Source of the DNA: an uncultured Acidobacteriota bacterium
GTDB lineage: Bacteria; Acidobacteriota; UBA6911; RPQK01; JAPXNP01
NCBI GenBank assembly: GCA_963777605.1
Contig: CAVZRV010000007.1
Coordinates: 288,001 to 352,000 of the forward strand
Direction: 5' to 3'
DNA length: 64,000 nt
Shown: piece after piece, positions 1 through 64,000 of the stretch
Layout: every line of letters begins with the position of its first letter
How positions within the stretch are numbered: the stretch's first letter is position 1
Position numbers and translations under genes: made by a program
The notes under the pieces: model-generated
Seen by the model: only the letters and a program-made list of their open reading frames with translations
Told to the model about the DNA's origin: nothing
Databases searched by the model: none

Positions 1-113
1 CGTTGAAGCTCTGTCGACGTCAGGATCTGGTATTGCGGGAGCAACTGTCAAGGGTGCAGGAGGCGTGATGAGATTGAGGATTTGAAGGCGTCCCAATAGC
101 CGGGAAAAGTCTA

Positions 114-142
114 TTGACGGATTCGTGCGCGTGTGCTAGAAA
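114..142 (+). promoter_or_regulatory. sigma70-type promoter (extended -10) upstream of the peptide/RRE/kinase operon
   Basis: TTGACG (114-119), 17-nt spacer, TG-c-TAGAAA (134-142); ATG of the small peptide at 177. Confidence 0.55.
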
Positions 143-176
143 GTACTAATACTTGAAAGAGGGTAACCATAAGAAT

Positions 177-353
177 ATGAGCAAGATGGATATCGAAGTG
201 GCCGCCAAAGATCGACGGCGGTTTGTCAAGCGATTGGCAATTGGAGTAGGGTTGTCCATACCAGTGGTTGTCACCCTGACGAACCGGAAATTGGCGGCGC
301 AATCCGGACCCGGACCTACGGCAACACCGTCACAGACTCCCACTCTAGACTAA
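177..353 (+). CDS. small putative RiPP-like precursor / Tat-like secreted peptide (58 aa)
   Basis: MSKMDIEVAAKDRRRFVKRLAIGVGLSIPVVVTLTNRKLAAQSGPGPTATPSQTPTLD: RRxF-x-K motif, hydrophobic stretch, AxA-like site, T/P/S-rich tail; purine-rich RBS at 155-164; ends 18 nt before the PqqD gene. Confidence 0.75.
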   Translation: MSKMDIEVAAKDRRRFVKRLAIGVGLSIPVVVTLTNRKLAAQSGPGPTATPSQTPTLD

Positions 354-371
354 CCGACAACCAGCTCGGAT

Positions 372-650
372 GTGACTGTGGAGATTTCTTTCGACTGCTG
401 TCCGAGAGTGGCTGAACGAATTGTCGAGCAGGTGGCGGAGGATGAGTTGGTCCTTTATGACCCTGCTTCTGATCAGGTTCATATTCTCAACACATTCGCC
501 GCGGCAATTTACGATCTGTGTGATGGCAGCACGTCTATCTTTTCGATCGTCGCCGAACTCGAGAAAGTGATTGCATCCCCCGCATTCGATCTTGCAGAGG
601 AAACCCGCCGACTTGTCGCATCACTCGTGGACAAAAAGATTCTTGAATAG
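372..650 (+). CDS. stand-alone PqqD-family / RiPP recognition element (RRE) protein
   Basis: 92 aa with the typical PqqD pattern DELVLYDP...VHILNTFAAAIYDLCDG...LVASLVDKKILE. Confidence 0.9.
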   Translation: MTVEISFDCCPRVAERIVEQVAEDELVLYDPASDQVHILNTFAAAIYDLCDGSTSIFSIVAELEKVIASPAFDLAEETRRLVASLVDKKILE

Positions 651-1461
651 GAGTGTACGAGTCAGCCTTGAGTCCGTTCACGAACCTGGCAGCCTCGATC
701 AATTGTTTGGGCCTCTCCCGACAGCTCATCACTCGGAACTGGAATACACTATCCAGGAGTTATCGAGTGGTCACATAGCAGTGATTCCGGCCGCAGGAGG
801 CCAACCTCTTTCCGTGAGCAGCCTCCCCGAGGCGTTTTACGCGCTGGAAAGCGACTTCTACAATAATATCCTCTGTAAAGACACATCGACGTTGATTATT
901 CATGCGTCGGCGGTCGTTCACGTGACGACCCGCCAGACTATTGTGCTCCCCGGGGCCAGCCACTGTGGGAAGAGCACTCTGGCGGCGGCCCTGGCAGCAT
1001 CAGGCCGTTTTCTCTACCTCGGTGAAGAAGCCATTGGCCTCGACTGCACAAGCAACCGGTTGTTGTCCTACACCAAACCGGTCAAACTGCGCTTCGGGGC
1101 CGAGCACCGGATTCTGGCGGACGGCTCATGGCCGTGCCTACGAGTTTCGTCGCTCAACTTTACTTACGCAATTCCACCTCAGCCCGTCATCGCGACTGAG
1201 GTCGATCCAGAAGTGCCGTTTCTGTTCGTTTTTCCAACCTTCGCAGCCTCTGTCAAGGCTACCTTGGAAAGAGTTTCTCCAGCTATGGCAATCGCCAAGC
1301 TGGCCACCTATTCGGTCAACCCACCTCAGTTCCTAACATCCCACCTGGAAACCGTCTCGGTCCTCCAGCCGGGAAGAGCATCGTGGGACCTCACCTGGTC
1401 CTCCTGGGAGGAAGTCGTGAAGGAAATCGACTGTCTGTGCTTCTCTGGGTGGAACCGCTGA
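571..1461 (+). CDS. HprK-related serine/threonine kinase (P-loop), HPr-rel/lasso-kinase type; true start uncertain (TTG 571 or TTG 703)
   Basis: IIHASAV motif, Walker A GASHCGKSTLAAAL, LYLGEE at the usual LSDE/D position, YTKPVKLR. Confidence 0.75.
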   Translation: MHPPHSILQRKPADLSHHSWTKRFLNRSVRVSLESVHEPGSLDQLFGPLPTAHHSELEYTIQELSSGHIAVIPAAGGQPLSVSSLPEAFYALESDFYNNILCKDTSTLIIHASAVVHVTTRQTIVLPGASHCGKSTLAAALAASGRFLYLGEEAIGLDCTSNRLLSYTKPVKLRFGAEHRILADGSWPCLRVSSLNFTYAIPPQPVIATEVDPEVPFLFVFPTFAASVKATLERVSPAMAIAKLATYSVNPPQFLTSHLETVSVLQPGRASWDLTWSSWEEVVKEIDCLCFSGWNR

Positions 1462-1536
1462 GCCGGTCTGATCAGGTCCAGTTGCGGATAACTGAGGTTC
1501 CTATTCCGCTTCCGCTGGACTATCCTTTCTGAACCG

Positions 1537-3894
1537 ATGACCTGGGACCACGTGTCGTCGAATCTGTTGCTCCTGCTGAGTTGGTACGGTGCACTGACCG
1601 TTCTCCAGGTCGCCGCACTTCCGCTGACAGCTTCCGTTTTCCGGCGGCTCCCCGATGGTGGATCTTCCCTCTCAAAATTGACCGGGCTGGCTGTGACCGG
1701 GTTCGTCCTCTGGTCGGCCTGGGCCTATGGTCTAGTCGCCAACGACCGGAGTGCGGCCTGGTCCACGGCGGTCGTTGTCGGCGTCGCCTGTTGGGCGATT
1801 CAACTTGCCGTTGACCGCCAGGCGCTCGTCGCATGGATTCGCAGCCACCTGCCGTTGATCGCGGTTTGCGAGCTGGTATTTCTGGCGGGTTTTCTAACGC
1901 TGGCAGCGATCCGCACGATAGCGCCGCAGGTTCGGCACACTGAGCAGCCGATGGATCTCATGATGCTGACCAGCCTTTGGAGCAGCCCTGAATACCCTCC
2001 CCACGACGCCTGGCTCAGCGGATTTCCGGTCTCCTACTATTACTTCGGCTACTGGCTTCAACTCCTCGCAGGCCGCCTTTCCGGAATCGCCCCGGACATC
2101 ACATACAACCTCGGGCTTGCGACCCTCTTCGGTTTCCTCACAGCCGGACTGTTCGGCCTCGGATTCAACCTCGTACGCAGTTCCTGCCTGCGGTCTTCAG
2201 CCCGCTTGCGGTCGTCTTACACGGGTGGCTTCCTGGCCGTTGTCCTGACTGCCTGCGCGGGGAATTTTCGCTCCTTATACGACCTGGCCGTTCACGCTTC
2301 TCACCTCGACAGGTGGTGGTGGCTAAGCAGTCGCGCCCTCCACGACGTTGCACCGAACGGTGTTACCCGGCCCGTGATCACCGAATTTCCCGCCTTCAGC
2401 TACCTGCTGGGGGACAATCACCCTCACCTGCAATCGTCTTCTCTTCTGCTCATGGCAGCCGCGGTGGCAATGAGCCGCATGATGTCGTCAGACGCAAGCG
2501 TCAAGAGAGTACGGCCGGGACTCACGAGATTGTCATTCAGTGCCGGGACCTTCCTCGAGTCTGTACTCTTCCCCGCGTTTGTTCTGGCGGCCGTCACTGC
2601 CACGAACTCCTGGGATGCTCCCGTTGCGTTCGCCCTGGTTTGCCTCGGCTGCTGGTTCTCGAAGAACGGATCGGCCTGGTCGAAGCTGGCGCGAGTCGGG
2701 ATCCGTTGTGCCGGGATCGCCGCGGTGGCATTGCTCATGCTCACGCCGCTGTTGCAAACCCTGCGGGGAAAGGTGTTCGGGATTCTCCCCAACCTGTTCA
2801 ACTCAAGCGATCCGCTCCGGTTTCTCTCGGCGATGGGGCCTGGATTTCTGGCCACTTGCGCGCTCCTCTTCGTGCTCTACCGACGCCGGGCCGGATGGCG
2901 ATCGGCCGCCTGGATCGGAGGACTCGCCTTGTTGGCGCTGGTGGGCATTGCACTGGTTACGCTGAACGCAATGGCCAGCCCTCAGTGGAACAATTGGCTG
3001 AACCAACTTGGCCTCGATCCGTCCCTGCCTTTCTGGCCGCTTGCTCTTCGGCGATGGGCGCTCCATTTCCTGGTGGCCGGCGGCCTGCTCGTTGCTCTCG
3101 GAGTCGTCCTCTCGCAGAGAATCAAGGGGCGGTTTAGGCGGGAAAATGTCGGGCTCCAGATGGGCCTGATTTTGACGGTGGTCTCGATATGCCTTTTGCT
3201 TGCCCCCGAGTTGGTTTTCGTTCACGACATTTTCCATTACCGGGTCAATACTGTTTTCAAATTGCATTACGGTGCCTGGATCCTGCTGGGCCCGGTCGGG
3301 GCATACGCCTTGACGCGACTGGCTGCAACCCGTCGGCACCGAGGAAAACTTTGCCTGCTCGGCTTTGCCTCGTCGGCTGCCCTGCTCTACCCTCTCTTCG
3401 CATTTTGGCCCCTAACTTTCGGGAACGTTCCACCGCAATACACACTTTCCGCGAAGGCGGCACTGGGGGAGACCGAACCTCAGCTTCTCGATGCACTTGA
3501 GTGGATCGACAGCCACACACCGCATGACGCGGTCGTCGTGGAAGCCCCCGGGGCGGCTCAAGATCCTCTTTCCTGCCCGGTCAGCACCTATACGGGAAGA
3601 GCGACTCTCCTCGGCTGGCAGGACCACGAATTACAGTGGCGTCCGGAGCAACTCGACTCGGTCTTCACTGAACGAACCCGGGCCCTCGAATCGATTTATC
3701 GAACGGAGTCTGCTTCGATGATTGAAGCTCTGGCGGGCCGTTACGAGATCAACTTCATCGTCCAGGGCCCCCGTGAACGGGTCCGGTACGGAGATGAATC
3801 AAAGGGACTCGAACGGCTGGGTGCGCCCGTCTTCCAGAGCAAGACTTACCGGGTCTACGCAACCGGTCGCAGGAAAGCGGGATTCGAGCGGTGA
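1537..3894 (+). CDS. DUF2298 / Chlor_Arch_YYY polytopic membrane protein, probable GT-C glycosyltransferase
   Basis: TEQPMD, PPHDAWLSG..SYYYFGY, ITEFPAFSYLLGDNHPH, NTVFK, TGRATLLGW.HE.QWR; many TM helices. Confidence 0.85.
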   Translation: MTWDHVSSNLLLLLSWYGALTVLQVAALPLTASVFRRLPDGGSSLSKLTGLAVTGFVLWSAWAYGLVANDRSAAWSTAVVVGVACWAIQLAVDRQALVAWIRSHLPLIAVCELVFLAGFLTLAAIRTIAPQVRHTEQPMDLMMLTSLWSSPEYPPHDAWLSGFPVSYYYFGYWLQLLAGRLSGIAPDITYNLGLATLFGFLTAGLFGLGFNLVRSSCLRSSARLRSSYTGGFLAVVLTACAGNFRSLYDLAVHASHLDRWWWLSSRALHDVAPNGVTRPVITEFPAFSYLLGDNHPHLQSSSLLLMAAAVAMSRMMSSDASVKRVRPGLTRLSFSAGTFLESVLFPAFVLAAVTATNSWDAPVAFALVCLGCWFSKNGSAWSKLARVGIRCAGIAAVALLMLTPLLQTLRGKVFGILPNLFNSSDPLRFLSAMGPGFLATCALLFVLYRRRAGWRSAAWIGGLALLALVGIALVTLNAMASPQWNNWLNQLGLDPSLPFWPLALRRWALHFLVAGGLLVALGVVLSQRIKGRFRRENVGLQMGLILTVVSICLLLAPELVFVHDIFHYRVNTVFKLHYGAWILLGPVGAYALTRLAATRRHRGKLCLLGFASSAALLYPLFAFWPLTFGNVPPQYTLSAKAALGETEPQLLDALEWIDSHTPHDAVVVEAPGAAQDPLSCPVSTYTGRATLLGWQDHELQWRPEQLDSVFTERTRALESIYRTESASMIEALAGRYEINFIVQGPRERVRYGDESKGLERLGAPVFQSKTYRVYATGRRKAGFER

Positions 3895-5762
3895 TCCGGA
3901 CTAATGCTCTCAGCAAACACGAGTGGGCTGGATGGGGACTCCTTCTCGCCATCGGAATCTGTTCCCACTTCGTCGGCCTTGGGGATCGCGTTCTCAGTTA
4001 CGACGAGTCCGTCCACGCCTTCTATTCCTACCGACTGGCTGAAACAGGCTCCTATATCCACTCGCCGGTAACCCACGGCCCGCTGCTGTTCTACCTCAGT
4101 GCCCTTGTCTTCCTGTTGTCCCCTGCCACCGACTTCACGGTCCGGCTGATTCCAGCAATTGCCGGGTCTGGGCTCGTAGTCATGCCATTGCTGTTCCGAA
4201 GATGGATCGGCGCCGGAGCGGCTTTCGCAGCCGGCCTGCTCATTACGGCGAGTCCCCTCCTGCTCTATTTCGGGCGATACCTTCGAAACGATATCTACAT
4301 CCTCGTGCTTCTGCTGGCCTGGGTTTTCGCGATCTTTCGCTTTCTGGAAACACCCCGCCTGAGCCTGCTCTACTCACTCACCATCGCAATGGCGCTCTCC
4401 TTTGCCTGCAAGGAAGTCAGCTTTATTTCGGCTTCCCTGATTTTTCCGTTCCTGCTCATCATGGCGGCTTTGAACCGGCAACACGATCCACTTCCATCCC
4501 TGCAACTCAGCATTCTGCATTTCACCCTGCTTCTCCCCCTCTCGATGCCCCTGGTACTGCGATTGACCGGATTGGAGGCCACCCGCGTCTGGCTTGAGAA
4601 CCATCCCCGGTGGGGACTTGGTTCCTCGATTCTCGGCATCCTGGTTTCCGTCGTGATCGCTTTCCTCGCAACCAGCCGAATCGCCCGGGCGGGAGGAGTT
4701 CTCACATTCCGAAACTGGCTCAAGGCGGCCGCTCTCTTCTGGCTGATTCTCGGATTCTACTTTTCGACCTTTCTCAAGAACCCTCCGGGGCTCTTCACAG
4801 GACTGTTCCAAGGCCTCAATTACTGGCTGAGCCAGCACCACGTTGAACGCGGTGGTCAACCCGTCTACTACTACCTCATCCTGCTCGGTCTCTACGAATT
4901 CATCGTTGTCCTTTTGAGCATCGGCAGCCTCGGGTCACTGGCCGTGAAGGTCATGCAACGCGGTGCCCGCAACTGGCTCAGCGGTCTCACGGAGAAGCCG
5001 GGGGAGCGCTTCAACGTTTTTTGCGTCTGGTGGGGAATCGGAAGCCTCCTCGCGTACTCAGTCGCCGGAGAAAGGATGCCCTGGCTTGCGGTTCACATTC
5101 TCTTGCCATTCATCTTCCTGTCGGCAGGGATGATTTCCTCCCGACTGAACCGGATTCGCTCGGCTGGTCACCTGCCGAGAAACCCGCTGTTGATCCTCGG
5201 ACTGATTCTGACCGGAGTGATTGCGGTCCTCGGTCTTCGCACGAGCGTTCAGCTCAACTTCGTCAACGGCGGCCTCCCTGTTGAGCCGGTCGCTTACGCC
5301 CAGGGAGGACCCGCAGCACCCGAATTGGCCGCCAAGATCCGGGGATTTGCCCACAAGGGAACACAGGTCGCCATTGATAACCGGGTAGCGTGGCCCCTGT
5401 CCTGGTACCTGCGGGAAATCGCGCCCAACTGTCGAACCGGCGACTTCGCGGCGGGAGTCCCGCTCGAATTCGGCCTCCTGGTCAGTGCCTCCCCTGGACC
5501 GGGCAACGGGCTCGAGTCGAACGACTGGCGTCTTTTGTCACAGGGCCCCGTGCTCTGGTGGCCCATCCACGACTACCGACGGCTCTATGCTTCGCAAACC
5601 GGTGCGGGCTCGCTCCGAGAAGGACTGGTCACGTTTTGGGAAGTCTTTTACAATCGCCATTTTCAAGGACTGGCAATCGAATCCTGGCCCGCTCGTCAAG
5701 ACGCTTGGCTTTATGACAGGACCGCAACTCACCGCCGCCATCGCCTGGCTCCTTCTGATTGA
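3891..5762 (+). CDS. TIGR03663 (Agl23-like) PMT/GT-C family membrane glycosyltransferase
   Basis: LGDRVLSYDESVHA, HSPVTHGPLLFY, RYLRND, CKE, YWLSQH..RGGQPVYYY, GERMPWL..H, WPLSWYLR; GTGA overlap with the previous stop. Confidence 0.85.
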   Translation: MIRTNALSKHEWAGWGLLLAIGICSHFVGLGDRVLSYDESVHAFYSYRLAETGSYIHSPVTHGPLLFYLSALVFLLSPATDFTVRLIPAIAGSGLVVMPLLFRRWIGAGAAFAAGLLITASPLLLYFGRYLRNDIYILVLLLAWVFAIFRFLETPRLSLLYSLTIAMALSFACKEVSFISASLIFPFLLIMAALNRQHDPLPSLQLSILHFTLLLPLSMPLVLRLTGLEATRVWLENHPRWGLGSSILGILVSVVIAFLATSRIARAGGVLTFRNWLKAAALFWLILGFYFSTFLKNPPGLFTGLFQGLNYWLSQHHVERGGQPVYYYLILLGLYEFIVVLLSIGSLGSLAVKVMQRGARNWLSGLTEKPGERFNVFCVWWGIGSLLAYSVAGERMPWLAVHILLPFIFLSAGMISSRLNRIRSAGHLPRNPLLILGLILTGVIAVLGLRTSVQLNFVNGGLPVEPVAYAQGGPAAPELAAKIRGFAHKGTQVAIDNRVAWPLSWYLREIAPNCRTGDFAAGVPLEFGLLVSASPGPGNGLESNDWRLLSQGPVLWWPIHDYRRLYASQTGAGSLREGLVTFWEVFYNRHFQGLAIESWPARQDAWLYDRTATHRRHRLAPSD

Positions 5763-8175
5763 AGGACTGGCACTCCTGGCATTCCCTCTCCTTTTGCCGG
5801 TCACACGAAACCTGCCGGACAAGGGTTGGCTCCTGTCCAAGCCGGCAGGTCTTCTGCTGATTGGCTATCCAGCCTGGCTTCTGGGGAATCTCTATTCCGA
5901 AGGCTTTTCAAGAGTCTCCATTGCAGCGGTGCTGACGCTTGCCCTGGTTGCGGCCGTCGCCTGGGCCTGGCGACATCGCGCCCGGCCCGCGAAAAGGAGG
6001 ATGGACCTGGTCACGACCCTGGTCCTGCCGGAACTGGTCTTTCTCGGAACCTTCCTTCTTTTCCTCTTGCTACGGCTGTTCGACCCGGAACTTTGGAACC
6101 CGGTTTCAGGCGGTGAGAAGCCGATGGACTTCTCGCTCCTCAATGCCTGCATCCGGAGCGATCACCTCCCCCCCGAAGCGCCCTGGCTCTCAGGCCACCC
6201 GGTCAATTACTACTACTTCGGCTACGTGCTGTTCAGCATCCCATCCAAGCTCCTGGGTATTCCGGCCGAATATGCCTACAACCTCGCGCTGCCGACAGTC
6301 GCCGCGTTGACGGCCGCGGCGGCATTCACAATCGTTCAGTCGATTCAATCCCGTCACGAGCCCATTGCAGTCCCGGGGTGCAGGAAGAGTCTGGTGGCGA
6401 AGCAGGCGATCCTTTGGGCCGGCCTCGGTCCCCTCTTCGTGGCTCTGATCGGGAACCTGTTCGAGGCGAGGCTGCTCCTTTCGGGCCTGAAGAAGCTCGG
6501 GGCCGACAATGTCGCAACTGGAATTCCGGTCCTTGGGTCTCTCTGGTCGGTCGTCACAGGAGCAGGCAGACTAATCGACGGCACTGCCACCTGGCCCTAC
6601 CGGGCAGCTTCCTTTTACTGGAGCGCCACTCGCGTGATCCCCGCCCACGGCAAGGAAGTTCCTCCCATCACCGAGTTCCCGTTCTTCTCGTTGCTCTACG
6701 GTGACCTTCACCCTCACCTGATGGCCCTGCCCTTCACGATGCTGTTCATCGGCCTTGCCGTCGCAGCAGTGCTCCACCGCAGGGGATCCTCCAGGTTACC
6801 TTTTTCGGAGTCCGCCTGGCTGGCTGTGTCGCTGACGGGGATCCTCCTGATCCACCCCTGGAACGTCCCCTTGAGCGTCTTCATCCTGGTCCTCCTGCTT
6901 TGGACGATTGCAGAACCGGGCCATCGAGGGGGACTTGCACGTCTGCGGGGAGCCGCGACCAACTCGACGTTGGTGATCGTCTCAGCCCTGATCTTTGCGG
7001 CTCCCTTCCTCGTCCATTACGCCGTACCGGTCGCCCATCCCGCCGCGTGGCTTGGGACTCAGACTCCACTGGGCGTGTTCTGGGACATCTTCGGCCTCTT
7101 TCTGGCCCTGATCGTGACCGCCGGGATCTTCCGTCTCCGGGATCGCCCCTTGGAGGGATCTCTGGAAGAACCGGGAGTTCGCGTCTCCGTCCTCCTTTTG
7201 CTCGTCGCAGTTGCAATCTGGCTGGATTGGACCGATTATCCCCTGACTTCGGCTGCGGCGCTCGTGGCGGTCCTGATCGTCGCCGGCTCGCTGCGAGTCA
7301 TGCTCAAGGATCCCAACCCTGAGGATCGAATCCCCTGGGCACTCGTGATCACGGGCTCGATCGGCATCGTCATCAGCGAAACACTGACATTCGGAAACGG
7401 TGTGGGGCACATGAACACCGTGTTCAAGTTCTACTACCAGGTCTGGTTGTACTGGGCACTGGCGGCTGCCGCCCTCTCTCCGGAAGTGTTCCAGCGGTTA
7501 ATGTCGCTGCCTGGGAGGTGGTTGCGCATCGGCGCCTGTACCGGGTTTCTTGCTCTCCTTGCCGCGAGCTGCCTTTATCCTCCCTTTTCACTCTACGGCA
7601 AGATGGCGGGACGCTGGTCCAAATCTGTCCCGAATCTTGACGGCAGCCTGTTCATGGAAAGCGCGCGGCTTCCCCTCGGCGATATCCTGCTCCCGCTTCG
7701 GCCCGACCTCGAGGGGATCAGGTGGCTGAAACAAAACGTGCCCGACGCGAAAACATTGGTTGAAGCCGCCGGCTCCGACTACAGTTGGGCGGGAAGGATC
7801 AGTTCCAGCACCGGGATACCAACCGTGATCGGCTGGCCTTCCCACGTTCTCCAGCACCATCCCCAGCTTACCGCCGGAGAAGTTGACGACCGGGTTGAGG
7901 CAGTGAGAGAGATCTATGAATCGATCGACGTCGAATCAATCCTGCCTCTGCTGCGGCGATTCAACATCGGGTACATCTATGTCGGCCCCCTTGAACGCAA
8001 GACCTACGCCCCTGATGGCCTCCGGAAGTTCGACCAGCCGGCACCGGGCGTCTGGGAGCCGGCCTATATCGGATCGGGCACCCGGATCCTCCGAATCACC
8101 ATCAACGACGTGCCCTCGAAAGTCGAACCAGAAGGAACGCGCTCCGGAGCACACCGACAACCAATCGACCACTGA
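5713..8175 (+). CDS. second DUF2298 / Chlor_Arch_YYY membrane protein (GT-C-like)
   Basis: GGEKPMDF, PWLSG..NYYYFGY, ITEFPFFSLLYGDLHPH, MNTVFKFYYQ, TGIPTVIGWPSH; ATG at 5713 precedes the first TM helix (ORF track starts at 5485). Confidence 0.85.
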   Translation: MTGPQLTAAIAWLLLIEGLALLAFPLLLPVTRNLPDKGWLLSKPAGLLLIGYPAWLLGNLYSEGFSRVSIAAVLTLALVAAVAWAWRHRARPAKRRMDLVTTLVLPELVFLGTFLLFLLLRLFDPELWNPVSGGEKPMDFSLLNACIRSDHLPPEAPWLSGHPVNYYYFGYVLFSIPSKLLGIPAEYAYNLALPTVAALTAAAAFTIVQSIQSRHEPIAVPGCRKSLVAKQAILWAGLGPLFVALIGNLFEARLLLSGLKKLGADNVATGIPVLGSLWSVVTGAGRLIDGTATWPYRAASFYWSATRVIPAHGKEVPPITEFPFFSLLYGDLHPHLMALPFTMLFIGLAVAAVLHRRGSSRLPFSESAWLAVSLTGILLIHPWNVPLSVFILVLLLWTIAEPGHRGGLARLRGAATNSTLVIVSALIFAAPFLVHYAVPVAHPAAWLGTQTPLGVFWDIFGLFLALIVTAGIFRLRDRPLEGSLEEPGVRVSVLLLLVAVAIWLDWTDYPLTSAAALVAVLIVAGSLRVMLKDPNPEDRIPWALVITGSIGIVISETLTFGNGVGHMNTVFKFYYQVWLYWALAAAALSPEVFQRLMSLPGRWLRIGACTGFLALLAASCLYPPFSLYGKMAGRWSKSVPNLDGSLFMESARLPLGDILLPLRPDLEGIRWLKQNVPDAKTLVEAAGSDYSWAGRISSSTGIPTVIGWPSHVLQHHPQLTAGEVDDRVEAVREIYESIDVESILPLLRRFNIGYIYVGPLERKTYAPDGLRKFDQPAPGVWEPAYIGSGTRILRITINDVPSKVEPEGTRSGAHRQPIDH

Positions 8176-8818
8176 CCTGCAGACCGGCACCGCTGTGACG
8201 GGGAACCCAGTGAACCGGGAGCTCCAAAGTCCGCCACCCGTCACGGGCGGCAAATCCGCTCAGGATCACGTTGGGTGCAAATGCAGTTGATGGAATCAGG
8301 GGAAGATAACTGTCGAGGAAAGGCCTCCGCATCAGCCTGAACGGGCAGTTCACGTCCCGAAACCGGGAACCAAAACAAATTCTGGAGGAGACTCCTGCCA
8401 TCCGGGAGAGCCCGCTCCTGGCCACACTCAAGTTCCGGCCCATCCGGCAACCCAACAGGAAGTCATAGCTGTCCCTGGACCGCCAGAAGGCCGGGAAGTC
8501 CGATGGAATAACTTCTCCGTCACTGTCGATCTGCAACACCCATTCGGCGCAGGATTCCGTGTAACCCCGAAGAACAGCGGGGCCGTGCCCCATGTTTGGG
8601 TGCGAGCGGACCGTAAGTTCGTGGAATGGTTCCCTCAGTTCTGAGAGCAAATCGGGAGTCCGGTCGGTGGACCCGTCATCGAGCACGATCATCTCGAACT
8701 GAACTCCGGCCCCACGCAACAAGCGGCACCACTGTTCCACCGTCGTCGCAATTACCGATTCCTCGTTGTAGACGGGCATCACCACCGAAAGTTCTTCGGC
8801 AGCTCTCTCTGCGTTCAC
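8102..8818 (-). CDS. GT2 family polyprenol-phosphate glycosyltransferase (DPM1-like)
   Basis: SVVMPVYNE, DDGSTDRT, NMGHGPA, IDSDGE, DVNCPFRLMRR. Confidence 0.9.
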   Translation of the reverse strand: MNAERAAEELSVVMPVYNEESVIATTVEQWCRLLRGAGVQFEMIVLDDGSTDRTPDLLSELREPFHELTVRSHPNMGHGPAVLRGYTESCAEWVLQIDSDGEVIPSDFPAFWRSRDSYDFLLGCRMGRNLSVARSGLSRMAGVSSRICFGSRFRDVNCPFRLMRRPFLDSYLPLIPSTAFAPNVILSGFAARDGWRTLELPVHWVPRHSGAGLQVSGRLVVGVLRSAFLLVRLSRARR

Positions 8819-8854
8819 TTAGGCACCTGAATTCCGAGGCTCCTTAGCCAAGGC

Positions 8855-10624
8855 TCAGGGATCTCCCGAGATATTCGCGTCGTCATGCATCAATTCCAGC
8901 ACCTCCACTCGCAGGTTGGGACCGGGCCTCTCCACCTCCGACAGAGAGTCGAAAGGAAGGAAGAACCCGTCGATAATGTCCCAGCTTGCGGATTCCGCCC
9001 CTGTAGTCGAGATGAAGTCAGCCTGCCTGAGAACGTGGCCCTGCCATTTGGAGAGTTCCCCGGCCGGCGAGTTACCCAGTTCGAGGGGGTGCCAGGAGGT
9101 CACCCTCACGATCCGACTTCCCGATATATCGCCGGGCTGCGGGAACCGGTAAACCTCCCGGCCCTGGCTTCCGATATCAGGATTGGTTAACTGGTCACGA
9201 TAGAGCCGTGAGATGAAATCCCCGGCGCTCGCGCCATAGCGCCTCGAAACGTACTCCATTCGCCGTGCCAGGGAATCCGGGCTCTCCAGGATCTGGGGCT
9301 CCGATTCAGGCCCGCAGAGGAGCACGATCGGCGTCTCTTGGCTCACGTTGTCCCGGATCCACTGGCCCGCCAGGGCGCGAGTGTCCGTCTTCGAAAGCAG
9401 CCCATCCAGTCGAACCGACCTCGCCACCGAACCCGCGAAGCTGACCGTCAACAATACGGTCAGGACGGTTTTGGTCAGCCTGCGGTCGAGTGCGTTGAAA
9501 AGATCGGCGAATCCTTTCCCTGCCAGAACCGCCAGGAAGGGCAAAATCGGCAGGAGGTAGCGAAACGGGACGGGATGTTGAAACGGCACCAGCGCCAGCA
9601 GGTGCAGCAAAACGAAACCCGCCAGGAAGACCGTCGCTTTCCGGCCCCGGGGCACCGCGAAAGCGAAAACCACACCGGCGCCCGCCAATCCCAGTCCCAG
9701 CAACTCTCCCGGACCGAACTGGAGCGGCCGCAGAATTCGCCCCAGCGAAAGCCCGACACTCCAGGGAGGATCTCCCTCTTGCCACAAGTAGAAGATTTTC
9801 AAGATGGAAAACAGTTCGGAGAGGGCTGCCCGGAAGTTCGGAATGATGTATGGGTTGAGCAGAAAGAAGAGTGCCAGGGGGACGATCGCGATGATCGCCA
9901 AGTGCCTCAGGCGGTCTTGCCAGGAGCGTTCGAGGCCGGATGTAAAGAGGTCGGCCAGGGCGATACGGGGGCCCATCAGCAGGGCCGTGTACTTGCAGGC
10001 GGCCGCCAGTCCGAACAGAGCCGAAGACATCACGAGAGTCCCGGGTTCCCCATTCTCCTGGTACCGCAGGAAGTAAAGCGCGCACAAGGAAAGGAAAAGT
10101 ACCATCGGAGTATCCGTGACCCCAAAATGGGCATCCCGGACCGCGAGCGGGGCACACGCAAAAAGCCCGGCCGCAGCGAGAGCCCCGGTCTCCGAAGTCA
10201 GACGACGGCCGATCTTGAAAACAACCCCTATCGTCGCGGTACCGCAGAGGACCGATATCCAGCGCGGGATCAGGAAGTAGGCATCCTGGAAGCGGGCGAA
10301 ATCGGCCACGAGGCTGCTCGACGCAGGCTCGCGAAACAGAGTAGCAACCCAGTAGTAGAGGTGATACAGGATTGCGGTCACCTCGGATACAAGGGCCGGG
10401 TAAACGTAAAAACGGGGATCCCCCAGCCTTTCGAACAGGTGAAGAGCCGGTTCGACGATCAGGCTCTCATCGGGACGCACGTATAGGTTGGAAAGAATCG
10501 GGGTCCCGAATCCCACTCCCCAGGCTCTGAGTATGAACCCGGCGATCACAAGAATCGCCAACACAATGAGATCGGCCGCACCCCCCCTCCACCCTTTGGG
10601 TTGCGGCGGGACGGGCCCCATCAC
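8855..10624 (-). CDS. ArnT/PMT-like (GT39/GT83) membrane glycosyltransferase
   Basis: RPDE, YPAL, R..SVLCG, AHFGVTD, GLAAACKY, RYLLPILPFL; GGAGG RBS before GTG 10624 (ORF track extends to 10798). Confidence 0.85.
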   Translation of the reverse strand: MMGPVPPQPKGWRGGAADLIVLAILVIAGFILRAWGVGFGTPILSNLYVRPDESLIVEPALHLFERLGDPRFYVYPALVSEVTAILYHLYYWVATLFREPASSSLVADFARFQDAYFLIPRWISVLCGTATIGVVFKIGRRLTSETGALAAAGLFACAPLAVRDAHFGVTDTPMVLFLSLCALYFLRYQENGEPGTLVMSSALFGLAAACKYTALLMGPRIALADLFTSGLERSWQDRLRHLAIIAIVPLALFFLLNPYIIPNFRAALSELFSILKIFYLWQEGDPPWSVGLSLGRILRPLQFGPGELLGLGLAGAGVVFAFAVPRGRKATVFLAGFVLLHLLALVPFQHPVPFRYLLPILPFLAVLAGKGFADLFNALDRRLTKTVLTVLLTVSFAGSVARSVRLDGLLSKTDTRALAGQWIRDNVSQETPIVLLCGPESEPQILESPDSLARRMEYVSRRYGASAGDFISRLYRDQLTNPDIGSQGREVYRFPQPGDISGSRIVRVTSWHPLELGNSPAGELSKWQGHVLRQADFISTTGAESASWDIIDGFFLPFDSLSEVERPGPNLRVEVLELMHDDANISGDP

Positions 10625-10875
10625 AGGGTTACGCCTCCTCGCCGATGCCCGCATCGGCTGCGTCGGCGACGCCTTGATCTGGACCCCGACGCGCTCGCAA
10701 CAGGTGCGTGCGAATTTCTGACTTAGGACACTGGTCCGCTGAAGCATGAATCGCTCGGATTCTAGCCTCTCCCCCTGCGATATGGAAGTCCGGGACACCG
10801 TCCGTTTCCGGCCGTCCGGACTCTACCCGCCGTCAGTGGGCCTGCGGTATGTTCGCCTGGTCCCGCCTGATTGAC

Positions 10876-12309
10876 CTAGCGGAAGCCGGTTAGCCTGAAC
10901 ACAAAAACGTTCCCGCCCGAAGCAGGCCCGGGAGTGATCTCGGGAACGTCGATTTCGATTCCCCGGTTGGTCTCCTTCCAGGGCAAGGGCCCCTCTCTGC
11001 CCACCATCCGAACTTCCGCTCCCCCGGCAGGTTGTGGTTCGGAGAGCACGAGGCGGCTCCCCGGGAGTCCCAGGACCAGGGCAAAAACAACCCCGTTCTT
11101 CTCGGTGTATCGAACCTGTCGCGTCTTCGGATGGGGAGTCTTCCAGCCACCGTCGGTGATGATCTGGACCGCTTCAGGATGGGGAATCTCGGGCCCGTCC
11201 TCGGACACCCGCCACGGACGCGTTCCGTAGATCGCCTCCCCGTTCACCTTGAGCCACCGCCCAATCTCGACCAGGCGCTCCTGCATGATGACCGGGATAC
11301 GACCGTCCCCTGTCGGCCCCACACAGAGAAGCAGGTTCCCTCCCCGCGCGACTGTGTCCACCAGGAGGTGGACCAACTGCGCCGTGGTGCTGTAATCGTC
11401 GATCGATTCATTCCGGTTGTAGCCGTAGGAATGTCCCATCCCCCGGTTCTCTTCCCATTTGTGCGCCGATCCGAGATCGGCCTTGGTGTAACCTCCGTAC
11501 TCGAGAGTGTAGAAGCCGCCGTGCTGCCCCCGGGTGTCCTTCCCCCAACGGTCATTGACAACCACATCGTCCCTAACCGACGAGTCGTTGAACAACCAGG
11601 CCAGCAATTCCGGCGTCTTCCAGGTGGCACTGTCCTGTTCCCACTCTCCGTCGGCCCACAACACCGAGGGGTGGTAGGTTTCGACGAGATTCTTGACCTG
11701 CGGGTGCAGGTGTTCTGCTACGAAGCGGGGCAGATCGAAACGGTAGTCGGGATGGAACCACTCGTAGAGCGAGTAGTAGTAGCCCATCCGAAGTCCCCGC
11801 GCGCGCACCGCTTCGGTGAGGTCGCAGACCAAGTCCCGGTGAGGCCCCACATCGACGCTGTTCCAGTTCCATGCGAACGGGCTTGGCCAGAGACAGAACC
11901 CGTCGTGATACTGGGCCGTCATCACAACGTAGCGGGCGCCGGCACGGGCGAAGAGTTCGGCCCAGTCCGAGGGATTGAAGAGTTCCGCTCTGAAGCGGCT
12001 CGCGAGATCCTGGTATTGAACACCTTCCCCGTACACCTGACGGTGAAACCGGTTCACCGGGCTGTCCGGCCGCAGCAACCACTGCCAGTACCACTCGGCA
12101 TAATCGGTCTTCGGGCTCCAGGACGGGACGGAGTAGACGCCCCAGACCACGAAGATCCCAAATTTGGCATCGTCGTACCACGCCGGCATGGGGCGGCTGT
12201 CGAGGGATGCCCAGTCGGCCCGGTAACGCGTCTGCGCCGGCAAGTGAACCAGCACCAAAGAGAGAACCACTGTCACGGCGACAAGTACGGCGGGTCTGAG
12301 GGTACGCAA
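10876..12309 (-). CDS. alpha-L-fucosidase, GH29, with signal peptide
   Basis: WASLDSRPMPAWYDDAKFGIF..WGVYSVP, EWYW, YHDGFCLWPS, LWADG, NDRWG, GGNLLL.VGP; strong RBS AGGAGGAG before TTG. Confidence 0.92.
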   Translation of the reverse strand: MRTLRPAVLVAVTVVLSLVLVHLPAQTRYRADWASLDSRPMPAWYDDAKFGIFVVWGVYSVPSWSPKTDYAEWYWQWLLRPDSPVNRFHRQVYGEGVQYQDLASRFRAELFNPSDWAELFARAGARYVVMTAQYHDGFCLWPSPFAWNWNSVDVGPHRDLVCDLTEAVRARGLRMGYYYSLYEWFHPDYRFDLPRFVAEHLHPQVKNLVETYHPSVLWADGEWEQDSATWKTPELLAWLFNDSSVRDDVVVNDRWGKDTRGQHGGFYTLEYGGYTKADLGSAHKWEENRGMGHSYGYNRNESIDDYSTTAQLVHLLVDTVARGGNLLLCVGPTGDGRIPVIMQERLVEIGRWLKVNGEAIYGTRPWRVSEDGPEIPHPEAVQIITDGGWKTPHPKTRQVRYTEKNGVVFALVLGLPGSRLVLSEPQPAGGAEVRMVGREGPLPWKETNRGIEIDVPEITPGPASGGNVFVFRLTGFR

Positions 12310-12469
12310 GGGTATCTCCTCCTTCTCACAACCCCCAGGCTCCTGAAGAAAACACCCCGGAGGTACAGAGACGATCTTTTGGTCACCTCATTCTGGCCCG
12401 AACAGGTCCTCAAGAAAAGCCCCGAGCGGTTTCTTCTATACTGGGATGGTTTTGGCAAGAGCGGCAGCT

Positions 12470-14059
12470 ATGAACGACGGGCCACTGGTGGAGGTGAGGA
12501 AGCTTTCCGTCAATCTCGAGGGCCGCGTCTACTTCGAGAACACGGACTGGACTATCAACCGGGGTGAACACTGGGCCGTGGTCGGCCCGACCGCTTCGGG
12601 CAAATCCATCCTGATCAAGGCTCTCTGCCGGGAACTTCCCCTGTACGATGGGACGGTCCGGTACTTTTTCAAACCTTTCGGTGCGCCAAGGTCATTTATT
12701 CACCGCGGAGAGATCATCCGGGTGACACCCGAAGCCGAGGCAGAGCTCAGAGGCGCCAGGCATGGCTATCACCAGGCCCGCTGGCACAGCTTCGAAGGAG
12801 CGAATTCCCCGAGAGTGACGGAGATCCTGACTGGCGAAAATATCGAGAGAGTTTCTTCCTACGACATCACGCCGCTTCGACGTTCCCGCCAGGAGTACGA
12901 GCGGGAGCGCGAACGAGTCGTCGCCTTGCTGGGGCTCGAGGGCCTGATGGAAAGGAAGGCCTTCCAGCTATCTCATGGGGAGGCACGCAAGGTCCTGATT
13001 GCACGTGCGCTGATGCAGTCCGCTGCAATCCTGGTCCTGGATACTCCTTTTGGAGGCCTCGACCAACACTCACGCCTCCAACTGAAAGGCATCCTGGAGC
13101 GATTGCTGGCCGAAGCCACGCCCACGATCCTCATCCTGACCAGCAGTCGAGAGGATCTTCCGGAAGGTATCACTCACCGGGCCGAGGTATCGGGAGGCCG
13201 GATCGTCAAATTGTCCCGGATCAACGACGATGCGTCTTCCCTTGTCGAACACGTTGATTTTGCGGGCCGGACGGAACGCGGCGAATTCGACTCTCCGAAG
13301 GTCTTCAGAGACTTTGCGACGGTGACAACTCCCGGGACTCAGCTTCCCACCGGTGACCCTGGTGATACGACTGTCGTAGAGCTCAGGGGAGTCAATGTAA
13401 GCTACGGTCCGGTCCGGGTGCTTTCGGAAGTGAGCTGGACGGTCCGCCGGGGAGAGAGATGGGCGCTGCTCGGCCCCAATGGAGCCGGCAAGAGCACCCT
13501 GTTGAGCGTGATCCTGGCCGACAATCCCCAAGCCTATGCCAACCAGGTTCGGATCTTCGGGCGACGGCGGGGGAGCGGGGAAACCATTTGGCAGATCAAG
13601 AGGCGAATTGGCTGGGTCTCTCCGGAACTCCAGAGCCACTATCCGCCGACAACACCCTGTCGGGCGGTCGTCGAGTCCGGACTTCACGACAGCATCGGGT
13701 TGTATTCGTCCGGTCGGCCCGAGGATTCGGGCCGAGTTGACGAACTCCTGGGCGCGATCGGGATTGAACAGGTTGCTGGGCGGCCCTTTGGGGCGGTCTC
13801 TACTGGAGAACAGCGTCTTGTACTTCTGGCCCGAGCGCTGCTCAAGGAACCGGAGTTGCTGATCCTCGATGAACCCGTCCAGGGCATGGACGGGCCGCTT
13901 CGAGACCGGCTTAAGGCATTCCTCGAGGCCTACTGTAGGTCGCTCCCGGTTACGCTGATCTATGTGACACATGTCCCGTCGGAAATTCCCGGTGTGGTTG
14001 AGCATACTCTCCGGCTGGAAGAAGGCCGTGTTCTGCCCGGATCGGATGCGGTAGACTGA
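12470..14059 (+). CDS. dual-domain ABC ATPase, ModF-like
   Basis: two Walker A motifs (GPTASGKS, GPNGAGKS), LSHGE/VSTGEQR signatures, GRRRGSGETIWQIKRRIGWVSPE typical of ModF, LILDEP. Confidence 0.85.
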   Translation: MNDGPLVEVRKLSVNLEGRVYFENTDWTINRGEHWAVVGPTASGKSILIKALCRELPLYDGTVRYFFKPFGAPRSFIHRGEIIRVTPEAEAELRGARHGYHQARWHSFEGANSPRVTEILTGENIERVSSYDITPLRRSRQEYERERERVVALLGLEGLMERKAFQLSHGEARKVLIARALMQSAAILVLDTPFGGLDQHSRLQLKGILERLLAEATPTILILTSSREDLPEGITHRAEVSGGRIVKLSRINDDASSLVEHVDFAGRTERGEFDSPKVFRDFATVTTPGTQLPTGDPGDTTVVELRGVNVSYGPVRVLSEVSWTVRRGERWALLGPNGAGKSTLLSVILADNPQAYANQVRIFGRRRGSGETIWQIKRRIGWVSPELQSHYPPTTPCRAVVESGLHDSIGLYSSGRPEDSGRVDELLGAIGIEQVAGRPFGAVSTGEQRLVLLARALLKEPELLILDEPVQGMDGPLRDRLKAFLEAYCRSLPVTLIYVTHVPSEIPGVVEHTLRLEEGRVLPGSDAVD

Positions 14060-14137
14060 TCCCGGTTTTGGTTTGCCTCGGTCGCGTTCGCCAGCCGTAA
14101 TTGGGATCGGGCGATCAACAGGAGCAATGGAGATCCT

Positions 14138-15244
14138 ATGATGATGCGTTCCCGCGGTATGCGCTCGAGCAATTTCCATTTTCCAACAAAGGCCGCTCGC
14201 CTGGCAGTCTCAACCTGGCTGGCCGCCGGCCTGACGACTGGAGGTCTTGCGATCGCCCAGGAACTGCAAAAGACCAAGCTTGAATGCAAGAGCGAGAACT
14301 ATCAAAGGACCGTCTGCTCCGTTGGTGCCCCCATCGAGCAGATCCGCCTGACCAAGAAGAAATCCGATTCCCCCTGCATTGACGGCACCAGTTACGGCTT
14401 TTCCGACCGGGCAGTCTGGGTGGACAAAGGCTGCGCGGCACAGTTCGAGGTCACTTACCGGGCAACGTCACCTGGCCGCCGTCCTCCCGGGGAAGGCATC
14501 CCCTGGTGGGAACGCATCGGATCTTCCGACACGGAGGTCGCAAAGGTTCGCTGCGCGAGTGAAAACTACGGCAGAAATATCTGCTCTGTCGACGGCGAAA
14601 TTCACTCGATCGACATTCAAAAACAACGCTCGCAGGCTCGCTGTGAAGAAGGCGTATCCTTTGGATTCCACAATGACTTCGTCTGGGTTGACAAGGGCTG
14701 CGAGGCGGACTTCGAAGTCCGATTCACTCCACGCGGCGGTTCGGGCGGGTCTTCCGAGACAACCCGGCCGCCTCGCCGGGACACCGAGAAGGTTCGGTTC
14801 AACTGCAAGAGCGAAGACTACCACCTTGGAATCTGTTACGTCGCGGGGCCGATTATCAACCTCAGTTTTCGAAAGACCAAATCGCGTGCGCCCTGCACGA
14901 GCAATGACTCATTCGGATACCGTGACGACTTCGTCTGGGTTGACAAAGGCTGCGAGGGGGAATTCGAGGTCACATTCCGTCCCGACGGCCGATTCGGAAA
15001 TTCCGACTGGGAGTATCACAAGAGCGACCCCAAGAAGAAGAGCCTGACCTGCAAAAGTGACAACTACCGCCGAGAACGCTGCGAGGTCGGAGGCATCATC
15101 TCTACCATACGACTCAAGAAGACGAAGTCCAGGGCTCTCTGCAAGGCAGATTCGACCTACGGATACCGATTCGACGAAATATGGGTCACCGACGGGTGCG
15201 AGGGCGAGTTCGAAGTGATCTACTTCCCACGGCCCAACCCTTGA
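14138..15244 (+). CDS. secreted protein with four Cys-rich DUF3011-like repeats (putative lectin)
   Basis: signal peptide followed by four repeats of CxSxxY..xC...S.xxC...S(Y/F)G(F/Y)....WVxxGCxxxFEV. Confidence 0.8.
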   Translation: MMMRSRGMRSSNFHFPTKAARLAVSTWLAAGLTTGGLAIAQELQKTKLECKSENYQRTVCSVGAPIEQIRLTKKKSDSPCIDGTSYGFSDRAVWVDKGCAAQFEVTYRATSPGRRPPGEGIPWWERIGSSDTEVAKVRCASENYGRNICSVDGEIHSIDIQKQRSQARCEEGVSFGFHNDFVWVDKGCEADFEVRFTPRGGSGGSSETTRPPRRDTEKVRFNCKSEDYHLGICYVAGPIINLSFRKTKSRAPCTSNDSFGYRDDFVWVDKGCEGEFEVTFRPDGRFGNSDWEYHKSDPKKKSLTCKSDNYRRERCEVGGIISTIRLKKTKSRALCKADSTYGYRFDEIWVTDGCEGEFEVIYFPRPNP

Positions 15245-15575
15245 AGTCCTTGCCCGTGCAGAAGCCTGACATGCTTGTCCAACCGGTGACGTCTACTCTC
15301 CGCAATGTCCAGTCTACCTCGAGCCTCTATTCCACTGGCGTCCGGTCAAGAGTCCCATCATTTGAAGTGCCGGACGCGGCAGCTTCCGGTTTTGTTCAAA
15401 CGGAGCCTCTCGGTTCGCACAAATGAACTATTACAAAGACGCACTCGCCAGTTAGCCGGACAGCAGTGCCTCAATCCTGAGGGCCAGTTTCCCCCACTCC
15501 TCACGATCGGCAAACCAGCCTCGAATAACTGTTCTCGGAATCGTGATACCATGGCGTGAATTTTGGATATTACAA

Positions 15576-16271
15576 ATGAATGACAATTCACAAATTTCAA
15601 ACGACGACGACGCCACTGCGGACACTCGCACCCTCCGCCGCCTGTCACGCCGTGAACGGGAATACGAGCGCCACATGGACGAGATAGTCCGCGCCGCCGA
15701 ATCACTGTTTGCCGACAAGGGCTATGCGGCGGCCACCATGGAAGAAATCGCACAGCGAGCGGAGTTCGCGGTCGGAACGCTTTACCGCTTCTTCCCGGGC
15801 AAGAGCGAACTCTACGCCGAGACGATTTCACGGGGGCTCCGTCAGCGAGAAATCGAGGTCCATGAGACGCTCTCCTCGGCCGAATCCCCCAGGGTTCAGA
15901 TCGAGCGCTACCTGCGATGCCGCATGGACCAGTTCTGGAAGAACCCGAACTTCTTCAGGCTCTTTTTCCAGGGTACCGACCGTGCCAACTGCAACATTCC
16001 CACCAACATCGTCTCGGACCTGACTGACCGGTACGAGAAGGTAAAGCAACGGCTCCGTGAGACTTTCGCCGAAGGAATCCGCCAGGGTCAGTTCCAGGAC
16101 TACGACGAGGAGGTCCTGACCGTCGTACTGGAAGGTTTCATCAGGGGCTACGTTACCCAGTTGACGCTCAAGGCCGAGCCTGTTCGAAACGAGGACCGGG
16201 AACGGCAATTGATCCAGCTCTTCCTCCACGGTGCGGCCGGACACCCCAACTCCATTGAAGGAGTCCACTGA
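15576..16271 (+). CDS. TetR/AcrR family transcriptional regulator
   Basis: IVRAAESLFADKGYAAATMEEIAQRAEFAVGTLYRFFPGKSELY HTH; stop overlaps the RND start (TGATG). Confidence 0.93.
   Translation: MNDNSQISNDDDATADTRTLRRLSRREREYERHMDEIVRAAESLFADKGYAAATMEEIAQRAEFAVGTLYRFFPGKSELYAETISRGLRQREIEVHETLSSAESPRVQIERYLRCRMDQFWKNPNFFRLFFQGTDRANCNIPTNIVSDLTDRYEKVKQRLRETFAEGIRQGQFQDYDEEVLTVVLEGFIRGYVTQLTLKAEPVRNEDRERQLIQLFLHGAAGHPNSIEGVH
15577..15590. promoter_or_regulatory. candidate TetR operator palindrome
   Basis: TGAAT-GACA-ATTCA overlapping the TetR start, within an AT-rich patch. Confidence 0.4.
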
Positions 16272-19200
16272 TGTTCCTTTCCGATATTTCGATTCGACGC
16301 CCCGTCTCGACGCTCCTCTTCACCGGTGCAGTCATGTTCTTCGGCTACATCGCCTTCCAGAACATGGGGGTCGACCTGTTTCCCGAAGTGGAGTTCCCGA
16401 CAGTGTCCGTAACCGCCGTGCTGGTCGGGGCTGACCCGGAAATCATGGATGAGGACGTCACTGACGTGCTCGAGGAGCAGATCAACACCATTGAAGGGGT
16501 CAAGAGCATCACCTCGATATCCAACGAGGGGCTCTCCCAGATCATCGTTGAGTTCGACCTGTCCAAAGATGTCGACGTAGGCGCTCAGGAAGTGCGGGAT
16601 AAGGTCAACCTGGCTCAGGTCGATCTCCCCAACGATCTCGAACCCCCGATCGTTCAGAAGATTGACATCGCCTCCCAGCCAATCATGTGGATCGCCGTCA
16701 CTACCAGCGGCGACTACCGGCGGATCGCCCTCTATGCCGACAATGTAATCAAGGAACGCCTGCAAACGGTTCCGGGTGTGGGCGCGGTGGTACTGGGAGG
16801 TTTCCGTGATCGCGCCGTCCGGGTCTGGTTGAACCCGCAGGAGCTCGAGGCCCGCAAATTGACCCCGGTTGATGTGGCCAACGCGATTCGCGCAAAACAC
16901 ATTGAACTTCCAGGAGGGCGCATCGAAGAACCCAAGAAGGAGTTCGTCGTCAAGATTCAGGGCGAGTACAAATCGGTCGATGGCCTGAAAGAGCTGGTCG
17001 TGGCAACACGCGACGGCGCCCTGGTTCGGCTCAAGGATGTGGCATTTGTGGAAGATGGCTCCGAGGACCTTCGCTCGGTGGCCCGGTTCAACGGACTGCC
17101 GGCAATCGGCCTCGGAATCCGGAAACAGTCGGGAACCAACACGGTAGCGGTCGCAGACGGGGTCAAGGCAGCCTTGTCCGAGATCACGAAGAATGTCCCG
17201 GAGGGCATCAACGTTCAGATTGCATCCGACTCCTCCCGCTTCATCAAGAACTCGATGCAGGACGTGATTTTCGACCTCTTCCTGGGTGCAATTCTCACTT
17301 CGATCGTGATGCTCGTGTTCCTGCGCAACTTCCGGATGACGTTTATCAGTATCGTGGCCATCCCCACTTCGATCATCGCCTCCTTCGTGATTATGTACTG
17401 GGCCGATTTCACGATCAACAACATGACCATGCTGGCCATGTCGCTGGCTATCGGGATCGTCATCGACGACGCCATCGTTGTCCTCGAGAACATCTTCCGC
17501 CACGTTGAAGAAGGCCAGGGAGCTCTTGAAGCCTCCCAGATCGGTACGAGCGAGGTTGGCCTGGCCGTCATTGCCGCATCCTCCTCGATCATGGCCGTTT
17601 TCATCCCGGTCGCATTCATGAAGGGAATCATTGGCCGGTTCTTCTTCGAATTTGGATTGTCGGTCGCTCTTTCGGTGCTGATCTCTCTGATCGTGGCCCT
17701 GACTGTCATCCCGATGCTCTGCTCGCGACTGCTCCGTCACGACCCGGACCACGGGCCCATATTCCGGGTATTTGAGCAGGGTTTTCGAAAGATCGAATCG
17801 CTCTATGCCTACTATCTCGACCTCTCCCTGCGCCACCGCTGGATCACTATCGGCCTGGCCGTCGCCGCCTTCATCATTGGACTGAGCCTCTTCCCCTTTC
17901 TCAAGACCGGCTTCGTAACCGAACCGGACGAAAGCCGTTTCGTGGTCCGCTTTGAGTTGCCGACCGGAACATCGGTGGAAGAATCAGCCCGGCGTCTACA
18001 GGACATCGAGAAGACGGTGCTTTCCCAGAGCGAAGTGAGAAGTGCCTTTGCTGCAACGGGGTTCGCCGGCGGCCCGAACACTGGAATTGTATTTGCGAAC
18101 CTCGTTTACCGGTCAGACCGGGATGCCTCACAAAGCGACGTCATGGCCCGACTTAGAACGATCCTGAAGGAGGACGTTCCGGAAGCTCTCATCTCGGTTG
18201 AGAATGTTTCGATCGTCGGAGGGGGGCAGAGGAATGCCGATCTGCAGTTCGTCATACAGGGCCCGGAGGTCGAACAACTGGGCCAGGTCGCCAACTCCAT
18301 GCTTACCGAGATGCGAAAGCTTCCGGGCTTCGTTGACGTGGACGACAACCTCCGCCTGAACAAGCCGGAACTCAAAGTTGAAATCGACCGCAATTTGGCC
18401 GACGACATGGGCGTGGACGTTCGAACGATCACCCAGAATTTCAACATTCTTTTCGGTGGGCAGGATGTGGCCAAGTTCAAGGAAGGGGGCAAGCGGTACG
18501 ACATTCGACTCCGAGCTCTTCCCGATTCGCGATCTCGGCCCAGTGACCTCCTGAAAGTGGCTCTTCGGTCTGCCAGCGGTGAACTCACCTACAGTCCAAA
18601 CCTGGTAAGAGTGATTCAGGGCGTCGGTCCGCAGGCGGTAAACCGATACAACCGCAGCCGGGCAGTCACCCTTTACGCCAACCTGTCCGGGACCTCCCTG
18701 GGTACGGCCCTGGATGAAATGAGGGTTCTGGCCGACAAGTACGTCCCCAAGGACCCGGCCTGGGGTACGGCCCTGACGGGTAGTGCCGACGTATTCGCTG
18801 AATCGTTTCAGTACCTGTTCAGCGCGGTCCTCATCTCTCTGCTGGTCATCTACGTCATCCTCGGATCGCAGTTTGAATCCTTCATTCATCCTTTCACGAT
18901 TCTCATGTCTGTCCCACTGGCCGTCGCCGGCAGCTTTGGCCTGATCCTCCTGTCGGGCGTTCAGCTCGACATCTTCGCGTTTATCGGTTTCGTTATGCTG
19001 ATCGGAATCGTGACCAAAAACGCCATCCTTCTGGTTGATTTTGCCAACCAGTTCCGGGCACGGGGGATCCCCCGCGACGAGGCACTGAGAAAGGCCGGAC
19101 CGCTGCGACTCCGACCGATCCTCATGACGGCCTTCACGACCATCGCCGCGGTCACGCCGGTGGCACTTGCCCTCAGCGAGGGTGGCGAACAGCGAGCCCC

Positions 19201-19372
19201 CATGGGAGTTTCGGTCATCGGGGGAATGCTTACTTCAACCTTGCTGACACTGATCGTGATCCCTTCGGTCTACACGGTAATGGACGATATCAGTCTCTGG
19301 ATTGCAGCCAAGTGGCGGAGCCAGGGCCTTGGTGCGAAACAAACTCAATCCATCTCAGGGGAAGCCTCCTAG
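16271..19372 (+). CDS. RND efflux permease (AcrB/MdtB family)
   Basis: MFLSDISIRRPV, GIVIDDAIVVLENI, GIVTKNAILLVD, RLRPILMT; 1033 aa. Confidence 0.96.
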   Translation: MFLSDISIRRPVSTLLFTGAVMFFGYIAFQNMGVDLFPEVEFPTVSVTAVLVGADPEIMDEDVTDVLEEQINTIEGVKSITSISNEGLSQIIVEFDLSKDVDVGAQEVRDKVNLAQVDLPNDLEPPIVQKIDIASQPIMWIAVTTSGDYRRIALYADNVIKERLQTVPGVGAVVLGGFRDRAVRVWLNPQELEARKLTPVDVANAIRAKHIELPGGRIEEPKKEFVVKIQGEYKSVDGLKELVVATRDGALVRLKDVAFVEDGSEDLRSVARFNGLPAIGLGIRKQSGTNTVAVADGVKAALSEITKNVPEGINVQIASDSSRFIKNSMQDVIFDLFLGAILTSIVMLVFLRNFRMTFISIVAIPTSIIASFVIMYWADFTINNMTMLAMSLAIGIVIDDAIVVLENIFRHVEEGQGALEASQIGTSEVGLAVIAASSSIMAVFIPVAFMKGIIGRFFFEFGLSVALSVLISLIVALTVIPMLCSRLLRHDPDHGPIFRVFEQGFRKIESLYAYYLDLSLRHRWITIGLAVAAFIIGLSLFPFLKTGFVTEPDESRFVVRFELPTGTSVEESARRLQDIEKTVLSQSEVRSAFAATGFAGGPNTGIVFANLVYRSDRDASQSDVMARLRTILKEDVPEALISVENVSIVGGGQRNADLQFVIQGPEVEQLGQVANSMLTEMRKLPGFVDVDDNLRLNKPELKVEIDRNLADDMGVDVRTITQNFNILFGGQDVAKFKEGGKRYDIRLRALPDSRSRPSDLLKVALRSASGELTYSPNLVRVIQGVGPQAVNRYNRSRAVTLYANLSGTSLGTALDEMRVLADKYVPKDPAWGTALTGSADVFAESFQYLFSAVLISLLVIYVILGSQFESFIHPFTILMSVPLAVAGSFGLILLSGVQLDIFAFIGFVMLIGIVTKNAILLVDFANQFRARGIPRDEALRKAGPLRLRPILMTAFTTIAAVTPVALALSEGGEQRAPMGVSVIGGMLTSTLLTLIVIPSVYTVMDDISLWIAAKWRSQGLGAKQTQSISGEAS

Positions 19373-19382
19373 GCAGGATTTT

Positions 19383-20654
19383 ATGGAAGCACGTATCATG
19401 ATGAAGCGAAAACTCCTTCTGTTGCTGTTGGCCTTTCTTCCCTTGGCAGCCGCCTGTTCCAGTTCGACTACTGCCGACGAGGCAGGAGTTACCAAGGAAG
19501 TGGCCCTGAATGCCAAAGAAGTGAGTGTCGCCCCCGTCTCGCGGCGAAACTTCGAACAGACTTTGAACGCAACCGGCTCGCTCATTCCCGTTGAAAGGGC
19601 GCGGATCCGTGCACTGGAAGCCGGCCCACTCGTTGGAGTTGGGGTTGACATTGGGGACCGTGTCAGCGCCGGCCAGGTCCTTTTCAGAGTTCGCCAAGTC
19701 GATGCGGAGAATGCGTTGCGATCTGCCCAGGCCCAAAAAGCAACGGCTGTTGCCTCGCTTCGAGACCTGGAAGCATGGCGTAGACCCGAAGAGGTGGATG
19801 TACTGCAGGCACAACTGGAGCGAGCCCAGGTCGAGGCCAAACGGCTGTCCAACGAGAGAGATCGTGCGGCAACCCTTCTCGAGCGCGGCGCAATTTCCAA
19901 GTCCCAGTGGGACCAGGCTCACGCGGCCGCCGAATCTGCTGAAGCCAATCTCAGAGTAGCCAGAGAACAGCTCCGCATCGCCAAAGCCGGCCCCACCGAG
20001 GAACAACTGGCCGTAGCCAGAAGCAGGGTCCAGGAGGCCGAGGCCCGGCTGCAGGAAAGCCAGCAGCGCTTTAGTGACACCACCATTGAAGCCCCCTACA
20101 CGGGGATCATAACCGGCCGCTTTCACGAAGTCGGCGACTACGTCCAGAAGGGACAGGATGTGGTGGAGATCTCTGATATCACGCGGCTTGAGGCCGAAAT
20201 GAAGGTTCCAGAGCGCTACTCCGGAACGTTGCACATCGGTCTCCCCGTGGATGTCCGCATCGAGAGCATTCGCGTATCCCGAAACGGGACAGTGGTTGCA
20301 GTCAACGAGGCAATCGATCAGAACACTCGGACCTTCCTGGTCAAGGTTGCGGTCGACAACTCGGGCACCCTCATCAAGTCAGGCGCTTTCTGCACCGGCA
20401 GTTACCAACTCCCGCCCATCGAGAACGCGATCGCAGTCCCTTCGACTGCTCTGCAAACTCGTGAAGGCCAGACCTTCCTCTGGGTGGCTCAGGACGGCAA
20501 GGCTCACCAATCCGATGTCGTGATTGGCGAGCGCTCAGACGGGTGGATCGAGATCGTCAGCGGGCTGACAGGTTCGGAGAAGGTCATCATCGAGGGATTT
20601 GGTGCCCTTTCAGAAGGTGACGCAATCCAGTTGACTGCCGAAACCACGAACTGA
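19383..20654 (+). CDS. RND periplasmic adaptor (membrane fusion) lipoprotein
   Basis: lipobox LAAAC, GDRVSAGQVL, long coiled coil, IEAPYTGII, DQNTRTF, IAVPSTAL. Confidence 0.92.
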   Translation: MEARIMMKRKLLLLLLAFLPLAAACSSSTTADEAGVTKEVALNAKEVSVAPVSRRNFEQTLNATGSLIPVERARIRALEAGPLVGVGVDIGDRVSAGQVLFRVRQVDAENALRSAQAQKATAVASLRDLEAWRRPEEVDVLQAQLERAQVEAKRLSNERDRAATLLERGAISKSQWDQAHAAAESAEANLRVAREQLRIAKAGPTEEQLAVARSRVQEAEARLQESQQRFSDTTIEAPYTGIITGRFHEVGDYVQKGQDVVEISDITRLEAEMKVPERYSGTLHIGLPVDVRIESIRVSRNGTVVAVNEAIDQNTRTFLVKVAVDNSGTLIKSGAFCTGSYQLPPIENAIAVPSTALQTREGQTFLWVAQDGKAHQSDVVIGERSDGWIEIVSGLTGSEKVIIEGFGALSEGDAIQLTAETTN

Positions 20655-20713
20655 ACCGCAACCCGGAATTCAGTCAAAACGCATTCCGAGGCACTCTTCA
20701 TTGGGTGAAGCAA

Positions 20714-22411
20714 ATGAAACGAAGCCAAACCATTCAAGATAGCTCCTCCACATGGGGAAAAAAGTCTCCCGCAACACTGCTCCTGGTCTGCTTCTTTATG
20801 ATCGCCGGATCATATGGACAGACTCCCTTCGGTCGCTACTACTCCGATGAAAATCGGCGTTCGGTCGAAGTCGGAGGAACCCGGTTCTATGGAACCTTCG
20901 AAAATGGCGAACTTCGCCTGAGCGAGCGGGAAGCGATCGAGATGGCTCTGAAAAACAACCTCGACGTCAACATCCAACGCTACGATCCTATCTCCGCAAA
21001 GTGGGCCGTTAACGAAGTCCACTCTGCCTACGATCCCGAAGCGTTCTTCAATTTCAACTGGAACCGTCAGGTGACACCCACGACATCGATCCTGCAGGGA
21101 CGCGAGAGCCTCACCACGATCGCGACGACAGGGAACTCGGGTGTCCGGAAACTTTTCCCGACCGGAACCTCGGCCGAACTCTACTTCGACGTTCGGCGAG
21201 ATCGTTCAACGTCTTTTTTCTCCACCATTAATCCTGCGATCAACACAAGTCTCGGCATTCTCGTCCGCCAGAATCTGCTCAAAGGATTCGGCAAATTCAG
21301 TGCCGAGTACCAGATCGAGATCACCCGAAACAACCTTAGCATCAGCAATGAGCAGTTCCGCCGGGTGGCCAGCGACCTGATCCTTCAGGTCCAGCAGGCT
21401 TACTGGGATCTCCGGTACGCTATGGAAGACATAGACGTCAAGCAGAAAGCCCTCGACGCAGCCAGTGCCCTCCTGGATCAGAATCGAGCCCGCTACGAAG
21501 CCGGCACGGCTGCCCGGTTGGACGTCTCCCAAACGGAGGCCGAGTACGCACTGCGCGAGGAGGAACTCACCCGGGCAAAGGCCACAAGGGAAATCCTCCA
21601 GGATCAGTTGATTCAGCTTATCTCTACCTATGAAGACCCCCGGGAATTCCCGGGGACGATCATTCCCGATCGTCCCGACGATACCTTTCCCCCTTTGGAA
21701 AGCTATTCCGAACTCAAGAGTCTCGCCGTGGAGAAGCGGCCCGAACTGCTGCAGAACGAACTGGATATCGAAAACAAGAAGATCGGGTTGGAATCCACCA
21801 GAAATGAACTCCGCCCCACCCTGGACCTGGTGGCCGGTTACGAACATTTTGGACTGGGTGGCCACAACAAAATTGTCGATTTCTCAGGCGGGATCACGGA
21901 CCCGGTCATTCTTGACGTCATTCCCGGAGGAATTCGGCAATCGATGAACCAGTTAATGAGCGGACGCTTCTACGGATACGTCGTCGGAGTTGACCTGAAT
22001 ATCCCCCTGGGAAACGAAGGAGCGCGGGCTCGCAACGCCCAGGCCCAAATCGCCTATGCCCGGACCGTGCTCGGAAAGCGAAGTCTCCTCCAGGGTGTCA
22101 GTCTTGAGATCCGGGACGCAATGACCCGTATTCAAACCAGCCGCGCAAGTATCCAGTCCAGCCAGGCCGCAGTCGAGGCGGCTAGACAGAGACTCGACGC
22201 GGAGGAGGCGCGCTTTGAAGTGGGCGCGGGAACCACTCGGGAATTGATCGAAGCCCAGCGGGACCTGCTGGTTGCAGCATCGGTCCTCGTCCGTGCCCGA
22301 ACGGCGCTTGTCAAGAGCTACGCTGCCCTGGACCGTGCAGTAGGAAGATCATTCGAGCGCAACGGGATTCTCCTGGAACAGGCTCTGACTACCAACGTCG
22401 TCGGCCCGTGA
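20714..22411 (+). CDS. TolC family outer-membrane efflux protein
   Basis: EAIEMALKNNLD, VQQAYWDL, ARFEVGAGTTRELIEAQRDL; follows the RND and MFP genes. Confidence 0.92.
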   Translation: MKRSQTIQDSSSTWGKKSPATLLLVCFFMIAGSYGQTPFGRYYSDENRRSVEVGGTRFYGTFENGELRLSEREAIEMALKNNLDVNIQRYDPISAKWAVNEVHSAYDPEAFFNFNWNRQVTPTTSILQGRESLTTIATTGNSGVRKLFPTGTSAELYFDVRRDRSTSFFSTINPAINTSLGILVRQNLLKGFGKFSAEYQIEITRNNLSISNEQFRRVASDLILQVQQAYWDLRYAMEDIDVKQKALDAASALLDQNRARYEAGTAARLDVSQTEAEYALREEELTRAKATREILQDQLIQLISTYEDPREFPGTIIPDRPDDTFPPLESYSELKSLAVEKRPELLQNELDIENKKIGLESTRNELRPTLDLVAGYEHFGLGGHNKIVDFSGGITDPVILDVIPGGIRQSMNQLMSGRFYGYVVGVDLNIPLGNEGARARNAQAQIAYARTVLGKRSLLQGVSLEIRDAMTRIQTSRASIQSSQAAVEAARQRLDAEEARFEVGAGTTRELIEAQRDLLVAASVLVRARTALVKSYAALDRAVGRSFERNGILLEQALTTNVVGP

Positions 22412-22491
22412 TCCCCCTTTGAATTCCCGCTGGACTGGTGGAACCCATCGGTTTGTGGTACAGACAGTTCGAACCCAGGGAGGATGCCAAA

Positions 22492-23790
22492 GTGAAATCG
22501 TTGCGATGTCGGTTTCTGTTTCCAGTACTCTGGTTTGCCGTCCAATTTTCCGTTTCGGCGGGAGAGCTTCCCACCGTATCTCCCCGCCAGGCCGGTTTCG
22601 ACCCGCACCGGATGGAACAGATCACAACGGTATTCGGTGACTACGTCAAGGCGGGCAAACTTCCCGGTACCGTGGCACTGGTCGCTCGTCATGGCAGTAT
22701 CGCCTACCTGAAGGCCGACGGCTTCAAGGACATCGAGTCCAAGGAACCGATCGGACTCGATACGATATTCCGCATCTACTCGATGACGAAACCGATCACC
22801 ACCGTCGGCGCCATGATTCTCTACGAGGAAGGTCGCTTCCAGCTGGATGACCCGATCTCCAAGTACATCCCGGAATTCAAGGACCTCAAGGTGCTGGTCG
22901 GAGATGAAACCGGAGATGCCAACCTCGTCAAGCCGGACAGGCCACCGACGATCCACGATTTGATGCGTCACACCGCCGGGTTCACCTACGGGGTCTTCGG
23001 CGACACCATGGTGGACCGAATGTATCGCGATGCCAGGACGCTGGGTGAGGACCTTCCCCTCCACGACTTCATCTCCCGCCTGGCCGGACTTCCCCTTCAA
23101 TACCAGCCGGGAACACACTGGCACTATGGCGTTTCGGTTGACGTGCTGGGTTATTTGATCGAGGTGGTCTCGGGCCAGACGCTGGACGTGTTCCTGAAAG
23201 AACGCATCTTCCACCCCCTTGACATGAAGGATACCGCTTTCTCAGTGCCGCCCGGGAAACTGGGCCGGTTTGCGACCTGCTATGTCCCGAACCGGGACGC
23301 GACTTCCGAAAATGGTCTCCCCCTTATGAAGGCCTCCGACCGCCCTGAGACCAGCCCGTATGCGGCCCAGCGCAAGTTCCTTTCAGGGGGAGGGGGGCTG
23401 GTTTCGACGGCCCGGGACTATGCCCGGTTTCTGCAGATGATGCTGAACGGCGGCGAACTTGACGGGACCCGCATCCTGAGCCCCAAAACGGTCGCATTCA
23501 TGACCCGAAACCACCTTCCAGCCGTGGCGCTTGCCCGCAAACCGCTCGCCGGTGCCGGTTTCGGACTCGGCTTTGCGGTCGTGCTGGATCCTCCTCAGAG
23601 CGGAGTGATCAGTTCGGAAGGGGAGTATAACTGGGGCGGTTATGCCAGCACCGAGTTCTGGGTCGATCCGAAGGAGGATCTGTTCGCGATCCTGATGACC
23701 CAACTAATTCCATCCTCGACCTATCCCCTGAAGAACAACTTCAAGGTGGCTCTCTACCAGGCCCTCATCGATCAGGAGCCTTCCGAATAG
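22492..23790 (+). CDS. serine hydrolase, beta-lactamase class C-like family, secreted
   Basis: SMTK (SxxK), LMRHTAG, PGTHWHYG, GGGGLVSTARDY, WGG; GGAGG RBS before GTG 22492. Confidence 0.9.
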   Translation: MKSLRCRFLFPVLWFAVQFSVSAGELPTVSPRQAGFDPHRMEQITTVFGDYVKAGKLPGTVALVARHGSIAYLKADGFKDIESKEPIGLDTIFRIYSMTKPITTVGAMILYEEGRFQLDDPISKYIPEFKDLKVLVGDETGDANLVKPDRPPTIHDLMRHTAGFTYGVFGDTMVDRMYRDARTLGEDLPLHDFISRLAGLPLQYQPGTHWHYGVSVDVLGYLIEVVSGQTLDVFLKERIFHPLDMKDTAFSVPPGKLGRFATCYVPNRDATSENGLPLMKASDRPETSPYAAQRKFLSGGGGLVSTARDYARFLQMMLNGGELDGTRILSPKTVAFMTRNHLPAVALARKPLAGAGFGLGFAVVLDPPQSGVISSEGEYNWGGYASTEFWVDPKEDLFAILMTQLIPSSTYPLKNNFKVALYQALIDQEPSE

Positions 23791-24518
23791 GATCCTTCGG
23801 ACTGGGCTCCCGAGGCCAGTTGCTCATAGCTGTCGTGAACGACTCTCAATGCCTCGAGGATTGAAGAGTCGTCGTCAGCGGCAATCGCGTCGCTGAGCAT
23901 CCCGGTGGCGTCCTGGAGTTTCTTTGCTTTCTCGACTTTCTCCGGAGCCATTTGTTCAGCAGTCGCCAGGATCAGTCGAGATCGGATTCGAAGCTTGGGA
24001 GCCGCCGCCTCAATCGCTGCAACGTCCTTTTTCGGGTAAGCACTGTGCCAGAGCGGGCGCACCAGCGTGTGGAAGTCATCCAGCAGGTCTTCAAGTGTTA
24101 CCAGTGAACTGTTGAGCGCCTGGTAGCCTCGGTGGACTCGGTCCAGCGCTGCCTTGACCGCCGCTTCGTTTCCACCCGGCTTGCTCGCCGCCGCCAGTTG
24201 GTCGACCGCGCTGGAAAAGTCGGATGCTTTCGCGGAAATCTCACTGCACCGTCCCGCCAGGTTCTTCGGCAGCGACGACTCCATGACTGCTTCCTTGAGT
24301 CGCAACAACTCAGGGGCCTGCTGCTTGACCGGACCGTAGTCTCCCTGCCCAACCGGTCCATGAATCAGCTTGCTCATCACATCATGGAAGTCGCCGAGGG
24401 ACCCTCTCATGCTGTCGTCATCGGCTGTCTTGAAGAGGCAATCGGATCCCAGGGCCGGCCGGATTCCGAACATCAGGGCCACACATACTAACGGCAGAAC
24501 AGCTGCTCTCAGTCTCAT
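23772..24518 (-). CDS. secreted helical protein with two His-rich internal repeats, function unknown
   Basis: signal peptide; repeats DFHDVMSKLIH...RVHRGYQAL and DFHTLVRPLWH...VVHDSYEQL. Confidence 0.7.
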   Translation of the reverse strand: MRLRAAVLPLVCVALMFGIRPALGSDCLFKTADDDSMRGSLGDFHDVMSKLIHGPVGQGDYGPVKQQAPELLRLKEAVMESSLPKNLAGRCSEISAKASDFSSAVDQLAAASKPGGNEAAVKAALDRVHRGYQALNSSLVTLEDLLDDFHTLVRPLWHSAYPKKDVAAIEAAAPKLRIRSRLILATAEQMAPEKVEKAKKLQDATGMLSDAIAADDDSSILEALRVVHDSYEQLASGAQSEGSYSEGS

Positions 24519-24633
24519 GGTCTACTCTCTCCGATGGATTGGTACCTGGGCTGCAAAACCTGAAAGAGTCAGATGATAACCGAAAGCCGGCTCCATGCAA
24601 AGCTTCCGGGGCAGTTCAAAGTCTTCAGCCCGA

Positions 24634-27600
24634 TCATTCATCAGCGGGGCAACTGCCGAGAAAGATCTCCGGGCCCCGGTCGCGGTTCTCCCCGGTGAAA
24701 TCCGCGTTCGAGAAAAAGAGCAACTGGAGACCGTCCGAAGAGAGCACTCCTCCGGAGTTGAGCGCCCTCCGACTGCGGGTCACCTGATCCAGCGTCTGGC
24801 TCGGCTCGTTCCAGATCAGGACTTCCTGGTTCCCGTCCCGGTTCAGCTGCAGCGGGTTCCCATCCGACGTCAGAGCCAGCCTCTTACCCAGGGAATCGAT
24901 TGACGACATCCGTGCTGCGTAGCGTGAAGGGTTGATCTGGCGCAACTCCGAAGCGCCGGCGTCGAACAGGTAGGTCGCCCAATCGAGGCTCGGGTTTCGG
25001 CCCACGAGGTCGAGCTTGGAGTTGAAGCCAATCCGCTCGCCGGACGCATCCATGTCAAAGACCACGTCATCGGGCAGCAGGCGACCCGTCGCGACCTGGG
25101 CCACCGGCAGGAAAGTTGCAGCGCCGCGGTCAGCGAGAATCAGAAGAGTGTTGCCATCAGGGTTGCTACCCTGGATGTTGGCCGTGGAGAGAAACGCAAA
25201 ACGGGAACCGTCCGCAGAAAGGCGGGGTGAGAAATTGGCCCCGGTGGCCGAATTCGTTAACTGACTCAGCGTCTCAGACTCCAGATCGAAAAGGAAGACC
25301 TCGGGATTCCCGCCGGGGTTGCTCCCCAACGGGTTTCCCGCAGCCATGTAAGTCAACTGTTGTCCGCGCACCATCAAAGTTCCCGGGAAAGGCCGCGATC
25401 CCCGGAAGAACGCTGGTGCTTCCCTGCTCGACGTCCATCAGGACCAGCACCGCCTGCCCTGCCGATCCTCCAATTCGATCGGCGTCGGACCGGTACATCA
25501 CCCACCGGCCGGCCGGGCTCAACACCGGGAAATCATTCCCGCCCGCAGTCGTCCGCGTCAACTGTACGGGGCGCCGGTCTCCCTGTTTGAAGAGGAAGAG
25601 TTCCTCGTTGCCGTCCGGGTTTTCATCGACAGGATCTCCCGTGGACGAGAAGACGACCGCGTTTCCCGATTCACTGAAGGAAGCCCGGCCCAGTCTCAAT
25701 TCGGTTCCCGAACTCTTCGTCAACTGTCGAATTGTGCAGGGCGGGAACGCCTTTCTCTCCAGGAGGTTGTTGGTCTCGGAAAGATAAATCCCGGGAAGCG
25801 GAACGAACCGGATCACAGAACCCTGCCCAGCTGCTTCGGAAAGCACGATCCCGCTGGTTCCCGTCAGTGGGTTGTCCTCCCCGAGGAACGTCATGCTGGT
25901 GGCATCAGACGCATCGACCCAACGCCTGACCGTCCCGTCGAAGGGGACCACGAACGTCAGTCGGTCTCCCTGACGCTCTGAAACGAGCAGGTGGAATGCA
26001 GCGGGACAACTCACACCTCGACGGTAGAATCCCAGCAGCGCTCCGGGCTCGCGGAGTCCCGAAGCGACCGTTCGCAACCCGCCGGTGAGCCGATTCAGCT
26101 CCAGAATCACCCCGTCGTCTTTGACCGAGACAAAAACGCTCCCACTGCAGCGGTCCACTGCGAGCCTCCCGCTTCGTGCCGCCAGGAGAAGCCGCTTCCC
26201 ACCCGACTGGAGCTTGATGCCTTTCGAAGCCGGCCCGCTCAAGTCGATCTCCAGAACCGAGAGCGGATACGAACTGACCTCATCTGCTTCTGCCACGAGC
26301 AGGAGATCCTCGACATCGTCGATTACCAGAGAACTGGGCTGGTTCAATCCCGACAAGACAACCCGAGATCCTCCGGTGGAAGGATTCAAGCGAATCACGG
26401 ACCCGCCCGTCTCGGCGGCCATGACCAGGTATTCTTGCCCGTCCGATGCCAGGTACGAAACCATTTCGGAGATGGTCTCGTTCGGAAAGCTCGCGACTGC
26501 TACAGGGACCAACTGGGTCAGATCGAGGATGGAAGTGCCCCCACTGGCCGGCGCGATTCGACCTGAAGCCCCCGGCGCAACCGACAACTCCGCCGCAAAC
26601 AGGCGCTGCAGCGAATTCAGGTAGGCCAGCGACTGAACCAGTCCGAGGCCGCTGAGCAAGTCTGCCTTGGAGAGAATGTCGACCGATGCTCCGGCCGCCC
26701 GGTTTCCGCTCGCGGCGGAAATCGTCACTGGGAGCGTCGGAGGAGTGGTGGCGGGTGCCAGATACCGCCCCGATCCGTCGATCGTCCCGAAATCCGGAGT
26801 TCCCACCGGGAACGGAATTCACAGCCCAGGCGACCGCCCCCGAGCTCTCCGATGTGAAGACCTGCTCATTTCCGGGCTGCACTACGGCAAGCCTCGGGCT
26901 GACGCCCACAGGATCGGGTTCGCTGTCCGGTTTGAAATCGGCCGGAACGGTCTGGGGAGGGATGTTGGAGAGAACTCCACTCGCGATGTTTCCGAACAGT
27001 GAGGTCAGGTAGATCGGAAGGTCGCTGGATAAGCGGATGAAGCCCCCGGCCATGTTTGCCGACTCGGGAACGAATTCGTCGATGAGCCGGCTGACCCTTT
27101 CGCCGGGGCGAAGCACCGCTGCGAACGAACCCACGAGGCTTCCGTCGGGATGGTAGGCGCTCACTTCCAGGTTGGCGGCTAGCGTTCCGGGGTTAAGTGC
27201 AGCGACACCCGTGAAGAAGCCCAGGCTGGTAGCGATATGGGAGAAGAGCGCGCTGGTTTCGCCCTGGGCAACGGTGGCCACCCCGGCCGCGGACCCAATC
27301 GACGGAACCGAGTAGGTCAGCATGCCGTTCAGGGATTCGGAAGAGGATTCCACTTCGAGCCAACCATCAAGAGTTTCGCTGCCCCGGAAGCCAAAGAGCG
27401 ACTCCAGATCTCGTCGCAACGCAGCCTCCGGATCGAGCGGCCAGTGTCACCGGGTTGGTGCCGGACTCGGGCTCGTAGAGGCCGCCGTCCGGTTGGTGGG
27501 CAGTCACCCGGGCAATCACCGAACGGGTCGAGTAGTTGACCAGGACCAGTTCGCTCTTGAAGGGCCCCAGCACCGCCAACTGGGGAAACACGAGGCGGGA

Positions 27601-28341
27601 CAACTGCTCCGTTCGGGGCCTCGCACTGAAACCGATGATGTCCTTTCCGGCCACGAGCCCAAATCCCACCAGGGGCTGGTTCGAATCGGCCCGGACGTAC
27701 AGAGCCGAATCGTCAGAGGTCGAGGCAGCAACCTCGAAGAATGAAGCCACATCGAAACGGAGGCAGCCGGATGCGGCAAGATCGACCTGCTTCACCAACG
27801 GCGTGCCGAGCCCGAACAGCGTCAGCTGAACAGAAGCCGTTTCGTCCGCCGGGTTGACCAGGTTCAGCTCAGTCGAGTAGTCGGATCCGACACGGACCTG
27901 GTTAAATACCACCTCCGCTGTCGGTTCCGGGATATCCCCACCGTCAAAGATCGAGACCTCGGCATTGAGGTACAGAAAGAAACCCGTGAGATCGTCGGCA
28001 CTGCTCTCGGCAAGGATCCAGGCTACCTCGGTCGGCTCCGTTGATCCTCCAAAGGCTTCCAGGACGGTCGTCGCGTATTGGGTTCCCGCCCCCACCACAA
28101 CCTGAAGCGGATTTCGGCTCGCCTCGACCAGTTTCCCCTGAAAGTCATAGGCCGTCAGCGTGACTGACGCCGATTCCTCGTTCGGATTGACGATTGCCAA
28201 CCCCGTAATGGTGTTCGGGCTGAACGAAGCCCGCGCAAAATGGAGCTCCGATTTTGCCAGGGCTGTCGACCCGTGCGCCAGCAACATGGCCAGCATTGTG
28301 AGTAAACAAATCTTCAGGAAATCGCAACTCCCAGCCCTCAA
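24634..28341 (-). pseudogene. large secreted multidomain protein (beta-sandwich repeats, Ig-like domain, beta-propellers) split by three +1 frameshifts; pseudogene or assembly error
   Basis: four overlapping ORFs (27367-28617, 26280-27419, 25274-26806, 24634-25377) join if one base is removed near 27441, 26800 and 25366; repeats TGLAIVNP/TELNLVNP/SELVLVN/TGVAALNP and six GxNxDGNxE-type blades. Confidence 0.75.
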
Positions 28342-29001
28342 GTGTGGGCGGACGTTCCCCTTGGCGTTCAATTCAAGGTTGTCCCATGGCGTTGAACTCA
28401 CAGGCCCCTCTCTACTCCTGGTTGGACTTAGCGGTTCACGGAATGAATTGCGCAAAAGTATACCCGAGATGATGATCGAGCGGCTTTCAGAACAAGAGTG
28501 AAAGGACGGCATCTCCCGATTTCCACCAAAATGCCTGACTCGAAACTTCATCCCTGGAGACTCCGAATTGAAACGCGAAGTCGCGAAGTTTTCCAAGGAT
28601 AATCTTGTTGAAAACAAAGAAGATCTTGGTGCCTTGGCGGTTCAATCCAGTCGCGGCAGTTTTACTCTCGGAATGGTCCCGCGCCGCCGGGGGGCCAGAT
28701 AACCTGAAACAGAAATCTGGAAAAACTGGATGAATTGGAATTGGGGGCCAGCCCGGAGGGCGGCATGGAGAAGCCCAAGACCAGCCGAAGGCGCAGTCCT
28801 GGGCCGTCCGGGGCCCCACCCCACCCGAGTCCCGCCTCGGCGGGACAGACACGACCAAATAGCATTTGTGATCTTTGGTTTTCAATTTGTGATTCGGGGG
28901 GGACGGGAAGATTCCATTTATCGGAGTTCGCCCTCCAAGGGGACGGAGGCAACGGAAGCTGTCGCTTCCTGACCACGACTGAGCCTTTCCGTCTGGCTGT
29001 A

Positions 29002-29661
29002 TTAATAGAATTTTTCCCCAGCGACCTTTTCGGACAGGTGGGACGAATCGCAGTCCCCGTCCAGTTCCCAACCGGACGGCGTCTCCACCAGGCGGGCAAG
29101 GGAACAACACGGGACCGAGGGGAAAACGCCGTCAGCTTCCTCGGGCGGTAAGCCGAGCAGTCCGGCAGCGACACCTTGGACGGAGGCACCGTGGCCCACC
29201 CAGAGAGAATCAGCCGAAATTTCCCCAACCAGTTCTCGGGCGGTTCGTGCCACTCGCTTGAACATTGCCGCTTTCGATTCCGGGTAGCACGGATGGACCA
29301 GGGATTGGCGCGATCGAACGATGCGTGGAAAGGACTCAACCAGCCCGTTCGAGACAAGCAACCGGGGGCGGGTTCCGAACCAGACCGGGTTGAGCCATTC
29401 GGATAAGCCCCATTCGAGGTGAATAGGCAGATTCAGAATTTCGGCTATCTCCGCCGCAGTCTGCACACAACGCTGGAACGGGGAGGAGTAGATCGACCGA
29501 ATGCCGGCTCCCCTCAATGCCAGGCCGGTCTCTTCCGCCTGTTCGAGCCCATCCTCGGACAAAGGAGGGTCGTCCGGAAACTTGGCACTACTGCGCCACT
29601 CCGGGTCTACAAAGTCCATCCGGTTTCCATGTCTCGCAATCCATATCGTTCTGGTCGTCAT
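29002..29661 (-). CDS. histidine phosphatase superfamily protein
   Basis: IWIARHG, PPLSEDG..QA, SSPFQRCVQTA, LWVGHG. Confidence 0.9.
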   Translation of the reverse strand: MTTRTIWIARHGNRMDFVDPEWRSSAKFPDDPPLSEDGLEQAEETGLALRGAGIRSIYSSPFQRCVQTAAEIAEILNLPIHLEWGLSEWLNPVWFGTRPRLLVSNGLVESFPRIVRSRQSLVHPCYPESKAAMFKRVARTARELVGEISADSLWVGHGASVQGVAAGLLGLPPEEADGVFPSVPCCSLARLVETPSGWELDGDCDSSHLSEKVAGEKFY

Positions 29662-30020
29662 TCCGCGGTACCCAACCGTCCTTCCTCTTGGGACATGATG
29701 CCACGATGGTTCAATCTTACCCCGGCGATCCCGCTACCGGAGCCTGAATCGAGCGGCCGATTCGCCTTCCTCCTTCGATCTTACCCCAGCCCGCGATAGA
29801 GGCCGGCCGGCACCCCACGGTCTCGCACCCGATCCGTCCAGTCTTTCCAAGCAGCCGATTGAATCAGTGCATCCAATCGGAACCATTTTGGTAACCATTC
29901 GAACGCGTCGGGCAAATTTGCTCATATAGGATGTAAATTAGCGAACTTCACTTCTCGCCGATGTTAGGCGTCCCCCGCATCACCCGGGACGGCGGAAAGT
30001 CGGCCACGAGGACCACAATA

Positions 30021-31175
30021 ATGAAGAAATACTATCTCCTGTCGATAACCCTCTTTGCAGCCGCTGCAGCAGTGATCAGTCTGAGCTGGACAGCCGCCGA
30101 AAGCAGCAACAACAAGCCCGAACTGTCCCCCACCAGCCTGTCCAGTGCCGTTTTCGCGGGAGGCTGTTTCTGGTGTGTTGAGGCCGATTTCGAAAAACTG
30201 ACGGGAGTTTCGGAGGTCGTTTCGGGATATGCCGGAGGAAACGAACCGAACCCCACCTACCGGCAGGTCTCATCAGGAAGTACCGGCCACCGGGAATCGG
30301 TCAAGGTTCTTTATGATAGCTCGAAGGTCTCCTATGCCGAACTGGTCGACTACTTCTGGAAGCATGTTGACCCGACCGACCCGGACGGGCAGTTCGTCGA
30401 CCGGGGGAAACAGTACCGGTCGGCGATCTTCTACTCGACCGAGACGGAACGGCGGGTTGCCGAGAACTCGAAGAAGATGCTGGAGGAGTCGGGGATCTTC
30501 AAACGCCCGATCGTCACTGAAATCATCCCCCTCAACCAGTTCTACCCGGCCGAGGACTACCACCAGGACTACTACAGGAAAAACCCGATTCGCTATCGTT
30601 TCTACCGTTCCGGATCCGGCCGCGATGACTTCCTCGAGGAAACCTGGAAAGGCCGCGAGAAGGAAATCTCATTGATCAGCAGAGAGGACAAGAAAATGGC
30701 AACCGAAGAGAAATTGGACCCATCGACCCCCTATTCCAAACCCAGCGACTCCGAACTCAAGGAGCGACTGACGCCAGAGCAGTACAAGGTTACCCAGAAG
30801 GAGGGCACGGAACCGGCATTCAGAAACGAGTACTGGGACAACAAGAAGGAAGGGATCTATGTGGACGTGGTCAGCGGAGAGCCGCTCTTCAGTTCGACGG
30901 ACAAGTTCGAGTCAGGAACCGGCTGGCCCAGTTTCACGAGGCCCATCGAGGCTGCAAATATCATCGAACACCAGGATCGTTCCTTTTTCACGGTTCGTAC
31001 CGAAGTTCGCAGCAAGCAGGGGGATTCGCACCTTGGCCACGTCTTTCCGGACGGCCCAAGGCCGACCGGGCTTCGCTACTGCATCAACTCGGCTTCGCTT
31101 CGATTCATCCCGAAGGAGGACCTGGAAAAAGAAGGATACGGCGAATTCGCCAGCCTGTTCGATGGAGGAAAATAG
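30021..31175 (+). CDS. msrAB: secreted bifunctional methionine sulfoxide reductase MsrA-MsrB
   Basis: signal peptide, [49 protein letters not shown]. Confidence 0.95.
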
Positions 31176-31178
31176 CGA

Positions 31179-31895
31179 ATGAGATTGCTGCTTCTGTTGT
31201 CATTGCTGATCGGCACTTTCGGTTGCTCCGGTCAAACCCCACAGGAATCGACTGACCTCGATCAAGCTCCACCTTTTGAGGAGATCATCAAGATCGACGT
31301 CCATTCCCACATCTTCCGGGATGTTCCCGAGTTCGTCGACATGATGCGGCGGTCGAACCTGAAGATCATCAACATTTGCGTCCGAGGCAACGACCTGGAG
31401 CGGCTTCACCAGATGGAGGCGATCGCCGAGTCGATGCACCAGAAGTACCCCGACCTGAACTTCATCGGAGCCCACCTGGGTTCGATGGCCTTTGATGTTG
31501 AAGAAGTCGCCAAGCGCCTTGACCGGTTCCCCAATTTCAATGTCGAGGTTGCCGCCCGGACCCGCGATCTCACCCGCCAGCCCCGGGAGAAGGTTCGCAA
31601 TTTCTTCATCAAGTACCAGGACCGGATCATGTACGGGGTTGACCTCACGCTCGAGCCCGACAGCGGCGACGGAAGCGGCCCGCAGGACATGGCAGCCTAC
31701 GCGAATGACATCGAGGAACGCTACCGGAACGATTACCGCTACTACGCCGGCACCGGCACCCTGGAAATGGCCGGCAAAACAGTTGAGGGGATAGGGCTCC
31801 CGCGAGAGGTTCTGGAGAAGTTCTACAACCGGAACGCCCGGCGGATCATCTCGAATCTGAAGTTTCTAACTGCAACGCCGCCAGTTGTCATATAG
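31179..31895 (+). CDS. amidohydrolase-family lipoprotein, apparently with an internal in-frame deletion
   Basis: lipobox TFGC, IDVHSH, GAHLGS, YQDRIMYGVD, LEKFYNRNARRI; only 238 aa. Confidence 0.7.
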   Translation: MRLLLLLSLLIGTFGCSGQTPQESTDLDQAPPFEEIIKIDVHSHIFRDVPEFVDMMRRSNLKIINICVRGNDLERLHQMEAIAESMHQKYPDLNFIGAHLGSMAFDVEEVAKRLDRFPNFNVEVAARTRDLTRQPREKVRNFFIKYQDRIMYGVDLTLEPDSGDGSGPQDMAAYANDIEERYRNDYRYYAGTGTLEMAGKTVEGIGLPREVLEKFYNRNARRIISNLKFLTATPPVVI

Positions 31896-31946
31896 ACGCC
31901 CTCGAGGAGGAACTAATCGGCCAGAACAGACGAAAGGAAGACCGAA

Positions 31947-32387
31947 ATGACAAAGCTGATTATTGCTCTGCTGATTGCCCTCCCCGGCGGATTCCTCGCG
32001 ACCGGGTCGGCCTACGCCGACACCGCGATACGGGTCGGAGTCGTCACTCAGTTTTCAGCCGTTCGTCCGGTCCGGGTTGCCCCTTACCGCTACCCGGTGG
32101 CCGCCGGTTGCGGACGATTCGGCTTCAGATCCGCACCAGTGGTGGTGGTGCCCGCCGGGAACTGGGGCAAAGTCGATTTCAACGTCAAACCGAAGAGCTC
32201 AAAGGTCTTCGTGGATGGCACCTTCATCGGAGTCGCCGACCAATGGGACGGTGGCTTTTTCGGAACCACGGCCACCCTCAAGGCGGGTAATCACCGCGTC
32301 CGAATCGAGGCGCCCGACGGCCGGACCATCACTCGCAAGATCTACGTGATGCCCGGCAAAGAACTCAACTTCAACTTCGAGTTCTAA
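31947..32387 (+). CDS. secreted PEGA-domain protein
   Basis: signal peptide; GKVDFNVKPKSSKVFVDGTFIG...LKAGNHRVRIEAP. Confidence 0.8.
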   Translation: MTKLIIALLIALPGGFLATGSAYADTAIRVGVVTQFSAVRPVRVAPYRYPVAAGCGRFGFRSAPVVVVPAGNWGKVDFNVKPKSSKVFVDGTFIGVADQWDGGFFGTTATLKAGNHRVRIEAPDGRTITRKIYVMPGKELNFNFEF

Positions 32388-32478
32388 TTCCGTGCCACGC
32401 ACGCCAGCCAATCGCAAACGCCCATGGAATAAGAATTATGTTCCAAGTCTGGCACCAGTTACCGAAAACCCGCACCGG

Positions 32479-32862
32479 TCACGGGGTGCGGGTTTCGCCG
32501 CGGATAGCCGAGGCGACACTGCCGAGCACCTTGTCGAGAGACCCTCCCCATTGAACGGTCTCGAGCAGATTCCCATCTCCGTCATAGACGGAAGCCTTCC
32601 AACCGAAACCCGGGTCTTCGACGATCAAACGGTAGTCAACCGCCATTTCCCTGTCGGCTGTGACAACACAATCGCGACACAGTCGGGCGAAATCTTCTTC
32701 GAGTTCGGCCTGCTGGAGAGCGGAGACCGGAAAACAGTCCGGAGACGGACGGGCTTCCAGGTAAATCCGGGTGATGCCGGGGTGATCACTTGCTGCGACA
32801 ACTGAAACCGGCGCAGCCAGGAGAATCACCGCAACGACGGCCAGGCAGTACAAGTAACGCAT
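32479..32862 (-). CDS. small secreted hypothetical protein
   Basis: AAGGGGG RBS before ATG 32862; signal peptide MRYLYCLAVVAVILLAAPVSVVAA; CxxC. Confidence 0.6.
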   Translation of the reverse strand: MRYLYCLAVVAVILLAAPVSVVAASDHPGITRIYLEARPSPDCFPVSALQQAELEEDFARLCRDCVVTADREMAVDYRLIVEDPGFGWKASVYDGDGNLLETVQWGGSLDKVLGSVASAIRGETRTP

Positions 32863-33061
32863 TTCGGTACCCCCTTGTTTTCTCATTGCTCTCATAACGG
32901 TTAACGAGTTTGACCCTCCTTTTGTTCTGATAGTTGGGAGGTTTTTCGATCGCTGTCGGATTTCGGACCGATTCAGTGCTGATTAGAGCTTCCGTGGGTT
33001 CCTTCGAAGCGCCAATCTCTCTGATCGTGTAACCGGAGTTCTGCTATACTCGGGCATTCGT

Positions 33062-33138
33062 CGGGGCATGGCGCAGTCCGGTAGCGCGCCTGCTTTGGGA
33101 GCAGGATGTCGGGGGTTCAAATCCCTCTGCCCCGACCA
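33062..33138 (+). tRNA. tRNA-Pro (UGG)
   Basis: CGGGGCATGGCGCAGTCCGGTAGCGCG-CCTGC-TT-TGG-GA-GCAGG-ATGTCGGGGGTTCAAATCCCTCTGCCCCGACCA; TGcTATACT -10 at 33042-33050. Confidence 0.97.
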
Positions 33139-33232
33139 TTTCAAATTGCGAATTTCGAAATGCGAAGTACGAAGCAAATTCGCAGATCGCACTTCGGTTT
33201 CCGCCTTCGAACTCGCCATTCTCAACTCGCAG
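33139..33232. repeat. degenerate 7-nt tandem repeats in inverted arrangement
   Basis: tttcaaa ttgcgaa tttcgaa atgcgaa gtacgaa, then attcgca gatcgca cttcggt ttccgcc ... ctcgcca ttctcaa ctcgcag. Confidence 0.6.
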
Positions 33233-33286
33233 TCGGCGTCCGGACGTCCATCCCGCCACCGGCCTGCGGCCCATCTCCTCGCCCAA

Positions 33287-33319
33287 TTTGGAGTGCCGGA
33301 AGTGACAACTTCCGCTTTT
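33287..33319 (+). repeat. REP-like palindromic element (second copy at 15361-15393)
   Basis: tttggagtgccggaagtgacaacttccgctttt vs tttgaagtgccggacgcggcagcttccggtttt, 27/33 identical by hand count. Confidence 0.55.
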
Positions 33320-33527
33320 GCCCATCACCGAACGATGCCTCCGACATCAGGAAGCGAAAGCTTCCCTTGCCACTCACCTCGAACGCGGTGGGACGTTCGG
33401 CTTGCACTCGCCGAGGCACGCCACGGCGGAAGCTTTCGGTTCGCGCATTCCAAGTGAATCTCCAGCAAGTGCCAGGATCGACGGAGAAGCCTTAATGGGC
33501 AGGGGGGGCCAAAAGGGCTGATGGATG

Positions 33528-34742
33528 TCACCGATTTTGGAGGGCGGCGGCCATGGCGGCGATGTTTTCCGGGGGGACGTCGGCGAGGATGTTGTGGACC
33601 TGCTGAAAAACGAAGCCTCCGCCGGGGCGCAACTTCTCGATTTGCTGCCTGACGTGGCGGAAGACCTCGTCCGGGGTTCCCTGGGGAAGGATGGCGTGGG
33701 TATCGCAGCCTCCGCCCCATAAGGTGATTTCCGACCCGAAGTCCGCTTTCAGTTGTGCGGCTTCCATTCCGGCACACGAGACCTGCACCGGGTTGATGGC
33801 ATCCAGCCCCGCGTCAATCAGATCGGGAAGGAGAGGTCGAACCCCTCCGCAGCAGTGCAACATTACCTTGACGTCCGCCAGCGCCTTGGCCCGATTCCAC
33901 ATCAGGCAATGCCGGGGCTTAAAAAACTCCCGATACATGGCCGGTGAGATCTGCGGGCCGGTCTGCATTCCGAGGTCGTCTCCGAACACAATGACATCGA
34001 TGTACGGCCCGACGATTCCGAGCCAGTGCTCGAGATCAGAGAGGTGATGCTCGACGAGGCGATCCAGAAACTGGTGGGCTCGGGCGGGCTCGGCAGCGAG
34101 GAGGATCAGGAATTCGTCGTTACGGAATAGCATCTGCCCGATTTCGAGAAGGTTCCCCCCGAACAGCCCCAGAATCGCCCGGTCTGTTGACTCCCTCAAG
34201 CGCCTGGCCCCCTCCCGAAGTTCTTCATCGGAGACAGGGCCCGGTGGGGCGGATACCACCGACCACATCGACTCATCCAGTGCCGCGCCGATCGAATCGT
34301 ACTTCTCGGGCTCATCGCGCAAGGGAAAGAAGACCTGTTCGAAGTAGAGCGCCCCGTCCGGCATGTGCCCAACGATTCGGCCCGATGAGGCCCGCACAAC
34401 CCACCGCCCTTCGAGCCGTTCGGGCGGAAGCCACGCAGGAACGCTGGAGAGGGTCCCGTCTGGCAAGGGCCAGTCGACCCAGTCTTCATCGGCGAGAGAG
34501 AACCCGCGACCCAACTCGATGGTGTCGGCACCGAACCAATCGAGAACGTCCTCGTCGATCACCGCCAGTTGCTGGATCAGATCGTAAACCCGGATCGGCT
34601 TCTCTCTCAGGCCCAGGTGAGCCCGCAGCCTCCGGTAGGCCTGTGCGGAGATCCCGGACGAGCGGTGCCCGGAGAGATCCACCGGAACCTGCTCGGGTTC
34701 ACGGTGATCCAGGGCTGCCAGGATCCGCTCTCTGGAGTTCAT
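33528..34742 (-). CDS. uroporphyrinogen decarboxylase / MtaA-CmuA-like family protein
   Basis: [60 protein letters not shown]. Confidence 0.88.
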   Translation of the reverse strand: MNSRERILAALDHREPEQVPVDLSGHRSSGISAQAYRRLRAHLGLREKPIRVYDLIQQLAVIDEDVLDWFGADTIELGRGFSLADEDWVDWPLPDGTLSSVPAWLPPERLEGRWVVRASSGRIVGHMPDGALYFEQVFFPLRDEPEKYDSIGAALDESMWSVVSAPPGPVSDEELREGARRLRESTDRAILGLFGGNLLEIGQMLFRNDEFLILLAAEPARAHQFLDRLVEHHLSDLEHWLGIVGPYIDVIVFGDDLGMQTGPQISPAMYREFFKPRHCLMWNRAKALADVKVMLHCCGGVRPLLPDLIDAGLDAINPVQVSCAGMEAAQLKADFGSEITLWGGGCDTHAILPQGTPDEVFRHVRQQIEKLRPGGGFVFQQVHNILADVPPENIAAMAAALQNR

Positions 34743-35338
34743 CGATCGACTTCAAGACCGGCTTTGAGCCGCCGCTTGAACCGGCTCAAAGCCACCGCCC
34801 GGTGTGAAACCTGGTTCTTGGCGGCGGAATCCATCTCTCCGAAAGTCAGGCCCGCGGGAGGGTAATAGAAGATCGGATCGTAGCCGAACCCGTTCTGACC
34901 TCTCGGCTCAAGAGTAATCTCGCCGCGGACGATACCCTCGGTCTCGATGATGCGGTCTTCGCCAAGGAGACCACATATGGCACAAACGAACTGGGCTCCA
35001 CGAGGAGCGTCGGGTCCGGCTTCGCGAAGGAACCGCAATACCGCACCATTCCTTTCTTCGTCACTCGGTGCCAGCCGCGCCGAGTAGACGCCCGGCCTGT
35101 CGTCGAGCGCGTCCACCATCAGGCCCGAATCGTCGGCGATGGCGGGCAATCCGGTCAAGCCAGCAAAATGAGTTGCCTTCTTGCGAGCATTTTCGGCAAA
35201 GGTGTCACCGTCTTCGACGGCATCGGGTAGTCCCGGAAACAGTTCCAGAGAAACCAAATCAATGTCCAGGTCTTCCAGGACTGCCTGCAATTCGACCAGC
35301 TTGCCCTTATTGGTCGTTGCCAGCAGAACGCGCATCAT
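34739..35338 (-). CDS. rdgB: non-canonical purine NTP pyrophosphatase (RdgB/HAM1)
   Basis: [35 protein letters not shown]. Confidence 0.96.
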
Positions 35339-36095
35339 CCGGTCTCCGCAGGATCGAATCAGGATCCCCGACTCGGGCTCCGATCACTTCCTTCTGCTTC
35401 TCGATCAGCGTTGAGATCCCCGCCGAGGCAAGGTCGAGCATGCGGTTGAGCCGGTCACGGTCAAACGGCTCGGCTTCGGCAGTGCCCTGAATTTCAACGA
35501 AGGATCCTGCGCCGGACATGATCACGTTCATGTCCACTTCCGCATTCGAGTCCTCCTCGTATGCGAGATCCAGGTAAACGTCCCCGTTGACAACCCCGAC
35601 ACTGACCGCGGCCACGTAGTCGCGAACGGGAGACATCGTCAATTTTCCCTGCTCCATCAGCCTGTGGACGGCGAGGGCAAGCGCGACGAAGGCTCCGGTC
35701 ACCGATGCAGTCCGCGTCCCACCGTCCGCCTGGATCACGTCGCAATCGAGCCAGAAAGTCCGCTCACCTAACGCGCGCAGGTCGATCACCGATCGCAACG
35801 CACGACCGATAATCCGTTGAATTTCCTGTGTCCTTCCCGAGGGCCGACCTTTGGCGGACTCGCGTACCATCCGTGTCGAGGTGGAGCGGGGCAACATCCC
35901 GTACTCGGAGGTAACCCACCCGCTGCCCGAGCCCCGAATGAATGGAGGAACCCGGTCTTCAAGGCTGGCACTGCAGATGATGCGGGTGCCACCGCACTCG
36001 ATCAAAACGGAGCCCTCCGGGTGAACAATGAAATCTGGAGTAATCACCACCGAACGCAACTGGTCCGGCTGCCGGCCATCGGAACGAATCAACAT
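35307..36095 (-). CDS. rph: ribonuclease PH
   Basis: [49 protein letters not shown]; ATG at 36095. Confidence 0.97.
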
Positions 36096-36105
36096 CGTGA
36101 GTATT

Positions 36106-36729
36106 CTACATGAAGGCCCCGGACAGGGAGACGTGGCCGAGGAGGGTCTCGGCGGGTCGACCGCCGACCAGAAACCGTACCCGCTCGATCTCGGGCAAGT
36201 TGCTGCGCAGGCTTTGGACAATCGACCGGATGAACGCCAGTTCGGTGACGATGCCTCCCGCGAGCGTGCCGCCACCGTCGAGAGTCAAATCAACGACCGC
36301 GGTTCCGTCATTCAGAACGTAGACCTGGCGCAACCTGGCCTTGCCGTACAGGGACTCGAGGATCAGGAGTGGCTCCTCGCCATCCACTTCCTCCTCGGGC
36401 TCGGCCGACTCCGAAGGGCCCTTGAACAGTTCCTCGATGATCTGCCGGGCCATCAGGGTCTGGTCGTCGATCTGGAAAATCGTCCGTTCCTCTCCAGTCA
36501 GAAAGTTCTCCGCTCCGGGATAGGCATCCCGCGTGTAGAAAAACAATTCTACTGCGACCTCTTCGGTCCCCTGGTCCTTGACGATGGAACTTTCCGGAGT
36601 CAGGCGCTCCGGCCCCGCCGCCGCCTGGTCTCGACGGCGCAGCTGTTCGGAAAGAAACAGGCTGTATGCCATGTACCCGGCGACCGCGACCAACACTACG
36701 GCCAGTATGGCCCACTTGTAATCTCTCAT
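36106..36729 (-). CDS. GerMN domain-containing protein
   Basis: N-terminal TM; [15 protein letters not shown]...[21 protein letters not shown]...ETLLGH. Confidence 0.85.
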
Positions 36730-38228
36730 TGCGTCCTGGTAAATCGTGCAAGGGTATCGGCAATTGCCGCGGCAAGCTGATCCCGAAATTCCGGCGTGCC
36801 GAGTAGACTGAGATCCTGCGGATTGGTCAGGAACCCGGTTTCGATCAGAATCGCCGGAGCCTCGATCGGTTCGAGTTCCGCCAAGGGAGCTTCGGTAACC
36901 AGATTTTCCGATTCAAACAGTTCGTTCAGGCGGCTCTGCATGAGATGCGCAAGCCTGCGACTTTCGACGATGTAAGGATCCTGCGCCCGGCTCCATGGTT
37001 TCAGAAGAGCGGCTAACTCCGACGATTTTTCGTCTTCCGTTTCCGCCTCGCCCTTCTCCTCGGGAGCGCTGAGAATGTAGACCATCGGCCCGCGGATTCC
37101 CGGGGTGGGCGCTGAGCCGAGGTGAATCGTGACGAAGACCGACGCCTGATAAAAATTAGCAACCGCAGCCCGCTGATCCAGGGCAATGGAGACATCCCGG
37201 GTCCGGGTCAGGCGCATCGGCACCTGGTCCGCGCGCAACTGGTGCTCCACCTTCTGGGCCAGTTCGAGAGCCAACACTTTCTCGAGCACTTCCTGGTGGG
37301 AATCAACCCCGTAGTCCTCGGCACCGTGCCCGGCATCGACAACAACCAAACCCTCCTGCCTAACTCGGCGAGCAGCCGTCGGCACCTGCGCCCCGATGGT
37401 CTGGTCAGAAGGAGAAACAACTCCCGCTCCGGCGCCCGAATCGGCAGGCCGACCGTCCGAAGGGCTGACCACGGTCGGTTCCGAAACTCCGTACACGTCC
37501 AGTACGAGGCGTGGAGGATTGTTCAGCATGAGGTGCTGGAATCTTAGGAACGCGGGCCCCTTCCTTATCCTGAAGGTACCCAGGGCCTCCTGAGCTTCGA
37601 AAGAGATCCCCGAGACGATGTCCTGGGAAACAGGCAAGTCAATGGTAGCCGGACGAACCAGAGAATCCATGTACGCAACATCGATGTAGTCATGGAACTC
37701 TCGCACTTCGACGTCGGCCGGCCGGCTCATTCTGAACACGATCGAGAGATGGTCGGGGTAGTCCAGAGTTTCCACCCGCACGGTATTCTCCCTTACCAAC
37801 TCAATCTGAAATGACCAATTTCCGGTTTGGGTCATCCGTTCATTCAGAATCGTCGGGAGCGCCATTTTGAGGAAGTCGACCGGCACGTACCACTGGCCCT
37901 GGCGGCGTTCCCAGCAGGGAGCCCCGAGCAGAACGTACTGTTCTCCGGTTCGGACGAGGGGGCGACCGCTCTGGAGGATGAGGGTCCCCCGCGAACCCGC
38001 CACCATCACCCGGCCTCGGGCAGCGGTCAGCGACAGGTTGAGGAGTTGGGCGATGTCGTCGAGGGAATAGTAGGGGGTTCCGTTGTGGTCAACGGCACTG
38101 AGCTTTCGAACAGCACCGCCAACACTGATCGAGAGATCCTGAGAGAATCCCCAGGCCAGGAACAGCACCCCTGTAAGTACGGCTATACTCCAGCGGCCGT
38201 ACCGACTACTCCTATCCAATGAGAACAT
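36726..38228 (-). CDS. N-acetylmuramoyl-L-alanine amidase (Amidase_3) with N-terminal AMIN-like domains
   Basis: PPRLVLDV, VVVDAGHG, EK, LTRTRD, FVTIH, PAILIETGFLTN. Confidence 0.88.
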   Translation of the reverse strand: MFSLDRSSRYGRWSIAVLTGVLFLAWGFSQDLSISVGGAVRKLSAVDHNGTPYYSLDDIAQLLNLSLTAARGRVMVAGSRGTLILQSGRPLVRTGEQYVLLGAPCWERRQGQWYVPVDFLKMALPTILNERMTQTGNWSFQIELVRENTVRVETLDYPDHLSIVFRMSRPADVEVREFHDYIDVAYMDSLVRPATIDLPVSQDIVSGISFEAQEALGTFRIRKGPAFLRFQHLMLNNPPRLVLDVYGVSEPTVVSPSDGRPADSGAGAGVVSPSDQTIGAQVPTAARRVRQEGLVVVDAGHGAEDYGVDSHQEVLEKVLALELAQKVEHQLRADQVPMRLTRTRDVSIALDQRAAVANFYQASVFVTIHLGSAPTPGIRGPMVYILSAPEEKGEAETEDEKSSELAALLKPWSRAQDPYIVESRRLAHLMQSRLNELFESENLVTEAPLAELEPIEAPAILIETGFLTNPQDLSLLGTPEFRDQLAAAIADTLARFTRTQ

Positions 38229-38253
38229 CCCCGCAATTATAAGGAAGTCGGGC

Positions 38254-39129
38254 CTAAAGATTCACGGCGTGACTGAGTGTAAGGTCAGATTCTTTAACTT
38301 TTCTCGCGAGACGGGGGTTGCGGGAAATCTCCGTGGCCAGGTTGGTGTGCAGTGAATGGCCGGCCCGGTAGGCGGTAATCCGTCCGATCAGGGGAAAACC
38401 GCACAGGGAGACGTCGCCGATTAAATCAAGAACCTTGTGGCGGACAAACTCGTCATCCGCTCGCAGTTCCCCGTTCATAATGCCGTTCTCGCTCAACACG
38501 ACCGCGTTGTCGAAACTACCCCCACGGATCAGGCCCTTCTTGAGGAGGTCCTCCACTTCGCGGTAGAAACCGAACGTCCTGGCGAAAGCCACTTCCCGGG
38601 AATACACGCGGGGATTGATGTCGAGGTCCAGCACCTGGCTGCCAATCGCAGGGTGATCAAAGTCGATCTGATAGCGAATCGAGAACTGCTCGGCCGGCTC
38701 TATCTTCACGTACTTGCCAGGCTCCTCCAGGATCACAGTTTCCTCGACAACCAGGCAGGTTCTCTCGGCATCCTGTTCCTCGACACCCGCCTCCCGGATC
38801 ATTTCGACAAAGCGAAGTGCCGAACCGTCAAGAATGGGGACTTCCAGGGAGTCGATGTCGATGAAGACGTTGTCGATGCCACATCCGTAAAGAGCCGACA
38901 GAACGTGCTCCACGGTCGAAAGCATCACCCCCCGCTTCATCAGCGTAGTCGCCAGAACGACCCGGGAGACCCAGCATCGCAGAGCCTCAATCTCGAAGTT
39001 CTGCAGATCGACCCGTCTGAACACCATCCCGGTATTCGCGGGCGCGGGGCGCAATGTCAAAGAGACTTTACAACCTGTATGAAGGCCGGTTCCAGAGACG
39101 CTAACGGGCTTGCGAATTGTACACTGCAT
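38254..39129 (-). CDS. lpxC: UDP-3-O-acyl-GlcNAc deacetylase
   Basis: GTGLHTG, TVEHVLSAL, EVPILDGSA, ARTFGF, RHKVLDLIGD, GH. Confidence 0.97.
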   Translation of the reverse strand: MQCTIRKPVSVSGTGLHTGCKVSLTLRPAPANTGMVFRRVDLQNFEIEALRCWVSRVVLATTLMKRGVMLSTVEHVLSALYGCGIDNVFIDIDSLEVPILDGSALRFVEMIREAGVEEQDAERTCLVVEETVILEEPGKYVKIEPAEQFSIRYQIDFDHPAIGSQVLDLDINPRVYSREVAFARTFGFYREVEDLLKKGLIRGGSFDNAVVLSENGIMNGELRADDEFVRHKVLDLIGDVSLCGFPLIGRITAYRAGHSLHTNLATEISRNPRLARKVKESDLTLSHAVNL

Positions 39130-39260
39130 TTCCAGATTTCTATGGAAGCACGTTCGGGTCCAGTCTCAAGCCCACGAAGGAATCAGGGTTTCAGCCCGTG
39201 TGGACCTCAGAAGTGTTGCCAGAAAACGACAACAAGTGTGGCTTGCCGGAAACATCCGGA

Positions 39261-40046
39261 TCACTTCTCTTCCACCACTGGACGGGTAAACAGAGATTCC
39301 GGAAGGTCCGGGTTTACGATGATATCAACGACGAATTGCTGCTCGGAGACTTCCTCGTCCACGTAGATATCGTGGCGGAGCGGGAGATTGACTCCCTGGA
39401 TCACGTGCCAGTTGTAGAACTCATGCTCGCGCTTGTGGCGGACGCCCACCTTGTCCGTAAAATGACTTTCCAGCTTTTCGGGCAACCCGGTCTTGGTGTT
39501 AAAGAAGACCACCACCGAATTGTTGGTGGCGTCAAGGAACTCGACCGCCTCGAAACTCCCGGTCCCGGCGATGTCTTCAGGACCGAAGTAATAGACGTTC
39601 ATTCCTTCTTCGTTGAGGCGGTAGCGAAGGAGCACATCGACATCGAGACTGACGGCCTTCTTGAACTGCTCGATCTCCTCGGGCTTGATTTCTTCGACAG
39701 TGGATTTCCCGTCCAACGTCCAGCCCTTGTCCAGTTCCAGGTTGTAGATCTGCACGTACTGGCGCTTTCCCTCTCCCATCTGGAACCTGGACTTGACCGG
39801 ATTGTAGACGGTCCAGTCGGTATACTCCGTGAATGCCTTCCGTCCCTTTCGAAAGTGGAAATAGCGGCCACTGCTCGACGTCGCATTCATATTCAGATAG
39901 GCGTCCCCACCCATCTCCTTGATGGCGCGGTCAATGACCCGGCGTGCTTCCGGGGCGATGTCGGCTCTCGCCTGCACGACCGCAAAAACTGCGATAAACA
40001 GCCCCAAGAGTGAGACGAAAATTGCTTTTCCAGACTTCATACGCAT
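39261..40046 (-). CDS. secreted hypothetical protein (possibly LolA-like fold)
   Basis: signal peptide; ARRVIDRAIKEMGGDAYL, C-terminal NPDLPESLFTRP; 261 aa. Confidence 0.65.
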   Translation of the reverse strand: MRMKSGKAIFVSLLGLFIAVFAVVQARADIAPEARRVIDRAIKEMGGDAYLNMNATSSSGRYFHFRKGRKAFTEYTDWTVYNPVKSRFQMGEGKRQYVQIYNLELDKGWTLDGKSTVEEIKPEEIEQFKKAVSLDVDVLLRYRLNEEGMNVYYFGPEDIAGTGSFEAVEFLDATNNSVVVFFNTKTGLPEKLESHFTDKVGVRHKREHEFYNWHVIQGVNLPLRHDIYVDEEVSEQQFVVDIIVNPDLPESLFTRPVVEEK

Positions 40047-40099
40047 GGCAGTTCCCGTGCAAAGATCCTACCAGACCTTGGCGCGCGCGTCCGGCAGGA

Positions 40100-41137
40100 T
40101 CACCCTCCAAAATAGCGGGAGTAGAGTGCCCGGGCCACCCCCGGGTCATCGGTTCCTTTAATGATGGCCCGCCCGTCCTGGAAGTATGTGAACTCGAATT
40201 CGCCGGATCGGAACCGGATCAGGTAGGGCGACGCCTCCACGTCCAGTGTCCGGCCAAGTCGGCCGGCGAGTTCCTCGAGGTCGGCTTCGACGACCCGGAC
40301 GGGCTTCACCTGCACGGCATTTCTTCCACAAAGCCGCGCTGTAGCCGAACTGAGCCGGCCTTCCAGGAAGTCGAATCGCCGTTCTCCGCAACAGCGGCAG
40401 TCGGCTCTCGGCCCGACATCTTCAACACGACGCCACAGGTCCTGCCAGACATCAACAGTGAAGAGGCCGGTAAGGGGCAGCTTCCCGGTGAGGATTCGAA
40501 GTGCCTGAGTGACCTGGAAACCGGCCACGACGTGTATCGTCGGAGCCAGGATGCCCGCCGTATCACAAGTCTCACCTGCGCCGGAAGCCGGCATTTCAGG
40601 AAAGAGGCACTGCAGACAGGAAGTCCTTCCCGGAACCACCGCCATCGCCAGGCCGTAACTTCCCAGGGCCGCCCCGTACACCCAGGGAATGCCCTTGGAG
40701 ACAGCGTAGTCATTGACAAGGAATCGGACCTCGAAATTGTCCGATCCGTCAAGGATGAGGTCTGCTCCGTTCAGCAGGCTTTCGATGTTGTCCCAAGAGA
40801 GGTCCTGAATGTGTGAATCGATCCGAACATCAGAGTTGATGGCAGAAATAGCCCGCTCGGCCGCGACAGCCTTGGGCAGGGACAACCCGGCGTCCGACTC
40901 TGTAAAGAGCGACTGCCGCTGAAGATTGCTCCACTCAACAAAATCTCGGTCGATGACCGTCAACCTCCCGGCTCCGGCCCGGGCGAGCATCTCGGCAATC
41001 ACGCTTCCGAGCGCACCACATCCAACTACGGCGACGTGCGATTGACGGATTTGATCCTGTCCTTCGGCACCAATGCCGGGGAACAGAACCTGTCGCGAGT
41101 ACCTCCCCTTCTTGGGATCAAACGGGTCGGGGCTCAT
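40100..41137 (-). CDS. ThiF/MoeB family adenylyltransferase
   Basis: RYSRQ, VVGCGALG, DRDFVEWSNLQRQ, DGSDNF, CLQC, ETCDTAGI, CRCC, LCGRNAVQ. Confidence 0.92.
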   Translation of the reverse strand: MSPDPFDPKKGRYSRQVLFPGIGAEGQDQIRQSHVAVVGCGALGSVIAEMLARAGAGRLTVIDRDFVEWSNLQRQSLFTESDAGLSLPKAVAAERAISAINSDVRIDSHIQDLSWDNIESLLNGADLILDGSDNFEVRFLVNDYAVSKGIPWVYGAALGSYGLAMAVVPGRTSCLQCLFPEMPASGAGETCDTAGILAPTIHVVAGFQVTQALRILTGKLPLTGLFTVDVWQDLWRRVEDVGPRADCRCCGERRFDFLEGRLSSATARLCGRNAVQVKPVRVVEADLEELAGRLGRTLDVEASPYLIRFRSGEFEFTYFQDGRAIIKGTDDPGVARALYSRYFGG

Positions 41138-42051
41138 GATTCACCAACCAGCCGGACGCCACGGACATCAAGATCCAGGACGTGATAATCCGCCCTCGAG
41201 CGATTGGCGGCCAGCGCATCGACCATCCACCCGCCGACCTCGTCGTGCCCTCCGGTAGTGATAGCCAAAAGGGTCGAACCCGACCCACTGACAGTCAACG
41301 CCAGCACCTTCTCGTCCAGGTGGCGCGGCAATCCCTCCCGCGACAGGACCGACTCGGCACCCGGGATGAGACTCGCCCGAAAAGCCTGGTGCAACTGGTC
41401 CCGGGTCGCCTCCCGAAGCAGATCGGGACGCCCCTGCGAAAGCGCGAAGACCAGCAGGCCACACCGCTGAAGATTGAAAACCGCGTCCTTAAGGCCATAC
41501 TGTTCGGGAAGAATCGCCCGTGCCTGCCGGGTCGAAATTTCGATGTCCGGAATGGCAACCACGAAGCGACAGTCCAGTTTGAAGGGCAGGCGCTCTGACC
41601 AGACCTTTCCCGAGTCAACCCAGGACAAGGTCCAACCGCCCATGAGACTGGCGGCCACGTTCTCCGGATGACCTTCCAGCCCGTAGGCGATAGCCAGGCT
41701 CTCCCTCTCAGGGAGGCGAGCGCCCGCAATGTGTTCGGCCAGCCGAATGCCGGCAACGTAGGCGGCACCGCTGCTTCCAAGGCCGCGTCGAAGGGGAATG
41801 TCATTGCGGACCGCAAAGGCCATGCCAGGAATCTCCACACCCATCTCAGCTGCCCCAGCACGGAGCCCTTTCTCGATGGCGTTGTCGGCCGGTTCCAGCA
41901 TCCACCCCTCCGGCCAGACCAGTTCTGCATCCTCTCGAAAGGTGACATCGATCTCGAGGTACACACTCAACGCGGCAGAAATCGCGTCGAATCCAGATCC
42001 AAGGTTGCTGGTACTTCCTGGAACTACAAGTTGGACATTGTCATGCGCCAT
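41134..42051 (-). CDS. thrB: homoserine kinase
   Basis: PGSTSNLGSGFD, IPLRRGLGSSGAA, EGHPENV, DQLHQ, SGSGST. Confidence 0.88.
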   Translation of the reverse strand: MAHDNVQLVVPGSTSNLGSGFDAISAALSVYLEIDVTFREDAELVWPEGWMLEPADNAIEKGLRAGAAEMGVEIPGMAFAVRNDIPLRRGLGSSGAAYVAGIRLAEHIAGARLPERESLAIAYGLEGHPENVAASLMGGWTLSWVDSGKVWSERLPFKLDCRFVVAIPDIEISTRQARAILPEQYGLKDAVFNLQRCGLLVFALSQGRPDLLREATRDQLHQAFRASLIPGAESVLSREGLPRHLDEKVLALTVSGSGSTLLAITTGGHDEVGGWMVDALAANRSRADYHVLDLDVRGVRLVGES

Positions 42052-42074
42052 AGCGATCTCTCAGCCTTCCCCCG

Positions 42075-43073
42075 TCACGCCTCAGGCGGACGCCCCGCAA
42101 CCTCGGTCAGAAGTTGGAACCGCCGATCTCCAGCTTTCTCCGCGCGCCATCCCCCATGACCACGAAAGAGGACATCGAACAATGCCTCCCCCGAAATCCC
42201 CAATCTCCGGGCGTCAGCAGCCGCCACCGGCCGATCGAACAGAAACCCTTTCCAGGGCAACCGGCTGGTTGAGACGTAGTCCAACCACCGTTCAATCGAA
42301 TCCAGAACGAGAGGCACGGCCAGCGCTCCAACTCCGGCATCACGAAGGCGCCGGTTGGCCTCCGCAACGTCCGGCGGGCCTCCTGAACCGGGTAAGGCAA
42401 CGCCCCACAGGTTCGGTACCTCCTGCCAGTGATCGATTCTGAACAGGTCCCGTGCTTCCGAGAAAGAGAACTGCCCCGGAGCCACACTTCGATCCGCAGA
42501 TTCCACGACGTAGGTCCACGCAGCACCCAGCAAAGGCCCCAGGATGCGGGTCACCATTCCTGCGGGCCCCATTCCCAGAATCACCCTGGGCAATCTGGTT
42601 CCGGGGGCTTCGAGAAACTTCAACATCGACACCAGATCGGCAGTGCCCGCGACATTCACCGCAAGCTTGACGCCGTCTCCCGGAAGTGCGGCGATTCGCC
42701 CGAAGGCGGATTCGAGATCCTGCGGGAAGCCACTGAAATCGTGTGCAGAACGGAGCATTCGGGCAGGTTTCGCCCAGTCCGGCCCGACCGGGACATCGTG
42801 CTCCAGGTCGATCCAGTGGAACCCGGCAGCGGCCGCTCGCCGGAGGATTTCGAGGCGTACGCCTTCATCCCCTTCGAAGAATCCGCCCTCTCGAGTCGGA
42901 CGGCAGGTCGCAATGAAATGCGTCACGGAAGATGGTGGGGCAGGAAACCGCTCCGGGTCATCGAGTACGTCTATCCGCAGTTCGACAAATCCAGTCGTGC
43001 CGGAATAGCGCCGGAGCTTCTCCTCCAGCAAAGAAAGGTCTTTCTCAGCAAGGGTCAGACAGATTCGGGACAT
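42075..43073 (-). CDS. aroD: type I 3-dehydroquinate dehydratase with a degenerate shikimate-dehydrogenase remnant
   Basis: VELRID, IATCRPTREGG.FEG, WIDLE, SAHDF, VKLA, GMGPAG..TR, APGQ. Confidence 0.82.
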   Translation of the reverse strand: MSRICLTLAEKDLSLLEEKLRRYSGTTGFVELRIDVLDDPERFPAPPSSVTHFIATCRPTREGGFFEGDEGVRLEILRRAAAAGFHWIDLEHDVPVGPDWAKPARMLRSAHDFSGFPQDLESAFGRIAALPGDGVKLAVNVAGTADLVSMLKFLEAPGTRLPRVILGMGPAGMVTRILGPLLGAAWTYVVESADRSVAPGQFSFSEARDLFRIDHWQEVPNLWGVALPGSGGPPDVAEANRRLRDAGVGALAVPLVLDSIERWLDYVSTSRLPWKGFLFDRPVAAADARRLGISGEALFDVLFRGHGGWRAEKAGDRRFQLLTEVAGRPPEA

Positions 43074-43085
43074 GAAAGGTGAGGC

Positions 43086-43712
43086 TCAGGTATTGATCCA
43101 GGCGTCGGATTGCTTGCTTGAACCGGCAAGCATCTCCAGCTTCTTCTTCTCTCGGGTTTCCCTGACCCGGGCGCTTTCGCCGATCCGGCCCCAGAACGAT
43201 TGAAAGTAGTGCCACATCGAGAGGATCGACAGACCAGCGGCGATCCAGAGAAGAATCGTGCCCACGTAGAAGAGGAAACCTTCCGGGTACCGGCTTCCCG
43301 CGATCAGGCAACTGCAGCAGGCAACCTGGGACACCATCTTGTATTTGCCCAGCCGGGAAGCTGCAATGGTGACTCCCTCGGCAGAGGCAATGCTCCGAAG
43401 GCCGGTCACGGCAAATTCGCGGCTGACCACGATGATCACGATCCAGGCAGGGGCGGCACCCATCTCGACCAGCGCCACCAGGGCAGCGGAAATCAAGATC
43501 TTGTCGGCGAGCGGGTCGAGCAACTGTCCCAGCATCGTGACCTGTGAGCGTTTTCTCGCCAGGTACCCGTCCAGGTAGTCGGTCATTGCCGCAGCCAGGA
43601 AGACCGCCAAACCCCAGACTTCCCGATCCGGGAAATTACCCGTCAGGAGCACTACCAGCAGCACCGGAACCAGAAAAATCCGGGTGGCGGTTAGAGCCGT
43701 TGGAAGATTCAT
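43086..43712 (-). CDS. pgsA: CDP-diacylglycerol--glycerol-3-phosphate 3-phosphatidyltransferase
   Basis: MNLPTALT..RI, TDYLDGYLARK..QVT.LGQLLDPLADK, REFAVTGLR, GKYKM. Confidence 0.96.
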   Translation of the reverse strand: MNLPTALTATRIFLVPVLLVVLLTGNFPDREVWGLAVFLAAAMTDYLDGYLARKRSQVTMLGQLLDPLADKILISAALVALVEMGAAPAWIVIIVVSREFAVTGLRSIASAEGVTIAASRLGKYKMVSQVACCSCLIAGSRYPEGFLFYVGTILLWIAAGLSILSMWHYFQSFWGRIGESARVRETREKKKLEMLAGSSKQSDAWINT

Positions 43713-43872
43713 TTCTCGCGCGATCTTTCGTCTTTAGTCTTTAGGCGACTTTACCACATCCGTGTTCATGAACTTCAGAAAATAGCAATCGCCAGCGTTA
43801 TCTTAACAGATTCGGAGGGAGGCGCTTGCACATCAGTGCCCCCATTTCGGTTATGATAGTGGAAACCTTTGA

Positions 43873-43945
43873 CCGGAATCGACATCTTTCTGGGTGATTC
43901 CGGAACCCACACCCCCGCACGTTGAGAGTAGGGGTGTTTTTTCTT
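43873..43945 (+). promoter_or_regulatory. two-hairpin 5' leader ending in a terminator-like stem plus U-tract before the RBS (candidate attenuator)
   Basis: CCGGAATC...GATTCCGG (43873-43903); ACACCCC...GGGGTGT followed by TTTTTCTT (43909-43945); GGAGG at 43946; TATGAT -10 at 43852. Confidence 0.45.
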
Positions 43946-43957
43946 GGAGGTTGGATT

Positions 43958-44494
43958 ATGAATATGAAGAGAGTCTTCACGGGCACCGGTGTTGGGTTTC
44001 TGGCACTGGTGGCGTTTTCGGCTGTGGCATTCGTAAATGCCCCGGGGACGATTGTGTCCTCTGCCGCCACAGCCGTCGAAGGGACCTCTGCTGATAATGG
44101 GGGGCAGGATGGTGAGTTTTCTGGTCCGGCCGAGGAGCCACACTTACCTGCCAACTTGCAGACTGGTTCAAGTCAATACAATGCCTTTCAGGCAACTGCC
44201 TACTGCGATTTCGGGATCACCTTCTCGGGAATTCTGGTCCACCGCGGGATGGTAGCGGCAGATCCGAACATTCTCCCGATCGGATCGGTGATTGAGGTAA
44301 AAGCGGGGGAATACAGCGGGATCTACACGGTCATGGACACGGGTGGAGTGGTGAAAGGTCATCTGATCGACATCTACATGCCCGACTACGAAGAGGCCGT
44401 GCAGTTCGGCCGGCAGGGCGTCAAGGTGCGGGTGCTTCGTCTTGGCTGGCATCCGGATGACGCACCGGACCTTCAATATACCTTCGCCGGGTGA
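43958..44494 (+). CDS. 3D domain (MltA-like) cell-wall protein
   Basis: signal/anchor; FQATAYC, T.SG, VAADP.ILPIGS, VMDTGG.VKG..IDIYM, AVQFGRQ. Confidence 0.92.
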   Translation: MNMKRVFTGTGVGFLALVAFSAVAFVNAPGTIVSSAATAVEGTSADNGGQDGEFSGPAEEPHLPANLQTGSSQYNAFQATAYCDFGITFSGILVHRGMVAADPNILPIGSVIEVKAGEYSGIYTVMDTGGVVKGHLIDIYMPDYEEAVQFGRQGVKVRVLRLGWHPDDAPDLQYTFAG

Positions 44495-44596
44495 AAGCCC
44501 GGTGCCGTATCGTGGTGTCGGCCGTTTCCGGTCGGCACCTCTCGTCCTGATCAGACTGAAGGAATGCCGCTGGACTTCCGGGAAGGTTAGCATTCG

Positions 44597-46417
44597 TTGG
44601 AGAACGAGGCAGTTCTCAAAGTCAAAGTTGACCGTCTTCCCGCGTCCCCCGGCGTGTACCTGTTTCGGGACCGCCGGGGCGAAGTCATCTACATCGGCAA
44701 AGCCAAGAGTCTTCGCAACCGGGTTCGTTCCTATTTTCAGTCGAATCGCTATCTCGACCTGAAGACCGACTTCATCAACCGGAATGCAACGGACCTCGAG
44801 TACATCGTCACCGACAACGAAGTCGAAGCTCTCATTCTCGAGAGTACCCTGGTCAAGAAAAGCCAGCCGAAGCTCAACGTCCGCCTTAAGGATGACAAGT
44901 CATTTCTGCACATCAAACTGACAGTCAACGAGGAATACCCGCGGGTACTTCTCACTCGACGAATTCGGGATGACGGGGCTCTCTATTTCGGGCCCTACCT
45001 GCCCGCTTCGCTGGCCCGTAACACAATCAAGATCATCAACCGCCATTTCCAGCTTCGCACCTGTTCCATTCCCATCGACGGATCGCAGGAGCGTCCCTGC
45101 CTCGAGTATCACATTCACCGGTGCCTGGGCCCCTGCAAGGAGGGACTGTGCAGCCGAGAAGAATACGGACGGGCGGTTCAGGACGTGATCCTGCTCCTCA
45201 CAGGGAAGAACGATCAGTTGATCGAACGGCTGACTGAAAAGATGACCGATGCAGCGGAGCGGGAGCAGTTTGAGGCGGCGGCATTCTTTCGGGACCGTAT
45301 GGCGATGGTGCGGGAGCTGGCAGAGAAACAGAAGATGGCTTCGACGAGCGACGAAGACATTGACGTCTTCGCCTACTACCGCGAAGGGTGCCGTCTCGCC
45401 CTTCAGCTCTTCACGCTCAGAAACGGACTGGTCGTCGGCAAGCGAGAATTCTTCTGGGAGGACCTGGAAATCTTCGAACCGGCGGTGTTCCTGAGAGACG
45501 CCGTGCAGCAATACTACCTGGGCGCGGGATTTGTTCCTGGCCAAATCTTCCTTCCGGCCGAGATCGAGGACCAGGAAATCATCGCAAGGTGGCTCAACGA
45601 ACGGAAGGCCATAACCGGAAGAAGCAGGCTCCGCATCCTGGTTCCCCGCCGGGGTCCAAAACTGGACCTGCTGCTCCTGGTGGAACGCAACGCGAAAATC
45701 GCATTCGAGTCGCGGTTCAAGATCCACAAGGCCGCCAAAATCCGGGTGCTCGAAATGCTCCAGGACGCCCTGGGGCTCCCCACTCTGCCGGCAACGATCG
45801 AGGCTTTCGACATATCGAATATCCAGGGTGCCGAGACCGTTGCGTCGATGGTAGTGTGCCGGGACGGCCTGATGTCTCGAATGGACTACCGCAAGTTTAA
45901 GGTCCGGGCAGTCGAGGGCCCCAACGATTTCGAATCGATGAGAGAAGTGATTCATCGACGGTATCGCAGGGTCCTGGAAGAAGGGATCGACCTTCCCGAA
46001 CTGGTCCTGGTCGATGGTGGAAAAGGGCAGTTGCACTCCGCCTACCAGGCGCTCTCAGAACTCGGTCTGGACGACCTTCCGCTGGCCAGCATCGCGAAAC
46101 GGGAGGAACTGATCTTTGTCAACGGGGCGGACGAGGCCGTCCGGCTGGACCAGACCTCTCCGGCCCTCCACCTGATTCAGGAAATTCGGGACGAGGCTCA
46201 CCGATTTGCGGTCACCTACCACCGCAATCGCCGTTCGTCCCGCGATTTCGGGTCCGAACTGGACCAGATCCCCGGCGTCGGCGCCAAACGAAAACGGCGG
46301 CTCCTGCAGAATTTCGGAAGTGTGAACCGCGTCCGCCAGGCCACGATGGAAGAACTGGCACCGTTCGTCGGAAGGAAGGTCGCCGAGGCCATCCGCCAGC
46401 ATTTCGAACACCAGTAA
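44597..46417 (+). CDS. uvrC: excinuclease ABC subunit C
   Basis: LPASPGVYLF, YIGKAKSLRNRVRSYF, DISN, LVDGGKGQL, IRDEAHRFA, HhH IPGVGAKR. Confidence 0.98.
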   Translation: MENEAVLKVKVDRLPASPGVYLFRDRRGEVIYIGKAKSLRNRVRSYFQSNRYLDLKTDFINRNATDLEYIVTDNEVEALILESTLVKKSQPKLNVRLKDDKSFLHIKLTVNEEYPRVLLTRRIRDDGALYFGPYLPASLARNTIKIINRHFQLRTCSIPIDGSQERPCLEYHIHRCLGPCKEGLCSREEYGRAVQDVILLLTGKNDQLIERLTEKMTDAAEREQFEAAAFFRDRMAMVRELAEKQKMASTSDEDIDVFAYYREGCRLALQLFTLRNGLVVGKREFFWEDLEIFEPAVFLRDAVQQYYLGAGFVPGQIFLPAEIEDQEIIARWLNERKAITGRSRLRILVPRRGPKLDLLLLVERNAKIAFESRFKIHKAAKIRVLEMLQDALGLPTLPATIEAFDISNIQGAETVASMVVCRDGLMSRMDYRKFKVRAVEGPNDFESMREVIHRRYRRVLEEGIDLPELVLVDGGKGQLHSAYQALSELGLDDLPLASIAKREELIFVNGADEAVRLDQTSPALHLIQEIRDEAHRFAVTYHRNRRSSRDFGSELDQIPGVGAKRKRRLLQNFGSVNRVRQATMEELAPFVGRKVAEAIRQHFEHQ

Positions 46418-46646
46418 CCGACTGATTGGGGCAATGGAATTCGCGGACCCGAGGGTCCGACGGATCCATGAGAACCATTGCGCCCGGTTCCCGGCAACGC
46501 CATCACTAATTGCGTGCAATTCCTGCATGCCCAAATGCAAGAACCGCATTCGGCGCCTTCTCCCGGTCTTCGGAATATTCTCAGAAGAATCTCTAAATCA
46601 TTGCCGAGAAAGGCCTTGTAGAGCCTCTTCCGATTCGGGGTCAAAC

Positions 46647-46662
46647 TGGCACCAAGGCTGCA
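46647..46662 (+). promoter_or_regulatory. sigma54 (-24/-12) promoter
   Basis: TGGCACCAAGGCTGCA has the GG-N10-GC spacing; paired TGCA-N5-(T/C)GCA sites lie about 100-130 bp upstream. Confidence 0.6.
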
Positions 46663-46750
46663 ACTCTCTCCGGTGACTGTGCCCGAGAGAATGCTCAGCA
46701 GTCAGTTCGAATAAGAAGTTGAAAAGAATGACCTGTACGAGGAGACAAAG

Positions 46751-47494
46751 ATGAGAAAGACCTTCCGAATCACGGCTCTGGTTCTTGCTGCCCTGTTGAC
46801 TTCGATCGTCGGCTTCGGCCAAACCGGCACCACCCCCGATTTCAGCCAACCCCTCACCATCGAGGAAATCGGCCACCTGACCTATATGGTTGAGGAAGAA
46901 AAGCTGGCTCGTGACGTCTACGAAAACCTGTACGAGGAATGGGGCAACCCGGTTTTTGAGAATATCGCCCAGGCTGAGCAGCGGCACATGGACAGCCTGA
47001 TCTACGTAATGGGAGCCTACGGGCTCAACGTTGAACTCGGCGAATTCGGCCAGTTCTCGGATCCCGACCTGGCGGTTGTCTACGGAGAACTCATGGCCGC
47101 CGGCACCGAGTCAGAACTCCAGGCACTCTCCACCGGTGCGCTAATTGAGGAGATCGACATCAACGATCTGGCTCTCTCCCTGGACGACACGGTGAATCCT
47201 GTGCTGCAGAACGTCTTCGAGAAACTGATGAGGGGATCCCGCAACCACCTGCGGGCCTTCGCAGGGCTGATCGAAGCACAGGGCGTGGAGTATACGGCCC
47301 AGCAGTTGTCCCAGGAAGGCGTTGATGCGATCCTCGACAGCCCCCGGGAACGGGGACGACGCGGGGACTGCGTCAATTGCGGCCACAATGGTGGAACGGG
47401 CAATCGGCCGAAAGGCGTCGGCATGGGCGGGTTCGGCGGGAACGGCCCGGGAGCCGGCATGGGGCCTGGCGACGGCACCTGCCTTCTCCCCTAA
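46751..47494 (+). CDS. secreted DUF2202 ferritin-like protein
   Basis: EEEKLARDVY, FENIAQAEQRH, GALIEEIDI.DL, LMRGSRNHLRAF; Gly-rich tail; AGGAG RBS. Confidence 0.9.
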   Translation: MRKTFRITALVLAALLTSIVGFGQTGTTPDFSQPLTIEEIGHLTYMVEEEKLARDVYENLYEEWGNPVFENIAQAEQRHMDSLIYVMGAYGLNVELGEFGQFSDPDLAVVYGELMAAGTESELQALSTGALIEEIDINDLALSLDDTVNPVLQNVFEKLMRGSRNHLRAFAGLIEAQGVEYTAQQLSQEGVDAILDSPRERGRRGDCVNCGHNGGTGNRPKGVGMGGFGGNGPGAGMGPGDGTCLLP

Positions 47495-47509
47495 CCTGTC
47501 GGATTAACG

Positions 47510-47547
47510 TGCCGGCCGGAAGGACAACACTCCCCGGCCGGCATTTC
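47510..47547 (+). terminator. intrinsic terminator after the DUF2202 gene
   Basis: TGCCGGCCGG...CCGGCCGGCA followed by TTT. Confidence 0.65.
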
Positions 47548-47621
47548 TGCATTCGGGACGGGATTCGCAGTGCACTTCCCGGCTTCAGCCGGCGCTATCC
47601 AGAAGCAACAGGCGCATTGTT

Positions 47622-48194
47622 TCAGCTGAAAGCGGTCGGGTTGTAGAAAGGTGCAAAAGCCGAGATCAGGGCGAGAACGAATGAGTGGCGCCCGCTCAAA
47701 ATACCTCGAGAGAGATACTCCCAGGGGCCATCCTCGGCGGACAATCCCGCCTCCTTGGAAAAGCGGTCGAGAACGATATCGAGGTCAATACCCCGGTCGA
47801 TCACCTGGTCGGCGATTTTTGGAGGGACGGCGAGACCAGGTCCGTGGCCAAACCAGCCTTTGTGCCCATTCGTGACGTACGCCCAACTGGCTAGGAAAAC
47901 CAGCCGTCGGGGCCCTTGCGATTCAACAAGCTGAAAACCCGGCTGAAGCCCCACGTAGAAGTCGGCTTCAGCACGCTCCCGCTTCAGTTGCAGGATCAGG
48001 GATTCGGCCCTTGAGCGCGCGCCTCTCATGAGTTCATCCTGGTTGAGAGGGAGGCTCCTGATTTCCCCGGCGACCCCAAAGGACAGAAATTCGACCGAAT
48101 CCCGCTTATCGACGAGGCTCTCTGAAAAGATCTTCCACCCCTCTTTGACGGCCTCGATTTCAGCGAGTCGGTTGCTGGCTACTGCCACAATCAT
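47622..48194 (-). CDS. YjjX/DUF84 inosine/xanthosine triphosphatase-like protein, divergent
   Basis: IVAVAS...IEAV, P...E..RGARSRA, ADFYVGL..G, AFAPFYNP. Confidence 0.7.
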   Translation of the reverse strand: MIVAVASNRLAEIEAVKEGWKIFSESLVDKRDSVEFLSFGVAGEIRSLPLNQDELMRGARSRAESLILQLKRERAEADFYVGLQPGFQLVESQGPRRLVFLASWAYVTNGHKGWFGHGPGLAVPPKIADQVIDRGIDLDIVLDRFSKEAGLSAEDGPWEYLSRGILSGRHSFVLALISAFAPFYNPTAFS

Positions 48195-48245
48195 GAGCGA
48201 ATTCTATCCCTCTCCCCTGACGGGAGCATGCAGACGGAAACCCGC

Positions 48246-49034
48246 TCACTTGACCGCCATCAGGATCTCACTGACCGCGGCATGAATGCGGCCGTTCGTC
48301 GCGAGGCACTCCCGGTCGTGGATCGACGCCGGTGAGGAGTCAAACCGCGAAACTCTTCCACCGGCCTCTTCCAAAATGAGAGATCCGGCAGCAACGTCCC
48401 AGGCGTTGAGGCTCAATTCCCAGAATCCATCGAAGCGGCCACAGGCCACGTTGCAGAGATCGAGGGCAGCGGACCCGTCTCTCCGCACCGAACGGGCATA
48501 TTTCATCATGTAATTGAAACACTTAAGGTTAGACTCGATCTCTTCGATCTGGTACGAGAAACCGGTGCACAGGAGACAGTCCTCCAGGTTCTCCTCGGTC
48601 GAGACCTGGATCGGTTGCCCGTTCAAAAACGCACCTTCCCCCGCCACGGCTGTAAACCTCTCGTTCAGAACCGGGTTGTGCACGACTCCCGCCGCCACCC
48701 GCCCTTCCAGTTCCAGGCCAATTGAGACACAGTAAACTGGGTACCTGTGGGCGTAGTTGGTTGTCCCGTCCAGGGGATCAATCACCCATTGAAACGGGGC
48801 CCCTTCGTTGGAGCCTCCCCGCTCTTCAGCAAGGACCCCGTGGTGGGGGAATTCCTCCAGAACGCGGCTGACGATCAACTCCTCGGCAGCAAGGTCGGCC
48901 TCGGTTACAAGGTTGACCCGGCCTTTCTTGGAGATCTCGAACGAGGTCCGGCTCTTTTCCAGCAGCAGTTCCCCAGCCTCTCGCACCAGCCGGCACGCCA
49001 ACTCAAATGCGTTTTCCAGTTCCTGATTCTTCAT
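48246..49034 (-). CDS. suhB: inositol monophosphatase family protein
   Basis: LVTEAD, EE, WVIDPLDGTTNY, RRDGSAALDL, WDVAAG..I..EAGG. Confidence 0.93.
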   Translation of the reverse strand: MKNQELENAFELACRLVREAGELLLEKSRTSFEISKKGRVNLVTEADLAAEELIVSRVLEEFPHHGVLAEERGGSNEGAPFQWVIDPLDGTTNYAHRYPVYCVSIGLELEGRVAAGVVHNPVLNERFTAVAGEGAFLNGQPIQVSTEENLEDCLLCTGFSYQIEEIESNLKCFNYMMKYARSVRRDGSAALDLCNVACGRFDGFWELSLNAWDVAAGSLILEEAGGRVSRFDSSPASIHDRECLATNGRIHAAVSEILMAVK

Positions 49035-49100
49035 GTTCTTTCCTGTCTTCCAGCGACAACGCCCTGCTCACTTGCTGAACCACCAGTTTAACGCAGGGAC

Positions 49101-49589
49101 TCACTCCGGCCGCCAAACCAGGGCAACGGCATACACGGCAATCCCCTCTCCGCGCCCGATGACTCCCCTGCCTTCCATCGTCGTGGCCTTGATCCCGACA
49201 TCGGCGACAGCAAGGCCAAGCGCCTCCGCCACTTTGGCCTTCATCTCCGAAACGTGAGGCTTGATTCGGGGTGCCTCGGCCAAAACCATGGCATCGACGT
49301 TTACCACTCGGTAGCCCTGATCGTTCACGAGCGCGGCGGCCTGCCGGAGGAGCACCAGGCTCGAAATTCCCCGATAGCGAGGGTCCGTGTCGGGAAAGAG
49401 ACCCCCAATGTCGTCCAATCCGGCAGCACCCAAAATCGCGTCGGTGATCGCGTGAAGAAGGGCGTCGGCATCAGAATGGCCTTCCAGTCCACGTTCCCAC
49501 TCGATCTCCACGCCGCCCAAAACGAGCGGACGCCCCGCCACGAACGGGTGAAAGTCAAACCCATTTCCTATCCTGAATGGAGGTTTCAT
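49101..49589 (-). CDS. ispF: 2-C-methyl-D-erythritol 2,4-cyclodiphosphate synthase
   Basis: RIGNGFDFH, GHSDAD.LLHAITDAILGA, DIG..FPD, KATT.E. Confidence 0.96.
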   Translation of the reverse strand: MKPPFRIGNGFDFHPFVAGRPLVLGGVEIEWERGLEGHSDADALLHAITDAILGAAGLDDIGGLFPDTDPRYRGISSLVLLRQAAALVNDQGYRVVNVDAMVLAEAPRIKPHVSEMKAKVAEALGLAVADVGIKATTMEGRGVIGRGEGIAVYAVALVWRPE

Positions 49590-50293
49590 GCTTTCTTCTG
49601 CCCGGATCGACCCTGCCGATCTTCTTCCAGATCATCTTCCCACGTAATCTTGCGATTGGTCGGCTCCCCATCGACAACGCAGACGTCAATGCCGAGCCGC
49701 TCGACCAGAGAAGATTCATCGGTGCCCGTGAACCCGTCGCCCTGCGCACTCGCCAGAGCTCGTGCCAGCAGATCGACCCGGAAAGCCTGCGGCGTCTGCA
49801 CCAGCCTGATGTCTTCCCGAGGGAGTGTCTGGAAGACCCGCGATCCCCGCACCAGCTTCACCGTGTCGGAAGGAGCCAATCCCGGGATGCAGGCCCCAAA
49901 CCGGCGGGCCCCGTCCATGACTCGCCGAATCAGGCCCTGAGATACAAAGGCCCTGGCCGCATCGTGGACAAGCACCAGGTTGACCTCTCCGGAAACCTCC
50001 CTGAGACCCCGCTCGACTGACGCCTGGCGGCTGTCCCCTCCGACGACAACTTTGAACAACACTCCCGTTACTGGGTCGAGTTCGCCCTGCACCCGTTCCA
50101 CCCAGCCCTCGGGAACGACGACGACAGCTTCCCGGACCAGGGTGAGAAAGGGATCCAAAGCATGGAGGTATAGCCTCTTCCCCCGGTACTCCAGGAACTG
50201 CTTGGGCAGATCTCCCCCAAAGCGGCTCCCGCTGCCCGCAGCCGCGAGCACCAAACCGACGCCACCTTGGGACTTCATTGGATCCACTTCCAT
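49586..50293 (-). CDS. ispD: 2-C-methyl-D-erythritol 4-phosphate cytidylyltransferase (start approximate)
   Basis: LAAAGSGSRFG..PKQF, GGDSRQASV, LVHDAAR, DTVK, QTPQAF, TDE, NRKIT. Confidence 0.95.
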   Translation of the reverse strand: MEVDPMKSQGGVGLVLAAAGSGSRFGGDLPKQFLEYRGKRLYLHALDPFLTLVREAVVVVPEGWVERVQGELDPVTGVLFKVVVGGDSRQASVERGLREVSGEVNLVLVHDAARAFVSQGLIRRVMDGARRFGACIPGLAPSDTVKLVRGSRVFQTLPREDIRLVQTPQAFRVDLLARALASAQGDGFTGTDESSLVERLGIDVCVVDGEPTNRKITWEDDLEEDRQGRSGQKKA

Positions 50294-50375
50294 CGGTTCC
50301 AAACCGGGTCCTTTCCCGCAAGTCAGCCAAGTTTTCATCAATTCCCTTGCTCGATTGGCCGTTTGCCGGGACGAC

Positions 50376-51746
50376 TCAATGGGAGGCCAACTCGGCGAGG
50401 CCAAGGAAATCCACAACGGTCCCGACTCCTTCGATCTTGATACCCGGGACCGGTTCGGGCAAGGGGAGGTTCCCCCGCGGAAGAATCACGCGCTCGAAGC
50501 CAAGGTTCAGGGCTTCCTTGATGCGAACATGGCCGAAACTGACCGAACGCACCTCCCCGGCCAACCCGACTTCCCCGAAAGCAACGGTCCGGTGAGGAAG
50601 CGGAATGTCGAGGAAGCTGGAAACCACCGCTCCGAGAAGAGCCAGGTCGACCGCCGGTTCCGCGATGGTAATACCGCCGGCCGCATTGACGAAAACGTCA
50701 CTCCCGAGGAGATGAAACCCGAGCCGCTTCTCCAGCATTGCCAGGAGGAGCGAAAGGCGGTTGGGGTCAACCCCGTTGGCCGTCCGGCGGGCCGTGCTGT
50801 AGTTCGTTTGACTGACCAGCGCCTGCAATTCGACCAATACGGGCCGCGAACCCTGCATGGCACTCATCACCGCTGAACCGGATACATGTTCCGCCCGTTC
50901 CGCAAGAAAGACCCTGGAAGGGTTATCCACGCTCCGGAGCCCCTTCGAGGTCATTTCGAAGATTCCCAGCTCGTTCGACGGGCCGAAACGATTCTTGACC
51001 GTCCGGACCAGTTTCTGGTTGTGATGCCGGTCCCCTTCGAAATAGAGCACGACATCGACGATGTGCTCCAGAGCCTTCGGCCCGGCAAGACTTCCATCCT
51101 TGGTGATGTGGCCGATCAGAAAGGTGGGGACGTTCGCCTGCTTCGAGAAAGTGAGGAATCGCATCGCGCATTCCCGAATCTGCGAGATACTCCCAGGGAT
51201 CGACTCCATCGACTCGGTGAAGACCGTCTGAATCGAATCCACGATCAAGGCGGTAGGCTCCAGGCGCTCAATCTCTCCGAACACTACTTCCACATTGGTC
51301 TCCGGCGAGATGAACAGGTTCTTTCCGACAACTTCGAGCCGGTCGCCCCTCATCTTGATCTGCCGCGCCGATTCTTCTCCCGCCACGTACAGCACACGCT
51401 CGCCCCCACGGGAGAGGATCTCTGCGATCTGCAACAGGAGAGTCGATTTCCCAATCCCCGGCTCGCCTCCGAGAAGCACCACCGATCCACGGACAATCCC
51501 GCCACCGAGCACGCGATCGAACTCACGGTCCCCGGTTACAAGACGGTCAACATCTTCCCGGTCCACCTCCGGGTACGGAACCGCGTGCTGACCGGAGAAA
51601 TGAGAGATCGGAGGGGAACCTCTACCGGTACGCTCCTCCACCAGTGAGTCCCACTCACCACAGCTGGGGCATCGCCCGAGCCACTTGACGCTTACGCTCC
51701 CACAGGATTGACAGACATAACTCAGCTTGCCGGCTTGCTTGGCCAT
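50376..51746 (-). CDS. radA: DNA repair protein RadA/Sms
   Basis: CQSC...CPSC zinc finger, GEPGIGKSTLLLQ, KNRFG. Confidence 0.98.
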   Translation of the reverse strand: MAKQAGKLSYVCQSCGSVSVKWLGRCPSCGEWDSLVEERTGRGSPPISHFSGQHAVPYPEVDREDVDRLVTGDREFDRVLGGGIVRGSVVLLGGEPGIGKSTLLLQIAEILSRGGERVLYVAGEESARQIKMRGDRLEVVGKNLFISPETNVEVVFGEIERLEPTALIVDSIQTVFTESMESIPGSISQIRECAMRFLTFSKQANVPTFLIGHITKDGSLAGPKALEHIVDVVLYFEGDRHHNQKLVRTVKNRFGPSNELGIFEMTSKGLRSVDNPSRVFLAERAEHVSGSAVMSAMQGSRPVLVELQALVSQTNYSTARRTANGVDPNRLSLLLAMLEKRLGFHLLGSDVFVNAAGGITIAEPAVDLALLGAVVSSFLDIPLPHRTVAFGEVGLAGEVRSVSFGHVRIKEALNLGFERVILPRGNLPLPEPVPGIKIEGVGTVVDFLGLAELASH

Positions 51747-51760
51747 CGCGTTATCCGGTC

Positions 51761-52801
51761 CTATTCCCGGGAATAAGTCCGCTCGACCCGCGGGCCGATG
51801 GAGGTGAGGACCTCATAAGGGATCGTTCCAATCCGGAGGGCGATGGCTGCAGCGGAGATCGGAGACGCGGGGTCGTCACCGAGGATGACCACTTCATCGC
51901 CAGGCGCCAATTCAGGGTAATCGGTTACGTCGATCGACGTCAGGTCCATACTGACCCGGCCCACAACCGGAGCCAATCCCCAACGGGTCAAGACCAGTCC
52001 CTCGTTCGAATGCCTCCTGCTGTAGCCGTCCGCGTACCCCACTGCGAGCACTGCTATCCGGCTGGGCCGACTGGTCGTAAAGCTATGTCCGTAGCCGACC
52101 GCGGCTCCCGCCGGAAAAGAGTTCACGGCCAGTACTCGTGCGCTCCATCGCAGGGCGGGCTTGAGTTCTGAAAGCGGATCAACGTTGGCTATCCCGTACA
52201 GTGCCAGTCCCGGTCGAACGGCATCAAAACCGGCGGTTGGGAACGCGAGGCCTGCGCTGTTGGAAAGGTGCGTGCGACCCACCGGCAAACCCTCGGTAGC
52301 CCGGCGAAAGCGTTCGACCTGGCCGGCGGTGAATTCGGCATCAAAATCTGCCGAAGAGAGGGTAGCAAAGACCCCTTTAACCTGCTCTCCCAGCCTGCGG
52401 ACGAGAGGCTCGCAGCGCTCGGGGGCAATTCCGAGTCGGCCCATCCCGGTGTCAATCTTGATCTCAACCGGAACATCCTGCGGGATTTCATCTTCCCGGT
52501 ACAGCGCTGCCGTCAAGGCGTGAGCCCGAAACTCGGGCTCGTCTCCCGGTTCACAACCGCCAAATACCAGGATGTCTCCGGCAGGAATCCAGCGGCGAAG
52601 CTCGCGTGCCTCGCCGAGATCGGCAACGGAGAAGGAGCGCACTCCGGCATCGAAAAGAGTCCGGGCTACCGCTCGCATCCCGTGTCCGTATGCATTTGCC
52701 TTGACCACGGCAATCACCGGAAGGCCTCCGGAAACTCCGGAAATTACTTCAAGATTGTGTCTGAGTCTCGCCAGGGAGACCTCCACCCAGGTTCGCTTCA
52801 C
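51761..52801 (-). CDS. alr: alanine racemase
   Basis: AVVKANAYGHG, KIDTGMGRLG, VRPGLALYG, GYADG, GRVSMD, TIPYEV; GTG 52801 overlaps the dnaB stop. Confidence 0.95.
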   Translation of the reverse strand: MKRTWVEVSLARLRHNLEVISGVSGGLPVIAVVKANAYGHGMRAVARTLFDAGVRSFSVADLGEARELRRWIPAGDILVFGGCEPGDEPEFRAHALTAALYREDEIPQDVPVEIKIDTGMGRLGIAPERCEPLVRRLGEQVKGVFATLSSADFDAEFTAGQVERFRRATEGLPVGRTHLSNSAGLAFPTAGFDAVRPGLALYGIANVDPLSELKPALRWSARVLAVNSFPAGAAVGYGHSFTTSRPSRIAVLAVGYADGYSRRHSNEGLVLTRWGLAPVVGRVSMDLTSIDVTDYPELAPGDEVVILGDDPASPISAAAIALRIGTIPYEVLTSIGPRVERTYSRE

Positions 52802-54156
52802 TCCAACTCCTCGGCTAAGTTCTCGAACTTGGTCCACTCGCTGATGAATGCCAGCTTCACAATGCCCGTCGGCCCGTTTCGCTGCTTTCCGATGATAATC
52901 TCGGCAATACCCTGCTCCTCCGGTTCCGGTTCCTTGCTGTAAAGGTCCGGCCGAAAGACAAACAGGACGACGTCAGCATCCTGTTCGATCGAGCCTGATT
53001 CCCGCAGGTCGGAAAGTTGCGGTTTGTGATCGCCCCGGCGTTGTTCAGGGGCTCGGCTGAGCTGGGAAAGCGCCACTACCGGAATGTTCAACTCCTTGGC
53101 CAACCCTTTCAAAGAGCGGCTGATCGCCGAAATTTCCTGCTGGCGGTTCTCGGCCCTGGAACGGCCGCCGACGGCTCCGGTCATCAACTGAAGGTAGTCG
53201 ATCACGATCATATCCAGACCGTGCTCGGCCATCAGTCGCCGGCTCTTGGATCTCATTTCGACGATCGATGCCCCCGGAGTGTCATCGATAAAGATTCGCG
53301 CCTGCCCGAGCCGGCTCATGGCCTTGGCAAGGCTCTGCCAATCGCTCTTGGAAAGGAAGCCTGTACGGACCTTATGACTGTCCACCCTGGCTTCTCCGCA
53401 CAGGAGCCTCAGGACCAACTGGGACGCGGACATCTCCAGGCTGAAGACGCCTACGATGCGCTTTTCCTTGATGGCCGCGTGTTGGGAGATGTTCAGGGCC
53501 AGACTGGTCTTCCCCATGCCAGGTCGGCCCGCCAGAATGATCAGATCGGAGGGTTGAAGGCCGGACATCATCTCGTCGAGCTGAACGAAACCGGTCGGCA
53601 CCCCGGTGACCAACTCCCGCCGCTCCTCGAGAGTCTCTATCTGCTGCCAGGTCTGCTTCAACAAGTCGGGCAGTTGCACGAACCCGGACTGCACCTTCTC
53701 CTGGCTGATCCGGAAGATCGCCTGCTCGGCATGCTCGAGCAGGTCCATCGTGTCCTCTTCACCCGCGTAACTGCGCAACAGGATGTCGTTTGTGGAGTGA
53801 ATCAGCTTTCGAAGGATGGATTTCTCCTTGACGATCTGGGCATAGTGCACGATGTTGGACGTTCGCGGCACTCCGTCGGCCAACGACGCCACGTAGGCGG
53901 TGCCACCCACAACGTCCAGTTCGCCATCCCGGATCAGCAGTTCCCTGACCGTGAGGCTGTCGATTGCCCGCGACTCGCTGGAGAGTTCCTCCATCTTGCG
54001 GAAGATCCGGCGGTGGGCCTCGCTGTGAAAGTCTTCCTCGGAGAGGAGTTGCGCCGCCTGGTCATAGAGTCGGTTGTCAAGGAGAACGGCACCGAGAACG
54101 GCGCGCTCCGCTTCCTGGGAACTGGGCAGAGACTTGTCCAACGAGAGGCTTTCCAT
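52798..54156 (-). CDS. dnaB: replicative DNA helicase
   Basis: AERAVLG, GRPGMGKT, FSLEM, IDYLQL, LSQLSR, DLRESGSIEQDAD, KQRNGP; no intein. Confidence 0.98.
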   Translation of the reverse strand: MESLSLDKSLPSSQEAERAVLGAVLLDNRLYDQAAQLLSEEDFHSEAHRRIFRKMEELSSESRAIDSLTVRELLIRDGELDVVGGTAYVASLADGVPRTSNIVHYAQIVKEKSILRKLIHSTNDILLRSYAGEEDTMDLLEHAEQAIFRISQEKVQSGFVQLPDLLKQTWQQIETLEERRELVTGVPTGFVQLDEMMSGLQPSDLIILAGRPGMGKTSLALNISQHAAIKEKRIVGVFSLEMSASQLVLRLLCGEARVDSHKVRTGFLSKSDWQSLAKAMSRLGQARIFIDDTPGASIVEMRSKSRRLMAEHGLDMIVIDYLQLMTGAVGGRSRAENRQQEISAISRSLKGLAKELNIPVVALSQLSRAPEQRRGDHKPQLSDLRESGSIEQDADVVLFVFRPDLYSKEPEPEEQGIAEIIIGKQRNGPTGIVKLAFISEWTKFENLAEELE

Positions 54157-54322
54157 AGTGGCCGGCGTCTATTATAGCCAGTGAGCCTGCCCCGTGACTC
54201 CCCCAGCCTGAGAACTTTCATGAATACGAATCACGCCAACAGCACGTAATCCCGCCGATCTTCCGAATGGTCAAACCGTGGAACTGCATTCGGGTGGTCC
54301 CACTTCCGGAGCGTCGGAAACG

Positions 54323-54349
54323 AAAAGAGCCCGCCGGAGCGGGCTCTTT
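54323..54349 (-). terminator. intrinsic terminator after rplI
   Basis: AAAGAGCCCGC-CGGA-GCGGGCTCTTT hairpin with A/T tails on both sides. Confidence 0.8.
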
Positions 54350-54378
54350 AAAGAAAAAACCGAAATCGGCGCTCGAGT

Positions 54379-54942
54379 CTACTCGGAAGCCGGGGCAATT
54401 CCCGCCTGCCGCTCGATCTCGGCCACACGAGCATTGAGCTCTTCGACAATCTTGTCGCTTTCGGGACCCCGGGGCATGGTGCGGGACACCTCATCTCCGG
54501 CATCTGGCATAACCGATACCAGAATGGTCGCTTCCACATCGCTGTGGGGCCGGACCTCAACCTTGAAATTCCCAATGTTCTTGATGGGCTGCGCCAGCAC
54601 GATCTTCCGCCGGTCAAGGTTGATCCCGTTCTCGGCCAGCACGTCGGAAAGATCCTTTGACGTGACCGACCCGAACAGAACGCCGGTATCTCCGGACTTC
54701 CGGCTCACCACGATGTGGACCTGGCCCAGTTCGGCAGAGAGAATCTCGGCATCGGCCCGGTCATTGGACTCTCGCTTGGCCAGGGCAATCCGCTGCTGCT
54801 CGACCATCTTCAAGTTACCTGCCGTCGCCGGTACCGCAAGGTGACGAGGGATCAGGTAATTGCGTCCGTACCCGGGCGAGACTTTGACGACATCTCCGCG
54901 CCGTCCCAACTCGTATACGTCATCAATCAGAATGACTTCCAT
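54379..54942 (-). CDS. rplI: 50S ribosomal protein L9 (with C-terminal extension)
   Basis: MEVIL..DV..LG..GDVVKV.PGYGRNYLIP, LFGSVT. Confidence 0.96.
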   Translation of the reverse strand: MEVILIDDVYELGRRGDVVKVSPGYGRNYLIPRHLAVPATAGNLKMVEQQRIALAKRESNDRADAEILSAELGQVHIVVSRKSGDTGVLFGSVTSKDLSDVLAENGINLDRRKIVLAQPIKNIGNFKVEVRPHSDVEATILVSVMPDAGDEVSRTMPRGPESDKIVEELNARVAEIERQAGIAPASE

Positions 54943-54963
54943 GGATCCTTACCTCTTCAGTAC

Positions 54964-55173
54964 CTAGCGCTTAACGTAGGGGAGAAGGGCCAGATGTCGG
55001 GCCCGCTTAATCGCGGTGGTCAATTTCCGCTGGCAAGGCGCACAACTCCCGGTAATGCGACGGGGCACGATTTTGCCGTTCTCAGTGATGAACTGGCCGA
55101 GGAATCGCGCGTCCTTGTAATCGAAATAGTACTTCCCGGCGCACAGTTTGCAAAATTTACGTTTTCTCGCCAT
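54964..55173 (-). CDS. rpsR: 30S ribosomal protein S18 (zinc-ribbon, four Cys)
   Basis: [41 protein letters not shown]. Confidence 0.97.
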
Positions 55174-55179
55174 CTCTAT

Positions 55180-55608
55180 CTACTCCTGTTCATCCGAGTC
55201 AGAGTTGCCCTCATCCCGATCCGATTCGACCGGGGTCCGCTCCGAGGTCGCCTTGCTCTGTTCTCGTCTGATCTTACGCTGTTCCTTCCGGGTCTCGAAC
55301 TTCTGGGCCCGTTTGAGGTCCTCGTCAACCCGGACGGAAAGGAACCGAATGACAGCGTCGATTACCTTGAATCTGCGCTCCAGTTCAGCTACGCCACGCC
55401 CCGACTCCTCGTCCAGGGTCAGGACCGTATAGTATCCATCGTTGTGTTTCTGAACCGGGAAAGCGAGACGGCGTTTTCCCCACTTGTCGATGTTCGCAAC
55501 TTCGGCCCCCATCTCTTGAGCGACATTGACGAAGGTGTCGACCTGACGATCGACCTCTTCTTCCGTCAGGGTGGGAGCGAGAACGAATACTACTTCGTAT
55601 CGTCTCAT
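55180..55608 (-). CDS. rpsF: 30S ribosomal protein S6
   Basis: MRRYEVVFVL.P, WGKRRLAFPV.K, GYY, VIRFL. Confidence 0.96.
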   Translation of the reverse strand: MRRYEVVFVLAPTLTEEEVDRQVDTFVNVAQEMGAEVANIDKWGKRRLAFPVQKHNDGYYTVLTLDEESGRGVAELERRFKVIDAVIRFLSVRVDEDLKRAQKFETRKEQRKIRREQSKATSERTPVESDRDEGNSDSDEQE

Positions 55609-55655
55609 GGTCTGTTTCTCTCCTAACGCTGAAAAACCGTCATCTTAACACAGAC

Positions 55656-55689
55656 CGCAGGCCGCCCGGGAGCAACCGGGGGGCCTGCG
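55656..55689 (-). terminator. GC-rich hairpin downstream of hppA
   Basis: CGCAGGCC-GCCCGG...CCGGG-GGCCTGCG stem about 10 nt after the stop; weak U-tract. Confidence 0.45.
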
Positions 55690-55699
55690 ACCACTTCAA

Positions 55700-57697
55700 C
55701 TAAGCCAGCAGCGGCGCAATCACCAGCGCCACGATGGACATGAGCTTGATCAGGATATTCATGGACGGCCCGCTGGTGTCCTTGAATGGGTCTCCAACCG
55801 TGTCGCCCACAACCGCAGCCTTGTGGGCGTCTGATCCCTTGCCTCCGAGATATCCGCTTTCAATCAACTTCTTGGCGTTGTCCCAGGCCCCGCCGGCGTT
55901 GGCCATAAAGAGGGCCATCAGGACACCGGACAGAGTCGCCCCAGCCAGCATTCCGCCGAGAGCCGTTGGTCCCAGGGCAAATCCGACGGCTACGGGACTT
56001 GCTATGGCAACCACTCCGGGCAGCACCATCTCACGCAGAGCGGCGCGGGTCGAAATATCGACGCAGCGTGCGGTATCGGGCTTCGCCGTTCCTTCCATAA
56101 GCCCGGCGATCTCGCGGAATTGCCGCCGAACTTCCTCAACCATCTTGAAGGCGGCTCTCCCCACCGCCGACATGGTCATGTCGGCGATCAGGAACGGCAG
56201 AATCCCACCGATCAATAAACCAACCACAACCAGGGGATCAACCAGGTTGATGGAAGTCAGGCCCACCGTCTTCGAATAGGCGGAGTAAAGGGCCAGGGCG
56301 GTCAGGGCGGCAGAACCGATCGCAAAGCCCTTGCCGATCGCGGCCGTCGTGTTGCCCAGCGCGTCTAAACTGTCTGTGATCTTCCGCGTCTCGGGGCCGA
56401 GTCCGCTCATCTCGGAGATCCCGCCCGCGTTGTCGGCGATCGGCCCATAGGCGTCCACCGACATAGTGATCCCGACCGTACCAAGCATTCCAACCGCCGC
56501 GATCCCAATTCCGTACAGACCGGCCAGGTTGTAGGCAACCAGGATCGTCGCGGCGATCATCAAGATTGGAGCAGCGGTTGACTGCATGCCCACTGCGAGA
56601 CCCGCAATGATGTTGGTGGCGACTCCGGTTTTACAGGAATCGGCGATCCGACGAACGGGGGATCCGCCCGTGTACCACTCGGTGATGAGACCGATCACGA
56701 CTCCCGACAACGTCCCCATAAAAATGGCTCCGAAAATACCGAGTTCGAGTCCGAGTGAGTTGATTGCAAACAGAGCGCCGGCCAGCATAAGCACGGCGCT
56801 GAGGATGGTGGAAGCACGCAACGCCGCCGCAGGATTGAGACTGCGGAGTACCCTGATCGAAACCACACCGATCAGGGAAGCCACCAATCCAATCGTAACC
56901 AAGATGAGCGGGAGTCCCATGTACAGCATCTGGTTCTCCGGCCCGATATTGAGAACGGACGAGGATCCCGAGGCCGCAATCGCTATTGTCGCGATAATCG
57001 AACCGACGTAACTCTCGAAGATATCGGCACCCATTCCAGCCGTGTCACCCACGCAATCACCAACGTTGTCGGCGATCGTCGCTGGATTTCGAGGGTCGTC
57101 CTCAGGGATCCCGGCTTCGACCTTTCCGACCAGGTCGGCTCCAACGTCAGCACTCTTGGTGTAGATTCCGCCACCGACACGGGCGAAAAGGGCGATCGAA
57201 CTGGCTCCCATGGCGAACCCGTTGATATCAGCGGCTGCCAAAAAGCCGTTCTGATAGAGGATGAACGCGACGCCCACTCCGATAAGTCCAAGGCTGGCCA
57301 CCGAGAGGCCCATGACGGCCCCACCGGAGAAAGCCACGCTCAGCGCGCTGCCGATTCCCGAATCGTTAGCGGCCTGGCTGGTCCGAACGTTTGCCTTAGT
57401 CGCCGCACTCATGCCGAAGAAGCCGGCCAGCATCGAGCAGCAGGCCCCGGCCAGAAAAGCAAGCGCGGTGTGAAGCGAGATTGCGATGCCGAGGATGACA
57501 AAGACGATCACGACAAATCCCGCCAGGATCGTGTACTCCCTGCGGAGGAACACCATCGCGCCATGGTGGATCTGCTCGGCGATATCGACCATGATCGGAT
57601 TGGTAACCACGATCCTGGATATGGATGAGAAGATGATTACGGCTGAAATCAGCCCGACAAACCCGACAATTGGGAACCAAATGGAAAGTCCTGACAT
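55700..57697 (-). CDS. hppA: membrane-integral pyrophosphatase (K+-dependent type; Na+ or H+ pumping)
   Basis: [62 protein letters not shown]. Confidence 0.97.
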
Positions 57698-57851
57698 AAG
57701 CTTCCCCCTCCTTCGGCCTTCTACGGCGAAATGCAGTCCGAATTGGAACTTGAGTAGAACGTGTCTGCGCTAGCGTTGTCTCCTACCGGAATGCCAGAAA
57801 GTTGTGGATCAGGTGCCGGCTCAGAAGAATGGTTTCGGGCCTGACCCGTAT

Positions 57852-58409
57852 CTAGTTGAAGCGAGCCATCGCTCGATCAATGCCCTCCAGGAGGTAATAT
57901 TCGACCGCTTGTTCACACGTACCGAGAACTTCGGTCAGAACCTCGATCTCGCTGCCGGTGAATCGGTCCAGTACATAACCCGCCAGGTCGGCACTGCCTC
58001 GGTCTCCGGCAATACCAATCCGCAGCCTCGGAATCTCGATCGTCCCCAAATGCTCGATGATCGATTGCATTCCTTTGTGCCCCCCGGAACTTCCCGAAGC
58101 CCGGAACCGAATTTTCCCCAGCGGAAGCGCTACGTCGTCGTATACGATAAGGCTCTCGCCGACGTCCAGTCCAAAATATCTTATCAACTCGCGGACGGAC
58201 GTCCCGCTCAGATTCATGTAGGTCTGCGGCTTCAAGAGCAGCAGATCCTGTTCTGCCAGCCGCATTCTGGCCGTTAAAGCCGTTGATCCGAACCTGGTCA
58301 AAGCAGAGTCACCCCGCTTCGCCAGGCGATCGATCAACATGAAGCCAACGTTGTGACGGGTTTTCGTGAAACGCCGTCCGGGATTGCCCAAGCCTGCTAT
58401 CAAGCGCAC
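57852..58409 (-). CDS. pth: peptidyl-tRNA hydrolase
   Basis: GLGNPG, TRHNVGF, KPQTYMNLSG, YDD, GGHKG, RLRIGI. Confidence 0.97.
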   Translation of the reverse strand: MRLIAGLGNPGRRFTKTRHNVGFMLIDRLAKRGDSALTRFGSTALTARMRLAEQDLLLLKPQTYMNLSGTSVRELIRYFGLDVGESLIVYDDVALPLGKIRFRASGSSGGHKGMQSIIEHLGTIEIPRLRIGIAGDRGSADLAGYVLDRFTGSEIEVLTEVLGTCEQAVEYYLLEGIDRAMARFN

Positions 58410-58442
58410 GTCACAGCCTCACCCGGATATCGGGTCCCCGGA

Positions 58443-59090
58443 CTACTCTTCCTCCTCAGGCTTACCCTTGCGGATCAACTCGGGTTCAACAGCAGGTTCC
58501 AGTTCACCCTCCTCACTGACTTCTTCTTCCTCAACCTGAGGAGCGGCCACGGTGACGACTACGAGGTCGGATTCACTGAGCACTTTGACCTTGGACATGT
58601 CGATCTTGAGATCCGCCACCCGCAGGGAGTCCCCGATTTCCAGATCGTCCACTTCGACCACGATTTCGCTCGGAACATCCTGAGGCAGGCACTCAACCTG
58701 GATGTTTCTGAGAACCACGTCAATCATTCCGCCCAACTTGACGCCTTTTGCGGTCCCGGAGACTTCGACGTGAACATCGAACTCCATAACTTCGTCCATC
58801 GAAATGTGGACAAAATCGACATGTACCAGGTTCCCTTTGACCGGGTGGAGTTGGAATTCCTTGACCATAACGTCAGACTGCTGTTCACCCAGTTGGAGTT
58901 TAAAAATACTGTTCCGACCGGTCTCGGAGGTCAGGATCTCGATAACCGCCTTGGGATCCACCACCAGACTGGCAGTCTCCTGCTGGTGCCCGTAAGAAAC
59001 TGCAGGAATCTTTCCCGAGACACGCAGACGGCGACTCGCATTCTTGCCAAGATCGCTTCTCAATTCAGCATCTATTACACGCTGGGTCAT
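58443..59090 (-). CDS. rplY: 50S ribosomal protein L25 / Ctc
   Basis: GKNASRRLR..GKIPAV.YG, QLHPVK...HVDF, GVKLGG. Confidence 0.96.
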   Translation of the reverse strand: MTQRVIDAELRSDLGKNASRRLRVSGKIPAVSYGHQQETASLVVDPKAVIEILTSETGRNSIFKLQLGEQQSDVMVKEFQLHPVKGNLVHVDFVHISMDEVMEFDVHVEVSGTAKGVKLGGMIDVVLRNIQVECLPQDVPSEIVVEVDDLEIGDSLRVADLKIDMSKVKVLSESDLVVVTVAAPQVEEEEVSEEGELEPAVEPELIRKGKPEEEE

Positions 59091-59256
59091 TTCCCATCTC
59101 CTAACGTCAGAAAAACCGCTATTCTACCAAGAATCTCTCGAGGATCGTCAACTACCTGCCGAGATTCCTGGCCGGGCCGGTTCCACGAAGCCCAGATTCG
59201 CACCGAATTCGTGCGGGAAGGAGCCTGAAATTGCTGCGCCCCGAGAAACACTCAAA

Positions 59257-60210
59257 CTAGAGTTGGACAAAGAGTCGGCTCACGGAAGTTTCTTCGTGAA
59301 TCGACTTGATTGCCTCTGAGAGCAGTGGAGCCACGCTCAACACCTGAATCTTGGGAATTCTCTTTTCGTCACCCAGAGGAATCGTATTGGTGATGAGGAC
59401 TTTTTCAAACTCAGATTCCTCAAGGCGTTGAATCGCCGGACCGGAAAGTATTCCATGGGTCGCGGCAGCAAAGAGACGCCGGGCGCCCTTCTTACGCATT
59501 TCCTTGGTTGCGTTGACGATCGTCCCTCCGGTATCGATCAAGTCGTCGACAATGATCACGTCGCGCCCATCGACATCCCCGACGATGTTCATCACTTCCG
59601 CCTCGTTGTCGGCAACTCGACGCTTGTCGATGATGGCCAGGTTGGCTTTCAGATACTTGGCGTAGAAACGAGCCCGCTCCACCCCTCCAGAGTCAGGAGA
59701 AACCACGGTGAGATGGTCGAGATCCATATTCTTGAGACATTCGATCAGAACCGGAGTGGCATAGAGGTGATCGACCGGAATATTGAAGAAACCCTGGATC
59801 TGGTCGGCATGAAGGTCCATGCTGAGGATCCGATGAGCCCCGGCCGCGGTCATCAGATCTGCCACCAACTTGGAGGAAATCGGCACCCTGGGTTTGTCCT
59901 TCCGATCCTGGCGGGCATAGCCGTAATAGGGAATGACGGCCGTAATGCGCTGGGCCGACGCCCGCTTGAACGCATCTATCATGACCAGCAACTCCATCAG
60001 GCTCTCGGCCACCGGAGTACAGGTCGGTTGCACGAGAAATACGTCCTGTCCACGAACGTTTTCCAGGATCTGAAAGGCGACCTCGCCGTCACTGAAGCGT
60101 TTCAGCTTCACTTTGCCGAGAGGAACTCCCAAGTTGTCACAGATTTCATGGGCGAGAGGCTGATTCGCCGAACCAGAGAAAACCTTCAATACCGACATGG
60201 CTGTTTCCAA
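59257..60210 (-). CDS. prs: ribose-phosphate pyrophosphokinase
   Basis: RFSDGE, ENVRGQDVF, PYYGYARQDRK, DLHADQIQGFF, VSPDSGG, VDDLIDTGGT. Confidence 0.98.
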   Translation of the reverse strand: METAMSVLKVFSGSANQPLAHEICDNLGVPLGKVKLKRFSDGEVAFQILENVRGQDVFLVQPTCTPVAESLMELLVMIDAFKRASAQRITAVIPYYGYARQDRKDKPRVPISSKLVADLMTAAGAHRILSMDLHADQIQGFFNIPVDHLYATPVLIECLKNMDLDHLTVVSPDSGGVERARFYAKYLKANLAIIDKRRVADNEAEVMNIVGDVDGRDVIIVDDLIDTGGTIVNATKEMRKKGARRLFAAATHGILSGPAIQRLEESEFEKVLITNTIPLGDEKRIPKIQVLSVAPLLSEAIKSIHEETSVSRLFVQL

Positions 60211-60282
60211 AGGGATTATGTCTGAGTTACTGTGTAATCCAGGTCAAACCAAAAGAAAGTCTACGTCCCAAAAGCATCCAGT

Positions 60283-61242
60283 TCAACGAAGACCGGAGCC
60301 AAGACCGACATCCGGGCCAAGGCGGCGGACGTATTCCGCCCTGCCGATTCCCTGGCACAGAAAGACGCGCCCGAGCTTCAAACGAAGACATTCGTCCGCA
60401 ACTCGCGCCAAGATCGACCGGTCCCCCAGCGCAATCATGGTGGAACCGCTTCCTGCCAAGAGGACACCCGGGCAACCACTACGAGAAAGGGTCTCTTTCA
60501 GTCTCGCCAAGGCAGGATATCGAACCAAAACCGGTCCCTCAAGATCATTGCGCAACGCCATCCAGCGGTGCTCCCCCGCAATCTCCAGGAACTGGCGAAT
60601 TTTAGTACCCACCTGCGCTTCTGTCAAATTGTCCGCTTCCGCCAGGAACGGCGCTTCGATCAGGCCGTAGGCCTCCCGGGTCGAAACCTGAAATTCGGGC
60701 CATACGAGCAGAAAAGCCTCGGGCAGAGGGACATCTTTCACAGCTCGAATCCGCTCCCCCTTTCCGGTACCCACGGCGGTCCCCCCGGTCAGAAAGAAGA
60801 CCACGTCGGATCCGATCATGGCTCCCATTTCAGCAAGTTCAGAGAGAGTAAACGGATGGCCGAAGATCATGTTCAGCCCAAGCAGGGTCATCGCGGCATT
60901 GCTGGATCCACCGCCGAGTCCCGCCCCGGCGGGAATCCTCTTTTCGAGTCGGAAACGCACGCGTGTCCGTCCTGCCCAACCGCTCCATGAACAGGTCACC
61001 TGCACGGAGGACCAGGTTATCCCGACCCGCGGAGAGGCTCTGGTCCCCTTCTATAAAGAGCTGAGAGCACGATTCGTCCACCCGTTCAATCTCCAGCCGA
61101 TCAGCGAGATCGAGAGACTGAAAAATGGTAACAAGCTCGTGGAATCCATCGCTTCTCCGGCCGGCGATTTCAAGCCAGAGATTGACCTTGCAGAATGACG
61201 GCAGTGTGACGCTGGCGAGGGAAGGGGAAAACCCTGAGGCAT
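60283..61242 (-). pseudogene. ispE: 4-diphosphocytidyl-2-C-methyl-D-erythritol kinase, frameshifted in this sequence (probable assembly error)
   Basis: CKVNLWLEIAGRRSDGFHEL lies in one frame and KRIPAGAGLGGGSSNAA, GSDV, NDLE, GSGST in another; the frame switches near 60970. Confidence 0.85.
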
Positions 61243-61244
61243 CC

Positions 61245-63149
61245 CTACCTTCGTGCCGACGGGTCACCGATCTTCTCCAGCTTCTCGCGCACCCGCTGAG
61301 CCTCCTCTTCTTTTCCAGCCTTGGAGATGGACTGTTCGTAGACCTGCCGGGCTTCTTCCACTTCTCCCTTGCGAGCGAGAAGATCACCAAGATGTTCGAG
61401 AATTACTGAATCTTGGGCCTCCAGCCGAACGGCTTCCCGCAGGTGCTCCTCGGCCTCATCCAGCTTGTTCTGCTTGAAGTAGACCCAACCCAGACTGTCC
61501 AGAAAAGCTCCATTACTGGGTTCCAGGTCGACCGCTCGCTGGATCAACTCCTGCGCCTCCGCCAGCCGAATCCCCTGCTCAGCAAACATGTAGCCGAGGT
61601 AGTTGAGCGCCTCGGCATAGTCCGGGTCAGCTGTCAGGAGGCGGCGAAACTCTTCTTCGGCCGAAGAGTAGTCCTTCTGCCGTTCGTATGCAGCCCCGAG
61701 TTGAAACCGAAGTCGCTGGCTGTCCGGAGACGAGGCCAAGGCCTCTTTTACGATATTCTGGGCATCCTTAAAGCGATCCTTCGAAAGGTAGAGCTGGCTG
61801 GCGGCAATGTAGAAAAGGTCAGGATCGGAGGAAGAGGGCGCCGATTCCTTCAGGAGTTGAACTCCCTCGTCGACCCGTCCGGCCGATGCCAGCACCTGGC
61901 TACGGGCAATGGTGACGTAGGGGTCACTACCTTGTTTCTCCAGCAACTCCGCACTGAGCGAGAGCGCATCGTTTATGCGCCCTGCGGCCTGATAAACCCG
62001 CAACAGCCTGAGCCGAACATCAAGGTCGTCAGGGTCAGCCTCAATCACCTGGTTCAAAAGGTCAACCGCCTCGTCGTAACGCTTCTGTTCCTGCCGCAAC
62101 CAGGCGAGGTTGGTCATGAACAACGGGCGAAATCCTCGGGTTGCCCCGCTGTCCGATTTGAGGAGAGACTCGAACATCTTCGCTGCCTGGTCGACCTCCC
62201 CCTTAAGGGAAAGCACACTGGCCAGTTCGTACTGCACCTGCAGATTTCCCGGGTCACCAGTGTGGAGTTGTTCAAGCACTTCCTGGGCCCGGTCCAGGTT
62301 GTTATCCTGTCGATAGGCACGAGCGAGGTCGAGGCGAAGATCGTTGTCATGCGGCAGCATGGCCGTCAAGCGCTCAAGTATCGGCACCGCCTCGGAGCCA
62401 CGCCCGAGCCCCACCAGGGTCCGGGCAAGCCCTTCGCTGAGCCGGGGATCAGGGCCATGCTCGAGGCCCCGTCGGTAGACGTCTGCGGCGCCCTCGAGGT
62501 CGCCGTTTCGGGTGTAGAGCTCAGCCAGCAAGATCAGGTAGTTGGGAATGTCGTCCCGGATCTGCAGCCCCTTATTCAGGACGTCGATGGCTTCGTCATA
62601 CCGCTTCAATTCGATGAGCGCCTGGGACTCCGAATAGAAAGCCGCTAGTTCCATCGGCTCCAGTTGCCGAAGGCGATGGAAATATTCGGCCGACTTCTCA
62701 TAATCCTGCTGCTCAAAATACATTTCGGCAGCGGCCTGGAGGGCCTCGGTCTGGTCTGGATCAAGCCTGAGCACCTGCTCGAACTCGTCCAGAGCCTTGG
62801 TCCGCATCGCATCCTGAGAACGTGCGTTGTAGTAAATGCGTCCCAGAACAAGATGAGGCTCGAGCTGTTCGGGGGACTCGGATATCGCCTTCTGACAGAC
62901 TTCCACAGCCTGAGAGATGTCTCCGGACTGAACCAGCGCCTCGGCATATTCGATCCGAAGCCCCATACTGCCGGGATCATCCTCCAGAGCGCTGCGAAAT
63001 TCGACCAGGGCCTTGGCGTAGTCTTCCCTGAACTGAAACATCTTGCCCAGGGTAAAGTGGTAGTAGGAATCTGCCTGGTTCGGCGCTTGCTGGCCTAGAC
63101 CCGTGGCGATCGAGAGAACCGCTATAACGACATTAAGGGATACGCGCAT
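61245..63149 (-). CDS. secreted tetratricopeptide repeat protein
   Basis: signal peptide; many TPRs; ALNYLGYMFAE, FLDSLGWVYFK, ILEHLGD; position upstream of ispE. Confidence 0.92.
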   Translation of the reverse strand: MRVSLNVVIAVLSIATGLGQQAPNQADSYYHFTLGKMFQFREDYAKALVEFRSALEDDPGSMGLRIEYAEALVQSGDISQAVEVCQKAISESPEQLEPHLVLGRIYYNARSQDAMRTKALDEFEQVLRLDPDQTEALQAAAEMYFEQQDYEKSAEYFHRLRQLEPMELAAFYSESQALIELKRYDEAIDVLNKGLQIRDDIPNYLILLAELYTRNGDLEGAADVYRRGLEHGPDPRLSEGLARTLVGLGRGSEAVPILERLTAMLPHDNDLRLDLARAYRQDNNLDRAQEVLEQLHTGDPGNLQVQYELASVLSLKGEVDQAAKMFESLLKSDSGATRGFRPLFMTNLAWLRQEQKRYDEAVDLLNQVIEADPDDLDVRLRLLRVYQAAGRINDALSLSAELLEKQGSDPYVTIARSQVLASAGRVDEGVQLLKESAPSSSDPDLFYIAASQLYLSKDRFKDAQNIVKEALASSPDSQRLRFQLGAAYERQKDYSSAEEEFRRLLTADPDYAEALNYLGYMFAEQGIRLAEAQELIQRAVDLEPSNGAFLDSLGWVYFKQNKLDEAEEHLREAVRLEAQDSVILEHLGDLLARKGEVEEARQVYEQSISKAGKEEEAQRVREKLEKIGDPSARR

Positions 63150-63266
63150 CGTTTACTTGAGTTTGACCTCCAAGATTGGGGCGATTATCTCACATCCCGC
63201 CCGCCTGGCCCCACGGCGCCCAATGGCCGCCTTCCAAGAGCAGGGTCAAGCCCTGTTCGAACCGAC

Positions 63267-64000
63267 TTACTGGGCCGCGACTGCGGCCATATACTCAAGA
63301 TTATCGGCAAAGAACAGTTCCAGCCCGACCAGCGGAGAATCAGAGGTTACCCGAACAAATCCCCCCAGCTGATCACTCAGATTGGGCAGAAGTTCGGAAA
63401 GAAGCCCCACCGCACGAGCTCCAGCCGGGATCACTACGCTCACAGAATCGTTCGGGGTCCCATCCTTCCGGACGACCTCGATGGTGGCAGTCGCCTCTGC
63501 GGTCCCCGGGTTGATCAGGCTCAACCCCGTCGACAACCCGAGTCCGTCCGCGACGTGGGAGAAGATCAGACGATCGGAGGCAACCGACTGAAGCGGCACG
63601 GTGGACATTGCCTTCCCGCTGAAAACCTGCAGCTCGGCGCTCCCTGCAAGACCCGGCTTGTCGGCTTCCACCGAAATCCATCCGCTCTGCACAGCACCTT
63701 CATCCGTCAGCCCAAAGAGATCGGCAACACTCTGGCGCACCGACTCTCCACCTTCCAGGGTGATTGCCAGAGGAGCAGAAAGTTCCTGTCCGTCATTGCC
63801 CCTGAAAGTCAGGGTGACTTGTAACCGCTGCTGTTCGGGGGTCGGCAGTTCCGGATCTCCCTCGCCGTCGTCTTCCGGGGCCTTCGGGTTGGAATTGACC
63901 AGTTTCAGAATCGTGTCGGTTCCCTGAAAAAGGGTGACCTGAGGGATGTAGAACTGGGTCGGCTGCGGATCCCGATCCGACACCGGCTGACCGTTGACCG
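63267..64000 (-). CDS. C-terminal part of a large secreted beta-sandwich repeat protein (runs off the window end)
   Basis: LIFSHVADGLGLSTGLSLINPG...GGFVRVTSD.PL resembles LFSHIATSLGFFTGVAALNPG...GGFIRLSSDLP in the 24.6-28.3 kb protein. Confidence 0.75.
   Translation of the reverse strand, partial: VNGQPVSDRDPQPTQFYIPQVTLFQGTDTILKLVNSNPKAPEDDGEGDPELPTPEQQRLQVTLTFRGNDGQELSAPLAITLEGGESVRQSVADLFGLTDEGAVQSGWISVEADKPGLAGSAELQVFSGKAMSTVPLQSVASDRLIFSHVADGLGLSTGLSLINPGTAEATATIEVVRKDGTPNDSVSVVIPAGARAVGLLSELLPNLSDQLGGFVRVTSDSPLVGLELFFADNLEYMAAVAAQ

Follow-up and report, generated by a model that had tools for sequence, protein, structure and literature searches.

This locus raises the question of whether a 58-residue peptide, encoded at the head of a 64,000-nucleotide stretch of DNA from an uncultured soil bacterium of the Acidobacteriota (the window), is the common substrate of the cytoplasmic and membrane enzymes encoded around it. 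Our preferred reading, to which we give slightly less than even confidence, is that nine genes form a cluster for a ribosomally made, modified and exported peptide, a system akin to the linear polyphosphorylated peptides (LPP) and to HPr-rel-A, here in an acidobacterium and joined to a lipid-linked glycosylation module. On gene content and predicted folds the block suggests an undescribed route to a secreted, sugar-coated peptide.

The sequence-only reading of the window had the positions, gaps and overlaps of the open reading frames right throughout. The peptide gene (177..353, + strand, counted from its ATG) is an ORF with orthologues and is followed after 18 nt by the gene for a stand-alone PqqD-type RiPP recognition element (RRE) of 92 aa (372..650, +), which overlaps by 80 nt that of an HprK-related P-loop kinase (571..1461, +; 296 aa from TTG 571) recognized by its TIGR04352 match and fold model. 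Three membrane proteins follow, the first after a gap of 75 nt: DUF2298/chlor_Arch_YYY protein 1 [1537..3894, +, 785 aa; PF10060 292 bits, TIGR03662 368.5 bits], a TIGR03663/Agl23-like protein with a PMT_2 domain [3891..5762, +, 623 aa], whose gene overlaps its predecessor by 4 nt, and DUF2298/chlor_Arch_YYY protein 2 [5713..8175, +; PF10060 312.9 bits, TIGR03662 481.8 bits]. The last of these ORFs is open from 5485 and its TIGR03662 match begins at ORF residue 82; the likely start is ATG 5713, giving a 50 nt overlap with the preceding gene. On the opposite strand lie a GT2 glycosyltransferase (8102..8818, −, 238 aa; PF00535 74.7 bits) and a PMT_2/ArnT-like GT-C glycosyltransferase (8855..10798, −; PMT_2 72.2 bits) whose longest ORF has 647 aa and whose start is uncertain. 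These eight genes had all been listed; the ninth was overlooked because it is located just outside the window. It encodes an NTP_transf_5 nucleotidyltransferase (PF14907, 107.2 bits; G000:C7:286827-287972, equal to L002:16827-17972, − strand), stops 28 nt short of window base 1 on its upstream side and is divergent from the peptide gene.

The intergenic region between these two divergent genes (1..176) presumably contains the promoter or promoters. A promoter had been placed near 114; scanning for consensus promoters gave nothing at that position and a sole match inside the kinase gene, with 0.8 ± 1.0 matches expected by chance. The suggestion to inspect the sequence upstream of the window yielded the nucleotidyltransferase gene, which is conserved, and a B12-radical SAM gene 1.8 kb upstream, which has no counterpart near the clusters of the relatives. 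Domain profile searches of the nine genes detected no peptidase or ABC domain and no polymerase or chain-length regulator, and neither these genes nor the nine upstream ORFs scanned contain a lasso cyclase or B2 peptidase domain; PF13471 has a single match in the genome, which lies on a different contig (C28).

The peptide has the architecture of a Tat-type signal followed by a Pro/Thr-rich core of 16–17 aa, (A)QSGPGPTATPSQTPTLD. A Tat signal has the twin-arginine motif S/T-R-R-x-F-L-K, a moderately hydrophobic h-region, a basic c-region and an A-x-A site; the Tat-like elements seen here are KD-RRRFVK, the h-region LAIGVGLSIPVVVTL (only ~15 residues), a basic c-region, TNRK, and LAA|QS. TIGR01409 scores 14.2 bits on it against a cut-off of 16.7 and matches 5 of 10 peptides of the family (best E 0.0016); TatC is encoded in the same genome. 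Since conservation in the peptide centres on the Tat-type signal, a dedicated transporter or peptidase is predicted to be unnecessary for export. We consider export with cleavage of the signal somewhat more likely than not. The sequence A41-Q42-S43-G44 is invariant across the orthologues, four genomes retain the peptide's length and the place of its stop codon (with cores of 11–17 aa among them), and a signal-peptidase site, VVA|QS or LAA|QS, is conserved in all four. The peptide is 56–66% identical to its orthologues, and 65–68% in the comparison of the whole block, in which it is the best conserved gene; a pN/pS of 0.07–0.45 (pS 0.45–0.73) indicates that it is under purifying selection and supports its being a real gene. 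No Pfam or NCBIfam family matches the peptide above cut-off, and searching 5.8 billion proteins with the one sequence gave a single match.

RiPP precursors typically combine a conserved leader with variable cores. We searched for the leader motif RRxF[LV][KR]...P[VA]xx[TA][LST] in small ORFs directly upstream of PqqD. It is present in the window peptide, at all six loci whose kinase exceeds the TIGR04352 cut-off (200 bits, a score reached in only 6 of 401 sampled genomes) and at L053, and at none of 23 other loci; at the six loci the leader peptide sits directly upstream of PqqD, kinase and NTP_transf_5. The count of six out of six holds by construction, since the expression was drawn up with the sequences already known, and only its rarity in the peptide's own genome (one occurrence in 6.73 Mb) is an independent test. 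A profile built from 10 leader peptides retrieved 38 small unnamed proteins. The leader is common to 47 of 48 family peptides, [AG]-x-[ST] occurs within 16 residues after the leader motif in only 26 of the 48, and the cores of other clades are unrelated to the Pro/Thr-rich core seen here. The proposal that the peptide belongs with a PqqD protein and an HprK-like kinase is supported by the recurrence of the leader. We consider it likely that the peptide is the substrate of PqqD, kinase and nucleotidyltransferase; the literature searched describes no substrate for the HPr-rel-A trio.

The assignment of 372..650 to a PqqD-type RRE is upheld by PF05402 (36.6 bits, above the cut-off of 23.4), whereas the more specific TIGR04353 is matched with 26.4 bits, below its cut-off of 35. 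Co-folding of PqqD with the peptide, one of the checks suggested, gave an ipSAE of 0.45 (0.45, 0.28 and 0.49 in separate runs) against 0.02 for the best control, with a contact agreement of at least 78% and a partner pLDDT of at least 50. The mark applied admits 116 of the 157 solved complexes and 2 of 215 mismatches; at an ipSAE of 0.60 or less it admits only 18 of the 157, together with both of the passing mismatches. The co-fold is scored as weak support for binding, and its pass may be memory, because RRE–leader complexes have already been solved.

The kinase matches TIGR04352 with 56.9 bits (E 1.7e-15) and, when searched in six frames, with 54.2 bits, both short of the 200-bit cut-off, and carries the Walker A sequence GASHCGKST. 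Its AF2 model (pLDDT 92.1, structured from residue 16) has a P-loop fold of the PEPCK/HprK type. Foldseek finds 36 matches at E ≤ 0.001, of which ranks 1–31 are ATP-dependent PEPCK (best E 6.6e-7), while one chain from an entry for a respiratory supercomplex takes rank 36; the HPr kinase/phosphatase 3tqf follows at rank 38 (E 1.6e-3, probability 0.99). Comparison of the kinase sequence profile with the PDB gives P-loop matches only, and the kinase search returned 11 representatives at E ≤ 1e-30.

The members of the glycosylation module are the GT2, the Agl23-like protein, the two DUF2298 proteins and the PMT_2 enzyme. The model of the first DUF2298 protein is of moderate quality (pLDDT 65), and its VIA ranks 1–37 are all GT-C enzymes (Z 16.5 to 10.3), headed by ArnT (Z 16.5), STT3 (16.4), AglB (15.6) and Pmt4 (14.8), whereas unrelated folds reach at most Z 6.5. 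The C-terminal globular domain resembles that of AglB (Z 8.8), and Foldseek gives three matches at E ≤ 0.001, all of them DPY19. DUF2298 is therefore predicted to have a GT-C fold of the STT3/AglB type. A sequence profile comparison of DUF2298 with the Agl23-like protein found nothing, and the literature searched describes no function for DUF2298, mentioning it only incidentally. The second DUF2298 protein is 32–36% identical to the second copy of the relatives, its orthologue, and 25–30% to their first, a paralogue.

The Agl23-like protein matches TIGR03663 with 265.2 bits (cut-off 126.25) and PMT_2 with 41.2 bits; the PMT_2 gene product has weaker STT3 and PMT matches beside PMT_2 and aligns with its relatives from residue 76–143 onward. 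With two proteins matching PMT_2 and a DUF2298 model topped only by GT-C enzymes, the description of four proteins as GT-C type stands. That of the TIGR03663 protein as a sugar transferase does not fit current naming, in which the family is called after flippase activity; Agl23 is reported to be a hexose-P-dolichol flippase (PMC11182771). The protein here may flip polyprenyl-phosphate sugars or may be a transferase. Among NCBIfam families, the GT2 most resembles ArnC (E 2.5e-17), dolichyl-phosphate hexose transferase and PpgS, with scores that stay far under each cut-off, and it is assigned to the ArnC/GtrB/DPM1-like type of polyprenyl-phosphate sugar synthases.

The nine genes are colinear in all three related genomes that have this kinase subtype, so that the predicted linkage of the trio to DUF2298 and TIGR03663 genes in relatives was found wherever the subtype was. 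Identities to the relatives are 41–46% for PqqD (39–42% in a separate comparison of the orthologues), 32–36% for the kinase, 37–42% for NTP_transf_5, 35–37% for the first DUF2298 protein, 37–40% for the Agl23-like protein, 46–48% for the GT2 and 49–52% for the PMT_2 enzyme, and the divergent position of NTP_transf_5 is retained in all three. Near the clusters of the relatives, counterparts were found for 7 of 7 cluster ORFs and for 0 of 48 flanking ORFs (ORFs of at least 100 aa within −30/+40 kb); colinearity of nine genes in three relatives that share none of the flanking ORFs argues that the arrangement is not due to chance. The coupled arrangement is known from only four genomes, all of one family, and may represent a single evolutionary event.

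In the pathway that we propose, the 58-aa precursor would be made with its 40 conserved N-terminal residues serving as leader and Tat-type signal. PqqD would bind this leader in the cytoplasm and present the core to the HprK-like kinase, which would phosphorylate a serine of the core. Judged from the phosphorylation by LppK of S3 in the LPP core AQSNWK (Popov et al., Nat Commun 2026, PMC13381572), the best candidate is the invariant Ser43 of A-Q-S. The PF14907 nucleotidyltransferase might then add a further group to the phosphate, as PsmN is reported to add one or two hexoses (PMC6993621). The modified peptide would leave via Tat and be cut by signal peptidase I near LAA|QS. The GT2 would make a polyprenyl-phosphate sugar that the Agl23-like protein would flip, and the two STT3/AglB-like DUF2298 proteins and the PMT_2 enzyme would glycosylate Thr/Ser of the tail or extend a phosphoglycan.

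The last step is the least secure, and on gene order and models we consider it evenly balanced whether the GT-C module acts on the 58-aa peptide. Two independent modules may instead share a transcript, a phosphopeptide cassette and a co-regulated glycosyltransferase module for other envelope proteins or a surface glycan, an alternative that we regard as possible and rather doubtful. Each half does occur without the other: DUF2298 is found with PMT_2 and without this kinase in G420, G402 and the genus g13, and the distant kinases adjoin NTP_transf_5, yet DUF2298 is present at 0 of their 8 loci and likewise at none of the six HPr-rel-A-type loci examined. LPP clusters, moreover, are embedded in capsule/polysaccharide loci whose peptide-modifying role is unproven (PMC13381572). 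Against such independence, the nine genes travel as a block into differing genomic surroundings; in L015 and L017 the kinase gene shares 4 nt with the first DUF2298 gene, and the two DUF2298 genes of this cluster are the only ones in the genome. The core in this clade is, in addition, short and Pro/Thr-rich, and a Pro/Thr-rich stretch is the classic acceptor context of PMT-type O-glycosylation.

Less probable, to the point of being unlikely, is that an uncleaved signal anchors the peptide and that its phosphoserine primes a phosphoglycan chain built by the GT-C enzymes, the peptide being a small lipid-free ‘proteoglycan’ carrier of a surface polymer. The very short core (11–17 aa) would suit a primer, two OST-like DUF2298 proteins and another GT-C enzyme exceed the needs of two or three Thr sites, and enzymes of the PsmN type put sugars on phosphate (PMC6993621); a good signal-peptidase site kept in four genomes, the brevity of the h-region and the lack of a polymerase or chain-length regulator in the block speak against it. 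That the small ORF is no substrate at all, being a decayed 5′ fragment of a gene for a Tat-exported protein or a chance ORF of the promoter region, fits its lack of a named family and its single database match, and is largely refuted, and very improbable, on the pN/pS values at the observed pS, the constant length and stop position, and the recurrence of the leader at the six HPr-rel-A loci as well as in another 38 small proteins.

What appears to be new, from gene order, is the operon-level coupling of a Tat-leader peptide and HPr-rel-A-type cassette to a lipid-linked, extracytoplasmic glycosylation module. More speculatively, and in our view with a low probability, the locus may represent a RiPP class in which a genuine Tat signal is the leader and PqqD holds back export, like Tat proofreading chaperones, until kinase and nucleotidyltransferase have primed the core, which is then finished outside the cytoplasm by oligosaccharyltransferase-like GT-C enzymes using lipid-linked sugars. 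Were this so, a first function could be given to DUF2298 (chlor_Arch_YYY), that of glycosylating a peptide or phosphopeptide. If the GT-C module does act on the peptide, it would be the first RiPP-type product decorated outside the cytoplasm from polyprenyl-phosphate sugars. The questions of the HPr-rel-A trio and of DUF2298 meet in a single peptide of 58 residues whose tail is an obvious acceptor, and both become testable together.

The TIGR03662/TIGR03663 gene pair occurs in Chloroflexi and Archaea, and DUF2298/YYY proteins are adjacent there as here. The dolichyl-phosphate hexose route of Haloarcula hispanica Agl22/Agl23 likewise pairs its TIGR03663 protein with a GT2 that synthesizes a polyprenyl-phosphate sugar (PMC11182771). 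The present locus differs in being bacterial and in having two DUF2298 paralogues, a PMT_2 enzyme and a RiPP-like cassette. PMT-family GT-C enzymes O-mannosylate Pro/Thr-rich segments of exported proteins in Actinobacteria and eukaryotes, and in the known systems the substrates are modified while Sec translocates them. The present locus resembles these systems in combining a GT-C enzyme with a sugar donor carried on polyprenyl phosphate and an extracytoplasmic acceptor rich in Thr and Pro; that acceptor would, however, be a dedicated peptide of 17 residues, possibly phosphorylated beforehand in the cytoplasm.

Closer to the cytoplasmic half is HPr-rel-A (TIGR04352, HprK-related kinase A; TIGR04353, PqqD family peptide chaperone), with which the locus shares three adjoining protein types and an upstream family of Tat-like leader peptides. 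The PF14907 nucleotidyltransferase usually adjoins the HPr-rel-A kinase and PqqD; here it is divergent, not downstream, both kinase and PqqD score below the curated cut-offs, and the cassette is joined to the DUF2298/Agl23-like/GT2/PMT_2 module. The phospho- and phosphoglycosylated lasso peptides (paeninodin PadeK; pseudomycoidin PsmK/PsmN) share with the locus an HprK-like kinase acting on a precursor serine before processing, an NTP-transferase-fold enzyme that hexosylates the phosphate and a B1/PqqD-type RRE (PMC8498205, PMC6993621). They differ in that the block here has no lasso cyclase and no B2 peptidase, and its serine is not C-terminal.

The closest published system is that of the LPP of Bacillota (PMC13381572), which overturns the earlier statement that the locus matches no RiPP class. 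These systems (LppA/K/B/S/D/N) too combine a linear precursor with a separate PqqD-type RRE, an HprK-like kinase and an NTP transferase of uncharacterised function and lack a lasso cyclase, the enzymes being likened by protein family only. In both, a signal-peptidase-type cut (here predicted) removes the leader, and the A-Q-S that opens the LPP core recurs here as the invariant A41-Q42-S43, a match of only three residues. The LPP leader YxxPxVLxHQxIxFETxxS is absent here and a Tat-type RRxF[LV]K...P[VA]xxTL takes its place, while the archaeal-type SipW-like signal peptidase I and MsbA-like exporter given for LPP are both missing from the block. The locus belongs to another phylum, LPP being described as restricted to Bacillota, and has GT-C and GT2 glycosylation genes inside the operon. 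If our preferred reading is right, LPP logic would reach from Bacillota to Gram-negative soil bacteria, and a dedicated peptidase and exporter would give way to the cell's own Tat and signal-peptidase machinery.

The genes that a sequence-only reading had named in proposing a RiPP-like or glycopeptide system at 114–10624 of the window, which covers 288001–352000 of contig C7 in a 6.7-Mb genome of 53 contigs, are all present in the ORF listing and family scans. The plus strand carries a 58-aa peptide ORF (177–353), a PqqD protein [372–650; PF05402, 36.6 bits, above cut-off], a P-loop kinase (571–1461), a first DUF2298/TIGR03662 (‘chlor_Arch_YYY’) protein (1537–3894), an Agl23-like protein [3891–5762; TIGR03663, ‘flippase activity-associated protein Agl23’, with a PMT_2 match too] and a second DUF2298/TIGR03662 protein (about 5713–8175). 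A GT2 (8102–8818) and a PMT_2 protein (8855–10798) are encoded on the minus strand, the GT2 gene sharing a convergent 3′ overlap of 74 nt (8102–8175) with the second DUF2298 gene. Beyond the cluster, the next genes encode an alpha-L-fucosidase and a ModF-like ABC ATPase. The sole family match of the kinase is TIGR04352, ‘HprK-related kinase A’ (56.9 bits, E 1.7e-15), the curated cut-off of which is far above, at 200 bits. Inspection of 18 kb upstream of position 1, as the same reading had advised, adds a gene outside its range, a PF14907 NTP_transf_5 ‘uncharacterised nucleotidyltransferase’ (107.2 bits) that is divergent from the peptide gene and has its end 28 nt before window base 1. Together NTP_transf_5, PqqD and kinase are the complete enzyme trio of the NCBIfam HPr-rel-A system. 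A second PF14907 nucleotidyltransferase is encoded at C27:83855–84607 (locus L036; 177.3 bits); the genome as a whole yielded no second kinase of the window’s type. The consensus scan did not recover the promoter suggested at about 114, and it found no terminator-like site in the 75-nt gap 1461–1537.

Four orthologues of the peptide align without difficulty. Invariant K-D-R-R-R-F-x-x-R-L-A-I-G-x-G-L ... P-x-x-V-T-L ... R-K ... A-Q-S-G leads into a tail that is short, variable and rich in Pro and Thr. Over 34 ungapped codons, all six pairs give pN/pS of 0.07–0.45 with pS of 0.45–0.73; the peptide gene is therefore real, and it is the best-conserved of the block. If the peptide is taken for an export signal, its n-region carries twin arginines (RRRF[VL][KR]), the h-region spans 15 residues, the c-region is basic, and a small-x-small site puts the putative cleavage between VVA and QS (between LAA and QS in the window); TatC is encoded in the genome. 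The NCBIfam TAT_signal_seq model matches five of ten family peptides (best E 0.0016) and scores the window copy at 14.2 bits against a cut-off of 16.7. No family covering the peptide was found in Pfam or NCBIfam. Searching 5.8 billion proteins with the single peptide returned one match, identical in sequence to the ORF at one relative’s locus (L015); the sole locus from a metagenome scan with the four-peptide alignment was an unrelated membrane ORF and was discarded.

A six-frame search of 401 genomes of the phylum places a kinase match at E ≤ 1e-5 in 12, and clearly related kinases (32–36% identity) in only three, which belong to one genus of the same family. A kinase-alignment search of named genome contigs gave three related loci only, all from uncultured Acidobacteriota MAGs. 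The expected linkage of the PqqD–kinase cassette to DUF2298 genes in relatives holds in 3/3 genomes with a related kinase, where all nine genes are colinear: NTP_transf_5 diverges from peptide, PqqD, kinase, DUF2298, Agl23-like and DUF2298, which are followed by convergent GT2 and PMT_2. Identity across the nine (tblastn) is lowest in the kinase, at 32–36%, and highest in the peptide, at 65–68%; in two of these three relatives, the coordinates show the kinase and the first DUF2298 gene sharing 4 nt. The flanks were compared using a greedy set of ORFs of at least 100 aa, from 30 kb before to 40 kb after the cluster, against 60 kb read around each relative’s cluster. Counterparts near the relatives’ clusters exist for 7/7 cluster ORFs and 0/48 flanking ORFs, the 48 including, in place of the fucosidase gene, an ORF on the strand opposite it.

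Two upstream neighbours were rejected as members. A B12-binding radical SAM protein [531 aa, plus strand, 14570–16165 of L002, the DNA preceding the window, 1.8–3.4 kb upstream of window base 1] weakly resembles HpnJ and lipid-type B12-rSAM enzymes; it was rejected as a core enzyme on account of the intervening RRM-type RNA-binding gene (L002:16394–16699) and the absence of a counterpart near the relatives’ clusters. A GFO/IDH/MocA oxidoreductase failed the counterpart test, although a similar family flanks those clusters. Further out, about 9–11 kb upstream (L002:7120–9450, plus strand), a protein of 776 aa carries HEAT and TPR repeats in addition to motifs of multihaem cytochromes c (Cytochrome_C554, C7).

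Both DUF2298 genes of the whole genome lie inside the cluster. DUF2298 occurs in 10 of 61 genomes of the order and, like the kinase, is absent from G033, G159 and G180 of the same family. Three genomes of another genus (G250, G422, G426) have DUF2298 and lack a linked kinase; in G420 (same family, 91% complete, 750 contigs) and G402 it sits beside a PMT_2–NHL protein, and a window-type kinase was not found. At eight loci of more distant kinases, NTP_transf_5 is adjacent in at least five and DUF2298 in none. Since both modules also occur apart, the coupling of kinase cassette and DUF2298 is a derived feature of one acidobacterial lineage. The colinear block and the separate occurrence of its modules also bear on the main rival explanation, that the glycosylation module acts on other targets and has no more than its regulation in common with the peptide cassette, which we consider less likely than a joint pathway.

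Several other loci were noted in passing. DUF2298 in G420 (L027:1694–7261) and G402 (L028:63–6555) is paired with a PMT_2 protein of roughly 1000 aa with C-terminal NHL repeats, a second recurrent pairing of DUF2298 and GT-C. Glycan-related genes recur within a few kb of HprK-like/NTP_transf_5 pairs at distant-kinase loci, an anecdotal observation: an epimerase and a glycosidase (L019), a Wzx-like Polysacc_synt_3 (L020), GT87 (L022), a DUF6798 membrane protein with sugar-modifying enzymes (L024) and a GT2-TPR (L025). In another family of the phylum (G254, L018:9771–12486), a 76-aa ORF, signal-like at its N-terminus and Cys-rich in its tail, precedes genes for a radical SAM–SPASM–PqqD fusion and an HprK-like kinase; a PMT_2 protein is encoded at a distance of 2.3 kb. 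On contig C28 of the window’s genome, a transglutaminase-like PF13471 domain (117599–117928, locus L074; 85.9 bits) belongs with the B2 peptidases of lasso peptides and may point to a lasso cluster of its own on that contig.

TIGR04352 is above cut-off in 6 of the 401 sampled genomes, and at all six loci the series PqqD, kinase and NTP_transf_5 is immediately preceded by a small ORF whose leader is of the same kind; a first regular expression caught five of these ORFs and inspection the sixth. A stricter leader motif was written from these sequences, and its 6/6 is therefore by construction. It also matches one locus of the window’s clade and 0/23 other loci, and in six frames of the whole 6.73-Mb genome it finds the window’s peptide only. 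This genome-wide rarity, unlike the 6/6, is not by construction, and it shows that the leader goes beyond a generic Tat signal. With a profile of the ten peptides, the search retrieves 38 proteins of 64–140 aa, all unnamed or ‘hypothetical’ and none with a Pfam domain. The leader is common to 47 of 48 peptides, and the cores form unrelated groups: Gly-rich with GSLG, QVDYTQTAYRYG..., Cys-containing, and the Pro/Thr type of the window. Variable cores behind a conserved leader are the hallmark of RiPP precursors. In only 26 of the 48 do the residues behind the leader motif contain [AG]-x-[ST]. The proposed co-fold of the peptide with the RRE (PqqD) protein gave ‘weak support’ [ipSAE 0.45, best control 0.02], which may reflect memory of solved RRE–leader complexes; the mark at ≤ 0.60 takes in only 18 of 157 solved complexes and both mismatched pairs that passed at all (2/215).

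The kinase family has 7031 representatives at E ≤ 0.001, and the window’s subtype 11 at E ≤ 1e-30. The AlphaFold model of the kinase (57 sequences, pLDDT 92.1) is structured from residue 16, which supports both the TTG start at 571 and a PqqD overlap of 80 nt. Structurally it comes closest to ATP-dependent PEP carboxykinases (E 6.6e-7) and to an HPr kinase/phosphatase (E 1.6e-3, probability 0.99), enzymes that share one common fold. The sequence profile of the kinase run against PDB chains gave P-loop matches to ABC transporters only and none to HprK.

The model of the first DUF2298 protein is moderate (pLDDT 65, pTM 0.70). In a second-look structural alignment, the top 37 entries are all GT-C glycosyltransferases and unrelated folds follow, after a steep fall, at Z ≤ 6.5, so that the earlier count of four GT-C-type proteins is fair. 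The matches include ArnT [Z 16.5, 331 residues aligned, rmsd 4.9], yeast STT3 (Z 16.4), AglB (Z 15.6) and Pmt4 (Z 14.8), and on this modelling the two DUF2298 proteins look most like oligosaccharyltransferases. Alignment of the DUF2298 and Agl23-like families by hhalign gave nothing (probability 0.3). The C-terminal domain of the first DUF2298 protein (1537–3894, residues about 641–779) resembles the peptide-binding C-terminal globular domain of archaeal AglB (Z 8.8, 111 residues, rmsd 3.4). T686, G687, G693, W694, H697 and Q700 are invariant there in eight homologues and may, by analogy with WWDYG, form an acceptor-binding motif. Conserved loop residues of the protein include E136 and D293-H295-P296-H297 as well as W694-H697-Q700. 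The families that the GT2 resembles most are those of polyprenyl-phosphate sugar synthases [ArnC, E 2.5e-17; dolichyl-phosphate hexose transferase; PpgS], with scores well short of every cut-off.

Published systems offer analogues for several of these proteins. Paeninodin-type lasso clusters encode an HprK homologue that phosphorylates the C-terminal Ser of the precursor, and in pseudomycoidin the NTP-transferase PsmN puts one or two hexoses on the phosphate (PMC8498205; PMC6993621). Clusters for linear polyphosphorylated peptides (LPP), described in 2026 (Popov et al.; PMC13381572), comprise the LppA precursor, LppB RRE, LppK HprK-like kinase, LppN NTP transferase, LppS SipW-like signal peptidase and an exporter, often inside capsule loci; in the core, which starts AQSNWK, S3 receives up to four phosphates from LppK. 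The authors call LPP restricted to Bacillota, and the accessible portion of their paper mentions neither Tat signals nor GT-C enzymes. Agl23 of Haloarcula, a putative flippase for hexose-P-dolichol, translocates a lipid-linked glycan in purified form (PMC11182771). Literature searches found nothing on HprK-related kinase, HPr-rel-A, TIGR04352 or NTP_transf_5 (PF14907 only in an unrelated context), nothing joining twin-arginine with RiPP, precursor peptide and PqqD, and incidental mentions only of DUF2298. Term searches of the RRE-Finder paper (PMC7470986) and PMC12710340 gave no mention of kinases or nucleotidyltransferases.

The best-supported reading is that the locus is a RiPP-like pathway related to LPP. 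Gene association and the published analogues suggest that the Tat-type leader would be bound by the PqqD protein, a core Ser phosphorylated by the kinase and the phosphate elaborated by the nucleotidyltransferase. Invariant Ser43 in A-Q-S is the candidate phosphorylated residue, by an analogy three residues long. Sequence features point to exit via Tat and cutting by signal peptidase. Outside the membrane, sugars would then, in this lineage, be added to the Pro/Thr tail or to the group carried on the phosphate, a step for which conserved operon structure is the single line of evidence; the donors would be polyprenyl-phosphate sugars, with the GT2 as their putative synthase and the Agl23-like protein as their putative flippase. 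What the sequence-only reading observed is confirmed; its interpretation, in which the RRE presents the peptide to the kinase and lipid-linked sugars are added after export, is supported in part and updated here.

Its statement that the locus matches no RiPP class no longer stands, as the kind of system is now known from LPP and HPr-rel-A. What is new at the locus is, compared with LPP, a Tat-type leader without a dedicated peptidase and exporter and, above all, compared with both LPP and HPr-rel-A, the tight coupling to DUF2298, Agl23-like, GT2 and PMT_2 genes.

Follow-up and report, generated by a model that had tools for sequence, protein, structure and literature searches.

A short conserved gene with twin-arginine signal anatomy as candidate precursor of a PqqD/HprK-like kinase cassette in an uncultured acidobacterium

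The open reading frame at 177-353 (+) of the window, that is, of the whole 64,000-nucleotide stretch of an uncultured Acidobacteriota genome analyzed here, probably (about 0.6) encodes the precursor of a linear modified peptide related to the Linear Polyphosphorylated Peptides (LPP), with a leader that has the anatomy of a Tat signal; we infer its export, its binding and its modification. Observed directly are the gene, its conservation, the synteny of its locus, and the domain identities of its neighbors, as well as the TatC and signal peptidase I genes of the genome. The enzyme trio of the locus (a RiPP recognition element or RRE, an HprK-like kinase, and an NTP-transferase) has been catalogued outside Bacillota as the "HPr-rel-A system", without a modelled substrate family, and the only linear products of the trio described as characterized are the LPPs, reported in 2026 (PMC13381572).

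The precursor gene

The gene runs from an ATG at 177 to a TAA at 351-353 and comprises 58 codons plus the stop; start, stop and length agree with an earlier sequence-only reading of this DNA. Its product is MSKMDIEVAAKDRRRFVKRLAIGVGLSIPVVVTLTNRKLAAQSGPGPTATPSQTPTLD. A purine-rich stretch, AAAGAGGG, at 156-163 (+), 13 nt 5' of the ATG, is a candidate Shine-Dalgarno-like element. Positions 1-176 make up the bulk of the 204 nt that separate the precursor operon from the divergent NTP_transf_5 gene upstream; no sigma-70 consensus site was found in 1-176, and the promoter and terminator scan was at chance level and uninformative.

Orthologs of the precursor were found at the same position in three genomes of a sister genus (G002, G010, and G014). 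Among these and the window the leaders are conserved and the Pro/Thr tails are variable, as had been expected of a conserved leader joined to a variable core; the frame, the length, and the Pro/Thr/Ser/Gly-rich nature of the tail are nevertheless kept. The 34-codon leader showed a dN/dS of 0.03-0.35 in all six pairs, at a dS of 0.67-2.7. Given orthologs at the same position in three genomes and this leader dN/dS, the precursor ORF is a real gene under purifying selection and not a chance frame. It has also been called in other assemblies, as P0001 (64 aa, "hypothetical protein") and, with over-long starts, as P0008 and P0009. When longer fused versions of this peptide were sought, only the latter two turned up, which are the same gene. 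We found no paralogs of the peptide, the PqqD protein or the kinase in the window's own genome, and the peptide profile, run against metagenomes, matched 298 pattern stretches, none of them confirmed.

Leader, cleavage site, and core

The Tat n-region has the consensus S/T-R-R-x-F-L-K. The motif DRRRFVK at residues 12-18 (210-230, +), already likened to it by the sequence-only reading, matches in RR, F, and K and has V in place of L; R13, R14, and F16 are invariant in a seven-sequence alignment. It is followed by an h-region, L20-L34 (234-278, +), of 15 uncharged residues with a mean Kyte-Doolittle value of 2.34, which contains the hydrophobic pattern G..IPVVVTL noted before. From its pattern, the c-region would span T35-A41 (T-N-R-K-L-A-A; 279-299, +), with the basic pair R37-K38 and the small-x-small triplet L-A-A, and a signal-peptidase I site is predicted after A41, where the sequence indeed reads KLAA|QS, as had been proposed.

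In the window and in each of the 29 free-standing relatives the signal lies at the N-terminus; in 10 fused relatives it is internal, after PqqD. The uncharged h-region measures 12-18 residues in 27 of the 29 free-standing forms (21 and 30 in the other two). A basic residue after the h-region marks Tat signals: Lys or Arg directly follows it in 23 of the 29 free-standing precursors, and a basic residue is kept there in only two of the 10 fused forms. A small-x-Ala site with Ser or Thr two residues on was present in 33 of the 39 sequences compared; these are not independent of one another, and the A-x-S/T motif is short and loosely defined.

With TIGR01409, the curated Tat HMM, the leader scored 14.2-14.5 bits, below the cut-off of 16.7, and ranked 75th of the 88 matches (E<=1) in its own genome, 59 of which are over the cut-off; the Pfam model TAT_signal (PF10518, cut-off 22.7 bits) gave no match to the leader. 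One relative (L019) clears TIGR01409 with 19.2 bits, and the leader profile itself retrieves ordinary RR signals at the starts of long ORFs in 17 of the 26 other loci inspected. A 121-aa RR-signal protein with a Pro/Thr/Ser linker, encoded beside an amidase-like gene (L054), has no PqqD and was judged unrelated. The genome encodes TatC (220.2 bits) and two sigpep_I_bact proteins of about 163 bits each, on contigs C29 and C30.

The predicted core (300-350, +) starts with Q-S-G and continues into the variable Pro/Thr-rich tail. It has 17 residues, one fewer than the 18 previously counted after KLAA; its composition is as described (four Thr, two Ser, four Pro, and no Cys or aromatic residues). 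The A-Q-S at the predicted cleavage site is invariant in the four orthologs, and the C-terminal residue varies (D, D, G, and S). The core had also been proposed as a target for O-phosphorylation or O-glycosylation. Both are reasonable guesses, since an HprK-like Ser kinase, NTP_transf_5, and GT-C and GT2 proteins are encoded next to it. The emphasis on mucin-like Thr residues fared less well: by analogy with LPP, the one characterized relative, the likeliest phospho-acceptor would be Ser43, at the leader/core junction, rather than the Thr residues of the tail.

Neighboring genes

The precursor is the first gene of an operon with a PqqD-type RRE and an HprK-like kinase. Only 18 nt separate it from the PqqD gene (372-650, +; 92 aa), whose product matches PF05402 with 36.6 bits (cut-off 23.4) and TIGR04353 with 26.4 bits, below the cut-off of 35; among solved chains, lasso B1 RREs come nearest to it (5v1u at E 3e-6). 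The gene for the HprK-related P-loop kinase (592-1461, +) overlaps the 3' end of the PqqD gene, and its start is uncertain (TTG at 571, 592 or 613). It matches TIGR04352 at E 1.7e-15 with 56.9 bits, below the cut-off of 200. A structure model (pLDDT 78.9) predicts a PEPCK / HPr(Ser) kinase fold, and a PDB search with the kinase profile alone matched only the P-loops of ABC proteins. The NTP_transf_5 gene lies 204 nt upstream of the precursor, divergent on the minus strand and outside the window (L001 10827-11972; G000:C7:286827-287972), and scores 107.2 bits with PF14907 (cut-off 31.2). The genome has a second PF14907 gene (C27:83723-84997), with no PqqD, kinase or RR-ORF nearby.

Downstream of the kinase we found four GT-C-type membrane proteins and one GT2. 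The first is a polytopic membrane protein of the DUF2298 / Chlor_Arch_YYY type (1537-3894, +; 785 aa), for which a PDB search by sequence gave no match; in G002 and G010 there is a 4-nt overlap between its gene and the kinase stop. It is followed by an Agl23-family / PMT_2 (GT-C type) membrane protein (3891-5762, +; TIGR03663 265 bits, PF13231 41.2 bits) and by a second DUF2298 / Chlor_Arch_YYY protein (5713-8175, +) whose start is uncertain, the frame being open from 5485. Convergent with the operon are a family-2 glycosyltransferase of 238 aa (8102-8818, -; PF00535 E 1e-20) and, on the same minus strand, a PMT_2 (GT-C type) membrane glycosyltransferase of 647 aa (8855-10798, -; PF13231 72.2 bits), both syntenic in all three sister genomes.

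Together these genes form a nine-gene, 13-kb block (NTP_transf_5, then precursor-PqqD-kinase-DUF2298-Agl23-DUF2298, then GT2-PMT_2) that is syntenic in all four genomes. Its proteins share 32-52% identity with those of the three sister-genus genomes, and the short precursor 67%; the two genera that retain the block have diverged almost to saturation at synonymous sites. GT-C genes were seen next to the cassette in no genomes but the four of this bacterial family; the other loci end at NTP_transf_5.

Recurrence across phyla and fusions to PqqD

The sequence-only reading had suggested looking for short homologous ORFs near PqqD genes. Such ORFs are present, in front of PqqD. A cross-phylum harvest gave 24 loci, one of them truncated; in 19 of the 23 assessable loci a twin-arginine-type ORF lies on the same strand upstream of PqqD and the kinase. 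The 14 sphingomonad loci are one lineage. Because an RR pattern was used to find the RR-ORFs of the harvest, the statement that all have RR is partly circular. An automatic filter placed such an ORF upstream on the same strand in 18 of the 24 loci, against 3 of 24 for the opposite strand and 5 of 24 for the downstream side. Four of the 23 loci, sphingomonad ones of the HPr-rel-A type, had no twin-arginine-type ORF within 5 kb. Two genomes flagged as unpublished (G018 and G202) count only in tallies such as that of the leader-profile matches, and no sequence or specific claim rests on either.

The layout of small twin-arginine-type ORF, PqqD, kinase, and NTP_transf_5 was also found in loci L006 and L007. 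Within the phylum, it was present in four of the 11 long-coverage kinase loci examined, and the RR-ORF was absent in the other seven within the approximately 1.5 kb examined on each side. The only locus retrieved with the kinase profile in a metagenome scan (L098) has a different kinase and neither PqqD nor an RR-ORF, and was set aside. A sphingomonad locus (L020) that clears both curated cut-offs, scoring 232 bits with TIGR04352 and 58.5 bits with TIGR04353, and is therefore a bona fide HPr-rel-A cassette, encodes a 136-aa twin-arginine-type protein directly upstream. When eight putative substrates were scanned against NCBIfam and Pfam, only generic Tat models responded, apart from a single weak NCBIfam match that was off-target and under its cut-off; with no substrate-specific match among the eight, the HPr-rel-A substrate seems to be unmodelled.

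In six proteins (P0002-P0007) PqqD is fused to an RR-leader that continues into a Thr-rich or collagen-like tail, and among the 61 relatives of G087, 12 have fusions of this kind, with NTP_transf_5 or an HprK-like kinase alongside. The RR segment of the fused relatives is not N-terminal, because it follows the folded PqqD domain. Prediction of a complex between the window's PqqD and the precursor gave a score of 0.32, the best control reaching 0.02; of 80 solved complexes, 58 attained this mark, and so did 2 of 110 mismatched pairs; with a score no higher than 0.60, only seven of the 80 did, along with both passing mismatches. The runs share at least 72% of contacts, with a partner pLDDT of at least 50. 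The prediction lends weak support, and the pass may reflect likeness to known structures, as RRE-leader complexes have already been solved.

Proposed route and alternative explanations

In the reading that we favor, the PqqD-type RRE (372-650) would bind the precursor leader in the cytoplasm, and the HprK-like kinase (about 592-1461) would phosphorylate a junction-adjacent Ser or Thr, most likely Ser43 of the invariant A-Q-S. NTP_transf_5 may extend the phosphate, for example with a hexose. The modified peptide would exit through the Tat translocase, and a housekeeping signal peptidase I would cut after L-A-A to release a 17-residue Pro/Thr-rich peptide. In this bacterial family only, the GT-C and GT2 enzymes may O-glycosylate the Thr-rich tail outside the membrane.

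The idea that a single leader serves for both docking and export, put forward by the sequence-only reading, is partly supported. The recurrence of the layout, the fusions, and the weak complex prediction favor it indirectly; the TIGR01409 score is below the cut-off, the signal of the fused relatives is internal, which a canonical Tat signal is not, and the binding and export steps are inferred. A wider version, which is possible although rather doubtful, would have Tat signals double as RiPP leaders across many phyla, with PqqD, free or fused, acting as a Tat "proofreading" chaperone until the kinase and NTP_transf_5 have acted, whereupon export would follow. The phospho(glyco)syl group would then be built on the residue next to the signal-peptidase site, the cargo would range from a five-residue stub to Thr-rich mucin-like, collagen-like, and folded domains, and in this family GT-C enzymes would go on to O-glycosylate the cargo outside the membrane. 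On this wider version the orphan HPr-rel-A cassette would gain its substrate, and there would be a cytoplasmic modification route for secreted bacterial proteins gated by the export signal.

A rival reading takes the segment for a Sec-type signal or an N-in/C-out membrane anchor. The arginines would then be there for RRE binding or the positive-inside rule, and some other route would display or release the Pro/Thr tail; the sub-threshold TIGR01409 score, the missing TAT_signal match, the internal position after PqqD, and the basic c-region residue kept in only two of 10 fusions all fit this. We nevertheless regard it as unlikely, because D-R-R-R-F-V-K is near the consensus, with RR and F invariant across distant groups, an h-region of 12-18 residues falls short of the length of a typical membrane helix and mostly has Lys or Arg after it, and the leader profile retrieves the RR signals of large proteins. 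If the signal is of the Tat type, the gene could also encode an ordinary small Tat-exported protein that merely adjoins an unrelated PqqD/kinase pair, in a genome whose Tat repertoire is large by the TIGR01409 count given above. The 18-nt gap to PqqD, a gene order kept in four of four family genomes and across phyla, and the existence of PqqD-leader fusions make this very improbable, and the frame is out of keeping with that repertoire, as it is open over 67 codons and almost all the other Tat candidates have frames of 280-970 codons. That the ORF is untranslated, a chance frame or a regulatory leader, has its very short length in its favor and is hardly credible in view of the low dN/dS at substantial dS and of the conserved frame, length, and tail character.

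A closer contest concerns the glycan genes. The cassette may only phosphorylate, and perhaps hexosylate, the junction Ser, with DUF2298, Agl23, PMT_2, and GT2 belonging to an unrelated envelope-glycan pathway and the tail left unglycosylated; we put the chances of this a little short of even. On the other side stand the 4-nt overlap of kinase and DUF2298 genes in G002 and G010, the retention of the whole block between two genera despite near-saturated synonymous sites, and the long Thr-rich tails of the fused relatives. Thr-rich tails are classic O-glycosylation substrates. The restriction of the GT-C genes to four genomes, other loci ending at NTP_transf_5, agrees with separate pathways, as does the fact that LPP clusters likewise sit inside polysaccharide loci, a link that is undemonstrated according to the LPP paper (PMC13381572).

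If the small proteins with twin-arginine signals are indeed the substrates, the orphan HPr-rel-A cassette would become directly testable, since a precursor, a likely acceptor Ser, and a cleavage site can each be pointed to. It would also follow that an export signal can act as a RiPP leader, and the odd signal-peptidase-like leader peptidase of LPP would gain a plausible origin. Secreted peptides and proteins would be modified beforehand in the cytoplasm and sent through Tat, the sole pathway tolerating finished cargo. Among the titles and abstracts listed by literature searches we found no report of a natural twin-arginine-type RiPP leader or of an HPr-rel-A substrate, which is not proof of being unpublished.

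Comparison with known systems

The HPr-rel-A system (TIGR04352, HprK-related kinase A; TIGR04353, PqqD family peptide chaperone) has the same three enzyme families in the same order, including an adjacent PF14907 nucleotidyltransferase. Both window proteins score below its models (kinase 56.9 vs. 200 bits, PqqD 26.4 vs. 35 bits), and by these scores the window cassette is a divergent relative of the system and not an equivalog.

In the lasso peptides paeninodin and pseudomycoidin, an HprK-family kinase is described as adding one to several phosphates to a Ser of the precursor, and in pseudomycoidin the uncharacterized NTP-transferase PsmN is reported to be needed to add hexose to the phosphate (PMC6993621). 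The acceptor reported there is the C-terminal Ser (PMC6993621), whereas the C-terminal residue varies in the window family. The PqqD-like B1 RRE is a shared feature, lasso B1 proteins being the nearest solved relatives of the window's PqqD. We rejected the lasso-peptide reading since neither an Asn-synthetase-like cyclase (C) nor a transglutaminase-like B2 protease occurs among the annotated neighbors.

TorD, DmsD, and NapD are Tat proofreading chaperones, which hold the twin-arginine signal until cargo maturation is complete. The window's PqqD may resemble them in concept, as a cytoplasmic protein that holds a twin-arginine signal, but the likeness would be one of analogy only, given that the fold (a PqqD winged helix here) and the cargo (a peptide for phosphorylation vs. 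a cofactor enzyme) are unrelated. A further parallel is offered by the DUF2282 precursors with DUF2063 RREs, which we take to be the "bufferins". In these Sec-signal RiPP precursors, too, an export signal replaces the classical RiPP leader, although the signal is of the Sec type and both enzymes and chemistry are unrelated; that work notes no specific motif recognized by the RRE (PMC12710340), whereas the RR motif is the most conserved element here.

The closest comparison is with LPP (Popov et al., Nat Commun 2026), said to be restricted to Bacillota (PMC13381572). As described there, the precursors measure 35-200 aa and combine a conserved leader with a variable C-terminus, and the proteins acting on them are an RRE, an HprK-like kinase, and an NTP-transferase. 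Ser3 of the core AQSNWK is polyphosphorylated by the kinase, and the leader is taken off by an enzyme of the signal-peptidase type (PMC13381572). Its main text contains none of the terms "twin-arginine", "Tat" or "signal peptide", and on the role of LPP the authors only speculate, naming biofilm (PMC13381572). The published leader motif, YxxPxVLxHQxIxFETxxS, is absent from the window's leader, which has no Tyr or Trp and whose only Pro is P29 in the h-region. LPP is also described as requiring a dedicated archaeal-type SipW-like peptidase, LppS, and an MsbA-like exporter (PMC13381572), where the window leader has twin-arginine signal anatomy instead. In the annotated stretch, which reaches some 8 kb upstream and some 19 kb downstream and includes some unscanned ORFs, we found no LppS-like peptidase and no membrane ABC exporter; the sole ABC protein nearby (12446-14059) carries two ATPase domains but gave no match to a membrane domain. 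The likenesses, as far as LPP is described, are a discrete PqqD-type RRE, an HprK-like kinase, and an uncharacterized NTP-transferase, with no lasso cyclase; a conserved leader with a highly variable C-terminus, in precursors of 35-200 aa in LPP and about 51-178 aa here; leader removal of the signal-peptidase type, which is predicted here; an AQS core start beside the invariant A-Q-S of the window family; and an embedding among glycan-synthesis genes (PMC13381572). The comparison suggests that the window system is an undescribed variant of LPP-type peptide modification.

A short conserved gene precedes PqqD and kinase genes

The short ORF lies on the forward strand of the window, G000:C7:288001-352000, and runs from the ATG at 177 to the TAA at 351-353 (58 codons); a purine-rich AAAGAGGG can be read in the sequence 13 nt 5' of its start. 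The product is MSKMDIEVAAKDRRRFVKRLAIGVGLSIPVVVTLTNRKLAAQSGPGPTATPSQTPTLD. Residues 12-18 are DRRRFVK; the uncharged stretch spans L20-L34 (15 residues) and is followed by T-N-R-K-L-A-A, and the tail contains four Thr, two Ser and four Pro, with no Cys or aromatic residue. The RR motif, uncharged stretch, KLAA and tail composition described in the sequence-only reading were all present in the translated ORF, whose tail is 17 residues long and not 18. The protein database carries the gene three times, as P0001 and, with over-long starts, as P0008 and P0009.

A kinase search of 61 related genomes gave matches in 11 at E ≤ 0.001, the strong ones only in G002, G010, and G014, which belong to one sister genus. 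In each of them a short ORF occupies the corresponding position (MMNQDGESKDRRRFVKRLAIGVGLSAPLLVTLSDRKVVAQSGGPTPTATPGPTPVPD; TSEKRESKDRRRFLRRLAIGAGLSAPLLVTLSDRKVVAQSGGPTPTSTPPG; GLMQDDKRESKDRRRFLKRLAIGAGLTAPVLVTLSDRKVVAQSGGPTPTASATPPPS). That short ORFs near PqqD should share a conserved leader and carry a variable tail had been predicted, and this was found in all three: A-Q-S-G is invariant, and the tails beyond it differ both in length and in sequence and stay rich in Pro/Thr/Ser/Gly. Over 34 leader codons, dN/dS was 0.03-0.35 in 6 of 6 pairs (dS 0.67-2.7), which shows purifying selection on the frame.

The PqqD gene (372-650, forward strand) starts 18 bases after the precursor stop and encodes 92 aa with a PF05402 match at 36.6 bits; the solved chains nearest to a profile of the PqqD proteins are the RiPP recognition elements (RREs) of lasso-peptide B1 proteins (5v1u, E 3e-6). 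The HprK-related kinase gene (~592-1461, forward strand) overlaps its end and matches TIGR04352 at E 1.7e-15 over model positions 74-278 of 280, with a score of 56.9 bits that is far under the equivalog cut-off of 200. When modelled with AlphaFold (pLDDT 78.9), the kinase matched ATP-dependent PEP carboxykinases (TM 0.52-0.58) and, more weakly, HPr(Ser) kinase. PEP carboxykinase and HPr(Ser) kinase have a common P-loop fold. Precursor, PqqD, and kinase are each single-copy in the source genome.

A divergent PF14907 gene ("uncharacterised nucleotidyltransferase", NTP_transf_5, by profile match) lies 204 nt upstream, outside the window. Three membrane proteins are encoded 3' of the kinase on the forward strand (DUF2298/Chlor_Arch_YYY, Agl23-family/PMT_2, and a second DUF2298), and a GT2 and another PMT_2 protein, both profile matches, are encoded convergently on the reverse strand. 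The nine-gene block is collinear in the three sister genomes, with 32-52% protein identity and 67% for the short precursor; there is a 4-nt overlap of the DUF2298 gene with the kinase stop in G002 and G010. The annotated neighbours of the precursor include neither a lasso cyclase nor a B2 protease, and no peptidase or membrane ABC exporter was found among them.

Beyond the NTP_transf_5 gene, 2-3.6 kb upstream of the window, are genes for a 531-aa B12-binding radical SAM protein (locus L001:8570-10165) and a 101-aa RRM-domain RNA-binding protein (L001:10394-10699); tblastn against 15-kb regions taken from the three sister genomes found neither. The source genome has a second PF14907 gene (G000:C27:83723-84997, 177 bits) with no PqqD, kinase, or RR-ORF (an ORF with a twin-arginine-type N-terminus) nearby. 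Past the glycosylation block, and with no apparent link to the precursor, are an alpha-L-fucosidase (10876-12309, reverse), a protein with two DUF3011 stretches (14138-15244, forward), and an AcrB-type RND pump (16271-19372, forward). At gathering threshold, Rfam matches nothing in the window apart from a tRNA gene (33062-33135, forward, 68.1 bits).

The leader as a probable Tat signal

R13, R14, and F16 are invariant in a 7-row leader alignment, and the motif is close to the Tat consensus. An uncharged stretch of 12-18 residues occurs in 27 of 29 free-standing precursors, directly followed by Lys/Arg in 23 of the 29 and, in the three sister-genus peptides, with the basic residue one position later; the pattern Ala-x-Ser/Thr lies 22-43 residues past the RR in 33 of 39 sequences. 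The source genome encodes TatC (220 bits) and two signal peptidase I genes, and Tat is able to carry small unstructured hydrophilic cargo. With the curated Tat models, the precursor leader scored 14.2-14.5 bits in TIGR01409, where the cut-off is 16.7, ranked 75th among the 88 matches of this genome, and had no match to Pfam TAT_signal; L019, a related locus (19.2 bits), is the only relative over the TIGR01409 cut-off. Tat dependence of precursor export is somewhat more likely than not.

The Tat repertoire of the source genome is large, with 88 TIGR01409 matches at E ≤ 1, of which 59 exceed the cut-off. Nearly all of these matches fall in frames of 280-970 codons, and the 67-codon frame of the precursor is among the few short ones.

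A profile of the seven short leaders matched 63 of 401 genomes at E ≤ 0.01, strongly only in the four genomes of the family; at 17 of 26 additional loci listed, the weaker matches fell in RR-type N-terminal segments of frames of at least 226 codons. Both tallies over 401 genomes (leader and kinase profiles) take in two unpublished genomes, G018 and G202, on which no claim rests.

Recurrence of the arrangement

In two genomes from another family of the same order (loci L006 and L007), an ORF of 65-66 aa, which combines an RR-x-F motif with 18 uncharged residues in a row and a short Gly/Ser/Asp tail, stands before a fused PqqD-kinase gene and a gene resembling NTP_transf_5. Just 5' of the precursor, a gene for a conserved protein of ~200-250 aa was seen in three loci of the second short-peptide group (L030:3347-4003, L006:2880-3626, L007:71-676); it has a weak DUF4625 match under the cut-off (E 0.016), and the L030 copy has a signal-like hydrophobic N-terminus.

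The kinase profile matched 105 of 401 genomes of the phylum, mostly by the P-loop alone. Eleven loci, those among 30 listed whose match covered most of the profile, were inspected; four (L072-L075) had an RR-ORF (81-123 aa), PqqD, kinase, and NTP_transf_5, and in the other seven (L076-L079, L085-L087) no RR-ORF was found within ~1.5 kb on each side.

Across phyla, 24 loci were harvested, and 23 were assessable, as L032 ends at a contig end. A twin-arginine-type ORF lay upstream on the same strand in 19 of the 23. Fourteen, all from Sphingomonadales, share one conserved RR-protein family of ~135 aa; the others are MAGs of a betaproteobacterium (96 aa), Campylobacterota (70 aa), Anaerolineales (168 aa), and Acidimicrobiaceae (161 aa), and one labelled Bifidobacterium (178 aa). 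Four sphingomonad loci (L014, L017, L025, L036) had no RR-ORF within 5 kb. An automatic filter gave a same-strand upstream match in 18 of 24 loci. As controls, the opposite strand gave 3 of 24, and a downstream stretch of equal length, with both strands counted, gave 5 of 24. Outside the sphingomonad family, for which homology provides confirmation, the harvest ORFs were picked by their RR pattern, and the loci are not independent, since the sphingomonads are one lineage.

The ~135-aa family lies directly 5' of bona fide HPr-rel-A cassettes (TIGR04352 kinase, TIGR04353 PqqD), and one sphingomonad locus, L020, exceeds both curated cut-offs (232 and 58.5 bits), which places the RR-ORF/PqqD/kinase theme within this catalogued, substrate-less system. 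For eight putative substrates scanned against NCBIfam and Pfam, the only matches were to generic Tat signal models, apart from one weak off-target NCBIfam match under its cut-off; the L020 protein, the family member scanned, matched no model.

Members of this family (L020:4208-4618 and 13 others) combine a twin-arginine-type signal with a Cys-containing mature part, and a glycosyltransferase-like gene (~400 aa) separates them from PqqD in L026, L027, and L031. The Acidimicrobiaceae RR-signal protein (L013:4210-4695), which precedes the kinase, has a Ser/Thr/Gly/Pro-rich middle; near its C-terminus stands L-A-F-T-G, after which come charged residues and a short stretch rich in Ala, Gly, and Ile, a putative motif resembling a sortase sorting signal. 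The interval from this ORF to the kinase showed no PqqD ORF.

PqqD and an RR-type leader in one protein

In L055, a locus with a weaker leader-profile match, an in-frame fusion joins a PqqD domain to an RR segment resembling the precursor leader and bearing a Thr/Pro/Ser tail. Six database proteins (P0002-P0007) have the same build, with Thr-rich repeat tails of up to ~100 residues. A profile of these six matched 12 of 61 relatives of genome G087, often in multiple copies. The PqqD domain is N-terminal (L055:1222-1656, L103:1471-2632, L104:889-2124, L105:1237-2064, L107:1333-1836), and the tails, inspected in 5 of the 12 loci listed, consist of collagen-like repeats of Gly-Pro-Thr or of Ig-like repeats, or are just 5 residues long. 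An NTP_transf_5-like gene lies alongside in L103 and L104 and an HprK-like kinase in L107. The fusion genes often stand in tandem copies.

At the level of sequence, these fusions tie PqqD to an RR-type leader. The leader is internal in them, and the basic residue after the h-region is kept in 2 of 10; the segment would be either a signal working with an N-terminal passenger or a membrane anchor.

Complex prediction from a 10-row PqqD alignment and a 7-row precursor alignment lends weak support to binding of the precursor by PqqD. The median score was 0.32 against 0.02 for the best of three controls. Of 80 solved complexes 58 attained that mark, as did 2 of 110 mismatched pairs; at 0.60 or below it was attained by just 7 of the 80 and by both passing mismatches. 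Contact agreement among runs was at least 72% and partner pLDDT at least 50, and the prediction reported no interface. Likeness to known structures may contribute to the score, because RRE-leader complexes have already been solved.

Proposed pathway and comparison with known systems

Gene content, conservation, and synteny are all that the analysis shows directly; we infer every biochemical step of the following pathway. PqqD would capture the precursor leader in the cytoplasm, the junction Ser would be phosphorylated, and the transferase might extend the phosphate; the peptide would then leave through Tat and be cut by signal peptidase I. We give this reading, of capture, phosphorylation, Tat export, and cleavage of an LPP-like precursor, a probability of roughly 0.6. 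Ser43 is a tentative candidate for the phospho-acceptor, at somewhat below even odds, by a three-residue analogy. In the bacterial family of the window only, GT2-fed GT-C enzymes may O-glycosylate the Pro/Thr tail; GT2 feeding GT-C enzymes is the general logic of such O-glycosylation. Synteny within this one family suggests tail glycosylation, which we consider rather unlikely.

The closest known system is that of the Linear Polyphosphorylated Peptides (LPPs). LPP precursors of 35-200 aa have a conserved leader of the form YxxPxVLxHQxIxFETxxS and C-termini that vary; the kinase adds up to four phosphates to Ser3 of a core starting with AQSNWK, the unphosphorylated precursor is cleaved poorly, the transferase was inactive in a heterologous host, and according to the authors LPPs occur in Bacillota only (PMC13381572). 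The terms "twin-arginine", "Tat", and "signal peptide" are absent from its main text (PMC13381572). For pseudomycoidin, the homologous transferase PsmN is reported to be required for adding one or two hexoses to the phospho-Ser (PMC6993621). The system in the window shares with LPPs the three enzymes, the precursor logic, a signal-peptidase-type cut (here predicted), and the A-Q-S junction. It is not a strict LPP member, because neither a dedicated peptidase nor a pump is among the annotated neighbours, the LPP leader motif is missing, and a Tat-type signal stands in their place. Sec-signal DUF2282 peptides are a precedent for a signal peptide in place of a leader (PMC12710340).
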